Below, in pieces: positions 1 through 64,000 of a DNA stretch of 64,000 nt. How positions within the stretch are numbered: position 1 is the first letter of the stretch; the number at the start of each line of letters is the position of its first letter. The stretch spans positions 3,612 through 67,611 of the forward strand of contig MFTQ01000004.1 of the NCBI GenBank assembly GCA_001785355.1. The letters run 5' to 3'. Position numbers and translations under genes: made by a program. The notes beneath the pieces were generated by a model, which saw only the letters and a list, made by a program, of their open reading frames with translations, was not told where the DNA came from and did not search any database. This DNA comes from Candidatus Nomurabacteria bacterium RIFCSPHIGHO2_01_FULL_41_71 (GTDB taxonomy: Bacteria; Patescibacteriota; Minisyncoccia; Phycocordibacterales; UBA9973).

Positions 1-887
1 ATGTTCGTCTGGAGGAAGGTGGAGCCATGGATTATACCGTTGTTGTTTCCGCTGGAGCATCAGAGTCAGCTGCTCTTTCTTACGTAGCGCCATATGCAGG
101 AGTATCCATTGCGGAATATTTTATGGATAAGGGAAAAGATGTGTTGATTATCTACGACGACCTGTCGAAACATGCGGTAGCTTACAGAGAAATATCCCTC
201 CTTCTCCGTCGTCCGCCTGGCCGAGAAGCCTTTCCGGGAGATGTTTTTTATCTTCATTCTCGCCTGCTTGAGCGCGCTTGCCGAAGAAACCAAAAATACG
301 GGGGTGGGTCTATCACTGCGCTTCCCATTATTGAAACTCAAGCGGGAGATATTTCGGCCTATATTCCAACCAATGTAATTTCCATTACCGACGGGCAAAT
401 ATTTCTAGAGACCGATCTTTTCTATAAAGGTATTCGTCCGGCGGTAAATGTCGGCTCTTCCGTTTCCCGTGTAGGTTCTGCCGCCCAGATCAAGGCTATG
501 AAGAAAGTGGCAGGCACTTTGAAGCTCGATCTCGCGCAATACCGGGAGCTCGAAGCTTTCTCTCAGTTTGGTTCTGATTTGGATGAAGCAACCAAGCGGA
601 CCCTCGAGCGTGGCAAAAGGGCGGTGGAGGTATTGAAACAACCCCAATATTCTCCGGAAAAGACAGAACATCAAGTGGTATCCCTTTACGCGCTTTCCAA
701 AGGGTTTATGGATGATGTTCCGGTGAATAAGATAAAAGAATTTGAGCGCGGACTTATCGACCATGCGGAACGTCATGCGAAGGCTTTCTTTAAAGATATT
801 GCGGAAACAAAGATGTGGAGTGAAAAAGGCGAAATTGAGTTAAAGAAAGTAATTGAAGATTTCAAAAAAGGTTTTAGTAACACTTAG
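1..887 (+). CDS. atpA: ATP synthase F1 alpha subunit, C-terminal part (5' end outside window)
   Basis: ORF open from the window start. The sequence (…[47 protein letters not shown]…) is a typical F1 alpha C-terminal region. atpG, atpD and atpC follow. The TAG stop (885-887) lies inside the 23-bp palindrome. Confidence 0.9.
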
Positions 888-904
888 TACTCCGAGTACT
901 AAGT
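882..904. repeat. 23-bp perfect palindrome ACTTAGTACTCCGAGTACTAAGT, copy 1, overlapping the atpA stop codon
   Basis: Read directly. The left arm ACTTAGTACTC is the reverse complement of the right arm GAGTACTAAGT around a central C. An identical copy lies at 27346..27368. Confidence 0.85.
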
Positions 905-921
905 GGTTTAAGGCGAATTTT

Positions 922-1836
922 ATGGCAGGAACAAAGGAAATAAAAAGACGAATAAAGTCGATAAAAAATACCAAGAAAATCACCAAGGCGATGGAACTGG
1001 TGGCGGCTTCGAAGATGAAGCGCGCGGTTTCGAGTACCCTTGCTTCCAGATTTTACGCCGGATATTCTTGGCAGATTCTGACTTCTATTGCCAAAAATGT
1101 CGAAAATTTAGAACATCCGCTTTTTTCATTGAAAGAAGGGATTGACGGTAAAAAAAATATTTTACTTCTTTTAATAAGCTCCAATCGCGGGCTTTGCGGA
1201 GCGTACAACGCGCAAATTATAAAAAAGGTTATTTCTATACTCAAAAGCAAAAATACTAATGTGGAAGTGGTCTCGGTAGGCAAAAAAGGAGATATCGCCA
1301 TACGTCGTCTGGGTATCCGGGTAGTTGCTTCTTTTTTGGAAATGGATGGCCAGATTTCTCTATCCGCGATAGTGCCCCTGTCTAAATTTGTGATAGATGA
1401 GTTTAGCTTTGGTAAATATGATAAAGTAATAGTGGCTTATACCGATTTTGTTTCTGCTCTGACCCAGCGACCCAACATCAAGCAGATTTTACCGGTAAGT
1501 CGCACAGAACTAAAAGATTTGATTCAATCGCTTGATCAAGTCGCTCCGGCGCTCGAAGACAACTCTCATGATAAGAAAATCGATTATTTGTTCGAAGGAG
1601 ACCAGAATAAACTTATCGGCTCGCTCGCGGAAAAACTTACTCGGATGCAGATTTATCAAATGCTTTTGGAATCCAATGCTTCCGAGCAGTCAAGCAGAAT
1701 GATGGCCATGAAGAACGCAAGCGAAGCCTCCGGAGAGATGATTGAAGATTTGACTTTGGTATTTAATAAAGCCAGACAATCGAATATTACCAGAGAAATA
1801 TCGGAAATCAGCGCGGGCATGGCATCAATAAGTTAA
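922..1836 (+). CDS. atpG: ATP synthase F1 gamma subunit
   Basis: N-terminus MAGTKEIKRRIKSIKNTKKITKAMELVAASKMKRA matches the gamma chain. ATG 922 is chosen over the ORF-track start 853 so the gene does not overlap atpA. Confidence 0.85.
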   Translation: MAGTKEIKRRIKSIKNTKKITKAMELVAASKMKRAVSSTLASRFYAGYSWQILTSIAKNVENLEHPLFSLKEGIDGKKNILLLLISSNRGLCGAYNAQIIKKVISILKSKNTNVEVVSVGKKGDIAIRRLGIRVVASFLEMDGQISLSAIVPLSKFVIDEFSFGKYDKVIVAYTDFVSALTQRPNIKQILPVSRTELKDLIQSLDQVAPALEDNSHDKKIDYLFEGDQNKLIGSLAEKLTRMQIYQMLLESNASEQSSRMMAMKNASEASGEMIEDLTLVFNKARQSNITREISEISAGMASIS

Positions 1837-1859
1837 AAGTTATAAAATTTATAAAGTAA

Positions 1860-3224
<1,365 letters not shown>

Positions 3225-3230
3225 AAATGT

Positions 3231-3677
3231 ATGTTCAAACACTTAAAATTAAAAATAATCACTCCGGAGCGATTGGTACTTGAAGAAGATGTGAATCAAG
3301 TCAGTCTGCCGACCACTGTGGGAGAAATTACTGTTTTACCGGAGCACATTCCGCTTATTAGCGAGATTACTTCCGGTGATATTGTTTCTCTTGTCGGGGG
3401 CGAATACATTCCCTTTGCCGTAGCGGGGGGATTCGTAGAAGTAAAAAAAAACGAAAATAATATTACCGAAGTCGCCGTGCTAGCAGATTTTGCCGAGCAT
3501 GTGTCGGAAATTTCGGATGAGGTCATAAAAAAGGCCAAGGCGCAGGCGGAAGAACTGCGTCAGCAGGCGGCAAACAAAGAAATCGTGGATTTCGAACACT
3601 TTGAGACTGAACTTGAACGTTCTCTTACCCGCGTCAAAATCGCGGACAAATGGAGGAGTAAAAAATACAGGAAATGA
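3231..3677 (+). CDS. atpC: ATP synthase F1 epsilon subunit
   Basis: 148 aa immediately after atpD. N-terminal LKLKIITPERLVLEEDV is typical of epsilon. Confidence 0.8.
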   Translation: MFKHLKLKIITPERLVLEEDVNQVSLPTTVGEITVLPEHIPLISEITSGDIVSLVGGEYIPFAVAGGFVEVKKNENNITEVAVLADFAEHVSEISDEVIKKAKAQAEELRQQAANKEIVDFEHFETELERSLTRVKIADKWRSKKYRK

Positions 3678-4351
3678 GTAAATTTTATGTTGTCGCAACT
3701 CCGATAGGAAACCTGGGAGACATTACCTTTCGGGCCGTTGAGACGTTAAAGAGCGTAGATTTGATATTATGCGAGGATACACGAGAGACTAAAAAAATTT
3801 TAAATAAATATAATATCAATACATCCATGATGAGCTATCATACTCACAGCAAACTCGCCAAAACAGATAAGATTTTTGAATTGTTATCCGAGGGGAAAAA
3901 TTTGGCTCTGGTTTCGGACGCGGGCACTCCCGGCATTTCTGATCCGGGGGCGATGCTTGTTTCCAAAATCAAAGATAATCTACGCCATAGCGTAGATGTA
4001 ATTCCAGTGCCGGGGCCGACCGCGCTTATCACGGCGCTTTCGGCTTCGGGACTGCCGACGCATGAATTTACGTTCTTGGGTTTTTTGCCGCACAAGAAAG
4101 GGAGAGAAACATTGTTTAAGGAAATAGCGCAATCCGGAAGGACTATGGTTTTTTATGAATCTCCCCATCGGATTTTAAAAACTCTGGAATCTCTCAGAAA
4201 ATTTTGCCCAAATAAGAAAGTGTGTTTGGCCCGAGAACTCACCAAGATTTATGAAGAATTCAAAACTGACCCTCCGGTCGAACTTTTAGAATATTTAAAA
4301 GAAAATCCAAAAAAACAGAAAGGGGAGTTTACCGTGCTGATTAGCGATTGA
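3674..4351 (+). CDS. rsmI: 16S rRNA (cytidine1402-2'-O)-methyltransferase, tetrapyrrole-methylase fold
   Basis: YVVATPIGNLGDITFRAVETLKSVDLILCEDTRETKKIL is the RsmI signature. There is an ATGA overlap with atpC. Confidence 0.85.
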   Translation: MSKFYVVATPIGNLGDITFRAVETLKSVDLILCEDTRETKKILNKYNINTSMMSYHTHSKLAKTDKIFELLSEGKNLALVSDAGTPGISDPGAMLVSKIKDNLRHSVDVIPVPGPTALITALSASGLPTHEFTFLGFLPHKKGRETLFKEIAQSGRTMVFYESPHRILKTLESLRKFCPNKKVCLARELTKIYEEFKTDPPVELLEYLKENPKKQKGEFTVLISD

Positions 4352-4430
4352 TGTTTACGGAAAAACTCATATGTACTTTTCAGTAGACAGGTGAATAAAG
4401 TAGAATTTATGAAAAAGTAAAGCAAGGTTT

Positions 4431-6401
4431 TTATAGCAGATCTTCCGGATCCACTTTGATTTTAAAGTTTCGGGGAAGGGAGCGGAGTTTTTGGGAAAGG
4501 TTCCGGTCAATGTTTCCACCCGTCAGGAGGGAAGGAAGAGACCATCTTTCAGGGTTTATTTTAAGCAACATATTGGCGGAATATTTATCTTTTATTCTTG
4601 GTATAAAACCGGAGAATATTTCCGGCTCATATTCCTTGAATATTTCTTTCAGTCTTTCCCTTGTTTCCAGGACTTCGGATTTTTTGCCCAAGAAAGTCGT
4701 TTTAATGAAGCGTTTGAAGGGCGGATAATGGAGGATTTTTCTATTTTCTATATCTTCTCTGATCAATGGCCATAGATTGCCTTCTTTCAGAGCAAGGAGG
4801 GTTTTATCCTGTATATTTTTAACCTGAATGATCAGTTTTTCTTCTGTTTTGTCCGATATGTCGAGAAGGATTCTAAGTATTTTCTCTCCCATTTTGAAAT
4901 TCGGGATACTCCAGAGCGAATCAAAGGAAGCAATGACTGAAAGCGGGACTTTCTCTCTCAAATAGTAGAGCGCCATCTCTGTGCCCACCAGTATGGCCCC
5001 GGAAGATTTAGAAAATCCTTCAGCTATTTTTTTTGCTCCGTTTTTGTTTCCGGCGGACTCTCGGTCTAATTTAAAAATCTTTGTTTTTCCCAAGTCTTTT
5101 TCGCGCCCCAGACTCTCTCTTAGATATTCAAGCACTGTTTCGATGCCAATTCCAAGCGGTATCAGGTTCCATCCCCCGCAGACATCGCACAGAATATCGG
5201 CATTTTTCTCTGCACCGCATTTATTACAAACGAACATTCTTTTTTTGCCGTCTTTCGAGGTATAAAGCACCAATACCGATTCACATTCGCCACAGGATAC
5301 CGTATTGCCGCAATCCCGGCATACAGTCATGGTAGAGAGACCCTTGCGCAGAGAAAAAATAAAAACATTCTTTTTTTCTCGGAGAGCGGAGAATACTTGG
5401 AGCATACTTTCCTCCTTTAGCACTTTGAACCCCCCCCATTTATTCTTTTCGGATTTTTGGCTCAAAATTTCCATTTTTATTTTGAGATCGGTTCTGAAAG
5501 AAAGAGGATGCAGGGGATTTATATTTTCCGTGTCTTTTCTCGCTATTGTTTCAAAGCGAAGAAGATCACTCGACATTATAAACCTTGCATTCATTTTCGA
5601 GGCAAAGATTTCGGCAAAGATTCGGAAGTCCAAGTGTGTCTGTCCCAGAGGGATGTAGCCATTTCCGTTTTCTTCTTCCAGAATGACAGTACCTAGATCA
5701 TTCCTTGGGATGGCAAGAAAAGGAGTAGTGCCCACTATCAGCACCGGATGCGTGGAAGAAAGTATTTTCTGACAATTTTTCATATTTTTCTTTTTATTTA
5801 TTCCACTGTGCATGGCGAAAGCAAATTCTCCAATGCCTTTGGATAACGCCTCTGAAAAAATTTCTATGCAAGTTTCTGTTCCGCAAATTATAAAGACGGA
5901 TTTTCCTCTGGCAAATGATTCTCGGATCATTGTCTTATACGCGCTTATACGGTCTTCCAGCGGAGCTTGAAAAAGTAATTTTTCAGGTTTGATTTCGATG
6001 GGAACCGTAGCTATGTTCTGTGGCATCTCTTTTTTAATTTTTTTTATAATTTCAGAAATTTTATCGTAGTCTTCCATAAAAATATTCGGAATTAAACAAG
6101 TGATTACTAATCCCTTATCTTCCACGAAATATTCGGCGGCATCTAAAGTAGCAGAAATGAATTCTTTTTGAAAAATCGACGGACCTTTATCCTCGGCAAC
6201 TTTTCTTAAATTGAAATTCATGTTTTTTATATTACCCTTGGCTTCTGAGAGTTCTTCCACCTTTGACACTAAGGCGAGAATTTTTTTATTTTTTATCGGT
6301 ACGGAAACGACATGCCCTTCGGGGATTGAAAGAGCGGTAAAATAAGCGAGATTTCCTACCGGAATGCCCTTTTTAAGCGGAATAACGGATACGACTTTCA
6401 T
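4431..6401 (-). CDS. priA: primosomal protein N' (PriA)-like with degenerate helicase motifs
   Basis: An N-terminal 3'-DNA-binding-like domain. A Cys-rich zinc-binding region, CRDCG…CGEC…CNKCG…CDVCG. ICGTETC replaces Walker A GSGKT, and ILEEEN replaces DEEH. Confidence 0.6.
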   Translation of the reverse strand: MKVVSVIPLKKGIPVGNLAYFTALSIPEGHVVSVPIKNKKILALVSKVEELSEAKGNIKNMNFNLRKVAEDKGPSIFQKEFISATLDAAEYFVEDKGLVITCLIPNIFMEDYDKISEIIKKIKKEMPQNIATVPIEIKPEKLLFQAPLEDRISAYKTMIRESFARGKSVFIICGTETCIEIFSEALSKGIGEFAFAMHSGINKKKNMKNCQKILSSTHPVLIVGTTPFLAIPRNDLGTVILEEENGNGYIPLGQTHLDFRIFAEIFASKMNARFIMSSDLLRFETIARKDTENINPLHPLSFRTDLKIKMEILSQKSEKNKWGGFKVLKEESMLQVFSALREKKNVFIFSLRKGLSTMTVCRDCGNTVSCGECESVLVLYTSKDGKKRMFVCNKCGAEKNADILCDVCGGWNLIPLGIGIETVLEYLRESLGREKDLGKTKIFKLDRESAGNKNGAKKIAEGFSKSSGAILVGTEMALYYLREKVPLSVIASFDSLWSIPNFKMGEKILRILLDISDKTEEKLIIQVKNIQDKTLLALKEGNLWPLIREDIENRKILHYPPFKRFIKTTFLGKKSEVLETRERLKEIFKEYEPEIFSGFIPRIKDKYSANMLLKINPERWSLPSLLTGGNIDRNLSQKLRSLPRNFKIKVDPEDLL

Positions 6402-6445
6402 ATTTTGATTCTAACATAGATAAATTATACCTCCATATTTTTTTC

Positions 6446-6474
6446 TTGATTAAAAGCAGATACGGGGGTATATT
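6446..6474 (+). promoter_or_regulatory. sigma70-like promoter (TTGATT-17-TATATT) abutting the mreB ATG, possibly leaderless
   Basis: The -35 box is at 6446-6451 and the -10 box at 6469-6474. The ATG is at 6481, only 6 nt after the -10, with no Shine-Dalgarno sequence. Confidence 0.35.
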
Positions 6475-6480
6475 GTTCTC

Positions 6481-7494
6481 ATGAGTTTTTTTTCACGCAA
6501 ATTAGGCATAGATTTAGGCACGGCAAATACCTTGGTATTTGTGCCCGGCAAAGGGATAGTTTTAAATGAGCCTTCGGTGGTGGCTGTGTCTGAACAGGAT
6601 AATAAAATTCTGGCAATAGGTTTTGAAGCTAAAGATATGATCGGCAAAACGCCCGAAAACATTATTACATATTGTCCTATGAAAGACGGAGTTATAGCGG
6701 ATTATCGGGTAACGGAAGCGATGCTTCGTTATTTTATAAATAAAGCCATGGGTAAATGGAGCTTATGGAAACCGGATGTGATGGTCTCGGTTCCAGCCGG
6801 TGTTACCTCTACCGAACGGCGAGCCGTGGTAGAAGCGGCTATCCGTGCGGGGGCTAAAAACGCTTATGTGGTGAAAGAGCCGATTCTTGCCGCTATCGGC
6901 GCGGGTATTCCAATTTATGAATCTAGGGGGCATATGGTGGTGGACATCGGAGGAGGTACTACGGATGTGGCGGTGATTTCTCTGGGTGGAATAGTAGCGT
7001 CCACTTCGGTCAAATGCGCCGGAAATAAAATAGATGCGGCTATTGCCGATTATATAAAAAAAACTTTTAACTTGGCCATAGGAGACAGAACAGCCGAAGA
7101 GGTGAAAATAAAGATAGGCGCGGCGGTGCCTCTGGGAGAAGAGCTTTCGGTTACGATCCGGGGAAGAGATTTTATTCAAGGATTACCCAGAAGCGCGAAA
7201 GTAAGCACCAACGAAATAGTGAAAGCAACAGACAGCGAACTCCGGCAAATTATTAAAGCTATCAAGGATGTTCTTCAAGAAACCCCACCCGAGCTTGCTT
7301 CCGATATCATGGAACACGGGATTATCATGACCGGAGGATCGTCTCTTTTGCGTAATTTGCCGGATCTGGTTTATCGGCGGACGGGAGTAAAAGCAATGCT
7401 TGCCGATGACGCGCTTTTCTGTGTGGCAAAAGGCACCGGTCTTGCTCTTGAGCACCTTGATGTGTATAAAAAAACAGTATTAAGCAAAAAATAG
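6481..7494 (+). CDS. mreB: rod shape-determining actin homolog MreB
   Basis: LGIDLGTANTLVFVPGKGIVLNEPSVVAV and the ATPase motifs DIGGGTTD and MTGGSS. Confidence 0.9.
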   Translation: MSFFSRKLGIDLGTANTLVFVPGKGIVLNEPSVVAVSEQDNKILAIGFEAKDMIGKTPENIITYCPMKDGVIADYRVTEAMLRYFINKAMGKWSLWKPDVMVSVPAGVTSTERRAVVEAAIRAGAKNAYVVKEPILAAIGAGIPIYESRGHMVVDIGGGTTDVAVISLGGIVASTSVKCAGNKIDAAIADYIKKTFNLAIGDRTAEEVKIKIGAAVPLGEELSVTIRGRDFIQGLPRSAKVSTNEIVKATDSELRQIIKAIKDVLQETPPELASDIMEHGIIMTGGSSLLRNLPDLVYRRTGVKAMLADDALFCVAKGTGLALEHLDVYKKTVLSKK

Positions 7495-7496
7495 CG

Positions 7497-8216
7497 ATGT
7501 TTTCAAATCATTTTGATTCGAATAATCTTCATCACGCGTATTTGATAGAAGGAGAAAGAATGAAAGCGTTATCGGAAATAATGCGATTTTTAGAAAGTAT
7601 CGACATTAAAACTTCCGGCAATGCCGACTTTTCTCTCATTTCTCTGGATTCTTTCAGTGTGGAAAATGCCAGAAATTTAAAATCTTTAAGCGTCGAAAAA
7701 AGCTTCTCCTCCAGTTTATCCGCGCAAGCAAATAAAAGAATTTTTATAATTTCAACCAATAATTTTCTTCTGGAAGCTCAAAACACTCTTCTGAAAATGT
7801 TTGAAGAGCCCATAGAAGACGTTATTTTTTTTCTGATAGTGCCGGACAAGAATGCTCTGCTTAAGACCCTTGCCTCCAGATTTTATGTGATTTCCTTGGA
7901 GCGGGCTTTGGGAGAGGAGGCGGAAATGGCAGATAAATTTTTAAATATGAGTTTACAAAAGAGGGTTGATTTTATAAAAGACCTTCTGATTGAAAACGAA
8001 GGGGAAGAAGAGGAGTTGGAAAAATCTGTCAGATTAAAGGCATTAAAATTTTTAAACGCCCTTGAACATATACTCCACAAAAAGTTAGTGTCAAGGACGG
8101 TCCTTGACATAGGTGTTTTTGAACATTTTTTCAAAGTTAGGAAATTTTTGCGTATGCCCGGGTCTTCTACCAAGAGTCTAATGGAATCCGTGGCGTTTTT
8201 AACTCCGAATTTATGA
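7497..8216 (+). CDS. holB: DNA polymerase III delta'-like clamp-loader subunit (no P-loop)
   Basis: HHAYLIEGE, followed by …NTLLKMFEEP…ASRF…, resembles delta prime. No Walker A is present. Confidence 0.45.
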   Translation: MFSNHFDSNNLHHAYLIEGERMKALSEIMRFLESIDIKTSGNADFSLISLDSFSVENARNLKSLSVEKSFSSSLSAQANKRIFIISTNNFLLEAQNTLLKMFEEPIEDVIFFLIVPDKNALLKTLASRFYVISLERALGEEAEMADKFLNMSLQKRVDFIKDLLIENEGEEEELEKSVRLKALKFLNALEHILHKKLVSRTVLDIGVFEHFFKVRKFLRMPGSSTKSLMESVAFLTPNL

Positions 8217-8231
8217 TATACTCAATCTTAT

Positions 8232-8783
8232 ATGCAATACAACTTTTCTAATTTCAAGGCAGGACTTAAGAAAGTGGAAGAATTCTTGAGCAAGGAATAT
8301 CGAGAGCTGAATGTCGGCCGAGCTTCTCCCTCTGTGCTTGACGGTGTATCTGTGGAATCATACGGTTCATTTATGCCCATAAAAAATCTTGCTTCTATTT
8401 CCATTGAAGATCCAAAAACTCTGCGCATAGCGCCTTGGGACAAGAGTCAAGTGAAGGATATCGAGAAAGCGATAGTTGTTTCAAATCTAGGGCTATCGGT
8501 AGCTACCGATGAAGTCGGCATCAGGGTAATATTTCCTCAATTAACTACCGAGACCAGACAGAAACTGGTAAAAGTCTTAAAAGAAAAGCTCGAAGAAAGC
8601 AGAATTACCGTGCGTAAAGAGCGTGAGCGGATATGGGACGAGGTGCAGAAACTAGAACGTGAAGGAAAAATGACCGAAGATGAAAAATTTCGAGCGAAAG
8701 AGGAGCTTCAGAAAATAATCGATGAAATTAATAAAAATCTGGGAAATGCTTTTGAAAAGAAAGAACGTGAAGTGATGGGATGA
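8232..8783 (+). CDS. frr: ribosome recycling factor
   Basis: 183 aa with an RRF-like N-terminus (MQYNFSNFKAGLKKVEE…GRASPSVLDGV). The mid-region VSNLGLSVATDEVGIRVIFPQLTTETRQKLVKV matches RRF. Confidence 0.9.
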   Translation: MQYNFSNFKAGLKKVEEFLSKEYRELNVGRASPSVLDGVSVESYGSFMPIKNLASISIEDPKTLRIAPWDKSQVKDIEKAIVVSNLGLSVATDEVGIRVIFPQLTTETRQKLVKVLKEKLEESRITVRKERERIWDEVQKLEREGKMTEDEKFRAKEELQKIIDEINKNLGNAFEKKEREVMG

Positions 8784-9907
8784 ATATTTTAATTTTTTTT
8801 ATAATTTTGTTAATTTTGGTGTTGGTCCATGAGTTTGGGCATTTTTTTGCGGCGAAGAAATTCGGCATACGAGTGGATGAATTTGGATTCGGCTTTCCGC
8901 CTAAATTGTTCGGGATTAAAAAAGGAGAAACAGAATATACTTTTAATTTGTTTCCAATTGGCGGATTTGTAAAAATTTTCGGTGAAAATCCAAATGAAGC
9001 AGAAGACTTGGAGGCCTTGCCTCCACTTGGAGGCAAGGCCTCCAAGTCGGGGAGTTTTTCTTTCAAGCCTAAATGGCAACAAGCTGTGGTTTTATCTGCC
9101 GGAATCTTGGCCAACTTTCTTCTTGCCTTTCTTCTTTTTTCTTATGCTTTTATTTCTGGTTTGCCCGTGGCGGCTGACGAAGGATTTGCCGGATATATAC
9201 CCAAGGATGTAAATACGGTAATTATTTCCGTAATTCCCGGTTTACCGGCCGCAAACGCTGATCTTAGGCCGGGAGACAAGATAATTTCAATGAAAAACAG
9301 CAGAGAAACCCTAACCTTAATCAATCCGGATAAAATTAAAATTTTTATTATTTCAAGTATCGGAGATGAAATAGAAATCGGTTTTGTGCGAAGTTCTAAA
9401 ACAAATAAATTACTTTTTACCAAGGTGATTCCCATTGTTTCCGGGCCAAACGAAGATCCGGTGGTCGGTATTAGTATGGATCAGATAGGCATAGTTAAAT
9501 TACCGATATGGCTTGCTTTGCCTGAGGGTATGAAAATGACGACATCCGCCATCAAAGAGACTGTTGTTGGGCTCTTTAAGCTTGCCAAAGAAAGTCTAAT
9601 GGGAAATGGCAGTTTAGATAATGTAGCCGGTCCGGTGGGGCTGGTCGGCATGGTGGGAGAAGTTTATGGTTTCGGTTTTTCTTATCTTATTTCTTTTACG
9701 GCTTTGATTTCTATTAATTTAGGCATTATAAACTTGGTTCCTTTTCCCGCGCTTGACGGAGGTAGGCTATTTTTTCTTCTGATTGAGAAGATAAAAGGTT
9801 CGCGTATTAATCGTAAATTTTTCAATATTGCAAACATGACGGGCTTCGCTATATTAATCTTATTCATGTTGGCGGTGACTTATAAGGACATAACGAAATT
9901 GTTTTAA
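8780..9907 (+). CDS. rseP: RseP-family site-2 zinc metalloprotease
   Basis: HEFGHFFAAKKFG (HExxH) and a C-terminal LDGG motif, with multiple TM segments. It carries the 40-bp palindromic element in-frame. Confidence 0.8.
   Translation: MNILIFFIILLILVLVHEFGHFFAAKKFGIRVDEFGFGFPPKLFGIKKGETEYTFNLFPIGGFVKIFGENPNEAEDLEALPPLGGKASKSGSFSFKPKWQQAVVLSAGILANFLLAFLLFSYAFISGLPVAADEGFAGYIPKDVNTVIISVIPGLPAANADLRPGDKIISMKNSRETLTLINPDKIKIFIISSIGDEIEIGFVRSSKTNKLLFTKVIPIVSGPNEDPVVGISMDQIGIVKLPIWLALPEGMKMTTSAIKETVVGLFKLAKESLMGNGSLDNVAGPVGLVGMVGEVYGFGFSYLISFTALISINLGIINLVPFPALDGGRLFFLLIEKIKGSRINRKFFNIANMTGFAILILFMLAVTYKDITKLF
9007..9046. repeat. 40-bp nested palindromic element, copy 1, in-frame within rseP
   Basis: CTTGGAGGCCTTGCCTCC-ACTT-GGAGGCAAGGCCTCCAAG has 18-bp arms that are reverse complements, and each arm is itself a GGAGGC/GCCTCC hairpin. 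It encodes LEALPPLGGKASK. Confidence 0.85.
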
Positions 9908-10624
9908 ATGAAACTGATTCATCAAGTTCGGGCGGTAAAAAATAAAAGAGAAATTGCCAATATTAAAAAAGCTCAAAAATTAAGCGAATTATTACTTTAT
10001 GATGTTTTGAAAAAGTTAAAAACAGGAGTAACGGAATTCGACATTGCTCGATTTATAACTAATCGGTTTGTAAAATTAGGCGCGCCAATACTTTCTTTTC
10101 CGCCCATTGTGGCTTTCGGTAAAAATTCAGCCAATATTCATCATACCCCCGGCAAGACAAAACTCAGAAGGGGAGATTTCATTATGCTTGATTTTGGTTG
10201 CACAATAAATGGGTATTGTTCGGATATGACTCGCACTTATTTCTGGGGCGAACCGACAAAAAAACAAAAGAAAATTTATTTGGCTGTATTAGGAGCTCAA
10301 AATCGCGCTTTGAAACAAATCCAGAAAGGAGAGCGCAGGGCCAAAATCATAGACAGATTCGCGCGGGGTTTTCTGGCGAAAGTTTTCAAGAATAATTTTA
10401 AACACGGGCTTGGTCACGGAGTGGGAACCGTGATTCATGAATGGCCGAATTTCAAGCCAAAAAGCGAAGATATTATCCCTGCCGGATGCGTGATGACTGT
10501 CGAACCCGGGCTCTATTTTAAAGGTTTCGGCGGGGTGCGAATAGAAGATATGATTTTAATTGCAAAAAATGGCTACAAAAACCTAACTAACGTGCCAAAA
10601 GATATAAAAAGTGTTATACTGTAA
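9908..10624 (+). CDS. M24-family metallopeptidase (Xaa-Pro peptidase/MetAP-like catalytic domain only)
   Basis: DFGCTINGYCSDMTRT, HGLGHGVG and VEPGLY…GGVRIED form a pita-bread fold with the expected metal ligands. Confidence 0.65.
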   Translation: MKLIHQVRAVKNKREIANIKKAQKLSELLLYDVLKKLKTGVTEFDIARFITNRFVKLGAPILSFPPIVAFGKNSANIHHTPGKTKLRRGDFIMLDFGCTINGYCSDMTRTYFWGEPTKKQKKIYLAVLGAQNRALKQIQKGERRAKIIDRFARGFLAKVFKNNFKHGLGHGVGTVIHEWPNFKPKSEDIIPAGCVMTVEPGLYFKGFGGVRIEDMILIAKNGYKNLTNVPKDIKSVIL

Positions 10625-10628
10625 AGGC

Positions 10629-13031
10629 ATGGCGCGTAACCATTTTTTGCAAAAAAAAATTAGAATCGCTATTTTAACTGGAGGGCCTTCCCTGGAACGT
10701 GGAATTTCACTCAATTCCGCCCGCAGTGTGCTTGATCATCTGGGAAGTCTGGAGGTCGATGTCGTTCCAATCTATTTTGATGAAAAGAAAAAACCGTATA
10801 AAATATCCACTGCTCAGCTTTATTCCAACACCCCGAGCGATTTTGATTTTAAGCTTCGAAAAACGGGTAGATTCCTTTCCGAATCCGCCCTTATTCGCGT
10901 TTTAAAGAGTGTTGATATTGTTTTTCCCGCCATTCACGGCTCTTTTGGCGAAGATGGCGAAATTCAAAGTTTTCTTGAAAAACACAAAATACCTTTTATT
11001 GGAACCTCTTCCAAATCATGCAAAATAGCTTTTGATAAATTTCGAGCCAATGAATATATCCGCTCGCTTGGTTTTTATGCTCCGAATTCCATAGTGCTCA
11101 AAATTACCGATACCAAGAAAAATATTTTTAAAAAAATAACCGAATTTTGGAATAAAGAAAAAATAACTCGCGCCATAATAAAACCTTCTTCCGGAGGTTC
11201 GAGTATTGGTGTGTTTTCGGTAGAAAATATTTCCGATGCAGTGACAAGTGTTGAGACGCTTTTTCGGAAACGTATGGATACTCGGGTGGTGATGGAACCT
11301 TTTATGAAGGGCAAGGAATTCACGGTGATTATATTGGAAAACAGATTTAACCAAGCGGTGGCCATGATACCTTCGGAGATCGAGGTTGAATATGATGAAA
11401 ATCAATTTTTCGATTTTCGCAAAAAATATCTTCCTACTCGCCAAGTGACCTACCATTGTCCGCCGAGATTCGGGAATGAGATTATCGAAAAGATTCAGAT
11501 AGAAGCCGAACAGCTTTTTTCTGTTTTTGGTATGCGGGATTTTGCGCGTTTTGACGGGTTTTTCTTGCCGGACGGCAATGTATGGTTTTCGGATTTTAAT
11601 CCAATTTCTGGCATGGAACAAAACAGTTTTCTCTTTCAGCAATCTTCCAGAGTTGGTTTTTCTCACCGGGATTTATTTCGTTTCATCATAAATAACGCTT
11701 TTTTACGCAGGAAAATCAAAAAAACAATTAAAAATATTTCGCTGTCGGAAAAAAGAAAACCGGTAGCGGTGCTTTTTGGAGGAGAAACCGCGGAAAAACA
11801 AACATCTCTTATGAGCGGTACGAATGTCTGGCTTAAATTGCGGGGCTCCAAGCTTTATAAACCTCTTCCTTATCTTTTGGGAAAGGACAGAGAGGTCTGG
11901 GAATTGCCCTACTCGTATATTCTCAATCATACAGTGGAAGAAATAACAGAAAATGCCAAAAAGGCCCAAAAAGATTTTGCTAGGCTTCGTTTTCTTGTAG
12001 AAAAAGTAAAGCTTGGTCTCGCGCTAAAAAGGGGAGAAGTCACGGAAGAATTTTTTATACCCAGAAAGCTTTCGATCGGAGATCTTATCAAACAGCATAA
12101 ATTTATTTTTCTCGGCTTGCATGGAGGGATAGGAGAAGATGGAACTATCCAAAAAATACTTGAAGAAAAAAAAGTGAAATTCAACGGATCCGGAAGCGTT
12201 GCCTCAAAACTCTGCATGGACAAGTGGGCGACAAGCGAGACCATAGCGGAAGCTCATATTCCGGGCGTAAGCGTAGCCAAACATTTTTTACTCCGTCAGG
12301 GCGATATCGCCGAAATTATTAAAACAAAACAACAAAATAAATACTGGAATATGCTTTTGCAAAAGCTTGGCACAAGAACATTGATTGTCAAGCCTCGAGG
12401 AGATGGATGTTCGGCCGGAGTGGTAAGGCTCCAGAATTCAAAAGATTTATTTGCTTATCTTTCTTTAATTAGAAAAAAAATTCTGATGGTCCCGCCTGGG
12501 ACTTTTACCAGACAAAAAACTCCCGTAAATATGCCCGAGAACCCCTCCGATATAATTTTTGAATCTTTTATTGAAACAGATAAACTGAAAACAGTCGGGG
12601 GCGAAATTGTCTATGTCAGACGAAGCGGATATTTGGAAATAACGATAGGGGTGCTGGAAAAAGACGGCAGGCTAGAGGTTCTCTCCCCCTCTATTACTAT
12701 TGCTGAATCGGTAATTCTTGGCGTGGAGGAGAAGTTTCAAGGAGGCACGGGGGTAAATATTACTCCTCCACCGAAAGAAATAATTTCTCAAAAAAATTTA
12801 AATAAAGTCAAAAAACAAATTGAACAGGTGCTAAAAACGCTCAAAGTTCGAGGATATGCCAGAATCGATGTCTTTGTCCAAATAGCCACAGGGAATATAA
12901 TAGTGATAGAGGTCAATACCTTACCCGGACTTACTCCCTCGACTGTGTTTTACCACCAAGCTCTTGCGGAGAATTTTCCGATTCAACCCATTCAATTATT
13001 GGAAAAAATTATAAAAAATGCCGGCTATTGA
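10629..13031 (+). CDS. ddl: tandem fusion of two D-alanine--D-alanine ligase-like ATP-grasp modules
   Basis: The N-terminal half has IAILTGGPSLERGISLNSA…ARFDGFF…NPISGME. The C-terminal half has VAVLFGGETAEKQTSL…ARIDVFV…EVNTLPGLTPSTVF. ATG 10629 is chosen because an AAGG lies 4 nt upstream. Confidence 0.75.
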   Translation: MARNHFLQKKIRIAILTGGPSLERGISLNSARSVLDHLGSLEVDVVPIYFDEKKKPYKISTAQLYSNTPSDFDFKLRKTGRFLSESALIRVLKSVDIVFPAIHGSFGEDGEIQSFLEKHKIPFIGTSSKSCKIAFDKFRANEYIRSLGFYAPNSIVLKITDTKKNIFKKITEFWNKEKITRAIIKPSSGGSSIGVFSVENISDAVTSVETLFRKRMDTRVVMEPFMKGKEFTVIILENRFNQAVAMIPSEIEVEYDENQFFDFRKKYLPTRQVTYHCPPRFGNEIIEKIQIEAEQLFSVFGMRDFARFDGFFLPDGNVWFSDFNPISGMEQNSFLFQQSSRVGFSHRDLFRFIINNAFLRRKIKKTIKNISLSEKRKPVAVLFGGETAEKQTSLMSGTNVWLKLRGSKLYKPLPYLLGKDREVWELPYSYILNHTVEEITENAKKAQKDFARLRFLVEKVKLGLALKRGEVTEEFFIPRKLSIGDLIKQHKFIFLGLHGGIGEDGTIQKILEEKKVKFNGSGSVASKLCMDKWATSETIAEAHIPGVSVAKHFLLRQGDIAEIIKTKQQNKYWNMLLQKLGTRTLIVKPRGDGCSAGVVRLQNSKDLFAYLSLIRKKILMVPPGTFTRQKTPVNMPENPSDIIFESFIETDKLKTVGGEIVYVRRSGYLEITIGVLEKDGRLEVLSPSITIAESVILGVEEKFQGGTGVNITPPPKEIISQKNLNKVKKQIEQVLKTLKVRGYARIDVFVQIATGNIIVIEVNTLPGLTPSTVFYHQALAENFPIQPIQLLEKIIKNAGY

Positions 13032-13848
13032 AGAAAAAAGAATAAGTAAAAAAATAAATACCAGACCGATAGGAGTATTTGATTCCGGAGTCGGCGGGCT
13101 CTCCGTGCTTCTCAAATTAAAACGCCTGCTCCCAAAAGAAAATTTTGTTTTTCTTGCGGATCAGTTGTATGTGCCCTATGGAGAGAAAAATAAAAAGGAG
13201 CTTGTAAATCGAGTATATAAAATCACCGACTACCTACGGAAGCGCCATGATATCAAAATGATGGTAGTGGCTTGCAATACCGCTACCTGCGCGGCCATTG
13301 GGGAGTTACGAAACAAATATTCGCTTCCGATAGTGGGTACCGTGCCGGCGATTAAAAAAGCGGCAGAAAATACCAAGACAAAAAAAATAGCTGTTATTTC
13401 CACCCCTTCCACTTCCAAAAGTCTTGCTTTGCAAAAACTTATTAAGGATTATTGCCAAGGAATTAAAGTGTTGAATATAGGATGCAAAGATTTGGAAGAT
13501 GCGGTGGAACGCGGAGAGCTTATGGGTGGAGAGGTTCGCAGATTGCTTTTTAAATATTTGGATAGAATTAAAAATTCAAAAATTGACCAGCTTGTCTTGG
13601 GTTGCACTCATTATCCTTTTCTTAAGCAAGCAATAGTGAAAATAGTGGGTCCGGGGGTGAATCTTTTGGACGGCGGGGAAGGAATTGCCAGACATGCCAA
13701 ATCTCTCTTATCTAATTATCTGATGGAAAATAATGCGGAGAAAAAAGAAAAAATAATCTATTTAACCACAGGAGATCCGAAAAAATTTTCAAAAATAGCA
13801 AGCAAACTTATGAAAGAAAAAATTAAATCAAGGAAAGTTGCTTTTTAA
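13018..13848 (+). CDS. murI: glutamate racemase
   Basis: IGVFDSGVGGLSVL, VVACNTAT and GCTHYPFL. Confidence 0.85.
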   Translation: MPAIEEKRISKKINTRPIGVFDSGVGGLSVLLKLKRLLPKENFVFLADQLYVPYGEKNKKELVNRVYKITDYLRKRHDIKMMVVACNTATCAAIGELRNKYSLPIVGTVPAIKKAAENTKTKKIAVISTPSTSKSLALQKLIKDYCQGIKVLNIGCKDLEDAVERGELMGGEVRRLLFKYLDRIKNSKIDQLVLGCTHYPFLKQAIVKIVGPGVNLLDGGEGIARHAKSLLSNYLMENNAEKKEKIIYLTTGDPKKFSKIASKLMKEKIKSRKVAF

Positions 13849-13872
13849 TGTAATTTGTAATAACATATAGTT

Positions 13873-14031
13873 ATGTCTCAAGATCGACTTATAAAACTTG
13901 CTTGTTCCGCTTGTAAACGTATAAATTATTGGTCTGCCAAAAACAAGAAACTGGTAACTAAAAAAATCGAACTCAAAAAATATTGCAAGTGGTGCAAAAA
14001 ACAAACCAAGCACAAAGAAGCGAAGAAATAA
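13873..14031 (+). CDS. rpmG: 50S ribosomal protein L33
   Basis: A 52-aa ORF absent from the track (below 60 aa): MSQDRLIKLACSACKRINYWSAKNKKLVTKKIELKKYCKWCKKQTKHKEAKK. It has two CxxC pairs, like L33. Confidence 0.8.
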   Translation: MSQDRLIKLACSACKRINYWSAKNKKLVTKKIELKKYCKWCKKQTKHKEAKK

Positions 14032-14088
14032 ATCAGTTTTTATTTTTTAACTTCTGATGTATAATCAGCTCGTTATTACCTAAATAAT

Positions 14089-14159
14089 GGGTGGTTAGTT
14101 AAGTGGCATAACTGCGGTCTCCAAAACCGCCGTCGGGGGTTCGATTCCCTCACCACCCG
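14089..14159 (+). tRNA. tRNA-Trp (anticodon CCA)
   Basis: The acceptor stem GGGTGGT pairs with ACCACCC. The anticodon stem GCGGT/ACCGC carries the loop CTCCAAA, and the T-loop is GGTTCGATTCC. No CCA is encoded. Confidence 0.8.
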
Positions 14160-14166
14160 CACGTTG

Positions 14167-14183
14167 AAATCAGCTGATTTTTT
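14167..14183 (+). terminator. weak hairpin plus T-run after tRNA-Trp
   Basis: AAATCAGCTGATTT palindrome followed by TTTTT. The stem is AT-rich. Confidence 0.3.
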
Positions 14184-14303
14184 ATGGGTTATTTTTTGAC
14201 GCTCTGAAAGGGAATGGAACTTTGTCTAGTATGTTAACCTCAGTTCGTCTAAGATAGTCAACCATTAATGCATCATTAACAGCTAGCACGAGACACATAG
14301 AAG

Positions 14304-14312
14304 TGCTAAAAT
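14304..14312 (+). promoter_or_regulatory. extended -10 (TGCTAAAAT) six nt upstream of the giant-ORF ATG, possibly leaderless
   Basis: The same TGCTAAAAT motif heads both 116-bp repeats at 18733 and 19843. Confidence 0.3.
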
Positions 14313-14318
14313 CTATAA

Positions 14319-17300
14319 ATGAAAATGGAGTCGCCAGTTTTTACAGAAAGGTCTAAAAGGTCAAAAGAACCTTTGGAACCACACGATATTCCCTCGGCTA
14401 TGAGCCAGATTAAAGAGGGACAAGAACAAACTCCTGACCAAGAAAGAATCTTGATTGATATACAAACCTATCTTGATGCAGCTCATGATATTTTTGAAGA
14501 TATAGAAACTAAAAGACCAATATTACCAGACTTACCCGAAAGCCCTAGCGCAGAAGTGCCGCTTGATTTCTCTGAACTTTCTCGGCAGTTGAAATCTAAA
14601 TTAGCTCAATTAGACAAAATGACTTCTAGAAGTTTTGGAGCACAACATAGGCTAAGCGAAGCTGGTCATAGAAATAGACGAAGAATAGAAAAAGTAGAAG
14701 ACCCTGTGGATGAATATTCCAAATGGTCGAGTACCTTGGAAAGTCAGTATTCAAATGTAAATTCCCAAATTAAACCTCTCGAAGCCGCATTAGTTCTACA
14801 TCGAGAATGCCAAGAATTAGGTAAAGAATATAAAACTATAATAAGCAGAAGATTTTCGGTGCCTGAGAAAGATTTAAGAAATCAGATAGATAAATTACTA
14901 GAAGAGTGCCTTTCACAAATAAGAGCTTTAGGAAGAAATCCTTTAAAATACACCGAGAAGCTAGCATTAAAAAGAAAGTGTGCTGAATTTATTGATATCA
15001 CACACAAAGTATATTTGATTGAAAATCTTTTTCCCGAAATAAGACATTCAGGATATAACTATGCTCTTAGTTGGAAAGATGGTTTAAAATATGACATATC
15101 GATACCCGTTGGCCATCTGTACGAACAAGTAGGTGTGAATTTACGTTTAAAAATCAATCAGTTAAAAACTTTAATCGCAGAAAGCAAAAAAAAAGAAACA
15201 GACGCAATTTCTCCGAAAGATTTAGCAATTCTTAAAGGAGATTTTTTTACAAAATATGTCCTTCCTCACATTTCCAATCTTCCTCCAGATATTCAAGCCG
15301 AAATATTATCCGAATATAATGAAAAAGGAACTGTTTACTTAAATCGATATGGTGTAGAAGACAGAAATGCCGCGGAAAGAATATCTTATGCTAGAATGAA
15401 TGAAAAAATAGAAGACAGTTTTAAATCGCTTGCTGATTTGCTTCGTAATGGAGATCCTGTCGGTGAAGCTTATAAATTGATTAAGCAAGAATTACCGAAG
15501 TTAATGGAAGAGCGTCCTTTGAAATATGATTTTGATGATATTTCTCGAACTCGACTTGAAAGTCCTATAATGAGAGCGGTCAAAGAATTACCTCGGCTGA
15601 AAGTTTTTATGGAAAGCCATGTGTTCCTTAATGCTACACCCGAAGAGCGAGAGAGGTTTCTAGAAAATGCCAGAAGTTTGATAAGTGAATATCTAAGTCA
15701 AGGAAAAATTATTGAGCCTACATCTCTAGCGGATAAATTATTATCACATCCAAACCCCGCAATCGCTCTAGAAATCATAGATTCTAGCTCCAATGAAAGC
15801 CGTAGTAGAAGCAACGAAGCAATACTTTTTATTTTTCAGCTTTTTCGGGAAAGTTCGGTAGAATCTGAAAGAAGTATTTTATCGAATATGCTTCATCGGT
15901 TCACCAATGACATAACTACCTATCAAGATCAGATTGTTGAAATCTTGCCCAGCCAAAGTAAAAGTATATATATTTTAGGCAGAGAGCTACTAATGAAACT
16001 GGCCACTCAAAATATGCCTATACCGCCTTTGTTATGGGAGCGAATGGAATCATATTTGGAAGATACGGTTGAACATATGGAAAAGGAAAAGGATTATAAG
16101 ATTCTAGTTCCTATTCTTAACGAAATCGCCAACGGAAGTGAAGCAGGTAATAGATATTTTGCCAACGAAGCGCTCATGTTGGCTATATATAGACATTTAG
16201 GTAAGGCTAATTTTATGCTTCCTGACGGATTGTTATTCATTAAAGATTCTAAAAACATCAATCTTATTATCGAGGGTTATAGAAAATATTTTGGTATGCA
16301 AAGCATCGATTTACCAGATAGCGAAAAATTCCAACTTGCTTTTCAAAAAGGATTGACCATTACTCAGCTATTTTCTCATTATGACAATGATGTAGAGAGT
16401 TTCTTTGACGATAAATTATTTCAAAAACTTTATGAATATCCGGAACTTGAGAAGCTTCTGACTGATCTTATTAGTCGCATTCAAACATTAAGCGATAGAA
16501 CTATTATTTCTCGAATTTTTTATTCTGTTCTACCATTCCTTCTAGAGACAGCATTCGCCGTCGATTCCAAAGAAGGTGAAACCGAATTTACGGCTCGTCT
16601 GAATAGAATATCAGAGTATTATGAAAAAGTTCTAGAAAAAACTAAGGAAGAAAAAAGTGCTCTTCAATTTTACTTGGGCGATAGTGCTTGGGAAGTAATA
16701 AAATTTCATCCACATCCAACCGATCTTCTTCTAGAATTTCCCGAACAAGCTCCGCTTTTATTTAAGGAAGAGCAAAGAGGACTTCAGAATCTCATATCTT
16801 CGAATTTTAATGTGCTTATAAAGGATAAGACGGATATGATTTTTCTAAATCAACTTGTTGGTAGATTTGGAGGAAATGCTCCCCAGCTAATAACAGACTA
16901 TCTTCAATGTTTAAAAGAAGGCGCGCTCACATTGGACGAAAAAGGATTAGTCGAAGAATTTCTTGGAAAATTTAGAGTTCTTTCGCCTGCCATTATAAAT
17001 GGTTATCGAGAAGCAAAAGCATCGCATACAGAGGAAGTTTTCATTGCTGGTTTAGAATCGATTGCCGAGCATGCTACTGGGCAAGGTAATCCAACTGAAA
17101 CACAACGACAGTCTCCATTTTATAAAGATGTTTTAAGGGCCATTTATCAAAACAATTCCGGACAATGGACTACTTTCGAGAAGAATGAGAGCTGTAAAGA
17201 CAGGTCAGCGGATTTACAAGGCTTCAAAATAAAAGAACGTTATGAAATCGATCTTCTGGCGGCTGGAGATATTAAAATGAAGCCAGGAGCAGAATTAGAT

Positions 17301-18521
17301 CGGAAAGGAATGGCGCAACTTGAAGAAGGAGTTACTTATATAGCAGACGAATTTAAGGCAGCTAATTTTGATCCGGAAATAGTTAAGAAAAAGGTCAATG
17401 ACCGTATCGAAGAAGTCTTCAATTTATTTACTGGAAGCGAAGTATTAAAAGATCTTGATGTAACGTCACTGACGCTTGAGCAAAAATTATTTATTATTTT
17501 ATCAGAAACAACTTACGGAACACCTCCAATTGAACCCAGAGAAGTTAAAAAACTTCTTTTTGAATACGAATTTGCTAACTTCGAAGATATTCGGGAATAC
17601 ATTCAAGGTACAAACGATAGAGTAGCAACTGCTCAAAATCGAGATTATGCTCTCTTGTGCGAATTCCATAGTCTTTTTGCCGACAGAATCAAAGAAATCA
17701 ACCGCCGACTGATTACGGCCGGATGGGAAAATACCGAGATTGCTAAAAAAATGCCGGCATATTTTGCGCAATTATCAAAAAAACGTGGAGACGCCGCAAG
17801 GGTAGAAAAAATAAATAAATTACAAATTGGAAAACTCGGCTTGAATGATACATTTTTGAAACAAATGAAAAGAGTGTTGAATAAAAAAGCAGGCACCAAT
17901 TATTCTGACGAACAAGTACGGCAAATTATTGCTAGATATGAAAGAATGACATCTGGATTGACAGAAACTAGTACATCTACCAAAGGAAGAACTCGCGAAT
18001 TTGCCGGTCAATTACGCGGGCAAAAAGAGAAAACCAGAAAAGCATTAGAGTTACTAGACGGCAAAAAACTAAATCCGGAAGAATTCCGTTTGGGCCATTT
18101 AGATTTCAATCAATATCTTGATGCCGAAAATGCAATTGGAAAAGGAACGTACAACGATGAACAATTTGCTTCATACACACTTCAACAATTTATCGGTATT
18201 TTTACCGAAGAACGAGAATTTGTTGAGGGAGAACTTGATAAATTTATGACTTCTTCCGGGAAAAATCGAGCGCGGCTTAGTGGTTACATTTCCAAATCTC
18301 CTGAGACTGCTCACGCCCGTATGGTTGGTGGAGTATGCGTTTCCGGAGATAATCCAAATCGAGGAGAAAAAAACATGTGGGATATGGAAAATTATTTTCA
18401 GTTAGTTCTTCAAGATCCAGAAACTAAACGCTGCCAGGGTATAGTATTGCTCCATCATTTCGAAGAGAACGGCCAGAAAATTTTAACTGCAGCTTTTAAT
18501 CCCTATGGCAAATGGATTTGA
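14319..18521 (+). CDS. 1400-aa orphan hypothetical protein, probably cytoplasmic
   Basis: One uninterrupted ORF. By eye it has no signal peptide or TM segment and no Walker A or HExxH motif. The sequence is rich in helix-favouring and acidic residues. Confidence 0.7.
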   Translation: MKMESPVFTERSKRSKEPLEPHDIPSAMSQIKEGQEQTPDQERILIDIQTYLDAAHDIFEDIETKRPILPDLPESPSAEVPLDFSELSRQLKSKLAQLDKMTSRSFGAQHRLSEAGHRNRRRIEKVEDPVDEYSKWSSTLESQYSNVNSQIKPLEAALVLHRECQELGKEYKTIISRRFSVPEKDLRNQIDKLLEECLSQIRALGRNPLKYTEKLALKRKCAEFIDITHKVYLIENLFPEIRHSGYNYALSWKDGLKYDISIPVGHLYEQVGVNLRLKINQLKTLIAESKKKETDAISPKDLAILKGDFFTKYVLPHISNLPPDIQAEILSEYNEKGTVYLNRYGVEDRNAAERISYARMNEKIEDSFKSLADLLRNGDPVGEAYKLIKQELPKLMEERPLKYDFDDISRTRLESPIMRAVKELPRLKVFMESHVFLNATPEERERFLENARSLISEYLSQGKIIEPTSLADKLLSHPNPAIALEIIDSSSNESRSRSNEAILFIFQLFRESSVESERSILSNMLHRFTNDITTYQDQIVEILPSQSKSIYILGRELLMKLATQNMPIPPLLWERMESYLEDTVEHMEKEKDYKILVPILNEIANGSEAGNRYFANEALMLAIYRHLGKANFMLPDGLLFIKDSKNINLIIEGYRKYFGMQSIDLPDSEKFQLAFQKGLTITQLFSHYDNDVESFFDDKLFQKLYEYPELEKLLTDLISRIQTLSDRTIISRIFYSVLPFLLETAFAVDSKEGETEFTARLNRISEYYEKVLEKTKEEKSALQFYLGDSAWEVIKFHPHPTDLLLEFPEQAPLLFKEEQRGLQNLISSNFNVLIKDKTDMIFLNQLVGRFGGNAPQLITDYLQCLKEGALTLDEKGLVEEFLGKFRVLSPAIINGYREAKASHTEEVFIAGLESIAEHATGQGNPTETQRQSPFYKDVLRAIYQNNSGQWTTFEKNESCKDRSADLQGFKIKERYEIDLLAAGDIKMKPGAELDRKGMAQLEEGVTYIADEFKAANFDPEIVKKKVNDRIEEVFNLFTGSEVLKDLDVTSLTLEQKLFIILSETTYGTPPIEPREVKKLLFEYEFANFEDIREYIQGTNDRVATAQNRDYALLCEFHSLFADRIKEINRRLITAGWENTEIAKKMPAYFAQLSKKRGDAARVEKINKLQIGKLGLNDTFLKQMKRVLNKKAGTNYSDEQVRQIIARYERMTSGLTETSTSTKGRTREFAGQLRGQKEKTRKALELLDGKKLNPEEFRLGHLDFNQYLDAENAIGKGTYNDEQFASYTLQQFIGIFTEEREFVEGELDKFMTSSGKNRARLSGYISKSPETAHARMVGGVCVSGDNPNRGEKNMWDMENYFQLVLQDPETKRCQGIVLLHHFEENGQKILTAAFNPYGKWI

Positions 18522-18732
18522 CCGGATAGAAGTTTCTAAAAGTAAAACAATCCGCACTAACCGGACTGGAGGAGAATTTGAACGTGAAATGGATCGACGA
18601 ATCACTGCAATTGGTGTCACTGATGCCTTTGCTGAACCTAGACAGTTCTCATTCAATCCGAACTATAATTTAAAAGACATGGACGTAATATGGGAGAAAA
18701 AAAAAGTATAGAGAATTATTTCTTTTAAAATG

Positions 18733-18848
18733 TGCTAAAATAAGGCTTGTTTATTAGATTAAGCAATCAAATTAAATCCTTCAAAAACACTATTCCACTT
18801 AAGAATCATTGTTTGTATAGTGTTCCACTCCAGGATTTGAAAGCCCGC
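18733..18848 (+). repeat. 116-bp direct repeat copy R1 (candidate structured sRNA)
   Basis: Aligns without gaps to 19843..19958 at 98/116 identity. It starts with TGCTAAAAT and contains the AACACTAT…ATAGTGTT hairpin. Confidence 0.7.
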
Positions 18849-19057
18849 ACAATTTAATTTCTTTTTCACTTTTAGTTTAGTGTTTTTGCTTTTAATATTT
18901 TCCCTTCAGAAACTTTCTAAGTTAAAAAACTTTTGAAGGGAGAGGGGTATGAACAAATCAATGCAAGAACCCCTCTTCTTATGTCTCACTACGCACGTGA
19001 GACCTGCGTCCTCATTTTTATAAAAACGGGGATAAAATTAAAGGACAGCGAAGGTCG

Positions 19058-19639
19058 CTACCACTCCGTGAACATGACCTTCCCGCCGTCATAGATAATC
19101 AGACGGCGGAAATTCATCCCAGGGATTCGGGTCAGAGCGAACTCGACATAACCCTTGTCTGCGTGATAGATGACCCCGTCTATCACTTGAGACTTCACGG
19201 CAAGGTGCGCCAAGTGCTGATGGGGTTGATTCCTGCCCTGATTCAGTGCGGGACAATCGAGAGTAACCAGGTCAATGTTCTGAATCTGGACGCCGTCAGC
19301 GCCGTGCCAGATCCCAACAATAACCCTAGTGCTATTCTGCACGTTCTGGAAGGTAAACGTGCAGAAGGGGACTTGACCATTCTCCCACAGCACTGCCGAC
19401 TTCCAGACTCCCTGGGCTCTCTTGACATCAAAATCCACCACTGGTTTTCCGTCAAGCACCTTGGGACAGGGACTCGCCATGTCAACAAGAATCCGTGCCA
19501 GATAGCGGATCGCGGGTTGGACATCCCTCTTGGCCAACCTTTCCAGCATTTCCGGACGTCCGCCCAAGGCGACGACCTCTTCCTCCAGTGCTTGCCAGAA
19601 CGACTTCCAGATGTCGCAGACGCGAATGAACTCCAACAT
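19058..19639 (-). CDS. hypothetical protein in a ~55% GC cassette
   Basis: 193-aa ORF (MLEFIRVCDIWKSFWQALEEEVVALGGRPE…). The overlapping ORFs 19163..19726(+) and 19243..19710(-) are judged GC-richness artefacts. No family was recognised. Confidence 0.4.
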   Translation of the reverse strand: MLEFIRVCDIWKSFWQALEEEVVALGGRPEMLERLAKRDVQPAIRYLARILVDMASPCPKVLDGKPVVDFDVKRAQGVWKSAVLWENGQVPFCTFTFQNVQNSTRVIVGIWHGADGVQIQNIDLVTLDCPALNQGRNQPHQHLAHLAVKSQVIDGVIYHADKGYVEFALTRIPGMNFRRLIIYDGGKVMFTEW

Positions 19640-19842
19640 ATGTCCCCCGTTACGCGGCTGTGCCCTATGGTCTGGCTTAATTGCCAGAGCTGTGAGCTGT
19701 ACCGCCGCATTCGAGCATTACTTTAACATACCTTTCAAATAAATCAAGGCCATAAGGTAATGTGAAAGCGGGCTTTCCATTTTTACTTTCTGTTCTATGA
19801 CTCAATAGTTAACCCCTTTAATTTTTAAAGGTAATTAAAGTA

Positions 19843-19958
19843 TGCTAAAATAAGGCTGGTTTATTAGATTAATTTACCAGATTAAAACCCTGGAAAACAC
19901 TATTCCATTTTATAACCATATTTTCTATAGTGTTCCAGTCCAGGATTTGAAAGCCCGC
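19843..19958 (+). repeat. 116-bp direct repeat copy R2
   Basis: 84% identical to R1. Substitutions at positions 48, 50, 51 and 96 create a CTGG/CCAG helix that R1 lacks. Confidence 0.7.
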
Positions 19959-20018
19959 TTTGAGTGGAAATAGGCTTTTCAAGAAACTTGAATGGGTATA
20001 TACTTATGACGTAACTTT

Positions 20019-20411
20019 ATGAAATACGTTTTCACCACAATTTTAATTTTTAGCTTTATCGGCATAGCTGTGTTCGGTTTGTTACAGTTTAGTCATGCCA
20101 GTCACACACCCGAGGCGCCGATGATAAATTGTCCCTACGCAGAGAATAGTTACTCAATCTGCCAAAGTAGTCTTGATCATATCAAAAACTGGCGTCAATT
20201 TTCGAATGTGATTATTCCATCGCTATCCATTTTCTCACTTCTGGTTTTAGGAATAGTCTTGTATCTATTCGGTAAACAGAATCTTTTAAAACAAAACCAG
20301 TATTTTTATAAATGGAAATATTTTTTATACGATCAAAAGTTACATACCTACAAAGAAAGAATAATCAAATGGCTAGCACTTTTTGAAAATAGCCCCTCTC
20401 TTTCATATTAA
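20019..20411 (+). CDS. hypothetical small membrane protein
   Basis: 130 aa with two hydrophobic helices and two Cys in the extracytoplasmic loop. Confidence 0.4.
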   Translation: MKYVFTTILIFSFIGIAVFGLLQFSHASHTPEAPMINCPYAENSYSICQSSLDHIKNWRQFSNVIIPSLSIFSLLVLGIVLYLFGKQNLLKQNQYFYKWKYFLYDQKLHTYKERIIKWLALFENSPSLSY

Positions 20412-20492
20412 GACATAGCTCTGAATTTTGTCGTAAAATTTTTAGTTATGTCTTTTAAGTCCTTCACAAGAGGATTTTTACTATTGTAAATT

Positions 20493-21071
20493 ATGGAAAA
20501 AAATATGAAAGACAAAAATAAAATTATCGCATTCATCGTTATAATAGCAATTCTTATCATTGGGCTTTTCTTTTTTGGAAAGCCTGGTAAAGATGAAGGT
20601 GTTGCAACCAGCGCTAAAGGAATTCCAGAAGGCGCTCAAGAATTAGTAAACTCACATACAGCAGGAACAGAAGATATAACTACAAGTATTTTGACTGCCC
20701 CAGAAACATTCTATGACTTCGGCACTATCTCTATGAAGAATGGCAATGTAAGTAAAGTATTTAAAGTAACTAACTTCACAACTCAAGATATAAAAGTACC
20801 AAGTTTAACCACTTCTTGTATGTGCACCACTGCGTACATCATAAAATCAGATGGAAGTAGAAGTAGACCTTTTGGTATGCCTGGTCACGGCGGGGCAGTT
20901 CCCAAGGCCAACGCTATCGTAGGAGCCGGTGGATCACTCGACATTGAAGTTGTCTTTGATCCGAATGCTCACGGTCCGGCCGGAGTCGGACTTATTGAGC
21001 GCGTCGTTTTTCTGGAAGACGAGAACAAAAATACAGTCGAGCTCAAGTTTAGAGCTAACGTAACTCCATAA
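20493..21071 (+). CDS. DUF1573-like membrane-anchored protein
   Basis: An N-terminal TM anchor, then FYDFGTISMKNGNVSKVFKVTN…SCMCTT…PGHGG. This resembles the DUF1573 S-C-x-C-T core. Confidence 0.5.
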   Translation: MEKNMKDKNKIIAFIVIIAILIIGLFFFGKPGKDEGVATSAKGIPEGAQELVNSHTAGTEDITTSILTAPETFYDFGTISMKNGNVSKVFKVTNFTTQDIKVPSLTTSCMCTTAYIIKSDGSRSRPFGMPGHGGAVPKANAIVGAGGSLDIEVVFDPNAHGPAGVGLIERVVFLEDENKNTVELKFRANVTP

Positions 21072-21076
21072 ATAAT

Positions 21077-21859
21077 ATGAAAAAATTCATTATTACAATT
21101 AGCATTATTATTATTATTGTTATAGTTGGATTAGTTGTGCTAAAAAATAGTTCAATTATTTCATCAATAATCTGGAGTTTGAGTAGAGAAGGTACTTGGC
21201 TTCTGCCCCTTGTCCTTATTGCCGCCATCCTAGATAGCGTGCATCCCTGCTCATTCTCAATTCTTCTTATAACCATTGCATTTCTTTTTGGTATGCAAGT
21301 AAGTCGAAAAAAAATCCTTCAACTAGGTGGGACATATGTAGTTGGTATATTCATGGCATATTTCCTAATTGGGCTTGGAATACTAAAAGTACTGCATCTC
21401 TTCAATACCCCCCATTTTATGGGGAAATTGGGGGCGACGGTTCTTATTATCTTTGGTGTGTTAAATCTTCTTAATCGTTTCTTTCCGGCATTTCCGATCA
21501 AACTCAAAATTCCAGGAGTAGCTCATTCAGCTATGAGTAAGTTCATGGATAAAGCGTCGTTTCTTGCTGTATTTATCCTTGGAATACTTGTTGGTATTTG
21601 CCAATTCCCATGTATGGGTGGACCATACCTTATGGTTATCGGACTCTTGCGCGATCAAATGACATATATGAGCGGATTCAATTATCTTTTGCTCTATAAC
21701 TTCATTCTGATTATTCCCTTGGTTGCGATTTTGTTCATATCAGCAAACAAATTATTGGTTGACAAAATGCAGATATGGAAGCGTGACAATATAGACGAAG
21801 TCCGACTTTGGGCGGGAATTGCCATGATTATTATTGGAATCTTAATTTTCTTTATTTAA
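21077..21859 (+). CDS. DsbD/CcdA-family thiol-disulfide transmembrane protein-like
   Basis: A polytopic membrane protein. It has a conserved LDSVHPCSFSILL helix and a second Cys-bearing helix, GICQFPCMGGPY. Confidence 0.45.
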   Translation: MKKFIITISIIIIIVIVGLVVLKNSSIISSIIWSLSREGTWLLPLVLIAAILDSVHPCSFSILLITIAFLFGMQVSRKKILQLGGTYVVGIFMAYFLIGLGILKVLHLFNTPHFMGKLGATVLIIFGVLNLLNRFFPAFPIKLKIPGVAHSAMSKFMDKASFLAVFILGILVGICQFPCMGGPYLMVIGLLRDQMTYMSGFNYLLLYNFILIIPLVAILFISANKLLVDKMQIWKRDNIDEVRLWAGIAMIIIGILIFFI

Positions 21860-21861
21860 TT

Positions 21862-22173
21862 ATGATTATTCCCATAATATCTATTTTTCTCTTGACTCTA
21901 AGCGTATGGGTAATTAATAAAAAATTGCCTATACAAATCTGTTCTATTTGCGCTGGGGTAACACTCACGTGGCTTTGGATGCTTGGAGGGATGTGGTTGG
22001 GGTTTATTTCTGTTTCTCGTTATGAGTTTCCAGTTGCAATCTTGATGGGCGCTACAATCGGGGGCATCGTGACAGAACTCAAAAAAATGTTCTTGAAATT
22101 CAGAAACAAAAATGAGTTAAAAGAAAATAAAGAAGTCGAATCATTAGAAGATAAGTTAAAAAATTGTTGCTGA
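21862..22173 (+). CDS. small membrane protein with a CxxC motif at a TM boundary
   Basis: MIIPIISIFLL…LPIQICSICAGVTLTWLWM and a C-terminal CC. An internal ATG is used to avoid overlap with the upstream gene. Confidence 0.4.
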   Translation: MIIPIISIFLLTLSVWVINKKLPIQICSICAGVTLTWLWMLGGMWLGFISVSRYEFPVAILMGATIGGIVTELKKMFLKFRNKNELKENKEVESLEDKLKNCC

Positions 22174-22174
22174 A

Positions 22175-22981
22175 ATGAAAAATAGAATAAAAGAAATATT
22201 ATATGGATTTTTAGTTATTTTTGTGATTTTGGTTTTGGGTTTTACTCCAGTTGCCCAAAAAGAATTATTTTCTTTGGATTGGAAAAACTTTGGCTTACAA
22301 ATGGTCGAAGCTGGAGTAATTGATCAAACAAAGTTTGAAAATCTCTATACCCAAAGAGGCGGACTGAGCGAAGCTGATAAAAAATTGCTTTACGGAGCTG
22401 ATAATAAAAATCTTGTAATTAATTCTGAAAACTCAGGAGTAGTGTTAAATATGCTTTGGGCTTTTGGGCTAGCTAATAAGAATCCGATTCTAGAAAATGG
22501 TTCGATAATGGACCCTAAATATGGAGGTGCGGGAAATTTCGCATCTACGGGCGGATGGACATTGGCCAAAGGAAATGCAATGGATCACTACAGTATGCAT
22601 TCGTTTGTGACACTTACACCAGAACAGCAAGCACTCGTCGAAAGGGTTTCAAAAGGAATATTTAGACCATGTTGCAACAATTCGACTTATTTTCCGGATT
22701 GTAATCACGGCATGGCTATGCTGGGATTACTAGAACTTATGGCTTCACAAGGAGCAACTGAAGCAGATATGTATAAAATTACCTTAGAGGTAAATACACT
22801 GTGGTTTCCAGATACATACGAAGCAATTAAAACCTTTGTCACATCTCAAGGTATTGATTGGAACACCATTGACCCAAAAAAAATCCTAGGAGCTGATTAT
22901 TCGAGTGTGTCGGGGTATCAAAAGATATTATCACAAATAAAACCACAGGAACAAAAGGGAGGAGCAAGCTGTGGAGCTTAA
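22175..22981 (+). CDS. membrane-anchored Cys-rich hypothetical protein
   Basis: An N-terminal TM anchor and the cluster RPCCNNSTYFPDCNHGM. Confidence 0.45.
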   Translation: MKNRIKEILYGFLVIFVILVLGFTPVAQKELFSLDWKNFGLQMVEAGVIDQTKFENLYTQRGGLSEADKKLLYGADNKNLVINSENSGVVLNMLWAFGLANKNPILENGSIMDPKYGGAGNFASTGGWTLAKGNAMDHYSMHSFVTLTPEQQALVERVSKGIFRPCCNNSTYFPDCNHGMAMLGLLELMASQGATEADMYKITLEVNTLWFPDTYEAIKTFVTSQGIDWNTIDPKKILGADYSSVSGYQKILSQIKPQEQKGGASCGA

Positions 22982-23002
22982 AAGATTAATTAAAAAATCA
23001 TT

Positions 23003-23533
23003 ATGAAAACAGAACACAAAGTATTTATAGGAATTGGATTATTAACATTAGTTATTATCGTGGGTGGCACATTGTTGTCTACCAAAGGGGGATTAAAAAA
23101 ACAAGAAGAACTTAGCAAGACCATGATGGGAGAAAAGATTGCTGATTTAGGCGCAGCGCATGTTGCAAAAAATGCGCCACATTCGGGATATAATTCAAAT
23201 CCTCCGACTTCCGGACCACATTGGACTGGCGTGGCGGGAGCCGGAATTAAAGACGAGCCTGTTCCCGACGAACTTGTGCTTCATAGTATGGAGCATGGCG
23301 CAGCGGTTGTGTGGTATAGGGAGGATTTAGCACAAAGTGATGTAGATATAATTAGGAGCGCATTTCAAAGTGCATCCGGGAAAAAAATAATGTTGCCACG
23401 TAAAGATCTAGATGTTCCAGTCGCTCTTACATCATGGGGTTACCTTCTTGAACTTGATACGATTGATGGTGAAAAAATTAAAAAATTCATAGAAACCAAT
23501 AACGATAGGGCCCCAGAGAAAGCGCCTATTTAA
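23003..23533 (+). CDS. DUF3105-like membrane-anchored protein
   Basis: NPPTSGPHW and HSMEHGAAVVWY motifs after an N-terminal TM segment. Confidence 0.5.
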   Translation: MKTEHKVFIGIGLLTLVIIVGGTLLSTKGGLKKQEELSKTMMGEKIADLGAAHVAKNAPHSGYNSNPPTSGPHWTGVAGAGIKDEPVPDELVLHSMEHGAAVVWYREDLAQSDVDIIRSAFQSASGKKIMLPRKDLDVPVALTSWGYLLELDTIDGEKIKKFIETNNDRAPEKAPI

Positions 23534-23559
23534 GGAATTGGTTATCCACAGCTCTTGAT

Positions 23560-23597
23560 TTGACAATAGGATATAGGGGTATATACTACTATAGTAG
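23560..23597 (+). promoter_or_regulatory. promoter TTGACA-16-TATACT with a CTACTATAGTAG palindrome over the -10/TSS (candidate CsoR operator)
   Basis: The -35 box is at 23560-23565 and the -10 box at 23582-23587. The 12-bp perfect palindrome is at 23586-23597, and csoR starts 31 nt downstream. Confidence 0.35.
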
Positions 23598-23627
23598 GTC
23601 GAGATTAATAACTAATTTATATAAATT

Positions 23628-23900
23628 ATGTTAGATCAAAAATTAAAAAAGAGAGCATTACATCGGGCTAAAATAATTCGTGGTCAGATAGATGGTCTAG
23701 TTAAAGCAATTGAGGTAGAAAAATATTGTGTTGATCTCATTACACAATCTCGGTCAATTCAACTGTCATTAAAAAGTATGGATAGGTTACTTTTGGCTAA
23801 CCATCTTCAGGGACATGTAAAGCATATGCTCAATGACACAAAACAAGAACATAAAGTCATTAAAGAACTCGTGGATCTGTATGCATTATCAAATAAATAA
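23628..23900 (+). CDS. CsoR/RcnR/FrmR-family metal-sensing transcriptional repressor
   Basis: 90 aa. LHRAKIIRGQIDGLVKAIEVEKYCVDLITQSRSIQ…ANHLQGHV shows the DUF156 fold signature with Cys and His ligand positions. Confidence 0.65.
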   Translation: MLDQKLKKRALHRAKIIRGQIDGLVKAIEVEKYCVDLITQSRSIQLSLKSMDRLLLANHLQGHVKHMLNDTKQEHKVIKELVDLYALSNK

Positions 23901-23905
23901 AATTT

Positions 23906-24157
23906 ATGAATACTACACGTGCCATTAAAATAGGATTAGCTTGGATAAACATCACATATATATTATGTTATGTCATTTGGGGATTATTGCCTATAGCCCG
24001 ACCATCAGTTCTTCCATATATTTTGCATCTTAATGTGGGTCCTGTAGAAACTATCTTTACCTTCGGTAATTTCATTGGTGGACTGGTTCTTTGGAATGTG
24101 ATTACGGGAGCTGGTATTTGGTTTGTTGGTTTTCTTGCTAAATATATTAAAAATTAA
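23906..24157 (+). CDS. hypothetical small membrane protein
   Basis: 83 aa and very hydrophobic. Confidence 0.4.
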   Translation: MNTTRAIKIGLAWINITYILCYVIWGLLPIARPSVLPYILHLNVGPVETIFTFGNFIGGLVLWNVITGAGIWFVGFLAKYIKN

Positions 24158-24171
24158 TTACAAAAATTGAT

Positions 24172-24417
24172 ATGATGTACGGATATAATAACTATGGTGA
24201 TTGGGGTGCTGGTAGTATGGTAGGTTGGTTTGGTGGTGGATTTATGATGTTTTTTTTCTGGGCTCTGATTATTATCTTCATTGTTTGGGTTGTGCGTGAA
24301 GTTGGCAGTAAAAATTCAAAATCAGGATCAAATGCTCTTGATATTTTAAAAGAACGATATGCAAAAGGTGAGATTGATAAAAAAGAGTTCGAGGAAAAGA
24401 AAAAAGATTTAATTTAG
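24172..24417 (+). CDS. SHOCT-domain membrane protein
   Basis: A TM helix, then LDILKERYAKGEIDKKEFEEKKKDL. This is the SHOCT short C-terminal motif. Confidence 0.6.
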   Translation: MMYGYNNYGDWGAGSMVGWFGGGFMMFFFWALIIIFIVWVVREVGSKNSKSGSNALDILKERYAKGEIDKKEFEEKKKDLI

Positions 24418-24431
24418 TAAAATAAAATTCT

Positions 24432-24755
24432 ATGAAACTAGGTATTATTTTACAATCAAATAAACCAGAACACATATGGAATACATTTCGTCTTGGCATT
24501 ACTACACTTAAAGCTGGGCATCAAGCGGAAGTTTTTTTAATGAACGAAGGTTCAGAATTAGACTCTATTCCTGACACCAAAGATTTTGATATTTCTGCAA
24601 GAGTGGCTGAATTCAAAAACCTAAAAGGTAATGTTTATGTTTGTGGCACTTGTATAAAATTACGGGGAAAAGAAAGCAACATATGTCCAGTTTCCACGAT
24701 GTCGGACTTACTTAAAATGGTTGAAAGTTCAGATAAAGTTTTAGTTTTTGGTTAA
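24432..24755 (+). CDS. DsrE/DsrF-like family protein
   Basis: 107 aa. ILQSNKPEH…VCGTC with a conserved Cys is typical of DsrE-like proteins. Confidence 0.5.
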   Translation: MKLGIILQSNKPEHIWNTFRLGITTLKAGHQAEVFLMNEGSELDSIPDTKDFDISARVAEFKNLKGNVYVCGTCIKLRGKESNICPVSTMSDLLKMVESSDKVLVFG

Positions 24756-24813
24756 AATTAGCATTTAATAAAAATAATTCTTAATTTTGGCATCTTAAAA
24801 AATCTTTAAAGAT

Positions 24814-27051
24814 ATGAAAAATAATTACCAAGATCATAAGGAAACAGAAGAAATAATATATACCTGCCCAATGCACCCGGAAGTAATCAAGAACATTCCT
24901 GGCTCATGCCCAAAGTGTGGCATGAGACTTGTGAAGACTGAAGCAAAAACACGCAATAGTGATCATGCTGGTCATGTAATGGGTGATCCATCAAAAATGG
25001 GTTTCTGGGAGAAATTTAAAATGAGCATGTCGATGACAATGGGTATGGATCATACAGGACTTGCCGGTCGGGAAATGGCGCGTCTCATGGAGATAGATAT
25101 TCGGAATAAATTCTTCTTCACGCTTATTCTTACAATTCCTATTATTTTGTATTCACCTCTAGGCACGGAGTTTCTGAAAATTAATCTTCCTTTCCCAATA
25201 CCACTTCCCTGGCTCCTCTTTATTTTAACAACACCGGTATTTTTCTATTCTGGTTGGATTTTTCTATATTCAACATACTTTGCTCTCAAAAGTAAGGTGC
25301 TCAATATGGCGGTGCTCATTGCCGTCGGTATTACCGCGGCTTATGGCTTCAGCATTTTATTAACCCTGATCGGTAGTGCCGATTCATATTACGAAGCGGC
25401 CGCTATGCTTATTACTTTTGTCTTGTTTGGTCACTGGATGGAGATGAAATCTCGTCGCGGAACAACCGACGCTCTCCAAGCACTTTTCAATCTCGTCCCG
25501 CCTCAAGCCAGAATTTTTAAAGATGGGAAGGAAGTAATGGTTTCCACTTCAGATATACAACTTGGCGACATTATTATATTGAAGCCGGGAGACAAGGTTC
25601 CTGTCGATGGAGAAATTACCGAAGGGGAAACCGCCATAGATGAATCTTTGGTTACTGGGGAATCAATTCCTACTTCAAAAAAGATTGGGGATCAAGTAAT
25701 TGGCGGATCAATCAACACTGCCGGATCGGTGAAATTTAAGGCGACAAAAGTCGGCAAAGACACCGCTCTTGCACGAATTGTGGCGATGGTTGAAGAAGCG
25801 CAGAATTCAAAAGCCCCTGGACAAAGAATTGCTGATCAGTTTGCAAAATATTTAGTTATTGGGGCAGTCGGATCTGGTCTTTTAGTTTTTGGTGTTTGGT
25901 ATTTTATTATGGGGGTACCGATTATTCTAGCACTCTCCTTTGCGATCGCTACGGTTGTCATTGCCTGTCCCGATGCGTTAGGACTTGCTACACCGACTGC
26001 TGTGGCTGTCGGCACAGGCCTCGGAGCAAAACATAATATTCTTATAAAAGATGCACCAACTCTTGAACAAGTTTCAAAAATCCAAGCCATTGTGCTCGAT
26101 AAAACAGGAACTCTAACTGAAGGAAAGCCGAAAATAATAGATGTTGCTACCGTAGATGGTTTTGATGCAAGCGAAGCACTTCGTCTAGTCGGTGCGGCTG
26201 AAGCTAAGTCATCCCACCCTTTGGCTGGTGCGGTACTCAATGAACTTAAAAAACGTGGCCTTACATTGCCAGAGTCGGTTGATAAATTTGAAAATCTTTC
26301 TGGCTTGGGGGTGAAAGCTATCGTAGATGGAAAACAAGTTCTGATAGGTACAGTGAAGCTCATGAAAGAAAACAACATTGTTCTCGGGGCATTAAAGAAA
26401 CAAATAAATGAGTTTCTGGAAAAAGGGGAAACGATCATGATTCTTGCGGTTGACGGCGCTGTCAAAGCTGTAATCGGTGCGGCTGATCCAATAAAACCTA
26501 CCGCTGTAAAAACGGTTGAACGATTGAAGGCTTTGGGTATTGAAATTGCCATGATCACGGGCGACAATAAAATGACCGCAGAAAAAGTAGCCAGTCAAAT
26601 TGGCATCGAAAGAGTGTTTGCTGAAGTAATGCCTGCAGACAAAGCAAGCTATGTAAAAAAGTTACAACAGGAAGGAAAATTCACGGCCATGGTCGGAGAT
26701 GGAGTTAACGACGCACCCGCGCTCGCTCAATCTGATGTGGGCATTGCCATTGGTGCAGGCACGGACGTAGCTATAGAGACCGCAAAAGTCGTGTTGATGA
26801 AATCTGACCCGTTAGATATACTGCGAGCAATAACCTTGAGCAAGGCAACAGTTCGCAAAATGAAACAAAATCTTTTCTGGGCTTCAATTTATAATGTTCT
26901 AGCGATACCAGTTGCCGGTGGAATTCTGTATCCTAGCTTCGGTATTATGCTTCGTCCGGAATTTGCGGCACTCCTTATGAGTATTTCTTCAATAATCGTT
27001 GCAACAAATGCAGTATTATTAAAAAGAGTCGAGAAAGATTTAGTAGTATAA
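24814..27051 (+). CDS. copA: copper-translocating P1B-type ATPase
   Basis: N-terminal TCPMHPEV…CPKCGM metal-binding domain and a Met-rich MSMSMTMGM stretch. The other motifs are TGES, DKTGTLT and GDGVNDAPAL. The TM6 motif reads CPD where CPC is usual. Confidence 0.9.
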   Translation: MKNNYQDHKETEEIIYTCPMHPEVIKNIPGSCPKCGMRLVKTEAKTRNSDHAGHVMGDPSKMGFWEKFKMSMSMTMGMDHTGLAGREMARLMEIDIRNKFFFTLILTIPIILYSPLGTEFLKINLPFPIPLPWLLFILTTPVFFYSGWIFLYSTYFALKSKVLNMAVLIAVGITAAYGFSILLTLIGSADSYYEAAAMLITFVLFGHWMEMKSRRGTTDALQALFNLVPPQARIFKDGKEVMVSTSDIQLGDIIILKPGDKVPVDGEITEGETAIDESLVTGESIPTSKKIGDQVIGGSINTAGSVKFKATKVGKDTALARIVAMVEEAQNSKAPGQRIADQFAKYLVIGAVGSGLLVFGVWYFIMGVPIILALSFAIATVVIACPDALGLATPTAVAVGTGLGAKHNILIKDAPTLEQVSKIQAIVLDKTGTLTEGKPKIIDVATVDGFDASEALRLVGAAEAKSSHPLAGAVLNELKKRGLTLPESVDKFENLSGLGVKAIVDGKQVLIGTVKLMKENNIVLGALKKQINEFLEKGETIMILAVDGAVKAVIGAADPIKPTAVKTVERLKALGIEIAMITGDNKMTAEKVASQIGIERVFAEVMPADKASYVKKLQQEGKFTAMVGDGVNDAPALAQSDVGIAIGAGTDVAIETAKVVLMKSDPLDILRAITLSKATVRKMKQNLFWASIYNVLAIPVAGGILYPSFGIMLRPEFAALLMSISSIIVATNAVLLKRVEKDLVV

Positions 27052-27888
27052 AGTTTTTTTAAAATAAATTTTTTTAGACGCATCAAACCATTTGATATCT
27101 TTATCGCGTTTAAACCAGGTCATCTGACGCTTGGCATATTTGATAGTTTCCGTTATTACTTTTTCAGGAGTTGGATGAAAATATTCAAAGCCAAGTTCTC
27201 GTAGTCTATTTTCCGAAACGCCCGATTTCTTTAACTTTTCGATTTCTTTTAAAAGTCCCGTTTTAAACATTTTTTTTACACGTTTTTCCACCTTCTCTTT
27301 TAATTTTTCTGGAGGCAGATATAATCCAATTTTGATAAATTTATAACTTAGTACTCCGAGTACTAAGTGGGGGACTTTACCTAAGGCTTTGGCTATTTCA
27401 ATTGCCCTGATCAATCTGACTTTATTTTTTGGATCTATATTTTTTGCTCTATTTTTGTCTAACTTTATCAATATACGAAATAATACGGTCGCACTTTTTT
27501 GTGCCAATTTGCGGCGTAATTTTTTATCAAGAGGAACTGAGGGAAATTTTAATCCTTTTGTTACCGCATCGATATAGAATCCGGTACCACCGCAGATGAT
27601 CGGAATTTTACCTCGGCTGACAATCTCCGCCATAGCGGAGATTGTCAGCTTTTGATATTTTTCAACTGAAAATTTATTTTTCGGACTAATCACATTTAAC
27701 AAATGATGGGGTGTCCCCATCATTTGTTTTTTGGTAATTTTACCGGTACCAATATCGAGCCCCTTATAGACTTGTCTCGAATCGGCCGAAATTATTTCGC
27801 CACCGATTTTTCCGGCAATTTTCACCGCTAAATCACTTTTACCAGTGGCGGTTTGGCCTAAAATGACGATTACTTTCGGTTTTTTCAT
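27040..27888 (-). CDS. miaA: tRNA dimethylallyltransferase
   Basis: P-loop ILGQTATGKS and ADSRQVYKGLDIGT. It carries the 23-bp palindrome in-frame. Confidence 0.85.
   Translation of the reverse strand: MKKPKVIVILGQTATGKSDLAVKIAGKIGGEIISADSRQVYKGLDIGTGKITKKQMMGTPHHLLNVISPKNKFSVEKYQKLTISAMAEIVSRGKIPIICGGTGFYIDAVTKGLKFPSVPLDKKLRRKLAQKSATVLFRILIKLDKNRAKNIDPKNKVRLIRAIEIAKALGKVPHLVLGVLSYKFIKIGLYLPPEKLKEKVEKRVKKMFKTGLLKEIEKLKKSGVSENRLRELGFEYFHPTPEKVITETIKYAKRQMTWFKRDKDIKWFDASKKIYFKKTLYY
27346..27368. repeat. 23-bp perfect palindrome, copy 2, in-frame within miaA (encodes HLVLGVLS)
   Basis: Identical to 882..904. Translated on the minus strand in the miaA frame: CCC CAC TTA GTA CTC GGA GTA CTA AGT. 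Confidence 0.85.
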
Positions 27889-27890
27889 TT

Positions 27891-29216
27891 TTAAATCCTC
27901 TTTATATCCGCGCCCAAGGCATTTAATTTTTCAACTATATTTTCATAACCGCGATCAATATGATTTGCAGGGTCGTTGATTATGCTTTTTCCTGGAGCTA
28001 GTAAACTGGCTAACAGCATATCTATACCGGCTCTTACGTCATGAGAATTCAATTCCGCAGACTGGAGTTTTGTCGGACCAAAGACATTGGCGCCGTAAGT
28101 TTCCTTGGCATTGTATTCCGAATCATTGAAATTATAAAATTTTGCGCCATAACCTTTAGGATGGAATAAATCATGCTTTAGGCCCATTTTTTGCAATTCG
28201 GCCAGATATCTCCATCTGGTTTCGAAAATTCTTTCATGAATCGTTGATTTACCTTTTGCCATATATGCAAGCAACAAAGTCATAAGCGGCTGCCAATCAG
28301 TCATAAAACCCGGATACCAATCGGTAATTATTTCCGTCGGTTTCAATGGTTTGTTGATTTTATTTATTTTTGCGGTATTTTTTTTAAAACCAATTTCAAC
28401 CCCGATTTTTTTTAAAGTTTCTATTAATGGTTCCAGAAGTTCCCTGGAAACGTTTTTAACAGTTATATTTCCACCGGTCATTATTGAAAGAATGATGGCT
28501 GTGGCCGCTTCAAGCCGGTCATAAATTGAATATGCATTTACTCCGCGCAAGAGGGGCGTCACTCCTATTATTTCAATAGTTCTCTGCTCGATTCTTTTTA
28601 TTTTCGCTCCCATATCATTCAGACAATTTATTAAATTATCAACTTCCGGCTCCGCCGCCGCATTTTTTAAAATTACTTTTCCTTCATTGAACACCGATGC
28701 CAAAATTAAATTTTCTGTTCCGGAATGGGTATTTTTTTCAAACGTATATATTGTTGATTTTGGTCTTTTTGGCATTGATATTTCTATTTTATTGTCATGT
28801 TCTAAAACTTTACCCCCCAGCGCTTTTATGCCTTCTAGGTGCCTGTTGAGCGGTCTTTTGCCGATGGCGTCTCCTCTGATGGGGTAGAAGATGACTTTAC
28901 CGGTTCTCGCCAGCGTCGCTCCAATAAAAAGCACCGATTGTCGCGCGGTCATTGCTTCAAGCGGAATTTCTGAAGAATTAATTTCTAAACTTTCAACTTC
29001 TATTATATTTTTATCCAAAAAACGCACTTTGCATCCGAGTGAAGTAAGCGCATCAATGGCTCTATAGGTATCCGAAATTCTCGGAATATTATGGAAAATA
29101 CATTTTTCTTTAGAAAGCAACGCTGTGATAGGCAGTTTTGGACCCGCATTTTTTGCCCCAGAAACAACGTATGTTCCCTTCAATGGTTTTCCACCCCATA
29201 CAATAAATTTACTCAT
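27891..29216 (-). CDS. murA: UDP-N-acetylglucosamine 1-carboxyvinyltransferase
   Basis: MSKFIVWGGKPLKGTYVVSGAKNAGPKLPITALL… The upstream 26 codons of the track ORF (MAELVDAHDSKS…) are the antisense translation of tRNA-Leu, so the start is set at the internal ATG. Confidence 0.85.
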   Translation of the reverse strand: MSKFIVWGGKPLKGTYVVSGAKNAGPKLPITALLSKEKCIFHNIPRISDTYRAIDALTSLGCKVRFLDKNIIEVESLEINSSEIPLEAMTARQSVLFIGATLARTGKVIFYPIRGDAIGKRPLNRHLEGIKALGGKVLEHDNKIEISMPKRPKSTIYTFEKNTHSGTENLILASVFNEGKVILKNAAAEPEVDNLINCLNDMGAKIKRIEQRTIEIIGVTPLLRGVNAYSIYDRLEAATAIILSIMTGGNITVKNVSRELLEPLIETLKKIGVEIGFKKNTAKINKINKPLKPTEIITDWYPGFMTDWQPLMTLLLAYMAKGKSTIHERIFETRWRYLAELQKMGLKHDLFHPKGYGAKFYNFNDSEYNAKETYGANVFGPTKLQSAELNSHDVRAGIDMLLASLLAPGKSIINDPANHIDRGYENIVEKLNALGADIKRI

Positions 29217-29218
29217 AG

Positions 29219-29300
29219 TGCCGGAGGAGAGAATCGAACTCTCACCCCTTGCGAGACACGATTTTGAGTCGTGCGCGTCTACCAATTCCGCCACTCCGGC
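29219..29300 (-). tRNA. tRNA-Leu (anticodon CAA)
   Basis: Minus-strand sequence GCCGGAGTGGCGGAATTGGTAGACGC…CTCAAAA…long variable arm…GGTTCGATTCTCTCCTCCGGCA. The anticodon stem is CACGA/TCGTG. Confidence 0.8.
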
Positions 29301-29340
29301 AGATTTACACTTTACTAAAATTTTATGTTAAAATCAATTC

Positions 29341-30321
29341 ATGTCCAATTTGTATTCCAATTCTATTTTTTGGATCGATACCGATAAGATTAAACCCAAT
29401 CCTTATCAGCCAAGGCGGGATTTCGATGAAACCAGACTGGAAGATTTGGCGACTTCAATCAAGCAATACGGAGTGCTTCAACCGCTTACTGTTTCCCGAA
29501 TGGAAGTGGAGAAAGACGACGGGGGAATAATGGCCGAATATGAACTCATCGCCGGAGAGCGAAGGCTTCGGGCCGCCAAGATTGCCGGAGTCTCCCAGGT
29601 GCCGGTTATTATCCGCACCGGAGATACTTCCATGATGAAACTCGAGCTTGCTATAATAGAAAATCTTCAGAGAGAAGATCTCAATGTGGTAGATCGGGCT
29701 CGGGCTTTTTTCCGTCTGGTAAAAGAATTCAAATTTACTCATAACGAAGTGGCAAAAAAAGTGGGTAAAAGCAGGGAATATGTGACGAACTCCTTGCGTA
29801 TTCTCTCTCTCCCCGAAGAAATACTGGTGGCGCTCTCTCAAGGAAAAATCACCGACGGGCACACCAGACCGTTACTTATGCTCTCGGATCGTTCCGAGGA
29901 GCAGATGGTTCTCTTTAAAGAAATAATATACAAGAAAATCACCGTGCGTGAGGCAGAAAAGCTGGCGCGAAAAATCGCTTATGATCGGGTACGCAAGAAA
30001 GAGTTTATGCCGGACCCCGAGATTATGGAGCTTGAAGAAGAATTTCAAAATAAGCTTGGCACCAGAGTCCACATAGATAGGCGAGAACTCGGTGGACAGA
30101 TAAAAATAGATTTTTTTTCCACTGACGATCTTCGGATGATTCTTGATCTGATCAACAAAAGTGAAGCGGGAAGGAGACCCGATGAACTTTTGGAAGATCA
30201 TATAACCAAAACAGAAATTGAATCGCAAAAAACAGAAATCACGCCGGAAGACGATAGATCAAAAGATGAAATAAAAGCGGACGACGCGAGTCTGTATAAT
30301 ATTTCCAATTTTAGCATCTAG
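29341..30321 (+). CDS. parB: ParB/Spo0J-family partition protein with no adjacent parA
   Basis: IDTDKIKPNPYQPRR, LIAGERRLRAAKIAG and an HTH motif. Confidence 0.85.
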   Translation: MSNLYSNSIFWIDTDKIKPNPYQPRRDFDETRLEDLATSIKQYGVLQPLTVSRMEVEKDDGGIMAEYELIAGERRLRAAKIAGVSQVPVIIRTGDTSMMKLELAIIENLQREDLNVVDRARAFFRLVKEFKFTHNEVAKKVGKSREYVTNSLRILSLPEEILVALSQGKITDGHTRPLLMLSDRSEEQMVLFKEIIYKKITVREAEKLARKIAYDRVRKKEFMPDPEIMELEEEFQNKLGTRVHIDRRELGGQIKIDFFSTDDLRMILDLINKSEAGRRPDELLEDHITKTEIESQKTEITPEDDRSKDEIKADDASLYNISNFSI

Positions 30322-31787
30322 GAACGCCCGAAAGATTTAAGTCTGGAGAGCAGGCTGTTTTTTTCCAGGTATGATCGGATATGTTTTTTCGCTCCGGCTG
30401 TCTTGACGAATCCAAGCCATTTACTCGAAGGGTGAGCTTCTTTTTTATCTATGATTTCCACAATATTCCCGTTTTTTAATTTTGTAAATATTTGAGACAT
30501 CTTGCCGTTTATTTTCGCTCCAAAAGTATGATCTCCGATATCCGAATGTATGGCGTAGGCGAAGTCTACCGGAGTGGAATCTTCCGGCAAATCTATCACA
30601 TCTCCCTTGGGGGTGAATATAAAGATTCTGTTATTAAAAAAATCCATTTTCAGATATTCGAGGAATTTATGCGGTTCATTGGGATTGTAATTTAGATTTT
30701 TTAGTTCCTCTATCCAAGTAAATCTAGATTTTTCACCGGGATTTTTATTTTTTTTATTTTCTTTATAAACGAAATGCGCCGCGATACCATAAGCCGCCTC
30801 GGCATGCATTTCTTGGGTTCTGATTTGAATTTCAGCGATGCCTCCGGATCCCGTAAACACAGTGGTGTGAATGGATCGATAGCCGTTGGGCTTGGGTACC
30901 GCGATATAATCCTTGATTCTGCCGGGAAGAGGATTCCACAGCGAATGCACCATCCCAAGCACTCGATAGCATTCTTCTATCGTTTCCACTACCACTCGCA
31001 AAGCGACGATATCATGGATTTTCTCCAGATCCATGTTGTATTTCAAAAGCTTCCGATACAAGCTGTATTTATGTTTTACCCGATAATCGATTTCAGTAAA
31101 TTTTATTTTTTGTTTATTTAATTCTTCTCCCAGCTTTCTACGTATTTCCGCAAGATATTTTTCATACAGATCTTTTTTATCTTTAATAATTTCTTCCACT
31201 TCTTTATATTCTTTCGGATATGCATAGGGGAATGCCGCGTCTTCAATTTCACCCTTGAGTTTTCCCATACCGAGGCGATTGGCGAGCGGAGCGTAAACTT
31301 CGATGGATTCCACGGCGATTCGTTTTCTTTTATCTTCTCTGATGTGTTCTAGGGTGCGTAAATTATGCAATCTGTCGGCGAATTTAATAATAACTACCCG
31401 CAGATCGCTTGCCATAGCCATGAAAAATTTTCTTAAACTTTCTACATGTCGTTCTTGCCCTCGATATTTTAAGGTTCCCAATTTGGTAACACCCTTAATA
31501 AGGAACACTATATTTTCTCCGAATTCTAGAAGAAGCTCTTCTTCGGAGATTTGCGTATCTTCCAGGGTATCGTGCAAGAGACCGGCGGCCACGGTAGCCG
31601 TGTCCATACCGAGTTTAGTTAGAATTTTTGCAGTTTCGAGCACATGCGTAAAATATGTGTCTCCGGAGAGCCTTTTCTGCCCTTGGTGAGCCTTGAGAGA
31701 AAAATTATAAGCGCGTTCCAAAAGCGCTCGCTCTTTTTGCGTAATTTTTCCGGTCAAATCCAGAAGTTCCTTGAGCCCCTGTTCCAT
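30318..31787 (-). CDS. rel: short bifunctional (p)ppGpp synthetase/hydrolase (HD, synthetase and TGS domains only)
   Basis: HD region HQGQKRLSGDTYFTHVLE…HDTLED. Synthetase motif DYIAVPKPNGYRSIHT. TGS domain. 489 aa. Confidence 0.85.
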   Translation of the reverse strand: MEQGLKELLDLTGKITQKERALLERAYNFSLKAHQGQKRLSGDTYFTHVLETAKILTKLGMDTATVAAGLLHDTLEDTQISEEELLLEFGENIVFLIKGVTKLGTLKYRGQERHVESLRKFFMAMASDLRVVIIKFADRLHNLRTLEHIREDKRKRIAVESIEVYAPLANRLGMGKLKGEIEDAAFPYAYPKEYKEVEEIIKDKKDLYEKYLAEIRRKLGEELNKQKIKFTEIDYRVKHKYSLYRKLLKYNMDLEKIHDIVALRVVVETIEECYRVLGMVHSLWNPLPGRIKDYIAVPKPNGYRSIHTTVFTGSGGIAEIQIRTQEMHAEAAYGIAAHFVYKENKKNKNPGEKSRFTWIEELKNLNYNPNEPHKFLEYLKMDFFNNRIFIFTPKGDVIDLPEDSTPVDFAYAIHSDIGDHTFGAKINGKMSQIFTKLKNGNIVEIIDKKEAHPSSKWLGFVKTAGAKKHIRSYLEKNSLLSRLKSFGRS

Positions 31788-31829
31788 ACCCCGATTTTAG
31801 CATTTATTGCTCCGAGCTTCAATTTCCCA

Positions 31830-31858
31830 TAGACAAGAAGTAAAAAGTAATGTATAAT
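31830..31858 (+). promoter_or_regulatory. sigma70-like promoter TAGACA-17-TATAAT with a downstream GAGGAGGAGG Shine-Dalgarno
   Basis: Read directly. The ATG is at 31903. Confidence 0.45.
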
Positions 31859-31902
31859 ATATTTGGACAATTTCGTCCCCCAAAGAAGAGGAGGAGGCAG
31901 CC

Positions 31903-32403
31903 ATGAATTTTGAGTATGGCACGACTCGCTTCGTCTTCTGTGTGGGGGGCGTAGCGATGAAAGTCGCCCGGGTAAAAGTAATTTACTGGGCGAAAAGGGT
32001 AATCGAGAAAATATTCGTGGCGCAACATGCCACGAATATTTTAAGAGGGGGAAATCCTCAACCGTTTGCTCGGTTGAGGCATTTGTTCGCCGGCGTAACG
32101 GCGAACCTGGAGGAAGGGCGGATGTATGCCCGCTATCCAGAGCTTCCTCTGGCCCCCACCCTTTTTTCGTTCTTCGGACTTGTGAATATCCAAGTCCGAG
32201 GAACACCGATCGGAAAGGACGAGCTCGTGCTTTGTCCTTTCCGGGACCTTGCTGACATCGAGTCGGCAGGGATTGACCTCAACAAGGCCGAGAATTTTGG
32301 CCGAATTGATGGTCGAATTGTGCTCCTCGATTGCGGGTTCGAGGGGCTCAACAAAATTTTGGCGAGATACGCGGAATCTCGCCAGATTGTTTACGATTTT
32401 TAA
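31903..32403 (+). CDS. hypothetical protein encoded in a GC-rich (~50%) patch
   Basis: 166 aa with a strong promoter and Shine-Dalgarno. No family was recognised. Confidence 0.5.
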   Translation: MNFEYGTTRFVFCVGGVAMKVARVKVIYWAKRVIEKIFVAQHATNILRGGNPQPFARLRHLFAGVTANLEEGRMYARYPELPLAPTLFSFFGLVNIQVRGTPIGKDELVLCPFRDLADIESAGIDLNKAENFGRIDGRIVLLDCGFEGLNKILARYAESRQIVYDF

Positions 32404-32446
32404 ATAGCCAGCAACACCCGAAAGGAGTATGTTCGCTGGCTATTTT
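32402..32446 (+). terminator. hairpin AAATAGCCAGC…GCTGGCTATTT plus T-run after the 31903 gene
   Basis: An 11-bp stem, a 22-nt loop and TTTTAATT. Confidence 0.4.
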
Positions 32447-32501
32447 AATTGTCTACGGAAATCAACATATGTGTTTTTCGGTAGACATTACAAAACAAAC
32501 A

Positions 32502-32541
32502 CATGTCGTGAATTTGCGCATATGCGCAAATTCACGACATG
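32502..32541. terminator. 40-bp perfect palindrome CATGTCGTGAATTTGCGCAT|ATGCGCAAATTCACGACATG between convergent genes
   Basis: Read directly. It lies 8 nt past the topA stop and is followed on the minus strand by GTTTGTTTTG. Confidence 0.4.
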
Positions 32542-32548
32542 GTGAAAT

Positions 32549-34798
32549 TTACTTCATCTTGTTCAATTTATCCGGACGGAAATTTGGGCAATCTTTTTTA
32601 CTGCATCGCTCGGGGATGGTTTTAGTGCCTTCCATCATGAGAGATCCGCATTCGGGGCAAATTTTACCGGTGGGTTTGGCCTTAATGGCAAACTTGCAAT
32701 TTGGATAGTTGGAACAAGAATAAAAAATTCCAAATCTTCCGCGCCGCTCACTAATATCGCCTTTCTTGCAAAGCGGGCAAACGACACCGGTGCGTTTTTT
32801 TGACTCCTCGGCTTCGTCTTTTTTAATGAATTTACATTTTGGATAGCGCGAACATGAAACAAAAGTGCCGGATCCGTCGCGGCGTTCTTTGATGATCAGT
32901 TTGCCAATTTCAGGTATTTTTTTCCTCCCCGCCTTTGCCGAGACTTCGGCGGACGCAGCGCATTCCGGACATATTTCTCCGGTTTCTTTCGGTCCTTTCA
33001 GTTCTGTGCCGTCGAGCATCAAGGCTCCGTCACAATCGGGATATTTTGAACAAGAATAAAATTTTCCCCCGCGGGAAAGTTTTATAATCATCGAATTCCC
33101 GCATTTTGGGCATTTTATGTTATCCGGCGCCAAACCGAGATTGGTGGCTTTTTCCAATTTTTCCTTGCTTTTTACATCTTTTAAAAAAGGAATATAAAAA
33201 TCTTTTAAGGTTTTTTCATATTCGCGCTCTCCTCTTGAAATTTCGTCCAATTCGTTTTCCATTTCTGCCGTAAAAGTGTCGGAAATATAATTCGCAAAAT
33301 GAGTTTCTAAAAAATCCGAAACTACTTCACCCACATCGGTGGGGAATAATGTTTTATTTTCTTTTCTGACATAATCCCGCTCTTCTATTGTTCTCATGAT
33401 CGAGGCATAGGTGCTGGGTCTGCCGATTCCGCGCTGTTCAAGCTCTTTGACAAGTCCAGCCTCGCTGTATCTCCCCGGGGGTTCGGTAAATTTTTCTTCC
33501 TTATTTAGATTCAACAATTTTAATTTTTCTCCGGAAGCGCATTTTGGAAGCTCCACATCTTCGCCTCCGGCATCTTTGTCCGCTTGAAGCCATCCGGGAA
33601 AGAGAAGACGGGAGCCGATGGCTGAGAAATCCGGCAAATCCTCGTGATTTATGATTTTTGCCGAAATTTTAGTTTTCAATAATTTTGCGTCTGCCATTTG
33701 AGAAGAAACAGCTCTCTCCCAGATGAGGCGATAAAGCCTGCTCTGCTCGTCGGCGCCCACTTGTAGTTTATTTATATGAGTGGGTCGAATGGCTTCATGC
33801 GCTTCTTGGGCGTTCTTTGATTTGGTTTTATAAATTCTCGCTTGCGCGTATTTTTCCCCGTATTCTTTTTTTATAAATGATATGATTTGTTCTCGGGCAG
33901 TTGAAGATAAATTAGTGCTGTCTGTTCTCATGTAAGTAATATGTCCCGCTTCATACAATTTCTGGGCTATCTGCATAGTGCGAGAAGGAGAGAAGCCCAA
34001 GCGCGAGCTTGCCGTCTGCTGGAGAGTAGAAGTAGTGAATGGAGCCCTAGGAGAACGTTTTTGTTCCGATTCTTTTACATCACTGACAATCCAATCTCCG
34101 TTTTCTCCGGCTTTTATAATTTTTTCAACCAATTTTTCGTCTCTTGGTTCTTCGGAACAATTCAGAATAATTCTGTCTTTATGTTCTGTTTCAAAAATTC
34201 CGTGAATTCTCCAAAATTTTTCCGGAATGAAAGCTCTGATTTCGCGCTCGCGTTCCATGATTATCCGCAAAGCCGGAGATTGCACTCGTCCGGCAGAAAG
34301 GCCGTATCTGACTTTTTTCCAGATAAGGCCGGAAAGATCGTATCCCACCAGACGGTCCAGCACTCGTCTAGCTTCCTGGGCTCGACGCAGAGCGGTATTT
34401 ATTTCCCTCGGATGCTTCAGCGCTTCTTCCACGGCTTTTTTGGTAATTTCATTGAAAGCCACTCTTTTTATTGAGGATTTTATTTTTTTGTCTTCTTTAA
34501 GCAATGTCTCGATATGCCAAGCAATGGCTTCTCCTTCACGGTCCGGGTCAGTGGCCAAAATTATCTCACTCGCTTTCTCGGCTAAATTTTTAAGTTCATA
34601 AACCACTTTTTCTTTTCCTTTCGATATTTCATAACGCGGAACGAATCCCGCTTCTATGTCAATGGCTGTTTTGTTGGATTTAGGCAAGTCACGGATGTGT
34701 CCCACCGAAGCGCGCACGGTAAAAGAGCCTTCCAGATATTTTTCTATTGTCCTCGCTTTCGACGGCGACTCGACAACAAGCAATCTCATATTTGCCAA
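32549..34798 (-). CDS. topA: DNA topoisomerase I with C-terminal zinc ribbons
   Basis: TOPRIM N-terminus LLVVESPSKARTIEKYLG, the active-site region, and multiple CxxC…CxxC ribbons. Confidence 0.9.
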   Translation of the reverse strand: MANMRLLVVESPSKARTIEKYLEGSFTVRASVGHIRDLPKSNKTAIDIEAGFVPRYEISKGKEKVVYELKNLAEKASEIILATDPDREGEAIAWHIETLLKEDKKIKSSIKRVAFNEITKKAVEEALKHPREINTALRRAQEARRVLDRLVGYDLSGLIWKKVRYGLSAGRVQSPALRIIMEREREIRAFIPEKFWRIHGIFETEHKDRIILNCSEEPRDEKLVEKIIKAGENGDWIVSDVKESEQKRSPRAPFTTSTLQQTASSRLGFSPSRTMQIAQKLYEAGHITYMRTDSTNLSSTAREQIISFIKKEYGEKYAQARIYKTKSKNAQEAHEAIRPTHINKLQVGADEQSRLYRLIWERAVSSQMADAKLLKTKISAKIINHEDLPDFSAIGSRLLFPGWLQADKDAGGEDVELPKCASGEKLKLLNLNKEEKFTEPPGRYSEAGLVKELEQRGIGRPSTYASIMRTIEERDYVRKENKTLFPTDVGEVVSDFLETHFANYISDTFTAEMENELDEISRGEREYEKTLKDFYIPFLKDVKSKEKLEKATNLGLAPDNIKCPKCGNSMIIKLSRGGKFYSCSKYPDCDGALMLDGTELKGPKETGEICPECAASAEVSAKAGRKKIPEIGKLIIKERRDGSGTFVSCSRYPKCKFIKKDEAEESKKRTGVVCPLCKKGDISERRGRFGIFYSCSNYPNCKFAIKAKPTGKICPECGSLMMEGTKTIPERCSKKDCPNFRPDKLNKMK

Positions 34799-34836
34799 GT
34801 ATTACACGAAATATAATTTTTTTGCAAATTTTTCTT

Positions 34837-35703
34837 TCAAAATGCCGCGCGAATTTCACCGAGCTCTTCTCTTATCAGACCTTTAATCTCCATTATCGAA
34901 AGCAGGGCATTGGCTTCGCCGGTGGGCATTTTCATCATCTGAATTAGTTCATCGCGAGACATCGGCTCCGTCAAAATTTTTAATACCGATTTTTCTTCCG
35001 GACGAGCGTCTTCAAAAAGATTTTGTTGTTTGCTTTTTTTGTCCACTTTAAAACCGAGCGCTTCCAAGATGTCATCGCTTGAAGTTATGGGGATGGCGCC
35101 TTGGCGAATGAGCTTATTAGTGCCTTTGGAAAATTCCGAATTGATATTTCCGGGTACCGCCAGCACGTCTTTATTGTAATCAAGAGCCATGCGCGCGGTG
35201 ATGAGAGTGCCGGATTTTTCCTGTGCTTCTATAATAAGAGCCGCTTTTGAAATTCCTGCCACCAGCCGGTTTCTCATTGGAAATGAATAATATTGCGCCT
35301 TGAAATCCGGCTCAAATTCGGAGAGCAGACATCCGCCCGCCTTGATTATCCTATGCGCTAACCCAAGACTGGTCGGAGGAAAAAACGCTTTTTCCGAGAT
35401 TCCCGAGCCGGGAAAAGCCACGGCGCAGAGTCCGGCGTCGAGCGCGGCTTCATGCGAGAGCGCGTCTATGCCGACTGCGAGACCCGAGACTATAGCTATC
35501 TTGTATCCCTTCAACCCGGAAATCAATTTTTTTACCGCGTCTTTGCCGTAAGTGGTGGCTTTTCTGGAACCGACTACCGCCAGACACACTGTGTCTTGGG
35601 GCGGCAAAGAGCCGGCTATATAAAGTTTTCCGGGCGGCTGGGGTATTTCTCTTAAATTTTCCGGAATATCTCTTCCTCTTAAAATTTTTAAATCAAATTC
35701 CAT
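34837..35703 (-). CDS. dprA: DNA processing protein DprA/Smf
   Basis: AVVGSRKATTYGKDAV…SGLAVGIDALSHEAAL. Confidence 0.85.
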   Translation of the reverse strand: MEFDLKILRGRDIPENLREIPQPPGKLYIAGSLPPQDTVCLAVVGSRKATTYGKDAVKKLISGLKGYKIAIVSGLAVGIDALSHEAALDAGLCAVAFPGSGISEKAFFPPTSLGLAHRIIKAGGCLLSEFEPDFKAQYYSFPMRNRLVAGISKAALIIEAQEKSGTLITARMALDYNKDVLAVPGNINSEFSKGTNKLIRQGAIPITSSDDILEALGFKVDKKSKQQNLFEDARPEEKSVLKILTEPMSRDELIQMMKMPTGEANALLSIMEIKGLIREELGEIRAAF

Positions 35704-35763
35704 ATTCTCTATTTTTATTTTTAATATTTTGCAATTATATCAATACTTCTCTATAATGGAAAT

Positions 35764-37032
35764 ATGTTGGACATAAAATTTATTCGGGAGAATGGGGACA
35801 TTGTGCGTTCCGGCGCGCGGAAAAAACACATTGAGATCGACATTGATAGCCTGATTGCGCTTGATGATGAACGGCTGGTAGAACAGAAAGAGATAGAGAA
35901 TCTTCGCGGTGAAATAAATCGAGTGTCAAACGACATTGCTCGAGATCAGGATCCGGCTCTGAAGATTCAGCTTATCGAAGAAATGCGGGTAGTAAAAGAA
36001 GAAATCAAGAAAAAGGAGGAGAAGTTAAAAACGATAATGGAAGAATGGCAGAAGCTGATGCTTCATGTGCCGAATGTGCCGGATATTTCCGTGCCGGAAG
36101 GAGCAAGCGATGCGGAAAATGCGGAAATTCGAGTTTGGGGAGAAAAACCGAAGTTTGATTTCACTCCCAGAAATCACGTTGAGCTTATGCTTATGCATAA
36201 TATGGCGGATTATGAGCGGGGGAGTAAGGTCGCTGGATTTCGAGGATATTTTTTAAAAAATGACGGAGCCAGGCTGGAATGGGCGCTTATGAGGTTTGTG
36301 GAAGAAAAATTTATGGATCGCGAAGGATTTACTCCAATGATTGTGCCTTCCCTGCTTCGGAGGGAGCCGTTTCTTGGCACCGGATATTTGCCTCAAAGTG
36401 AAGATGATTTGTATAAAACTCAAGATGGCGATTATCTTGCCGGTACAGCCGAAGTGGGCACTATGGGATATTTCATGAATGAAATAATAGACAAAAAAAA
36501 TCTTCCCCTTAAATTTTTTGCTTTTTCTCCATGTTTTCGCCGAGAAGCGGGCAGTCACGGCAAGGACACGAAGGGAATTTTTAGAATTCATGAATTTGTA
36601 AAATATGAACAGGTGATCTTGTGCGAAGCGTCTCATGAAGAATCGGTGCGTTTTCACGAAGAACTCACCTTAAATTCAGAAGCTCTGCTTCAAGAACTCG
36701 GTCTTCCTTATCATGTGGTGGTAAATTGCGGGGGAGACTTAGGGCTTGGCCAGGTAAAAAAATATGACATTGAAGTTTGGATGCCGAGCGAAGAGCGATA
36801 CAGAGAAACCCACTCCTCTTCTTATTTTCATGATTTTCAGACTAGAAGACTTGGCATAAGATATAAGGATGAAAACGGTAAAATGCAATTTGTTCATTCG
36901 CTCAACAATACGGCGCTTGCTATGCCTCGTTTGATTTGCCAAATAATCGAAAACTACCAGCAAGCCGACGGTTCGATAAAAATTCCGGAAGTTCTGCGCA
37001 AATATATGGGAGACAGGGAATTAATAAAGTAA
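35764..37032 (+). CDS. serS: seryl-tRNA synthetase
   Basis: An N-terminal coiled-coil arm and class II motifs (FRRE…, GLGQ…E). Confidence 0.9.
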   Translation: MLDIKFIRENGDIVRSGARKKHIEIDIDSLIALDDERLVEQKEIENLRGEINRVSNDIARDQDPALKIQLIEEMRVVKEEIKKKEEKLKTIMEEWQKLMLHVPNVPDISVPEGASDAENAEIRVWGEKPKFDFTPRNHVELMLMHNMADYERGSKVAGFRGYFLKNDGARLEWALMRFVEEKFMDREGFTPMIVPSLLRREPFLGTGYLPQSEDDLYKTQDGDYLAGTAEVGTMGYFMNEIIDKKNLPLKFFAFSPCFRREAGSHGKDTKGIFRIHEFVKYEQVILCEASHEESVRFHEELTLNSEALLQELGLPYHVVVNCGGDLGLGQVKKYDIEVWMPSEERYRETHSSSYFHDFQTRRLGIRYKDENGKMQFVHSLNNTALAMPRLICQIIENYQQADGSIKIPEVLRKYMGDRELIK

Positions 37033-37033
37033 T

Positions 37034-37891
37034 ATGGCGAGAAAAGGCGTTTTAAATTCTTCCCGTCTGCGCGATCTCAAAAAAAAACGACGCATGATTT
37101 TGGGTACAAAGATTGCTCTTGCGGCTTTGGCTTTTTTGGTTTTGCTTTGGATACTTGCTTACGTTGCCAGACTTCCGGCGTTTAATATTTCTGAAATTAA
37201 AATTTCCGGAGAAAAGGCGGTGGATACAGAAAGCATAACGGAAGTAGTTGAAAAAAACTTGAAGACAAAACACCTTTGGATTTTCCCGAAGTCCAATTTT
37301 CTTCTCCTTCCGAAGAATCAAATAAAAAAAGAGCTTATGGTTGAATTTTCCAGACTTGAGAATGTTTCCTTCAATCTTCAGAATTTGCGAACCTTGCTTG
37401 TTTCGGTATCCGAAAGGGAAAACAAATATATCTGGTGCGGCGCGAATATGGAAATCGAGTTTTCTGAAAATTCAGAAAAAGGATGTTTTTTTATGGATGC
37501 GAGCGGATATGTCTTCGATCAAGCCCCGTATTTCTCCGGCGATGTGTATTTCAGATTTTTTGGCGCGCTAAAAGAAAATTATTTTTTTCCGGAAGTCTTC
37601 GGCAAATTTATATCGTTCATAGATGTTCTGCCTCGCTTTGGGTTTGTGCCGGTGTCCCTGTACTCAAAGATCGACGGCGATATAGAGATTCATCTTTCTT
37701 CGGATTCTTCATATTTAAACTCGCCAAAAATAATTTTTAAAAAAAATTCTGACTTGGAGAAAATCTCCGAAAATCTCCAAGCGGCGCTTGATACGGAACC
37801 TCTCCGTACGGAACTCAAAAACAAGTATTCTTTTCTTCAATATATTGATTTAAGATTCGGAAATAAAGTTTATTATAAATTCGATGAATGA
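37034..37891 (+). CDS. FtsQ/DivIB-like cell-division protein (POTRA)
   Basis: N-terminal TM, then FNISEIKISGEKAV…, a POTRA-like start. Confidence 0.4.
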   Translation: MARKGVLNSSRLRDLKKKRRMILGTKIALAALAFLVLLWILAYVARLPAFNISEIKISGEKAVDTESITEVVEKNLKTKHLWIFPKSNFLLLPKNQIKKELMVEFSRLENVSFNLQNLRTLLVSVSERENKYIWCGANMEIEFSENSEKGCFFMDASGYVFDQAPYFSGDVYFRFFGALKENYFFPEVFGKFISFIDVLPRFGFVPVSLYSKIDGDIEIHLSSDSSYLNSPKIIFKKNSDLEKISENLQAALDTEPLRTELKNKYSFLQYIDLRFGNKVYYKFDE

Positions 37892-38882
37892 ATTGGGATT
37901 TTGGAAAAAACTTAAAAAACCTGTTTTTTGCCTGGCGCCCATGGCGGATGTCACAGACTGCGCATTTAGGCAGATAATCGCAAAATATGGGAAGCCGGAT
38001 ATCTTTTGGACGGAGTTCGTCTCTGCCGACGGATTATGTTCTCCGGGAAAAGAAAAGATTCTTGTTGATTTAAAATACGAAGAAAACGAGCGTCCAATAG
38101 TGGCGCAAATATTCGGCGGTAAGCCTGAAAACATAAAGAAAGCAGTTTCTTTGTGCCGAAAACTTGGTTTTGACGGAGTGGACATAAATATGGGCTGTCC
38201 GGACCGCTCTGTAGAGAAGCAATACGCCGGGGCGGCCATGATGAAAAATAAAAACCTTGCCCGTGAAGTTATCAAAGCGGCCAAGGAAGGAGCTCGCGGA
38301 TTGCCGATCTCGGTAAAAACCCGCTTGGGATACAATCAGATTGATTTAGAATGGATACGCTTTCTTCTGGAAGAAGATTTAGCGGCGCTTGCCGTTCATC
38401 TACGTACTCGCAAAGAAATGTCCGATGCCCCCGCTCATTGGGAATTTATGAAAAAAATAATTCAAATTCGAGATGAAATGAAGAAGGAGACATTTATCAT
38501 CGGCAATGGCGATGTCGTAGACATAAACGACGCTAAGAAAAAATGTAAAGAAACAGGTTGCGACGGAGTGATGCTAGGTAGGGCGATATTCGGAAATCCA
38601 TGGCTATTTGTAAAATGTCAAAGAGACACTTTGACACCAGACTTGTCAAAGTGTCTCTTTGACAAGTCTATAAAAGAAAAATTAAAAGTGTTGGTGGAAC
38701 ACACGAAACTTTTTGAAAAAATGCTCGGAAAACAAAAAAATTTTGCCATTATGAAGAAACATTATAAAGCTTATGCAAATGGCTTTGACGACGCCAAGGA
38801 ACTTAGAATGAAATTAATGGAAACAGAAAACGCCGGGCAAGTGGAAACTATCGTTAATAATTTTTTTAATAAAATTACCTAA
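37884..38882 (+). CDS. dus: tRNA-dihydrouridine synthase
   Basis: LAPMADVTDCAFRQI and NMGCPD with the catalytic Cys. It carries the TGTCAAAG palindromes in-frame. Confidence 0.85.
   Translation: MNELGFWKKLKKPVFCLAPMADVTDCAFRQIIAKYGKPDIFWTEFVSADGLCSPGKEKILVDLKYEENERPIVAQIFGGKPENIKKAVSLCRKLGFDGVDINMGCPDRSVEKQYAGAAMMKNKNLAREVIKAAKEGARGLPISVKTRLGYNQIDLEWIRFLLEEDLAALAVHLRTRKEMSDAPAHWEFMKKIIQIRDEMKKETFIIGNGDVVDINDAKKKCKETGCDGVMLGRAIFGNPWLFVKCQRDTLTPDLSKCLFDKSIKEKLKVLVEHTKLFEKMLGKQKNFAIMKKHYKAYANGFDDAKELRMKLMETENAGQVETIVNNFFNKIT
38616..38664. repeat. inverted pair of 21-bp palindromes (TGTCAAAGAGACACTTTGACA / TGTCAAAGTGTCTCTTTGACA), in-frame in dus
   Basis: The two halves are exact reverse complements separated by CCAGACT. 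They encode KCQRDTLTPDLSKCLFDK. Confidence 0.8.
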
Positions 38883-38961
38883 CTCTACCGGTCGAAAAAG
38901 TTAGGTAATTTAAAAACTTAAACAGTTTTGATAAAACCATATTTTGAGTTAGAATAATACG

Positions 38962-40011
38962 ATGCATCAACTTGCGCTATATCGCAAATACAGGCCGAAG
39001 AATTTCGACGATGTTCTGGGCCAAGATCATATCGTGAAAGTTCTGGAGAATGCGATAGAAACCAAAAAAGTTTCTCATGCTTATCTGTTCGTGGGTTCTC
39101 GCGGTACGGGTAAGACTTCCGTCGCCCGGATATTCGCGGGAAAAATAGGAGTCTCCGCCAATGATCTCTATGAGATAGATGCCGCCTCAAATCGCGGAAT
39201 TGAAGATATAAAAGAGCTTCGCGACGGGGTGCGAGTTCTCCCATTTGACTCTAAATATAAAGTTTACATTATCGACGAAGTGCATATGCTCTCTAAGGAT
39301 GCCTGGGGCGCTTTACTCAAGACTCTGGAGGAACCCCCAAAACATGTAATTTTCATTCTGGCTACTACCGAGCTGGAGAAAGTGCCGGAAACCATAGTTT
39401 CCCGTTGCCAAGTTTTTACTTTCAAAAAGGCGACTGGCGCTATTTGCCGGAAAATGCTGATTGATATCGGAAAGAAAGAGGGCTTCGAACTTGATGCCGG
39501 AAGCGCGGAATTAGTGGCAATACTGGGAGACGGATCTTTTCGGGACGCGCTCGGGGCCCTTCAGAAGATTCTGAATTTTTCAAAGGGAAATAAAATTAAA
39601 AAAGAAGATGCGGAGAAAATTACCGGCGCCCCAAAAACAACTTTGATAAATAATTTTTTGTCCGCCATTGCTGAAAAAAATTTGGAAAAAGGGATATCAG
39701 TCGTGCGTCAAGCTTCTATGGAAAATTTGGATATGAAATTATATCTTAAACTTATTATCCAAAAATTTCGCTTGGCTATAATTTTGCGATATGCACCAGA
39801 AATTGAAAGTGAAATGAAAGCGGACGTAAATGAATCCGATTTGGAATTTTTGAAAGAACTGATAAAAATAGACAAAGAAAGTATGATCCGCTCCCCGGCG
39901 CTCTCCATACTGCTTGAAGAATATCAGAATATCGATGACGCTTTTATCGCCGAACTCCCGCTCGAACTTGCGTTAGTGAGAATTTTGGAACAAAAAGGAA
40001 ATAAAACATAA
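38962..40011 (+). CDS. dnaX: DNA polymerase III gamma/tau subunit, short form (domains I-III)
   Basis: YRPKNFDDVLGQDH, GSRGTGKTS and IDEVHML. 349 aa. Confidence 0.85.
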   Translation: MHQLALYRKYRPKNFDDVLGQDHIVKVLENAIETKKVSHAYLFVGSRGTGKTSVARIFAGKIGVSANDLYEIDAASNRGIEDIKELRDGVRVLPFDSKYKVYIIDEVHMLSKDAWGALLKTLEEPPKHVIFILATTELEKVPETIVSRCQVFTFKKATGAICRKMLIDIGKKEGFELDAGSAELVAILGDGSFRDALGALQKILNFSKGNKIKKEDAEKITGAPKTTLINNFLSAIAEKNLEKGISVVRQASMENLDMKLYLKLIIQKFRLAIILRYAPEIESEMKADVNESDLEFLKELIKIDKESMIRSPALSILLEEYQNIDDAFIAELPLELALVRILEQKGNKT

Positions 40012-40097
40012 CATTGCATATTTTTATGCATATATATATATACTCCGATTTGAATGTAGATTCCGTGGCCCCAAAGAAGGCCACAAGGGGGATATAT

Positions 40098-40625
40098 ATG
40101 GATGAATTTTTTTCGCTTTTCGGCGTAGATTCAAACCAGGCTCTGCAGTTTTTTGAGGAATATCTCAAAGACGAGCTTGGTTCTGAATCAGGTTTAGTGG
40201 GTGTGGAAGAGAGGCTGTATGTTGCCTCTTTTTTTGCCCACTACACTCAGACGCCACGTGACGAGATGGACTCGTCCGTGGCGCCGTCGGGGAGTCCTCG
40301 AGAGCTCCTCGATAATTTTGTGCTCCCGGAGCTCACGGCCGAGGGAGCAAGGAGGGTCGGCAACCCCGGGACTTTGGAAGTCGCCGGGGCCCAGACCTTG
40401 GTGGTGGTTAGCTTTTTTAGTGACCACCTGGAAAAAAAAGCCAACCCGAGGTTTTATGAGAGCCTCGGGCAATCTTTTTTTAGTCGGGCTAGTTTAGCCA
40501 CGCCGAGCAGGAAGAAAGCTCTCCTGCTCTGGCAGGTGGCCCGGCATTTTCCCCTCTGGGCCAATACCGGCCGGAGGGTAAGCAGACGGCTCCGCGACGA
40601 GCCGTATTTGCTTAAAATTCCGTAG
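40098..40625 (+). CDS. hypothetical protein in a GC-rich (~55%) patch
   Basis: ATG 40098 is preceded by AAGGGGGA. The track ORF (40014) starts with an AT-rich leader. Several ORFs overlap on both strands in this patch. Confidence 0.4.
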   Translation: MDEFFSLFGVDSNQALQFFEEYLKDELGSESGLVGVEERLYVASFFAHYTQTPRDEMDSSVAPSGSPRELLDNFVLPELTAEGARRVGNPGTLEVAGAQTLVVVSFFSDHLEKKANPRFYESLGQSFFSRASLATPSRKKALLLWQVARHFPLWANTGRRVSRRLRDEPYLLKIP

Positions 40626-40632
40626 GGTCGCA

Positions 40633-40677
40633 GAGCCACGGTCCCGCACGCGGGACCGTGGCTCAAAATTTTTTTGA
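40633..40677. terminator. GC-rich hairpin GAGCCACGGTCCCGC/GCGGGACCGTGGCTC flanked by A- and T-runs (bidirectional)
   Basis: A 15-bp perfect inverted repeat, then AAAATTTTTTT. It lies at the convergent junction with the MazG-like gene. Confidence 0.55.
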
Positions 40678-41037
40678 GACTCCTGTTAAAATTTTCTTCA
40701 TATTGGGCTTAAAATAATTCTTGCCTTTTAACATTTTGTATTTACTATAATCTTTACTCATATGGGAAAGATGTACTTCTTTGAAAATTTCGTCTATGTC
40801 GTCTTGTAATCCATGTTCTAAAATTGTTCCGTATACTCCGTATAGTATATCAACTAATTCTTTTGCAATATTTTTCAAATCGCCATTTTTGGCCCCAAGC
40901 AGGTATTCCTCCACTTCTTCTTTCATTAACTCGTATCTAAGGTCTGACCTATTTTTTGGAATCAATGATGGTTTTTTGAGGACAGGGACTTTAAATTTTT
41001 TATGAAATTCTTTAACTAAATCTATTCTTTTAGTCAT
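40663..41037 (-). CDS. MazG-like nucleotide pyrophosphohydrolase family protein
   Basis: 124 aa. LRYELMKEEVEEYLLGAKNGDLKNIAKELVDILYGVYG is an all-alpha NTP-PPase EExxE pattern. Confidence 0.5.
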   Translation of the reverse strand: MTKRIDLVKEFHKKFKVPVLKKPSLIPKNRSDLRYELMKEEVEEYLLGAKNGDLKNIAKELVDILYGVYGTILEHGLQDDIDEIFKEVHLSHMSKDYSKYKMLKGKNYFKPNMKKILTGVSKKF

Positions 41038-41038
41038 T

Positions 41039-41629
41039 TTATTTTTCTACTGGTTTCAATAACTTTTTTAATTCTTCTATTTTTTTGGGTTGTAGTTTCG
41101 CTTCCAAAATCTTTATTTTTAACTCGTCTCCAAATTTATCATCATTTACAGCAAGGTCAATGAACTCATCAAAAGTTATAAATTTTAATTCAATCTTTTC
41201 TGCACCATCTAAATTCTGTTCTGCAATTTTTTTACATCCCTTAGCAATGAAAGTGTAAATAGCCCATTCAATTTTACTTACAGGCTGGATTGCATCAAAT
41301 AAAATCCATTCTTTTGCTTCATATCCTGTTTCTTCTAAAAGCTCTCGTTTGGCGGCTTGTAAAATATCTTCTCCCTCATCAACTCTTCCCCCGACCGTGC
41401 CTATGAATGGCGGTTTATGGGGTTGTTCTTGTAGGGCAACGATAATTTTGCCATTTTCTGTAACAGGAATAATCATTGTAGTATCGGGACGCTTTAATTT
41501 TTCAAAAATTTTTTTACTACCGTCATATCCTTCTACTTCCCATTGATATGTATCAAACATAATGCCCTTAAAAACAAGTTTTGCATTTTCTGGTAATGGT
41601 TGTTTAGATTTTGGGCGTTCTATTTTCAT
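41039..41629 (-). CDS. NUDIX hydrolase
   Basis: Nudix box GGRVDEGEDILQAAKRELLEETG. Confidence 0.8.
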   Translation of the reverse strand: MKIERPKSKQPLPENAKLVFKGIMFDTYQWEVEGYDGSKKIFEKLKRPDTTMIIPVTENGKIIVALQEQPHKPPFIGTVGGRVDEGEDILQAAKRELLEETGYEAKEWILFDAIQPVSKIEWAIYTFIAKGCKKIAEQNLDGAEKIELKFITFDEFIDLAVNDDKFGDELKIKILEAKLQPKKIEELKKLLKPVEK

Positions 41630-41654
41630 GTTTATAAATTTTTTACTTTCTTTG

Positions 41655-41725
41655 CTGGGAGACTTGGAATCGAACCAAGATTCACGGCTTCAAAGGCCGC
41701 TGTCCTACCGTTAGACGATCTCCCA
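41655..41725 (-). tRNA. tRNA-Gln (anticodon TTG)
   Basis: Minus-strand sequence TGGGAGATCGTCTAACGGTAGGACAGCGGCCTTTGAAGCCGT…CTTGGTTCGATTCCAAGTCTCCCAG. It has a 3-bp D-stem, as tRNA-Gln does. Confidence 0.7.
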
Positions 41726-41863
41726 ATGTCTCAAGAAAGATTATCATATTTTTAATAATTTTGGTATTTTTATTTGTAAGTCATGCTATAATGATTTCAT
41801 GCTGGAGAGTGAACTTAGAACGCGCATGCGGTCTTGTGACTTAATTAAGACATATTGTAGAAT

Positions 41864-43018
41864 ATGAATATGAAAAATTTATATAAAATATTACTGGCTG
41901 GAACGATGGCTTTAATCGCGATTCCGATGTTTGCTTTAGCGGCGGAATTTAAAGCGGGGGAGCAAGTTTCGCTTTCTTCCGAAACGCGCATAGAAGGTGA
42001 TTTATATATGGCTGGAGGGAATACAACCAGCGCCGGAGATGTCCGGGGCGATCTTTTTGTCGTCGGCGGATCAGTCTTGATTTCCGGACCGGTGGCTGGA
42101 GATGTGGCGACGGGAGGAGGCAATGTCACCATACTCGGCGATATTGCGGATGATCTCCGCGCTGGAGGCGGAACTATTGTCGTGCAAGGCCGAGTGCGGG
42201 GAGATGTTCTGATAGGTGGGGGGCAAATTAATCTTTTAGGTAAGCTAATAAGCGGGGATGCGGTGGTTGCGGGAGGTATGGTTAGAGTTGATTCAATAAT
42301 CGGAGGAGATCTAAAATTTATCGGCGGAGAAATATATTTGAATTCCTCGGTAGCTAAAAATGTAAATATTAAAGCTGACAAGGTAACCCTCGGCCCCAAG
42401 GCCGATATTGGAGGAGATTTCACTTATGAAGCAAAAGAGCTGGCTGTAATGGAAAAAGGAGCCGTTGTTCGAGGAGAAACAAATTTTAAAGAAAAAAACG
42501 TTAAGGACACAACTGAGGGTCAATTCCAAGCCAGACTTGTCGCTTTATTTACATTTTGGTTTATCGCTAAATTCCTGATGTTTTTAATCGCAGGACTTCT
42601 TCTTGGATTGATTTTCCGTCGATACAGCCGGGAATTGGTGGAGAAAGCCACGGCAAACCCCCTTCGTGAATTTGGTCGCGGAGTGATCGCTTTCATTGTC
42701 CTACCTGTTTTATCTTTAATTCTTCTTGCTACTGTGGTGGGTATTCCATTAGGAATTCTTGGAATTATATCTTTTCTGGCCTTAACTATCTTTGCCGTTA
42801 TCACCACACCCATATTCTTGGGATCAGTTATTTATAAATGGGTATCAAAAAATACGCACCATGAAATAAATTGGAAAACGATTCTTTTCGGCATTGTCGT
42901 GTATTTCATGCTTGGTTTTATTCCTATCCTCGGATGGATCGCCATATTTATTTCTATGATGATCACAATTGGCTCCGCGCTTAGTATTAAGTGGACCATT
43001 GTAAAAGAATGGAGATAA
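41864..43018 (+). CDS. secreted beta-helical (bactofilin-like repeat) protein with a C-terminal multi-TM domain
   Basis: Signal peptide, repeated GDV/GG-V-x-G units and four C-terminal TM helices. Confidence 0.45.
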   Translation: MNMKNLYKILLAGTMALIAIPMFALAAEFKAGEQVSLSSETRIEGDLYMAGGNTTSAGDVRGDLFVVGGSVLISGPVAGDVATGGGNVTILGDIADDLRAGGGTIVVQGRVRGDVLIGGGQINLLGKLISGDAVVAGGMVRVDSIIGGDLKFIGGEIYLNSSVAKNVNIKADKVTLGPKADIGGDFTYEAKELAVMEKGAVVRGETNFKEKNVKDTTEGQFQARLVALFTFWFIAKFLMFLIAGLLLGLIFRRYSRELVEKATANPLREFGRGVIAFIVLPVLSLILLATVVGIPLGILGIISFLALTIFAVITTPIFLGSVIYKWVSKNTHHEINWKTILFGIVVYFMLGFIPILGWIAIFISMMITIGSALSIKWTIVKEWR

Positions 43019-43027
43019 AATCCGGAA

Positions 43028-44608
43028 TTGATAAATTATATGATCGATAATTTGAAAAATCTTTGGATAAAATTAATTAAAAAAGTAAAAAATCAGCCAA
43101 AAAATAAAAAAATACTTTACGGATCAATCTTTTTGGTTCTGGTTTTTGCGAGTTATAAAATTTTCGCGAGAAACGACGGCGATGGCATAACCACAGAAAA
43201 AGTAATACGCGGAGATTTGGCGGAAACCGTCTTGGCGACAGGGCAAATAGTTTCTTCCGCGAATTTCGATCTGTCTTTTTATAAAAGCGGTACGGTCCGA
43301 AACGTTCGCGTTTCCGTGAGCGACAAGGTGAATGAAGGAGCAATATTGGCGACTCTTGATCAGGGTAAAGAACTTGCCGCTCTCACTTCCGCTCGAGGAG
43401 CGGAAGCCGCCGCCCGCGCAAAGTATCAGAAAATTTTAGACGGATCTTCTAGTGAAGAAATAATGCTCGCTGAAGTGGCGCTTTTAAACGCAAAAAATGA
43501 TTTTGAACGAGTTAAATCCCAGCAAGAAATTTTAACCCAAAATGCTTATAAAGATCTATTAAATTCTACTCCTGAAGCAAGGCCTACTTCTACTTCCAGT
43601 TCGGGGAACTATATTGCTCCCGTAATATCCGGTAATTATTCTAAAGATATAGAAGGCGATATTATTGTTTCCCTTTATCAGTCCGGCACTGGCCAGGCTT
43701 TTGGTTTAAGGGGATTAACGCAGGGCGAAGGTATAGTTGCTTCCATTACCGCTCAACCTTTGGGAGATTCCGGATTATATATCAGCTTCTCCGGAGTGGA
43801 TGTAAATAACGTAAAAGAATGGACTATCTCAATTCCGAATAAAAAAGCATCTGATTATCAAACAAACTGGAACGCGTACCAAGAAGCTTTAGAAACAAAA
43901 AATTTAGCTATAGGGAACGCTGAAGCGTTGATAAACCAAAGAAAAGCTGAATTATCCATTAAACAATCTTCAGCCACACCCGCCGATTTGGCGTTGGCAG
44001 AAGCCGATATTTTATCGGCAAGAGGACAATTGGAGAATGCCAGGGCTGATTTTGAATATACTATTATTCGAGCTCCGGTTGCGGGAACCATTACCAGAGT
44101 GGATATAAAACCGGGCGAACTGGCGCAATCCTCTAAAGCGGTAATTGCCCTGGAGGATGTGGATAATTTATTCATTGAAGTTCCTATTAACGAATCCGAT
44201 ATAACTTATCTGAAAGTCGGCCAAAACGCCGATATAACCTTTGACGCTTTTGGGGAAAGTCGAAAATTCACGGGAGTAGTCGCTCATATCGATCCGAGTG
44301 CCGTTACTGAAGACGGAATAGTAAATTATAAGATAAAAGTTTACTTGGGCGACCAGAACCCCGATATCCGCATAGGAATGAATACCAATGTTAAAATCCT
44401 GGCCGGAGAAGTAAAAAATGCGCTGATCATTCCGTTCGTGGCTATTTTTGAGCGAGAAGGAAAGTCATTCGCGCAAGTGTTTTCCGAAAGCGGAAAATTT
44501 GAAGAACGGGAAATAATAACCGGTTTTCGGGGAGAAAATAATATGGTAGAAATAATATCCGGACTTAGCCTGGGAGAGGAAGTAGCGCTTGAAAAAAATC
44601 CAAAATAA
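43028..44608 (+). CDS. efflux periplasmic adaptor (HlyD/MacA family)
   Basis: N-terminal TM, a coiled-coil and YTIIRAPVAGTITRVDIKPGE. Confidence 0.75.
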   Translation: MINYMIDNLKNLWIKLIKKVKNQPKNKKILYGSIFLVLVFASYKIFARNDGDGITTEKVIRGDLAETVLATGQIVSSANFDLSFYKSGTVRNVRVSVSDKVNEGAILATLDQGKELAALTSARGAEAAARAKYQKILDGSSSEEIMLAEVALLNAKNDFERVKSQQEILTQNAYKDLLNSTPEARPTSTSSSGNYIAPVISGNYSKDIEGDIIVSLYQSGTGQAFGLRGLTQGEGIVASITAQPLGDSGLYISFSGVDVNNVKEWTISIPNKKASDYQTNWNAYQEALETKNLAIGNAEALINQRKAELSIKQSSATPADLALAEADILSARGQLENARADFEYTIIRAPVAGTITRVDIKPGELAQSSKAVIALEDVDNLFIEVPINESDITYLKVGQNADITFDAFGESRKFTGVVAHIDPSAVTEDGIVNYKIKVYLGDQNPDIRIGMNTNVKILAGEVKNALIIPFVAIFEREGKSFAQVFSESGKFEEREIITGFRGENNMVEIISGLSLGEEVALEKNPK

Positions 44609-44610
44609 AA

Positions 44611-45888
44611 ATGGACAGAAAGGAAAAAACAGAGAATTCTTTTTCGCAGAATTTAAAAGTGGGCTGGTTTTTGGCCTCGCGCGATCTTCGACATGCCAAC
44701 ATATGGACTACCACCCTTATCGTCTTCGTAATGACACTTACATTTCTGAATCTGATCATCGTATCCGGGATTTTAATCGGTCTTATTCAGGGATCGGAAG
44801 ATGCCCAAAAAAAATACGCCATCGGAGATATCGTCATTTCGCCTTTCTTGAATCGCTCCGTCATCGAACAGACTCCGAAAATTTCCGAAATAATAAAAAC
44901 CGTTCCCGGTTATAAAAATCATACAATTAGATTTACCGGTGCAGCTCGAGTCGAATCAAACTACAGGGACACCATCAGACCCGGAGATAAGCGCGATGGC
45001 GTGGGCGCCGCGCTTTTGGGTATTTCTCCGGCGGGAGAAGAAAAATTTTCCGGTATTTCCAAATTCATAATACGGGGAAATTATCTGGAAGAAACCGATC
45101 AAGACAGCGTGCTTATAGGCAAAAATCTTCTTTACGAATTTACACCCATTGAAGCTCCCGGTTTTCAAACCTTAAAAAACATAGAAGTGGGCCAGAGGGT
45201 GAAAGTCAAAGCCGATAATATTTCGAAAGAATATTTCATTAAAGGAATAGTATCCAGCAAGGTTGATGAATTCGATACTTCCGTAATAGCGCTCGACAGC
45301 GAAGTAAGAAAACTAACCGGTCGATCTGATCTAAACGCGGGAACTATAGCCATTCAACTCTTGCCCGGATCCGATCCAATATTGGCCAGAAATTTTTTGC
45401 TTCGAAACGGGGTTGGTTCTTATGCCCGGGTGCAAACAGCCGAAGAAGCTTTCCCGAAATTTTTAAAAGATATTAAGGCCACTTTCGGTATTTTAGGATC
45501 CGCAATTTCCGGTATTGGATTAGTAGTGGCTTCGATTACTATTTTTATTGTGATTTTTGTAAATGCCATCACCAGACGCAGATACATAGGCATCCTGAAA
45601 GGTATAGGAATAAATCAAAAAGCCATATTATTTTCCTACATATATCAAGCGTTCTTTTATGCCGCCTTGGGAATAATTCTTGGCATGATTTTAATTTTCT
45701 TTTTAATCAAGCCGTATTTTGCCGTCCACCCGATAAATTTCCCTTTCTCGGACGGAATATTGGTGGCTACGGTTCCTTCCGCCATGCTTCGAGCTTGGAT
45801 TTTACTCGCTACCACCATCATCGCTGGATACATACCGGCGCGAATCGTAATCCGCCAAAATACTCTAAATGCCATTTTAGGCAGATAA
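44611..45888 (+). CDS. ABC transporter permease, FtsX/MacB-type
   Basis: An N-terminal TM, a large periplasmic domain and a C-terminal FtsX-like 3-TM module. Confidence 0.7.
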   Translation: MDRKEKTENSFSQNLKVGWFLASRDLRHANIWTTTLIVFVMTLTFLNLIIVSGILIGLIQGSEDAQKKYAIGDIVISPFLNRSVIEQTPKISEIIKTVPGYKNHTIRFTGAARVESNYRDTIRPGDKRDGVGAALLGISPAGEEKFSGISKFIIRGNYLEETDQDSVLIGKNLLYEFTPIEAPGFQTLKNIEVGQRVKVKADNISKEYFIKGIVSSKVDEFDTSVIALDSEVRKLTGRSDLNAGTIAIQLLPGSDPILARNFLLRNGVGSYARVQTAEEAFPKFLKDIKATFGILGSAISGIGLVVASITIFIVIFVNAITRRRYIGILKGIGINQKAILFSYIYQAFFYAALGIILGMILIFFLIKPYFAVHPINFPFSDGILVATVPSAMLRAWILLATTIIAGYIPARIVIRQNTLNAILGR

Positions 45889-45894
45889 AATTAT

Positions 45895-46572
45895 ATGCTT
45901 GAAATAAGAAATCTGACTAAAAAATTCAAAAGCGGAGACGAGACCATCGTAGCGGTCAATGACCTTTCTTTTTCGGTTCCAGCCGGGCAATTTCTTACTA
46001 TCACCGGCAAATCAGGTTCGGGTAAATCCACCCTGCTTTACCAGCTCGGCCTTTTGGATATGCCGACAGCGGGAGAAGTTATTATAAACGGACAAAATTT
46101 AGTGTCGCTTCCGGAAGAAGAACGCACAAAAATCAGATTAAACGACCTCGGATATATTTTTCAAGATTACGCCATTCTTCCGTCACTGACTGCTCTCGAA
46201 AATACGATGCTTCCCTTGCTTATGCAAGGGTATAATTTTAAGGGAGCGGAGCGGCAAGCGAAGAAAGCCCTTGCCAAAGTGGGGCTTACCGATCGGGAAA
46301 ACAATTTACCCGGCGAGCTTTCAGGCGGACAGCAACAGCGCGTATCAATAGCGCGCGCTATTGCTCATGACCCAAAAATAATTTTTGCCGATGAACCGAC
46401 AGCTAATCTTGATACCGAAACTTCCGGACAAGTCATGCAAGCGTTCCTCGAACTCAATAAAGAAGGACAAACTATCATTATGGTAACGCACGAAGCCCAA
46501 TACGCAAATCTTTCAGACCGGACTATTCTGCTTGTCGATGGACATATCGTAAGCGACACTATGAATAAATAA
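45895..46572 (+). CDS. ABC transporter ATP-binding protein
   Basis: GKSGSGKSTLL, LSGGQQQRVSIARA and FADEPT. Confidence 0.85.
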   Translation: MLEIRNLTKKFKSGDETIVAVNDLSFSVPAGQFLTITGKSGSGKSTLLYQLGLLDMPTAGEVIINGQNLVSLPEEERTKIRLNDLGYIFQDYAILPSLTALENTMLPLLMQGYNFKGAERQAKKALAKVGLTDRENNLPGELSGGQQQRVSIARAIAHDPKIIFADEPTANLDTETSGQVMQAFLELNKEGQTIIMVTHEAQYANLSDRTILLVDGHIVSDTMNK

Positions 46573-46621
46573 ATTAAATTCCAAATTGACTAAATTCTTT
46601 TTCTAAGTATAATTACAGATA

Positions 46622-48106
46622 ATGAATGAAAGATCCTCAAAATTTGCCCGATCGAAAAATCTGGGAGTGGGACTGACTTTTGATGATGTGCTTTTAGTGC
46701 CCGGCTATAGTGAGGTCTTGCCGAAAGAAGTGGAAACTAAAACCCTTCTGACAAAAAATATTTCCCTACATATACCTTTGATATCTGCCGCCATGGATAC
46801 GGTAACCGAAAGCGCGATGGCGATAGCTATTGCCGAAGAAGGAGGCATAGGTATCATTCATAAAAATCTCTCCTTGGCGGATCAGGCGAAGGAAGTGGAG
46901 AAAGTCAAACGCTATGAATCTGGACGCATTCTAAATCCTGTTACTCTTTTTGTCGGAGCAACGGTCGGAGACGCTTTTACCATACAGAAAAAATCCGGTT
47001 TCGGAGGATTTCCGGTCTTGGATAAAAAGGGTCTGCTGGTGGGTATTGTTACCAACCGCGACCTGCGTTTCCAAAAAAATGAATCTGCACCCATCGAGAA
47101 GATAATGACCACCAAATTAATTACCGGCGGACCCGACACTACCATAGAAGAAGCCAATAAGATTTTTAATAAATATGCCATAGAAAAACTTCCACTTGTC
47201 GACAAAAAAGGAAAACTTGCCGGAATGATTACTTATCGGGATATTGCAAAATCAAAAGAACATCCGAATGCCACCAAAGATCGTTTCGGCAGACTGAGGG
47301 TGGGAGCGGCAGTCGGAGTCGGCAGGGATGTGCTTGCGCAAGTGGAAATTTTAACAAAGAGCGAAGTAGACATAATCTGTGTGGATACGGCTCACGGACA
47401 TTCCAAGGGTGTGCTTGATGCGGTAAAGAAAATACGCGAAGCATATCCTAAACTTGATATTATCGCCGGAAATGTGGCAACAGGGGAAGCGGCTAAAGAT
47501 TTAATAAAAGCCGGAGCCAGCGCCATTAAGGTCGGAATCGGCCCCGGATCCATATGCACCACTCGCGTGGTTTCAGGCGTAGGCGTGCCCCAGCTCTCCG
47601 CCATACTTTCCGTTTATGAGATATGCAGAAAATATAATATTCCGGTTATTGCTGACGGAGGTATCAAGCATTCAGGAGATGTTGTCAAGGCTCTCTCTTT
47701 TGGGGCGGATGTAGTGATGGCTGGAAGTTTATTCGCCGGGACAGATGAGTCTCCAGGGGATACCATAGTTATGAATGACCAAAAATTTAAAAAGTATCGC
47801 GGTATGGGGTCGCTTGGAGCCATGCAACGCGGAAGCAAGGATAGATATTTTCAGGATGATCAATACGATCCAGCCAAGCTAGTGCCGGAGGGAGTCTCCG
47901 GCCATGTAGCCTACAAGGGAGCTCTTTCGGAAGTAATCCATCAATATATCGGAGGACTTCGAGCAGGCATGGGATATTTGGGCGCAAAAAATATTCTTAA
48001 ATTACGGAAAAGTTCATATTACACTATTACTTCGTCCGGACTTTCTGAAAGCCATATTCATGACATATTCATGGTAAGCCCAGCTCCTAACTACAAGAGA
48101 CGGTAG
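46622..48106 (+). CDS. guaB: IMP dehydrogenase
   Basis: A CBS pair and the catalytic [11 protein letters not shown]. Confidence 0.9.
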
Positions 48107-48119
48107 TTTCTTAATAAGA

Positions 48120-49508
48120 ATGAAAAAAAAGAAAAGATCAAAAATTACTCCGGTAATAGGTCTCCAGTGGGGAGATGAGGGCAAGGGCAAAGGTGTGGCG
48201 AGGATTGCTTCCAAGCTTTCAAAAAATGATTTAATAGTGAGATTTCAGGGTGGAAATAATGCCGGGCATACCATATGGCACAAAGGCAAACCCTATGTCT
48301 TCAAACTGATTCCTTCCGGGGTTTTTGGCAAAGCTCAAATACATTTAGGCGCCGGTATGGTTATTAATCCCGGAGCTCTGCTTCAAGAAACTAAAACTAT
48401 ACCGAAAAATATCTCCTTTTTAAATCGTATTTCTATTTCGCCACATGCTGTGCTGACCTTACCCACGCACATCCTACTTGATTCCGTTTCGGAACAAAAA
48501 AAAGGAAAGAAAAAAATAGGCTCGACTGGTAAAGGAATCTCGCCTTCTTATACCGATTTGATCATGCGGAAAGCGCTGAGAGTGGGGGATATTTTTCATA
48601 ATGATTTTAAGCAAAAATATGATAAACTTTCTTTGGAACATAAAAAAATGCTGAGTAAAATTTTTCAATATAAAGTAAAAAATAAAGAATTAAAAGAAAA
48701 TGAAGAAAAATTCTGGCATGGTATAAAATTTTTACGCAAACTCTCCGTTATAAATTCGGCTAAATTAACAGAGAGAACTTTAAAAAACGGTCGAAAAATA
48801 ATCGCGGAAGGAGCGCAGGGGACGTTGCTGGATCTCCGTTTCGGCAACTATCCATTCGTCACATCATCGCACACCATCGCCTCCGGTATAGGCACGGGAC
48901 TCGGTCTTGCGCCGTCCTCGATTGGTGGGTCTATCGGTATCTTTAAAGCTTATACCACGAAGGTGGGCGAAGGACCTTTCCCGACAGAGCTTGGTGGATT
49001 AAAATCAGCCGTTTGGTGCCGAGACAAAAATTTTAGCCATGAAAAAGAAAAATTTTACAATCTCGACCCGAACAGTAAAAACGAATTCGAGCAGGGTATA
49101 GCGCTTCGAAGGCTCGGCTTTGAAATCGGAGCAGTTACCGGCCGGTTACGAAGAACAGGCTGGCTCGATATTCCGCTTCTTAAATACGCCATAAATATCA
49201 ATAATGCCACCAAGCTGGTACTGACCAAGCTCGATGTTCTTAATGGATTTAAAATAATAAAAGTTTGCACGGGTTATATTATTAACAATAAAAAAACTGC
49301 GGAAATCCCATTTGATCTTTCCCGAGAAAATATAAAATGCGTTTATAAATCTTTCCCTGTTTGGAAAGGCAAGCTGTCTGATTACGGCGGGAAATTGCCG
49401 AAAGAGGCCCTTCGCTATGTCAAATTTTTAGAAAAAACGCTCCGCGCAGAAATAATTTATGTCGGAACGGGGGCAGAAGAACATCATGTAGTGGAGCGTT
49501 ATTGGTGA
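48120..49508 (+). CDS. purA: adenylosuccinate synthetase
   Basis: GLQWGDEGKGKGV and GTTGKGI. Confidence 0.9.
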   Translation: MKKKKRSKITPVIGLQWGDEGKGKGVARIASKLSKNDLIVRFQGGNNAGHTIWHKGKPYVFKLIPSGVFGKAQIHLGAGMVINPGALLQETKTIPKNISFLNRISISPHAVLTLPTHILLDSVSEQKKGKKKIGSTGKGISPSYTDLIMRKALRVGDIFHNDFKQKYDKLSLEHKKMLSKIFQYKVKNKELKENEEKFWHGIKFLRKLSVINSAKLTERTLKNGRKIIAEGAQGTLLDLRFGNYPFVTSSHTIASGIGTGLGLAPSSIGGSIGIFKAYTTKVGEGPFPTELGGLKSAVWCRDKNFSHEKEKFYNLDPNSKNEFEQGIALRRLGFEIGAVTGRLRRTGWLDIPLLKYAININNATKLVLTKLDVLNGFKIIKVCTGYIINNKKTAEIPFDLSRENIKCVYKSFPVWKGKLSDYGGKLPKEALRYVKFLEKTLRAEIIYVGTGAEEHHVVERYW

Positions 49509-49513
49509 TATTT

Positions 49514-50494
49514 CTAATTTTTTTCTATTATTGTCTTGATAGAGTTTGTTAATTTAGCCGGATCATGGCGGATATATCCGCGAGAAACTTGAAAAGTTTC
49601 TTTCTTGTTTCGAATCACTACTCTTAAAGAGAGGAGGGGGGCACGGACAACCCTTTTTTCTTCCAGGTCATCCAACACCAACGCTCCTTTTCCTTCTTCT
49701 GATTCGTAGGCTTTTATTTGAGCAGGGTTCGGTTTCTTGTTATTTACGAGGATTATATCTATCTTCTTCCCAATGCGTTCTTCTATATCTCTGACATAAT
49801 CGCTTACTCTCCAGCCGGCAGTATGCCCAAGCTTATTGGTAAGATTGACGGGAAAGATGATTTTTGCCCGACTTTTATTTATTGCCTCTTTAAAACCGCC
49901 TATTATTAAATTCGGGACAATAGAACAATAATAATTACCAGGACCGAGAATAATCGCATCCGCATTTAGAATAGCGACTTTGGCGTGTTCACTTAAGGAA
50001 ATTTTATTTTTATAAAATATTTTTTTAATTCCATTTCTTTGGACATTGGTATTTTGAATTGCATTTTCTCCATTTATAATTTTGCCATTCGAAAGTTCAA
50101 CCAACAGATCGGCTTTATCTTTGGTAATCGGCACAACCTTTCCTTTTATTTTTAGAATTTCCGAAGCAATTTCCACCCCTAGAGCAAAATCTCCGGTTAC
50201 TTTTTCCAATGCCGCCAAAAAAATATTGCCAAAGCTGTGACCAGAGAGGGCTCCGTTTTGAAATCTATAATTCATCAATTTGCGCACTTTATCACTGTGT
50301 TCGGAAAGGGCCACAAGGCACTGCCTTACATCTCCCGGAGGAAGCACTCCCAATTCATCACGCAATACTCCCGTTGAACCGCCATCATCCGCCATAGATA
50401 CAATGGCAGAAATTGAAATATTCGGAATATTTTTTAGGCCGGAAAGCACGGTATAGCTTCCGGTTCCTCCGCCGATAGTAACTATATTTTTCAT
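49514..50494 (-). CDS. yvcK: YvcK/CofD-family protein (UPF0052)
   Basis: IGGGTGSYTVLSGLK…SMADDGGSTGVLRDELGVLPPGDVRQC. Confidence 0.8.
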   Translation of the reverse strand: MKNIVTIGGGTGSYTVLSGLKNIPNISISAIVSMADDGGSTGVLRDELGVLPPGDVRQCLVALSEHSDKVRKLMNYRFQNGALSGHSFGNIFLAALEKVTGDFALGVEIASEILKIKGKVVPITKDKADLLVELSNGKIINGENAIQNTNVQRNGIKKIFYKNKISLSEHAKVAILNADAIILGPGNYYCSIVPNLIIGGFKEAINKSRAKIIFPVNLTNKLGHTAGWRVSDYVRDIEERIGKKIDIILVNNKKPNPAQIKAYESEEGKGALVLDDLEEKRVVRAPLLSLRVVIRNKKETFQVSRGYIRHDPAKLTNSIKTIIEKN

Positions 50495-50546
50495 TAAAAT
50501 TTAAAGATTATTTGTTTTTAATTCATCCATATTATACTATATCTCT

Positions 50547-53468
50547 ATGATTTCAAGGATATATGTGACAGAAAAGGGGAAAGTCAATTTCCTTTATTCT
50601 TATCTTCTTTCACATAATTTTTCGCGTGAAGAAATATTAAAAATAGCCAGCGCCCTTACCAATCCCATTCTTGAAGAATTTTCAATAGATAAATTTCCGG
50701 ACGTTGGACATCCGACGTCTTTTACTTATGCGATTGAAATTGGTTTTAAGCCGGGTGTTACGGACAACATCGCTCACACCGTCAAAGAAACTATTGGAGA
50801 TCTGTTGCATTTAAAAGAAAATTCGTTCGCTGTCTACACATCGAAAATCTATTTAATTTATAAGAAAATAGACAGAACAGGGGCGGAGAAGATCGCTTTT
50901 TCTCTTCATAATCCTCTAATTGAAAGAGCAAATATATTCAACGCAAAAGAAATAAAAAAAACAAAAAGTTTACCAGACGATGTTCCTGAAGTATTTTTAA
51001 AGAAGTCTGACTTGGTTATTAAAATTCCGCTCGGGCTCGAGGACATGGAGCTGGAGAAAATAGGCAGGGAAGGAATAATGGACGATACAAATACGCGTAG
51101 AGGACCTCTTGCTCTCGATCTCCCTTCTATGAAAGCTATTCGATCATATTTCAGTAAAAAAAATAGAGATCCAAATGATATAGAAATCGAAGCCCTTGCC
51201 CAGACCTGGTCCGAACATTGCAAACACACTATTTTCGCAAACCCGATAGATGATATAAAAGACGGCTTGTATAAAACTTATATAAAAGGGGCGACTAATG
51301 AAATAAGAAAAAAGAAAGGGAGGAATGATTTTTGCGTTTCTGTTTTTTCTGACAATGCCGGAGGAATAATTTTCGACAAAAACTATTTAATAACCCATAA
51401 AGTTGAAACACACAACAGCCCTTCGGCCTTGGATCCATTTGGTGGAGCAATCACTGGCATCGTGGGGGTAAATCGAGATACTATCGGATTCGGATTAGGA
51501 GCTAAGCCGGTAGCGAATACTTACGGATTTTGTTTCGGCAATCCCAATGATAAAAAAGAATATTTTAAAGATAAAAATTTAAAACAGAAAATGTTATTGC
51601 CAAAGAGGATCATGGAAGGAGTTATCAAAGGAATAAACGTTGGAGGTAATTGTTCCGGAATTCCAACTCTTTCTGGTTTTATAAAATTTGATGATCGTTA
51701 TCGAGCCAAACCCATGGTTTTTGCCGGCACTGTGGGACTTTTGCCTCGCAAAATAGGAAAAAAACTATTGCATGAAAAAAAAGCGGAAACGGGGGGTTAT
51801 ATCGTTGTTGTGGGGGGGAGGGTTGGATTGGATGGAATTCATGGAGCGACATTTTCATCTGTCGCCATAGACTCTAATTCTCCCACAAGCGCTGTGCAAA
51901 TCGGCGACCCGATTACCCAAAAAAAGTTAAGCGACGCGATAGTAAAAGAGGCTCGCGATATGAACTTATACAATAGCATTACGGACAATGGCGCGGGGGG
52001 TTTGTCCTGCTCGGTGGCGGAAATGGCTAAAGAATGCGGAGGCGCAAAAGTTTTTTTAGAAAAAGTCCCTCTTAAATATCCCGGCTTGCGACCTTGGGAA
52101 ATTTGGATTTCAGAATCACAAGAACGTATGACTCTCTCGGTGCCAAAGAAAAAATGGAAGAGATTTTACAATCTTATGCAAAGCCGCGGCGTGGAAGCGG
52201 CAGTAATAGGAGAATTCACGAATTCCGGAAAAGTTATCGTAAAATATAAAGGCAAAGTGATAATGGATATAGATATGGAATTCTTGCACAATGGTTTACC
52301 TAAACATCATCTAACAACACAGCCGATAATTCGAACCCACTTAGAGCCTAAAATACTGAAACACGGATCACTTACTGGAATCTTAGAAAAGTTGCTTGGA
52401 AAAAATAATTTGCGCGGATTTTCTTTTATTTCCGAACAATATGACCATGAAGTGCAGGCATCTTCCGTTTTAAAGCCATTATCCGGGCGAGGAAGAATAA
52501 ATACCGATGCGCAAGTTTTCCGACCCGTTCTCTCGTCTAACAGGGGAGTCGTCTTATCAGAAGCTTTATATCCTTCATATTCCGACATCAATACTTATCA
52601 TATGGCCGCCTGCGCGCTAGACACCGCCGTAAGAAACGCGATTTGCGCGGGGGGCACAATGTCGCACCTTGCTCTCTTAGACAATTTTTGTTGGTATTCT
52701 TCAAATGATCCAACACGTCTAGCCGAATTAAAAGACGCTGTAAAAGCCTGCTATGATTATGCGGTCGGATATGGCACTCCATTTATTTCCGGCAAAGACA
52801 GCATGTTTAACGATTTTAAAGGCTACGATTCCAAAGGAGATCCGGTAGCCATTTCTATTCCACCAACACTTTTAATTTCCGCTATTGGGGTAATGCCTGA
52901 TTTTTATAAAGCTGTTTCGCCGGAGTTTAAAAATACTGGCGATGTAATTTATTTATTAGGAGAAACATATGATGAATTGGGCGGAAGTGAATATTATAAA
53001 ATGTTTGGTTTTGTTGGAAACAATGTGCCAAAAGTTAATTTAGAAAAAAATCTAAAAACTTATTTGGCGCTCGAAAAAGCGATAAAGAAAGAACTGATCG
53101 CCTCTGCGATCTCGGTCGCTTCCGGTGGGCTTGGCATAACGCTCGCCAAAGCCTGTATCGGCGGAATGCTCGGCTGCAACGTTTCATTTGCCAAGGTTGC
53201 CAAATGTTGCCAAAGCAAGGCTTTGGCAACTTCCACAGAGGTGAAGCTTTTTTCCGAAAGCCAGGGAAGGATATTAGTATCAGTATCTCCTAAAAATATA
53301 AAACAATTTGAAAAAACATGCATAGGAGTTTCCTATGCAAACTATGCAAAATTGGGAGAAGTTTCAAGGGACGGAAAGGTAATAATCACGGAGGGAAGAA
53401 ATAAAATAGTTGAAACTAGTGTAAAAAAATTACATGATATTTACCACAGATTTTCAAAAAATATATGA
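50547..53468 (+). CDS. purL: FGAM synthase PurL with an N-terminal PurS-like extension (purSL fusion)
   Basis: GFKPGVTDNIAHTVKE resembles PurS. WSEHCKH and the AIRS-like domains follow. 973 aa. Confidence 0.85.
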   Translation: MISRIYVTEKGKVNFLYSYLLSHNFSREEILKIASALTNPILEEFSIDKFPDVGHPTSFTYAIEIGFKPGVTDNIAHTVKETIGDLLHLKENSFAVYTSKIYLIYKKIDRTGAEKIAFSLHNPLIERANIFNAKEIKKTKSLPDDVPEVFLKKSDLVIKIPLGLEDMELEKIGREGIMDDTNTRRGPLALDLPSMKAIRSYFSKKNRDPNDIEIEALAQTWSEHCKHTIFANPIDDIKDGLYKTYIKGATNEIRKKKGRNDFCVSVFSDNAGGIIFDKNYLITHKVETHNSPSALDPFGGAITGIVGVNRDTIGFGLGAKPVANTYGFCFGNPNDKKEYFKDKNLKQKMLLPKRIMEGVIKGINVGGNCSGIPTLSGFIKFDDRYRAKPMVFAGTVGLLPRKIGKKLLHEKKAETGGYIVVVGGRVGLDGIHGATFSSVAIDSNSPTSAVQIGDPITQKKLSDAIVKEARDMNLYNSITDNGAGGLSCSVAEMAKECGGAKVFLEKVPLKYPGLRPWEIWISESQERMTLSVPKKKWKRFYNLMQSRGVEAAVIGEFTNSGKVIVKYKGKVIMDIDMEFLHNGLPKHHLTTQPIIRTHLEPKILKHGSLTGILEKLLGKNNLRGFSFISEQYDHEVQASSVLKPLSGRGRINTDAQVFRPVLSSNRGVVLSEALYPSYSDINTYHMAACALDTAVRNAICAGGTMSHLALLDNFCWYSSNDPTRLAELKDAVKACYDYAVGYGTPFISGKDSMFNDFKGYDSKGDPVAISIPPTLLISAIGVMPDFYKAVSPEFKNTGDVIYLLGETYDELGGSEYYKMFGFVGNNVPKVNLEKNLKTYLALEKAIKKELIASAISVASGGLGITLAKACIGGMLGCNVSFAKVAKCCQSKALATSTEVKLFSESQGRILVSVSPKNIKQFEKTCIGVSYANYAKLGEVSRDGKVIITEGRNKIVETSVKKLHDIYHRFSKNI

Positions 53469-54304
53469 AAATAAAAAATAAAAAAAAACCAAGAATTATA
53501 ATTATGTCCGGATACGGACTGAATTGCGAAGAAGAAACAAAATTTGCTTTTGATTGGGCGGGCGGAAGCGCGGATATTGTGCATATCAATGACTTGATAA
53601 AAAAACCAAAGATGCTCAAAGAATATCAAATAATGGTATTTCCGGGCGGATTTTCTTACGGAGATGATACCGGTAGCGGAAAAGCTTACGCAAACAAATT
53701 TAAAAATCATCTTTCAAAAGAACTGGAAGAATTTCTATCTCATGACACTTTGCTTATCGGTATTTGCAACGGATTCCAGATTATAACAAACCTTGGAATC
53801 GTCCCCGGCGCGCTGACTTATAATAAAAATGGAAAATATATTGATCGCTGGGTGGATTTGAAGCCAGTCGGCAAAAGCCCTTGGCTCAAAGGTATTAAAA
53901 ATATTTCTTTACCGATAGCGCACGGAGAAGGCAGATATATAAAGGAAAAAAAAGTAAAAAATTTAGCCGTAGCTTTTAAGTATACAAAAGGAGAGATATA
54001 CGATTTTCAAAATTTGGAATCTAATCCGAACGGTTCAGAGAGTGATATTGCCGGAGTTTTAGCGTATAATGGACGGGTACTGGGGCTCATGCCACATCCG
54101 GAACGAGCGATGTTCTTCCACCAAAGCCCGCTGTGGCAAACTAAAAAACAAAAAAGTAGAAAAATCCCAAAAGGGGGTATGAGTTTGCAGATTTTTAAAA
54201 ACGCAATAAATTATTTCGACAAGCGAGAAGCACGTGAGGGAGTAATCTCGCTCACAGCGTCCGAGTCGATGTCGAAACATCGTAATCGATATTTCAAACA
54301 ATAA
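53465..54304 (+). CDS. purQ: FGAM synthase glutaminase subunit
   Basis: GICNGFQI with the catalytic Cys, and an HPE triad. Confidence 0.85.
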   Translation: MKIKNKKKPRIIIMSGYGLNCEEETKFAFDWAGGSADIVHINDLIKKPKMLKEYQIMVFPGGFSYGDDTGSGKAYANKFKNHLSKELEEFLSHDTLLIGICNGFQIITNLGIVPGALTYNKNGKYIDRWVDLKPVGKSPWLKGIKNISLPIAHGEGRYIKEKKVKNLAVAFKYTKGEIYDFQNLESNPNGSESDIAGVLAYNGRVLGLMPHPERAMFFHQSPLWQTKKQKSRKIPKGGMSLQIFKNAINYFDKREAREGVISLTASESMSKHRNRYFKQ

Positions 54305-54305
54305 T

Positions 54306-55718
54306 ATGTCAGAATTAAGAGAAAAATGCGGTATCGTAGGAGTATACGGCAAGGGATTGCCTGTTTCCAGACTTTGTTTCTTCGGGCTTTTTGCTCTGCA
54401 ACACCGAGGCCAAGAGGCTTCCGGCATCACTACCAATGATGGAGATAAATTGCATACTCATAAAGGCGCGGGTTTGGTATCTCAAGTTTACCGTGAAGAA
54501 GACATTGAAAAACTTTCCGGCTACATCGGTATTGGGCACAACAGATATTCCACATCCGGGGGCGGAGCTTTAAATCATGCCCAGCCAGTCTTAAACGACA
54601 CGGAGACTTTTGCCTTGGCACACAACGGCAACTTGCCTTCCGTCAAAGCATTAGAAGATTTTTTAAAATCAAAAAACGCGCTGAAAAAAGACCGTAGTGA
54701 TTCGGAATTGATTACCGACGCCATAGATTTTTATCTAAAAGAGAAGTTAACGCTTCAAGAAGCGATGGAGAAAGTATACCCTTTGCTCACCGGCGCTTTT
54801 GCTTTGGTGATGATGACACATCATACTTTAATAGCTGTCAGAGATGAATACGGCATGAGGCCTCTCTGTCTTGGCTCGCTTAATTCTTCTTTGGGGGATG
54901 GATTTGTGATAGCATCGGAAACTTGCGCGCTTAAAACTATCGGTGCGGATTTTATCCAGGAAGTTATGCCGGGAGAAATGCTTGTAATAAATGAACAAGG
55001 GCTCAAATGCGTAAACTTGGCCCCCGCTAATCCCAAGCACGATATTTTTGAATATATCTACTTTGCGCGGCCTGATAGTGTACTCAACGGCAGACTCATC
55101 TACAATGTTCGCAAAAATTTTGGTAAAATGCTGGCTAGAGAATGCAATAATCTGGCGGTTGATGCCGTTGTGCCCGTACCGGATACAGCTATGCCGGTGG
55201 CTATAGGATTCTCGGAAACTTCGGGTGTGCCACTCGAGCTTGGAATAGTGAAAAATCGCTATGTGCACCGCACTTTCATCGAACCCACTCAAGAATCGCG
55301 CAGGCATAGCGTAGCCCTGAAACTCGTGCCTTTGCCGGAAGTTCTTAAAGATAAAAGAATCGCAGTGATTGATGACTCTATCGTCCGAGGACACACTTCC
55401 AAAAAACTGGTCACGTCTTTGTTTGAAAACGGCGCCAAGGAAGTGCACTTGCTCATTTCTTCTCCGCCGGTGCGCTTCCCGGATTTTTACGGCATTGATA
55501 CCCCAAAGCAAAAAGAACTCATCGCCTCGAATATGACCGTCGAAGAGATTCGCAAGTGGCTCGGGGCCACTTCTCTTCAGTATCTTTCATTGGAGGGATT
55601 GATCGAATCCATAGGAATTCCAAAAAATCATTTATGCACTTCCTTTTTTACCGGCGAGTACCCGATAGATTTAAAAGAGAGAAAATCCGAAGTTAGCTAT
55701 GATGTCCCAAACGAGTAA
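54306..55718 (+). CDS. purF: amidophosphoribosyltransferase
   Basis: N-terminal CGIVG with the nucleophile Cys, and a PRT domain. Confidence 0.9.
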   Translation: MSELREKCGIVGVYGKGLPVSRLCFFGLFALQHRGQEASGITTNDGDKLHTHKGAGLVSQVYREEDIEKLSGYIGIGHNRYSTSGGGALNHAQPVLNDTETFALAHNGNLPSVKALEDFLKSKNALKKDRSDSELITDAIDFYLKEKLTLQEAMEKVYPLLTGAFALVMMTHHTLIAVRDEYGMRPLCLGSLNSSLGDGFVIASETCALKTIGADFIQEVMPGEMLVINEQGLKCVNLAPANPKHDIFEYIYFARPDSVLNGRLIYNVRKNFGKMLARECNNLAVDAVVPVPDTAMPVAIGFSETSGVPLELGIVKNRYVHRTFIEPTQESRRHSVALKLVPLPEVLKDKRIAVIDDSIVRGHTSKKLVTSLFENGAKEVHLLISSPPVRFPDFYGIDTPKQKELIASNMTVEEIRKWLGATSLQYLSLEGLIESIGIPKNHLCTSFFTGEYPIDLKERKSEVSYDVPNE

Positions 55719-56250
55719 AAAAAAATTAGTACTGATGGTTCATGAGGGAGGTAGTCACACTAATTTAAAGACAATACGAAGGGCGGTTGATGCCGGTAAA
55801 ATTAATGCGGAAATTTCCGCGGTAGTTTCTGATAAAGAGAACGCGATACCGGTATTGGAGAAAATGTCCCCGGACTATATATGTCTCGCTGGTTGGAAGA
55901 AAATTATTCCTAAAAAAATTATAAAAGAATATAAGAACAAAATCTTAAATATACATCCGGGTTTAATTCCTGATACAGTCAACGAAAAAGTGAAAAATCC
56001 TGACGACACGGAAGCTTTGTGGAATAAAGAAATGTATGGTAATAAAGCCGTTCAGAATTTTTTAGATCGGAAAGCAACTTTTGCCGGCTCTTCTATTCAT
56101 TTTTTAACCCTTGACTTTGATTTTGGGCCGGTTTTAGGGAGAACTTTTGAAAAAATTCAAATTAATGATACTGTTGAATCTCTATATGCACGGCTCAAAA
56201 AAAAAGAAAATGAGTTATATGTGGAGATTTTAGAAAAATTAACTCAATGA
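55699..56250 (+). CDS. purN: phosphoribosylglycinamide formyltransferase
   Basis: NIHPGLIP motif, within the pur operon. Confidence 0.7.
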   Translation: MMSQTSKKKLVLMVHEGGSHTNLKTIRRAVDAGKINAEISAVVSDKENAIPVLEKMSPDYICLAGWKKIIPKKIIKEYKNKILNIHPGLIPDTVNEKVKNPDDTEALWNKEMYGNKAVQNFLDRKATFAGSSIHFLTLDFDFGPVLGRTFEKIQINDTVESLYARLKKKENELYVEILEKLTQ

Positions 56251-57599
56251 AAAAACAAAAAATTTTAATAATCGGTGCGGGTGGGGGCAGGGAACATGCG
56301 ATCGGGTGGAAAATAGCGCAGTCGCCGAGAGCGGGGAAATTATTTTTTGCGCGAGGAAATGCCGGTACGGCAGAGCTTGGAACCAATCTAGAAATTAAAG
56401 AGAGGGAAATTTCAAAACTTATTGATTTCGCAAAAAACGAAAAAATAGATTTGACTTTGGTTGTAGCAGATGAGCCATTAGCACTCGGTGTCGTGGATGA
56501 ATTTAAGAAAAATAATTTGCGAGTCTGGGGCCCGACCAAGGTAGCCGCACAAATAGAATGGTCCAAAGCGTATTCCAAGAATTTTATGCGCAAACACAAT
56601 TTACCGACGGCCAGATTTGAAATATTTAGTAATTTTGAGAAGGCAAAAGCTTACTTGGAGGCAAGGCCTCCACTTGGAGGCCTTGCCTCCAAGTCCTCCC
56701 TTGTAATTAAGGCAAGCGGACTGGCGCTCGGTAAGGGAGTAGTGATAGTAAAAACACTTTCAGAATCCCTGCAAACACTTGAAGAGATGATGATAAAAAA
56801 AGTTTTTGGCGGCGCGGGCAATGAAGTGGTGATCGAAGAATTTTTGACAGGCCCGGAAATTTCCATTCATGTATTTTCCGACGGAAAAACATATAAAATA
56901 TTTCCAGCTTCTCAAGATCATAAAAAAATTGGAGAAAGAGATACGGGGCTGAACACCGGAGGAGTGGGTGTTGTTGCTCCGCTCCCTTTCATGAATAAAG
57001 AAATGATGCAAAGAATTGAAAAAGAAATTATTGCGCCTACCATAAAAAATCTCAATGCCGAAGAACCATTTGTGGGAATACTTTATCCCGGTCTTATGCT
57101 CACGCCCGACGGTCCGAAAATTCTGGAATTCAACGCGCGCTTCGGCGACCCGGAAGCGGAAGCTTATATGAGGCTTTTAGACACGGATCTGCTCGATATA
57201 GTAGACGCTTCTATTGATGGAAAATTGGAGGAAGTTGAAGTCAGATGGAAAAATAAATTTGCTTGCAATGTTGTGCTTTGCTCCGGCGGGTACCCGGGGA
57301 GTTATGAGAAGGAAAAAATAATTTCGGGGGTGTGTCAAAGAGTCTCTTTGACAAAAGATTCTATGTCAAAGAGTCTCTTTGACAATGACGACGACATCGT
57401 TATTTTTCACGCTGGCACCAAAATAAATGAGAGAGAACAATTGGTCACTAACGGCGGACGGGTGCTTGGAGTTTCGGCATTGGGAAATTCTTTAGAAGAA
57501 GCGCTAGAAAAAGCCTACAAGACTATTGAAAAAATTTCGTTCGAGGGAATGCAATATAGAAGAGATATTGGTAAAAAAGCTCTAGAAATGATAAAATAA
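56247..57599 (+). CDS. purD: phosphoribosylamine--glycine ligase
   Basis: ILIIGAGGGREHA and an ATP-grasp domain. It carries the 40-bp element and two TGTCAAAGAG palindromes in-frame. Confidence 0.85.
   Translation: MKKQKILIIGAGGGREHAIGWKIAQSPRAGKLFFARGNAGTAELGTNLEIKEREISKLIDFAKNEKIDLTLVVADEPLALGVVDEFKKNNLRVWGPTKVAAQIEWSKAYSKNFMRKHNLPTARFEIFSNFEKAKAYLEARPPLGGLASKSSLVIKASGLALGKGVVIVKTLSESLQTLEEMMIKKVFGGAGNEVVIEEFLTGPEISIHVFSDGKTYKIFPASQDHKKIGERDTGLNTGGVGVVAPLPFMNKEMMQRIEKEIIAPTIKNLNAEEPFVGILYPGLMLTPDGPKILEFNARFGDPEAEAYMRLLDTDLLDIVDASIDGKLEEVEVRWKNKFACNVVLCSGGYPGSYEKEKIISGVCQRVSLTKDSMSKSLFDNDDDIVIFHAGTKINEREQLVTNGGRVLGVSALGNSLEEALEKAYKTIEKISFEGMQYRRDIGKKALEMIK
56654..56693. repeat. 40-bp nested palindromic element, copy 2, in-frame within purD
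   Basis: CTTGGAGGCAAGGCCTCC-ACTT-GGAGGCCTTGCCTCCAAG. The inner arm loops (AAG, CTT) are swapped relative to copy 1. It encodes LEARPPLGGLASK. Confidence 0.85.
57333..57384. repeat. two direct copies of the 21-bp perfect palindrome TGTCAAAGAGTCTCTTTGACA, in-frame in purD
   Basis: Copies at 57333-57353 and 57364-57384, separated by 10 bp. They encode CQRVSLTKDSMSKSLFDN. Confidence 0.8.
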
Positions 57600-57608
57600 A
57601 ATAAACTT

Positions 57609-58130
57609 ATGAAAAAAAGTGTGAAAGTAAGTATAATTATGGGCTCAGATACGGATTTAGAGGTGTTTTCCGAATCGGCAAAGGTTCTCGAAGAATTCGG
57701 TGTCTTATATGATATGACGGTGGCATCAGCCCACAGAAGCCCTAATTTGGTTCATAAATGCGTTACCACTGCCAAAGAACGCGGAATTATGGTTATCATA
57801 GCGGGAGCCGGCGGAGCAGCGCATTTAGCGGGAGTGGCTGCATCTTTGACTACTTTGCCGGTAATTGGAATTCCAATAAAAACAAAAAGCTTGGACGGGC
57901 TGGATTCTCTTCTCTCCACCGTGAGCATGCCTCCCGGCGTGCCAGTGGCCACGGTCGGCATCAACGCCGGAAAAAATGCCGGGCTTCTGGCTGTCCAAAT
58001 TCTCGCCACCTCTGATAAAAATTTAGAGAAAAAATTGCTTCTATATAAAAAAAAATTATCTAAAGATACTGAAGTCAAGGGTAAGAAACTTTTAAAAATC
58101 GGGTATAAAAAATATTTAAATCAGAAATAA
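57609..58130 (+). CDS. purE: N5-CAIR mutase / AIR carboxylase catalytic subunit
   Basis: VSIIMGSDTDL. Confidence 0.85.
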   Translation: MKKSVKVSIIMGSDTDLEVFSESAKVLEEFGVLYDMTVASAHRSPNLVHKCVTTAKERGIMVIIAGAGGAAHLAGVAASLTTLPVIGIPIKTKSLDGLDSLLSTVSMPPGVPVATVGINAGKNAGLLAVQILATSDKNLEKKLLLYKKKLSKDTEVKGKKLLKIGYKKYLNQK

Positions 58131-58132
58131 AA

Positions 58133-59311
58133 ATGTTAAACACCTTTTACTTTCAGAAAAATTCTCAACGCGTAAAAGCTTATGCGGAAGATGGTGTGGA
58201 TGTAGAAGAAGAAGCGCTATTTTCCAGTTTCGCCGGGTCGGTTTGCAAAGCGAGTTACAAAAATTCTCCGTTTGTGGAAGTACACGACTTATCCGGCGGA
58301 GGATTCCGAGGTCCTCGTCCTTTCACCTTTAAAAATCTCCCCGAAGGATATTTTATTGAAGCCTCCACCGACGGAATCGGAACAAAGGGTATCATTATTG
58401 ATGCCGCTAAAACCCATCATCTGGCAGCCTATGACCTCGTTGCCATGACCGCGAGCGATATTACCCGCTTTGGAGGCATTCCTTTGGTCTTGGTGAATGT
58501 TTTCGACACCACCAGCATAGGCAAGAAAGGCGATAAAATCAGCGAAACTTATAAGAGCGCCATAGCCGGACTGGGGGAAGTAGCCAAAGAAGAAAAAATT
58601 GTGATATTGAAAGGAGAAACCGCGCAAATGGGAGACGCACTTGGTTCAGAAATAAGCGATTCTAAAACCAAATTAAACTGGTCAGGCACGATGATCGGAG
58701 CCTATCATAAGGATAAAATGATCACCGGAGAAAATCTGGCACCCGGGCAGGTGATAATCGCGCTAAAAGAAAATGGTTTCCGGTGCAACGGCATAAGCTC
58801 TATTCGCGGAGCGCTTCGAGTAAAATACGGCAAGGAGTGGTGGAGAAATCCGGATGCGAAAGAACGCATCCGACAGACCGCGACCCCGTCCGTACTTTAT
58901 GATGCCTATGTAAACACTCTGCACGGCTGGTATGATAAAAATTTCAAACCGGAAATTACGCTTCACGCAGTAGTTCATCTTTCCGGAGGGGCGTTCAGAG
59001 AAAAATTGGCCAAGGATATTCTCTTACCTAAAAAACTTTCCGCGGAACTTTTCGATCTATGGGATCCGCCTCAAATCATGCGAGAATGCGCTTTTTGGCG
59101 AAACATCACCGATGAAGAATTTTACGAGGTGTGGCACGGAGGGCAAGGAATGCTTCTGGTGGTGGACGAAAAAGACGCCGAGTACTGCGTTAAAAGAGCA
59201 AAAGATTTTGAAATTCAAGCAAAGATTGCAGGAAAAGTAACAAAAGAATCAGAACCTCAAGTTTCCATAAAATCCAAATTAACACCAGATAAAATAATTA
59301 TTTATAAATAA
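58133..59311 (+). CDS. purM: AIR synthetase-family protein (PurM-like)
   Basis: ASTDGIGTKG. 392 aa. Confidence 0.7.
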   Translation: MLNTFYFQKNSQRVKAYAEDGVDVEEEALFSSFAGSVCKASYKNSPFVEVHDLSGGGFRGPRPFTFKNLPEGYFIEASTDGIGTKGIIIDAAKTHHLAAYDLVAMTASDITRFGGIPLVLVNVFDTTSIGKKGDKISETYKSAIAGLGEVAKEEKIVILKGETAQMGDALGSEISDSKTKLNWSGTMIGAYHKDKMITGENLAPGQVIIALKENGFRCNGISSIRGALRVKYGKEWWRNPDAKERIRQTATPSVLYDAYVNTLHGWYDKNFKPEITLHAVVHLSGGAFREKLAKDILLPKKLSAELFDLWDPPQIMRECAFWRNITDEEFYEVWHGGQGMLLVVDEKDAEYCVKRAKDFEIQAKIAGKVTKESEPQVSIKSKLTPDKIIIYK

Positions 59312-60274
59312 ATGGATATTGAAATAATCAAAAAACACATAGATGATGTATTAGTGGAAACAAATTTTACGAATTTGGGTAAAAAGAAAATCGGTAAAGT
59401 GCGGGACATCTATGTGGCCAAAAACACAGTAACTTTAATTTCCACCGACCGGCATTCTTCTTTTGACAGGATTATCGCGCATGTGCCTTTTAAAGGAGAA
59501 GTGCTTAATCAAATCAGTTTGTTCTGGTTTGATAAAACGAAAGATATTATAGAAAACCACGTCTTCGGCACTCCCGACCCTAATGTGGTTGTAGCCAAAA
59601 AATGCACTCCGCTTCCTATTGAATGTGTTGTTCGCGGATACATTACGGGAGTCACATCTACTTCGCTTTGGACCCATTATAAAGAAGGTAAACGCAATTT
59701 TGGCAATTTTGTTTTGCCCGAAGGAATTAAGAAAAATCAAAAATTGCCAGAGCCGGTTTTCACTCCTACCACCAAGTCAGAAGATCACGACCGACCCATC
59801 ACTCCGGACGAAATAGTATCCGAAGGATTGCTCTCTCTGGAATTAACACAAGAAATCGAACGCGTTGCCAAGACCTTGTTCAAAAGAGGTCAAGAGATAG
59901 CGTTAGAGCAGGGATGGTTGTTGGTAGACACAAAATACGAATTCGGCCTAGACCAGGAAGGAAAATTGATCCTGATAGATGAAATTCATACACCGGACTC
60001 ATCGCGTTATTGGAAAGCTGAGAGCTATGATGAACGTTTCAACGACGAACAGGAGCCGGAATATTTCGACAAGGAGTTTCTGCGCCTGTGGTTCAAAGAC
60101 AACTGCGATCCATATAAAGACAAAACACTCCCCAAGGCTCCGACCCATCTCATCGCGGAGCTTTCTCGCCGTTACATTGAAATATACGAAACCATAACCG
60201 GTAAACCTTTCAATCATGACCTTTCACAACCAACCAAAGAACGCGTCGCGAAAAATTTAAAAAATAAATTATAA
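59312..60274 (+). CDS. purC: SAICAR synthetase
   Basis: GKVRDIY and the long-form fold. Confidence 0.85.
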   Translation: MDIEIIKKHIDDVLVETNFTNLGKKKIGKVRDIYVAKNTVTLISTDRHSSFDRIIAHVPFKGEVLNQISLFWFDKTKDIIENHVFGTPDPNVVVAKKCTPLPIECVVRGYITGVTSTSLWTHYKEGKRNFGNFVLPEGIKKNQKLPEPVFTPTTKSEDHDRPITPDEIVSEGLLSLELTQEIERVAKTLFKRGQEIALEQGWLLVDTKYEFGLDQEGKLILIDEIHTPDSSRYWKAESYDERFNDEQEPEYFDKEFLRLWFKDNCDPYKDKTLPKAPTHLIAELSRRYIEIYETITGKPFNHDLSQPTKERVAKNLKNKL

Positions 60275-60308
60275 TCCTTGCAAATTATTATTATTTATGG
60301 TATAATAT

Positions 60309-61688
60309 ATGAGTATGGTAAACAACTCCATTAGTCCACTCGATGGCAGATATTTTAAAAAAACGCGAGCGCTCACGCCCTACTTTTCCGAGCAAGCTCT
60401 GATGAAATACCGAGTGGTAATGGAAGGGGAATATCTGATTTTTCTTTCTTTATCGGGAAAAACAAAATTAAAAAAATTCAAAAACACCGAAATTAAAAAA
60501 ATTAGAAGTTTCTATAAATTGTCTCCAAAGGATTATGAGCGCATAAAAAAATTAGAGGAGACAATCAACCATGATGTAAAAGCGGTAGAATATTTTTTGA
60601 AAGAAAAATATTCAAAAACATCTTTAAAAAATAGGGTGGGGTGGATTCATTTTGCTCTTACTTCAGAGGACACCAATAATATCGCTTACGCGTTGATGCT
60701 TCGAGATGCCCTAGAGCATGTAATGATTCCCGGCGTCAAAGAGATAATCGGAAGTTTAAATCAATTAGCTAAAAAATATAAAAATTTACCGATGCTCGCC
60801 AGAACGCACGGCCAATCTGCCAGCCCCACCACTTTCGGCAAAGAAATGTTCGTTTTCAGCACCCGCTTAGAAAAAAGACTGGAAGGACTTAAAAATATAA
60901 AGATAGGCACAAAATTAAATGGAGCTACAGGAAATTACAACGCCCATGTCGCGGCATATAAAAATACAGACTGGGTAAAGTTCAGTAAAAAATTTATCAA
61001 CAGTTTCAACAAACAAAAACCCGGAGTCTTGAAACTGGAACCTAATCTAACCACTACTCAAATAGAATGCCATGATAGTTATATTGCCATCTTTGATACC
61101 TTGAGGCGGATAAATACTATTCTTCTTGATTTCAATCAAGATATGTGGAGATATATTTCTGATGGTTGGGTAGAGCAGATGCCAAAGAAGAGGGAAGTGG
61201 GTTCTTCTACTATGCCCCACAAGATAAATCCAATTGATTTTGAAAACAGTGAAGGAAATTTGGGGCTGGCCAACGCACTTTTTGAATTTTTTGCCCGCAA
61301 ACTGCCAATCTCCAGACTGCAAAGAGACCTTTCAGACTCTACGGTGGAACGTTCTTTCGGCACAGCTTTCGGATATACCTATTTGGCCCATACTTCTCTC
61401 TTAAAAGGATTGAGCAAAATCAGAATTGACAAAGAGAAGATAGGGGAAGATTTGCAGAATCATCCGGAAGTAATCACCGAAGCCATTCAGACCATCCTGC
61501 GTCGTGAAGGAATGATGATGCCCTATGAGAAATTAAAAGAGCTCTCCCGCGGAAAAAAAGTCACTCTGGCCGAGATTCATGAATTTATAGATACTCTCAA
61601 AGTGAGCGGAAAAATAAAAGAAGAACTAAAAAAAATCACTCCGGAAAATTACATTGGTCTGGCCTCAAAATTGGCAGGGTTAAAATAG
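60309..61688 (+). CDS. purB: adenylosuccinate lyase
   Basis: GSSTMPHKINP fumarate-lyase signature. Confidence 0.9.
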   Translation: MSMVNNSISPLDGRYFKKTRALTPYFSEQALMKYRVVMEGEYLIFLSLSGKTKLKKFKNTEIKKIRSFYKLSPKDYERIKKLEETINHDVKAVEYFLKEKYSKTSLKNRVGWIHFALTSEDTNNIAYALMLRDALEHVMIPGVKEIIGSLNQLAKKYKNLPMLARTHGQSASPTTFGKEMFVFSTRLEKRLEGLKNIKIGTKLNGATGNYNAHVAAYKNTDWVKFSKKFINSFNKQKPGVLKLEPNLTTTQIECHDSYIAIFDTLRRINTILLDFNQDMWRYISDGWVEQMPKKREVGSSTMPHKINPIDFENSEGNLGLANALFEFFARKLPISRLQRDLSDSTVERSFGTAFGYTYLAHTSLLKGLSKIRIDKEKIGEDLQNHPEVITEAIQTILRREGMMMPYEKLKELSRGKKVTLAEIHEFIDTLKVSGKIKEELKKITPENYIGLASKLAGLK

Positions 61689-61720
61689 CGACTTGTTTAC
61701 CTGTATGCTAAGATGGGCAT

Positions 61721-61984
61721 ATGAAAATGCGGATTCTGGCTTCCGTGGCGCTTCTCATATCTGTATTCATTATGCCTTTTTGGGTATCTTTAATATTAGC
61801 TTTTTTGGAAATGTTTTATTTCCATTTTTTTGCTGAAGCGGTAATCATTTCTTTAATATCAGATCTTCTCTACAGCGCGCCGGTTCAAGTATTCTCGGGA
61901 GTGACCGGTGTGTTTTTTATCGTTTCCTTGGTTGTTTTTATCATTTTGGAATTATTGAAAAAGAAAATAAGATTAGAATATTGA
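61721..61984 (+). CDS. small polytopic membrane protein, possibly MreD-like given its position before PBP2
   Basis: 87 aa with three hydrophobic helices. Confidence 0.3.
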   Translation: MKMRILASVALLISVFIMPFWVSLILAFLEMFYFHFFAEAVIISLISDLLYSAPVQVFSGVTGVFFIVSLVVFIILELLKKKIRLEY

Positions 61985-61988
61985 TATC

Positions 61989-63698
61989 ATGATTTTGCGT
62001 AGATTCAAAAAAAATCGAATAAAAAATACCCTGGTAGATCCGGATGAGATATTTCTGGATTCTACCAATCTTCAAAATTTCGATCGTCAACAATTTGAAG
62101 GTCGAATAGAAAAACCAATTTCCAAAAAAACCGCCGCGGGATTGGGAATCTTTTTTTTAATTTTTATTTTGACTTTTCTGGGCAGATTGGGATATCTGCA
62201 AATCAAAAAAGGAGAAGCCTATTATAAAAGAAGTGAAAACAACACCCTAGAGAGAGCCATTATTTTCGCCGAAAGGGGAATAATTTACGACAGAAATAAG
62301 AAGGAACTTGCATGGAATCAAAAAATGGGGCATGAAGGGGGAGGAGGCAGTAAATTCGGCATACGCGCATATTTAAAAGATGGTTTCGCGCATCTTTTGG
62401 GTTATGTAAGCTATCCGGCGCAAGATAAATCCGGGAATTATTGGCAGGGAGAATTTAAAGGAATTGATGGACTGGAAAAACAATATGACACCATTCTTCA
62501 AGGTAAAAATGGTTCAAAAATAGTTGAAAGAGACGCTTATGGAAAAATTCATTCGGAAAATATAGTAAATGCTCCAAAAAGGGGACAAGATTTGATAACC
62601 GCCATAGATGCTTCAATACAGGCAAAATTATTTTCTCTAATTAAAGAAGCTTCCCAAAAAAGTACTTTCGTCGGCGGAGCAGGAATACTTCTTGATGCCA
62701 AAAACGGCGAAGTATTGGCCGTCACAAGTTATCCGGAATACGATCCAGAAATATTGTCTTTGGGGAAAGACACAAAGATAATAAACGGCTATCTTGCCGA
62801 TAAACGCGGAGTTTTTATAGATAGAACTATTTCCGGGTTGTATGCTCCAGGTTCGATAGTTAAACCTATTTTCGCGCTTGGCGCCCTTGTCGAAAATATT
62901 ATCAATCCTAAAAAAGAAATTCTGTCGATTGGTGAAATTTCTATACCTAATCCCTATATCAAAGGAGAATTTTCTGTTTTTAAAGATTGGAAAGCTCACG
63001 GTTGGACAAATATGCAAGAAGCTCTGGCGGTATCATCGGATGTATATTTTTATACAATCGGAGGCGGTTTTGAAAGTCAAAAAGGTCTGGGTATATCCAA
63101 TCTGGAAAAATATGCTCGGCTCTTCGGTGTCGGAGAAAAAACAGGAATAGACCTGCCAGATGAAAAAAGCGGCACTATCCCGAGTCCTGAATGGAAAGAA
63201 AAAAATTTCAAAGGAGATCCATGGCGCATCGGAGACACTTACAATACCTCTATCGGGCAGTATGGCTTCCAGGTGACTCCCATGGAAATGTCTCGGGTGG
63301 CGGCAGCTATTGCAAACGGTGGCACATTGATATCTCCCCATATTATGAACTTGGAGGCCTTGCCTCCAAGTGGAGACCTTGTCTCAAAATTAGATTTTAA
63401 CAAAGAATATTTAGATATAGTGCACGAGGGCATGAGAGGAGCGGTAACATACGGCACGGCGGTAGCGCTCAATGTGCCATATGTAAAAGTAGCGGCCAAA
63501 ACCGGAACCGCGGAACTTGGACTCGCAAAAAATAAAATTAATTCCTGGGTAATCGGATTTTTCCCATATGAAAATCCGCGATATGTATTTACAATTTTAA
63601 TGGAATCCGGACGAGCATCCGGTCTCATTAGCGCTTCTTCAATAATGCGAGACCTTTTGGACTGGATGTATATAAACACGCCGGAATACCTAAAGTAA
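61989..63698 (+). CDS. mrdA: penicillin-binding protein 2 (class B transpeptidase)
   Basis: SIVKP (SxxK), SSD (SxD) and KTGTAE. It carries a decayed copy of the 40-bp element. Confidence 0.8.
   Translation: MILRRFKKNRIKNTLVDPDEIFLDSTNLQNFDRQQFEGRIEKPISKKTAAGLGIFFLIFILTFLGRLGYLQIKKGEAYYKRSENNTLERAIIFAERGIIYDRNKKELAWNQKMGHEGGGGSKFGIRAYLKDGFAHLLGYVSYPAQDKSGNYWQGEFKGIDGLEKQYDTILQGKNGSKIVERDAYGKIHSENIVNAPKRGQDLITAIDASIQAKLFSLIKEASQKSTFVGGAGILLDAKNGEVLAVTSYPEYDPEILSLGKDTKIINGYLADKRGVFIDRTISGLYAPGSIVKPIFALGALVENIINPKKEILSIGEISIPNPYIKGEFSVFKDWKAHGWTNMQEALAVSSDVYFYTIGGGFESQKGLGISNLEKYARLFGVGEKTGIDLPDEKSGTIPSPEWKEKNFKGDPWRIGDTYNTSIGQYGFQVTPMEMSRVAAAIANGGTLISPHIMNLEALPPSGDLVSKLDFNKEYLDIVHEGMRGAVTYGTAVALNVPYVKVAAKTGTAELGLAKNKINSWVIGFFPYENPRYVFTILMESGRASGLISASSIMRDLLDWMYINTPEYLK
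63350..63385. repeat. 40-bp palindromic element, degenerate copy 3, in-frame within PBP2
   Basis: CTTGGAGGCCTTGCCTCC-AAGT-GGAGACCTTGTCTC. The left arm is intact and the right arm is decayed. It encodes LEALPPSGDLVSK. Confidence 0.65.
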
Positions 63699-63738
63699 AA
63701 TATTTGCGCTATAAATACAAGTAAGATATAATGAAATT

Positions 63739-63972
63739 ATGTCTAAGGGGAAAATACTTCTAATGGCGGGTATTTGGATAAGCGTACTTCCGTACCTTGG
63801 GTTTCCTTATGGACTGAAAAATATCCTTTTTACTCTCTCTGGATTTGGAATTATTTATATAGGTTATATGCTTTATAAAGAAAACAAAAAAGGATTGAAA
63901 AAAGAGGGGACTTTATTTGAGAACTTTTCGGAAAACACAGATTTTACCGGAGAAGATATTGGAAATAATTAG
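63739..63972 (+). CDS. hypothetical small membrane protein
   Basis: 77 aa with two hydrophobic helices. Confidence 0.3.
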   Translation: MSKGKILLMAGIWISVLPYLGFPYGLKNILFTLSGFGIIYIGYMLYKENKKGLKKEGTLFENFSENTDFTGEDIGNN

Positions 63973-64000
63973 AAACATTAAAGATTTTAAAAAGTAAAAT

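What the first reader, a model, noticed from the sequence alone, without database searches (positions are those of the whole stretch)
38616..38664. Third palindrome family (TGTCAAAGAG…CTCTTTGACA) embedded in-frame in dus and twice in purD
dus carries an inverted pair of 21-bp near-palindromes at 38616..38664, encoding KCQRDTLTPDLSKCLFDK. purD carries two identical direct copies of the perfect palindrome TGTCAAAGAGTCTCTTTGACA at 57333..57384, encoding CQRVSLTKDSMSKSLFDN. This family is unrelated in sequence to the 40-bp and 23-bp elements. With it, purD hosts two different element families. This genome appears unusually permissive to palindromic in-frame inserts. TTGTCAAAG also resembles operator half-sites bound by dimeric regulators, so the sites may act as intragenic protein-binding sites.
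Basis: seen in the sequence. Interest (0 to 1): 0.65.

Follow-up and report, generated by a model that had tools for sequence, protein, structure and literature searches.

The report
REP-like hairpin repeats inside CPR genes
The palindromes in dus and purD are real in-frame insertions of a small mobile hairpin repeat (REP/REPIN type), and related Nomurabacteria carry its partner RAYT transposase gene bracketed by the same hairpins; this is a new family of a known kind of element, not a regulator binding site.

Summary
Close orthologues lack these segments, and both segments fall in predicted low-confidence coil.

The unit is a 46-57 bp inverted doublet. In 51 distinct copies from candidate phyla radiation (CPR) genomes and metagenomes, the two N5 centres are exact reverse complements in 41, with 17 different centre sequences. 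The whole element therefore forms a 21-bp-stem hairpin.

The same hairpins bracket a ~210-aa Y1/HUH transposase gene (Pfam Y1_Tnp; best NCBIfam hit REP-associated tyrosine transposase). This held in all eight distinct closely related (64-74% identical) loci I read. In seven of them the gene sits next to gyrA. 104 of its 120 best homologues end in a hairpin-encoded peptide. One flanking hairpin equals the dus arm and another equals the purD arm.

There are no target-site duplications. I therefore read these as REP/REPIN-type elements of a CPR RAYT. In-frame copies survive because two of three frames are stop-free and the sites are tolerant loops.

In-frame intragenic REPs are already described in other bacteria, so this is a new member of a known kind. 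The operator idea is not supported. The window organism's own RAYT was not found.

The parts
38616..38636 (.). REP-like hairpin, arm 1 of the dus doublet (stem TGTCAAAG/CTTTGACA, centre AGACA)
   Evidence: Read directly. Folds as an 8-bp stem with a 5-nt loop, -6.5 kcal/mol. Identical to both hairpins that flank the RAYT gene in L075.
38644..38664 (.). REP-like hairpin, arm 2 of the dus doublet; exact reverse complement of arm 1 (centre TGTCT)
   Evidence: arms 100% complementary, 7 nt apart.
38616..38664 (.). REPIN-like inverted doublet (49 bp) in frame in dus, encoding CQRDTLTPDLSKCLFD (Dus residues 245-260)
   Evidence: As single-stranded DNA it forms a 21-bp-stem hairpin, -23 kcal/mol, z -9.0. 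Absent from orthologues P0015, P0018, P0103, P0104, P0111 and P0024. Lies in the pLDDT<50 coil 233-260 between the TIM barrel and the helical domain.
57333..57353 (.). REP-like hairpin, arm 1 of the purD doublet (centre AGTCT)
   Evidence: Identical to the hairpin that overlaps the stop codon of the RAYT gene in L089/L091.
57364..57384 (.). REP-like hairpin, arm 2 of the purD doublet (identical to arm 1; 20 of 21 complementary to it)
57333..57384 (.). REPIN-like doublet (52 bp, spacer AAAGATTCTA) in frame in purD, encoding CQRVSLTKDSMSKSLFD (PurD residues 363-379)
   Evidence: Hairpin of -19.1 kcal/mol, z -6.9. Differs at 2 of 52 nt from the Dus element of L007. None of 21 aligned PurD orthologues has it at this site. 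About 13 extra residues against PDB 2YW2. Lies in the pLDDT<50 coil 365-380.
8089..8109 (.). Single variant hairpin TGTCAAGGACGGTCCTTGACA in frame in holB (DNA pol III delta'), encoding VSRTVLD
   Evidence: The same stem variant (TGTCAAGG/CCTTGACA) flanks the RAYT genes of L073 and L077. It sits at the same HolB position as the doublets in L013, L032, L033 and L054.
53208..53228 (.). Possible degenerate member in purL (TGCCAAAGCAAGGCTTTGGCA, a compensated stem variant); membership uncertain
   Evidence: The same TGCCAAAG/CTTTGGCA variant forms the inner stems of an element in L043. Not checked against PurL orthologues.
37884..38882 (+). Host gene dus (tRNA-dihydrouridine synthase, 332 aa)
   Evidence: Pfam PF01207, 217.8 bits.
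56247..57599 (+). Host gene purD (phosphoribosylamine-glycine ligase, 450 aa)
   Evidence: Pfam GARS_N, GARS_A and GARS_C. 100% identical to Candidatus Nomurabacteria proteins in NCBI.
7497..8216 (+). Host gene holB (DNA polymerase III delta', 239 aa)
   Evidence: Pfam PF13177, 63.2 bits.

Best explanation
These are REP/REPIN-type elements. The basic unit is a 21-nt hairpin: an 8-bp stem TGTCAA(A/G)G...C(T/C)TTGACA around a variable 5-nt centre. It usually occurs as an inverted doublet of 46-57 bp that can fold, as single-stranded DNA, into one hairpin with a 21-bp stem.

Their partner is a ~210-aa Y1/HUH tyrosine transposase of the RAYT type. In related Nomurabacteria/Paceibacterota its gene sits at a conserved position next to gyrA and is bracketed by the same hairpins.

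Inferred mechanism, by homology with E. coli TnpA-REP and IS200/IS605 TnpA and not shown here: the enzyme recognises the folded hairpin on single-stranded DNA, cuts and rejoins it through its catalytic tyrosine, and so spreads copies without target-site duplication.

In these small, gene-dense genomes many copies land in genes. Survivors are those that keep the reading frame, use one of the two stop-free frames (the third frame meets TGA inside CTTTGACA), and fall in loops that tolerate 14-17 extra residues. The dus, purD and holB copies in this window are such survivors. The peptides CQRxxLT...SKxxFD are a by-product of the DNA palindrome and are not selected modules.
For: Shown here:
1. Real in-frame inserts. 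They are absent from close orthologues and lie in pLDDT<50 coil.
2. Family spread. The double pattern gave 21 loci in 185,579 species genomes, all but two named as CPR lineages (Nomura-, Doudna-, Portnoy-, Saccharibacteria). It gave 45 metagenome loci.
3. Doublet structure. The two 5-nt centres are exact reverse complements in 41 of 51 distinct elements, with 17 different centres. The search pattern left the centres free, and the chance of a match is 1/1024 per element. Two variants (L017 near 7575, L043 near 9745) have stem changes that keep the long hairpin but break the small ones.
4. Mobility between genes. The purD element differs at 2 of 52 nt from a Dus element in L007. Hosts include Dus, TypA/BipA, HolB, MnmA, LeuRS, UvrA, RNase HII, UppP and PurD, plus intergenic DNA.
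5. Partner enzyme. In L059 two doublets flank a 212-aa ORF. It matches Pfam Y1_Tnp at 46.7 bits (cut-off 23). Its best NCBIfam hit is REP_Tyr_transpos at 68.8 bits. Its only PDB hit is E. coli TnpA-REP 4ER8, with the HUH and Tyr motifs aligned. LMPNHFHL and YIHxNxV (the NPV proline is conserved in at least 90%) are invariant in 17 homologues.
6. Generality of the bracket. All eight distinct loci of the closely related RAYTs (64-74% identical: L059, L062, L073, L075, L077, L078, L080, L089) have a family hairpin 9-21 nt before the ATG and family-hairpin sequence running across or beginning at the stop codon; in L080 that copy is degenerate. L075's flanks equal the dus arm. L089's 3' flank equals the purD arm.
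7. Wider proxy. 104 of the 120 best homologues carry a hairpin-encoded peptide in their last 16 residues, and 60 end exactly in VKxx[L/I]. The control rate is 113 of 1037 windows elsewhere in the same proteins.
8. Conserved position. The gene lies between a methyltransferase gene and gyrA in seven distinct organisms. GyrA identity (63-68%) is similar to RAYT identity (64-72%), which fits vertical inheritance.
9. No target-site duplication. 41 of 48 elements have no direct repeat at their ends.
10. Precedent. RAYT genes flanked by REPs, and in-frame REP dimers inside genes including uvrA and tRNA synthetase genes, are described in PMC3733652. Single-copy, vertically inherited RAYTs are described in PMC5581495.
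Against: - No RAYT gene lies in the 64-kb window (tblastn), and I could not locate the window organism's own copy. The link rests on relatives.
- The NCBIfam match is below that model's equivalog cut-off (68.8 against 80), and the PDB match is weak (E 0.12).
- The hairpins lack the GTAG or CGTC tag of the described REP superfamilies. They are symmetric, unlike classical REPs.
- Copy number per genome is unknown. I saw only about 3-5 copies in 75 kb of this organism's contig.
- The window's copies carry four different centres (AGACA, AGTCT, ACGGT, and CCCGT just outside the window). They do not look like one recent burst.
- No cutting or transposition activity has been shown for this enzyme family.
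- A more distant RAYT (L025, 45% identical) is flanked by a different hairpin, although that genome also has TGTCAAAG doublets.
Confidence: 0.75

Rival explanations
1. The transposase gene plus its two flanking hairpins is an ordinary autonomous IS200/IS605-type insertion sequence. The short doublets are then its deletion derivatives (palindrome-associated transposable elements), not a domesticated RAYT with REPINs.
For: Same enzyme superfamily (Pfam Y1_Tnp). Hairpins lie at both ends of the gene. The NCBIfam RAYT model is matched below its cut-off. In L062 the gene is not next to gyrA.
Against: The gene keeps the same chromosomal position, methyltransferase | RAYT | gyrA, in seven organisms whose GyrA proteins are only 63-68% identical. 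A jumping IS would not. No second copy appeared in any fetched locus. IS200/IS605 ends are normally two different hairpins, whereas here they are the same.
Confidence: 0.1
2. The doublets are miniature inverted-repeat elements (MITEs). They would be two 21-bp terminal inverted repeats of a cut-and-paste DDE transposon with almost nothing between them.
For: Perfect 21-bp inverted arms with a short spacer. The same element occurs in unrelated genes.
Against: No target-site duplication in 41 of 48 elements. No DDE transposase was seen beside any copy. Single hairpins occur alone, in holB and at four places in the loci fetched by the doublet pattern and at further sites in the RAYT loci. Each arm is itself a hairpin that brackets a Y1 transposase gene.
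Confidence: 0.04
3. The sites are operators or binding sites for a host dimeric DNA-binding protein (a regulator or nucleoid protein), kept within genes for that function.
For: Two conserved 8-bp half-sites separated by a non-conserved 5 bp resemble a dimer site. The stems are conserved across distant CPR lineages. TTGACA matches the sigma-70 -35 hexamer.
Against: Binding to each 21-mer does not explain why the two centres are reverse complements in 41 of 51 elements. It also does not explain stem variants that preserve only the long hairpin. Host genes are functionally unrelated. The scan of 38400-38900 that contains the dus copy gave two promoter-like matches (shuffles give 1.3 on average), neither using the element, and no terminator-like site. 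Presence at one site varies among close relatives.
Confidence: 0.04
4. The palindromes arise locally by replication template switching (quasi-palindrome correction or inverted duplication) at fragile spots. No transposition would be involved.
For: The arms are perfectly complementary. The same protein loops are hit again and again, also by unrelated palindromes.
Against: The same 16 stem bases and near-identical spacers (AARRATTCTA, which covers the purD, L007 and L018 spacers) occur in different genes and genomes. Hairpins that flank a transposase gene are identical to the dus and purD arms. Local template switching would not recreate one sequence family. It could still help to keep the arms perfect.
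Confidence: 0.04
5. The inserted peptides (CQRxxLT...SKxxFD) are selected protein modules, and the DNA palindrome is secondary.
For: The peptide pattern recurs at the same position in Dus, TypA and HolB orthologues.
Against: The variable residues are set by the complementary centres; for example CP pairs with GT in P0007 (inferred by back-translating the peptide). The same DNA is read in other frames elsewhere (MSKxxFD twice, or VKxxL-stop in RAYT) and occurs in intergenic DNA. The segments are predicted as low-confidence coil. Close orthologues function without them.
Confidence: 0.03

Closest known systems
REP/REPIN-RAYT systems of Proteobacteria (E. coli TnpA-REP with REP/BIME; Pseudomonas REPINs; 'REPtrons')
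   Same: Short hairpin repeats, commonly as inverted doublets that form a longer hairpin. A Y1/HUH transposase gene is bracketed by the same repeats. The gene sits at a conserved chromosomal position, consistent with vertical inheritance. There is no target-site duplication.
   Different: The host is CPR/Patescibacteria. The hairpin is symmetric, AT-rich and only 21 nt, with no GTAG or CGTC tag. Doublets are 46-57 bp with 4-15-nt spacers (a spacer region separates the two REPs of a REPIN, PMC3337134; from my own recollection, not read here, classical REPINs are roughly 70-110 bp). The 5-nt centre differs between genomes. The RAYT stop codon lies inside the 3' hairpin. About two thirds of the copies found are inside genes, not extragenic. 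The NCBIfam RAYT model is matched below its cut-off.
Intragenic GTAG/CGTC REPs (Opitutus terrae, Thauera and others) described by Di Nocera et al. 2013 (PMC3733652)
   Same: REP monomers and dimers inserted in frame in genes of known function, including uvrA and tRNA synthetase genes, adding about 20-30 residues. Here UvrA, LeuRS, HolB, Dus and PurD are hosts.
   Different: A different sequence family and phylum. Here recurrent use of the same loop by orthologues, and by unrelated palindromes, is prominent.
Rickettsia palindromic elements (RPEs)
   Same: Palindromic repeats inserted in frame in housekeeping genes of a small-genome bacterium. From my recollection of the RPE papers, not read here, the added segments are thought to lie on protein surfaces.
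   Different: From my recollection, most RPEs are longer (about 100-150 bp) and their mobilising enzyme is not established. According to PMC3733652 only RPE-4 and RPE-6 correspond to CGTC-type REPs. Here a candidate transposase is directly associated.
IS200/IS605 insertion sequences and their palindrome-associated derivatives (PATEs)
   Same: The same transposase superfamily. Sub-terminal hairpins are recognised as single-stranded DNA. There is no target-site duplication.
   Different: The gene stays at one syntenic position across organisms. Its two flanking hairpins are the same family, not distinct left and right ends. No TnpB partner was seen.

Membership tests
REP/REPIN-RAYT system | Short (about 20-40 nt) palindromic repeat present in multiple copies per genome | tested here: inconclusive
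   The repeat is a 21-nt hairpin, with 4 canonical and 1-2 variant copies in the window. One more lies 3 kb beyond the window on the same contig. Several copies occur per 20 kb around RAYT genes. Whole-genome copy number could not be counted.
REP/REPIN-RAYT system | REPs commonly paired in inverted orientation so that the pair forms a hairpin (REPIN) | tested here: met
   41 of 51 doublets have exactly complementary centres. The single-stranded DNA folds give -23 and -19 kcal/mol, z -9.0 and -6.9.
REP/REPIN-RAYT system | A Y1/HUH transposase (RAYT) gene flanked by the same REPs | tested here: met
   Met in relatives: eight distinct loci, with flanks identical to the dus and purD arms in L075 and L089. 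104 of 120 homologues end in hairpin-encoded peptide. Not shown for the window organism itself; there is no RAYT in the window.
REP/REPIN-RAYT system | HUH motif and catalytic tyrosine; sequence membership in the curated RAYT family | tested here: inconclusive
   HFH and YIHxNxV are invariant, with the NPV proline in at least 90%, and align with E. coli TnpA-REP. Pfam Y1_Tnp is passed. NCBIfam REP_Tyr_transpos scores 68.8 bits, below its cut-off of 80.
REP/REPIN-RAYT system | RAYT is single-copy and vertically inherited | tested here: inconclusive
   Conserved position next to gyrA in seven organisms, with divergence similar to GyrA. Copy number per complete genome was not testable.
REP/REPIN-RAYT system | GTAG or CGTC tetranucleotide tag at one end of the REP (superfamilies of PMC3733652) | tested here: not met
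   The ends are TGTC...GACA on both sides. No GTAG or CGTC is present, and only a purine preference is seen at position -1.
REP/REPIN-RAYT system | Predominantly extragenic location | tested here: not met
   By my count, about 33 of 49 CPR doublets lie in long ORFs of recognisable genes. Intragenic REPs are nevertheless documented exceptions.
REP/REPIN-RAYT system | The RAYT binds and cleaves its REP as single-stranded DNA | not testable with these tools
   Needs biochemistry.
DDE-type MITE | Terminal inverted repeats plus a target-site duplication of fixed length | tested here: not met
   Inverted arms are present, but 41 of 48 elements have no flanking direct repeat and none has a recurrent length.
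Rickettsia palindromic elements (RPE) | Sequence membership in the RPE-1 to RPE-10 families of Rickettsia | not tested
   No sequence comparison was made. The exact double pattern was found almost only in genomes named as CPR lineages. The resemblance is in behaviour (in-frame palindromic inserts), not in family membership.
Operator for a dimeric transcription factor | Sites placed at promoters of a regulon; spacer sequence free of constraint | tested here: not met
   The sites lie inside unrelated housekeeping genes. The centres are constrained to be complementary between neighbouring sites. No promoter-like site uses the dus copy.

The most novel reading that the evidence does not exclude
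In CPR bacteria, RAYT-REPIN systems may do more than litter the genome. They may repeatedly rewrite the same few surface loops of essential proteins (Dus, TypA, HolB, LeuRS, MnmA, PurD). This could work through insertion that is targeted to existing hairpin-coding sites, so that one element replaces another. Such turnover would act as a standing source of loop variation, or of intragenic hairpins with a role in mRNA or replication. It would make these uncultured lineages a natural system for seeing how REPIN-type elements choose targets and reshape proteins.
Probability: 0.1. Interest if true: 0.7.

Novelty: new member of a known kind. Interest (0 to 1): 0.4.

Why it matters
It explains odd in-frame palindromes in uncultured CPR genomes with a concrete mechanism that can be tested: a RAYT-type transposase and its hairpin repeats.

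REPIN-RAYT systems have been characterised mainly in Proteobacteria. I found no paper in the held library that links them to CPR/Patescibacteria.

Two practical consequences follow. These inserts inflate and vary protein lengths in CPR annotation. The hairpins are likely to break metagenome assemblies; most contigs that carry the RAYT gene are short.

Different palindromic elements occupy the same protein loops again and again. This gives a compact data set for asking whether tolerance or targeting decides where such elements persist.

Tried and rejected
- The topA hit (33443-33452) is ordinary coding sequence, not an element.
- Rfam found only three tRNAs in the window and no RNA family at the sites.
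- No promoter-like site uses the dus copy and no terminator-like site lies in the region scanned around it, 38400-38900.
- I looked for a sigma-70 promoter formed by the hairpin's TTGACA plus the TATAAT often seen just before the RAYT start. The spacing is wrong in most loci, so I dropped it.
- I tried to find the window organism's own RAYT in four ways: tblastn of the window, extending the contig 10 kb past the window end, matching samples of RAYTs P0349 and P0288, and cluster names. None linked a RAYT to this organism.
- Two non-CPR matches to the double pattern (L010 from bacterium UASB270 and L016 from Caldilineaceae) have non-complementary centres and no convincing gene context. I left them out of the statistics.
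- The idea that every genome has one private 5-nt centre holds in several genomes (PLYC01 exactly, CAZKPK01 for its two exact-pattern doublets, CAYIEM01 to within one base, L077, L078). It does not hold for the window organism, which has four.
- A neighbour-joining tree of Dus interleaves element-bearing, empty and other-insert orthologues. It has no support values and is only suggestive.
- Four literature searches for RAYT, REPIN or in-frame palindromes in CPR found nothing relevant, and a term look-up inside one HUH-endonuclease survey found no mention of CPR lineages.
Full report
**1. The observation**

- In dus (37884-38882, Pfam Dus), TGTCAAAGAGACACTTTGACA lies at 38616-38636. Seven bases later comes its exact reverse complement, at 38644-38664.
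- In purD (56247-57599; GARS_N, GARS_A, GARS_C), TGTCAAAGAGTCTCTTTGACA occurs twice, at 57333-57353 and 57364-57384, ten bases apart.
- The decamer TGTCAAAGWG occurs 9 times against 0.21 expected. The 21-mer pattern occurs 4 times against 0.01 expected.
- The ninth decamer, in topA, is plain coding sequence.

- The clear one is a single hairpin, TGTCAAGGACGGTCCTTGACA, in frame in holB at 8089-8109.
- The doubtful one is in purL at 53208-53228.

**2. The segments are inserts**

The organism is a CPR bacterium (Candidatus Nomurabacteria) from Rifle groundwater.
- In an alignment of 26 Dus proteins, six orthologues at 70-76% identity have six to nine residues where the window has twenty. Eleven carry a peptide of the type CQRxxLT...SKxxFD there. 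Nine carry other, unrelated inserts at the same place.
- In PurD, none of 21 orthologues has the window's segment. Most have nothing there, and several have different inserts. The window protein has about 13 extra residues against the solved PurD 2YW2.
- AlphaFold models place the Dus insert (residues 245-260) in a coil of pLDDT<50 between the TIM barrel and the helical domain.
- The PurD insert (363-380) falls in a pLDDT<50 coil in an otherwise confident model.

**3. Anatomy**

Both inserts are read in the same way. The first hairpin reads TGT CAA AG. and the second reads xTG TCA AAG. The third frame would meet TGA inside CTTTGACA. On either strand, then, two of the three frames are open.

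As single-stranded DNA, each doublet folds into one hairpin with a 21-bp stem. The energies are -23 and -19.1 kcal/mol, with z-scores of -9.0 and -6.9.

**4. The family elsewhere**

I scanned for two TGTCAAAG-N5-CTTTGACA units 2-16 nt apart.
- The scan gave 21 loci among 185,579 species genomes. All but two are named as CPR lineages: Nomura-, Doudna-, Portnoy- and Saccharibacteria, plus records named only Parcubacteria or Patescibacteria group bacterium.
- It gave 45 metagenome loci.
- Of 51 distinct elements, 41 have centres that are exact reverse complements of each other, with 17 different centre sequences. The search left the centres free, so this is a real signal.
- What is maintained is therefore the long inverted repeat. 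Two variants fit this reading: their stem changes keep the long hairpin but break the small ones.
- Spacers are mostly 4, 6, 10, 12 or 14 nt.
- By my count, about two thirds of the CPR copies lie in long ORFs of recognisable genes. They recur at the same positions: Dus (11 loci), TypA/BipA (8, in both Saccharibacteria and Nomurabacteria), HolB (4, plus the window's single hairpin), MnmA (3), LeuRS (2), UvrA, RNase HII, UppP and PurD.
- The window's purD element differs at only 2 of 52 nt from the Dus element of another Nomurabacteria genome, L007, and has a near-identical spacer. The element has therefore moved between unrelated genes.
- 41 of 48 elements have no direct repeat at their ends. 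This argues against a DDE-type MITE.

**5. The partner enzyme**

One metagenome contig, L059, has two doublets in opposite orientation around a 212-aa ORF.
- The ORF matches Pfam Y1_Tnp at 46.7 bits, above the cut-off of 23.
- Its best NCBIfam family is REP-associated tyrosine transposase, at 68.8 bits and below the cut-off of 80.
- Its only PDB match is E. coli TnpA-REP (4ER8), weak but with the HUH and tyrosine motifs aligned.
- It has 7,248 homologues at E<=0.001. The named ones among the best 120 are Nomurabacteria or Paceibacterota, and JGI calls several of them RayT.
- LMPNHFHL and YIHxNxV (the NPV proline is conserved in at least 90%) are invariant in an alignment of 17.

I read DNA around seven further homologues.
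- Every one has a family hairpin 9-21 nt before the start codon.
- Every one also has family-hairpin sequence running across or beginning at the stop codon, with TGA inside CTTTGAca in most. In L080 that copy is degenerate (TGTTAAAG), and in L077 it starts inside a TAG stop.
- The flanks in L075 are identical to the dus arm.
- The 3' flank in L089 is identical to the purD arm, and its 5' flank is the complementary-centre partner.

Because the 3' hairpin is translated, the protein tail reports it.
- 60 of the 120 best homologues end in VKxx[L/I].
- 104 of the 120 carry a hairpin-encoded peptide in their last 16 residues. The control rate is 113 of 1037 windows elsewhere in the same proteins.

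In seven distinct organisms the gene lies between a methyltransferase gene and gyrA.
- Their GyrA proteins are 63-68% identical to L059's.
- Their RAYTs are 64-72% identical to L059's.
- This is what vertical inheritance at a fixed locus predicts.

**6. Interpretation**

A hairpin repeat, often as an inverted doublet, bracketing a Y1 transposase gene at a conserved locus is the defining arrangement of REP/REPIN-RAYT systems (PMC5581495, PMC3733652). I therefore read the finding as REP/REPIN-type elements of a CPR RAYT.

Two parts of this reading are inferred, not shown.
- The mobilisation step (hairpin recognition on single-stranded DNA, tyrosine-mediated cutting and joining) is inferred from the homologous enzymes.
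- The in-frame state is best explained by selection: only copies that keep the frame, avoid the TGA frame and sit in tolerant loops survive in a gene-dense genome.

The same loops also host unrelated palindromes in other lineages.
- An example is a GC-rich one in PurD P0137, at -31.9 kcal/mol.
- Element-bearing, empty and other-insert Dus orthologues interleave in a rough tree.
- These observations point to repeated turnover at a few permissive or preferred sites.

**7. Limits**

- No RAYT lies in the window, and I could not find this organism's own copy.
- The hairpins lack the GTAG/CGTC tags of the described REP superfamilies.
- The NCBIfam match is below its cut-off.
- Genome-wide copy number is unknown.
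- The window's copies have four different centres.
- A more distant RAYT (L025, 45% identical) is flanked by a different hairpin.

**8. Comparison and novelty**

In-frame REP monomers and dimers inside genes, including uvrA and tRNA synthetase genes, are already described for GTAG/CGTC REPs. That paper identifies RPE-4 and RPE-6 of Rickettsia as REPs of the CGTC type (PMC3733652).

No paper in the held library connects RAYTs or REPINs with CPR/Patescibacteria.

This is therefore a new family of a known kind. Its distinctive traits are:
- a very compact, symmetric hairpin;
- a variable but self-complementary centre;
- a RAYT stop codon inside the repeat;
- a mostly intragenic distribution.

Noticed in passing
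window 9005-9048, 56653-56694, 63349-63391: The '40-bp' family (ACTTGGAGGCCTTGCCTCCA-CT-TGGAGGCAAGGCCTCCAAGT) has the same build as the TGTCAAAG family: two small hairpins with complementary centres forming one long hairpin. The purD copy adds 8 residues absent from all 21 aligned orthologues and sits in a pLDDT<50 loop. No partner gene was sought.
   Followed up: partly
window 882-906 and 27346-27370: Two identical 25-nt copies of ACTTAGTACTCCGAGTACTAAGTGG (the '23-bp' family). One lies at the atpA/atpG junction and one inside miaA. They share the outer ACTT...AAGT with the 40-bp family, and with the second dus hairpin plus its flanks (gACTTGTCAAAG...CTTTGACAAGTc).
   Followed up: no
window 32502-32541: A perfect 40-bp palindrome, CATGTCGTGAATTTGCGCATATGCGCAAATTCACGACATG, just downstream of topA, next to a second imperfect palindrome at 32443-32494. 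Unrelated in sequence to the three families.
   Followed up: no
window 18725-18848 and 19835-19958: A 124-nt direct repeat at 84% identity, 1.1 kb apart.
   Followed up: no
L086 14961-14981 (same contig, about 3 kb beyond the window end): Another single variant hairpin, TGTCAAGGCCCGTCCTTGACA, inside a 120-aa ORF with no Pfam match.
   Followed up: no
L075 10609-10629, L078, L089 7159-7179 and other RAYT loci: The RAYT stop codon is the TGA inside CTTTGAca of the 3' hairpin, so half of the 120 best homologues end in V-K-x-x-L/I. The two middle residues report the 5-nt centre; for example VKGHL means GGCAT and VKETL means AGACA. Protein databases alone can thus type the repeat.
   Followed up: yes
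L095 (PurD P0137) and alignments A1 and A2: The same Dus and PurD loops carry other palindromic inserts in other Paceibacterota. The peptide NLPPLIRG(G/S)REG appears in both a Dus (P0016) and a PurD (P0137). The P0137 insert folds at -31.9 kcal/mol. Several unrelated element families seem to share a few hot spots.
   Followed up: partly
L025 about 5100-5900 (Doudnabacteria PLYC01000020.1): A RAYT 45% identical to L059's is flanked by a different hairpin, ACTGGAAGAAGG..CCTTCTTCCAGT. The same genome also has four TGTCAAAG doublets in intergenic DNA. More than one RAYT-repeat pair per genome is possible.
   Followed up: no
L073-L094, upstream of the RAYT gene: A conserved block of four to five T4SS_pilin-domain genes and an SBP_bac_1 gene precedes the methyltransferase-RAYT-gyrA segment in the seven loci fetched through the RAYT protein whose upstream DNA was covered.
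   Followed up: no
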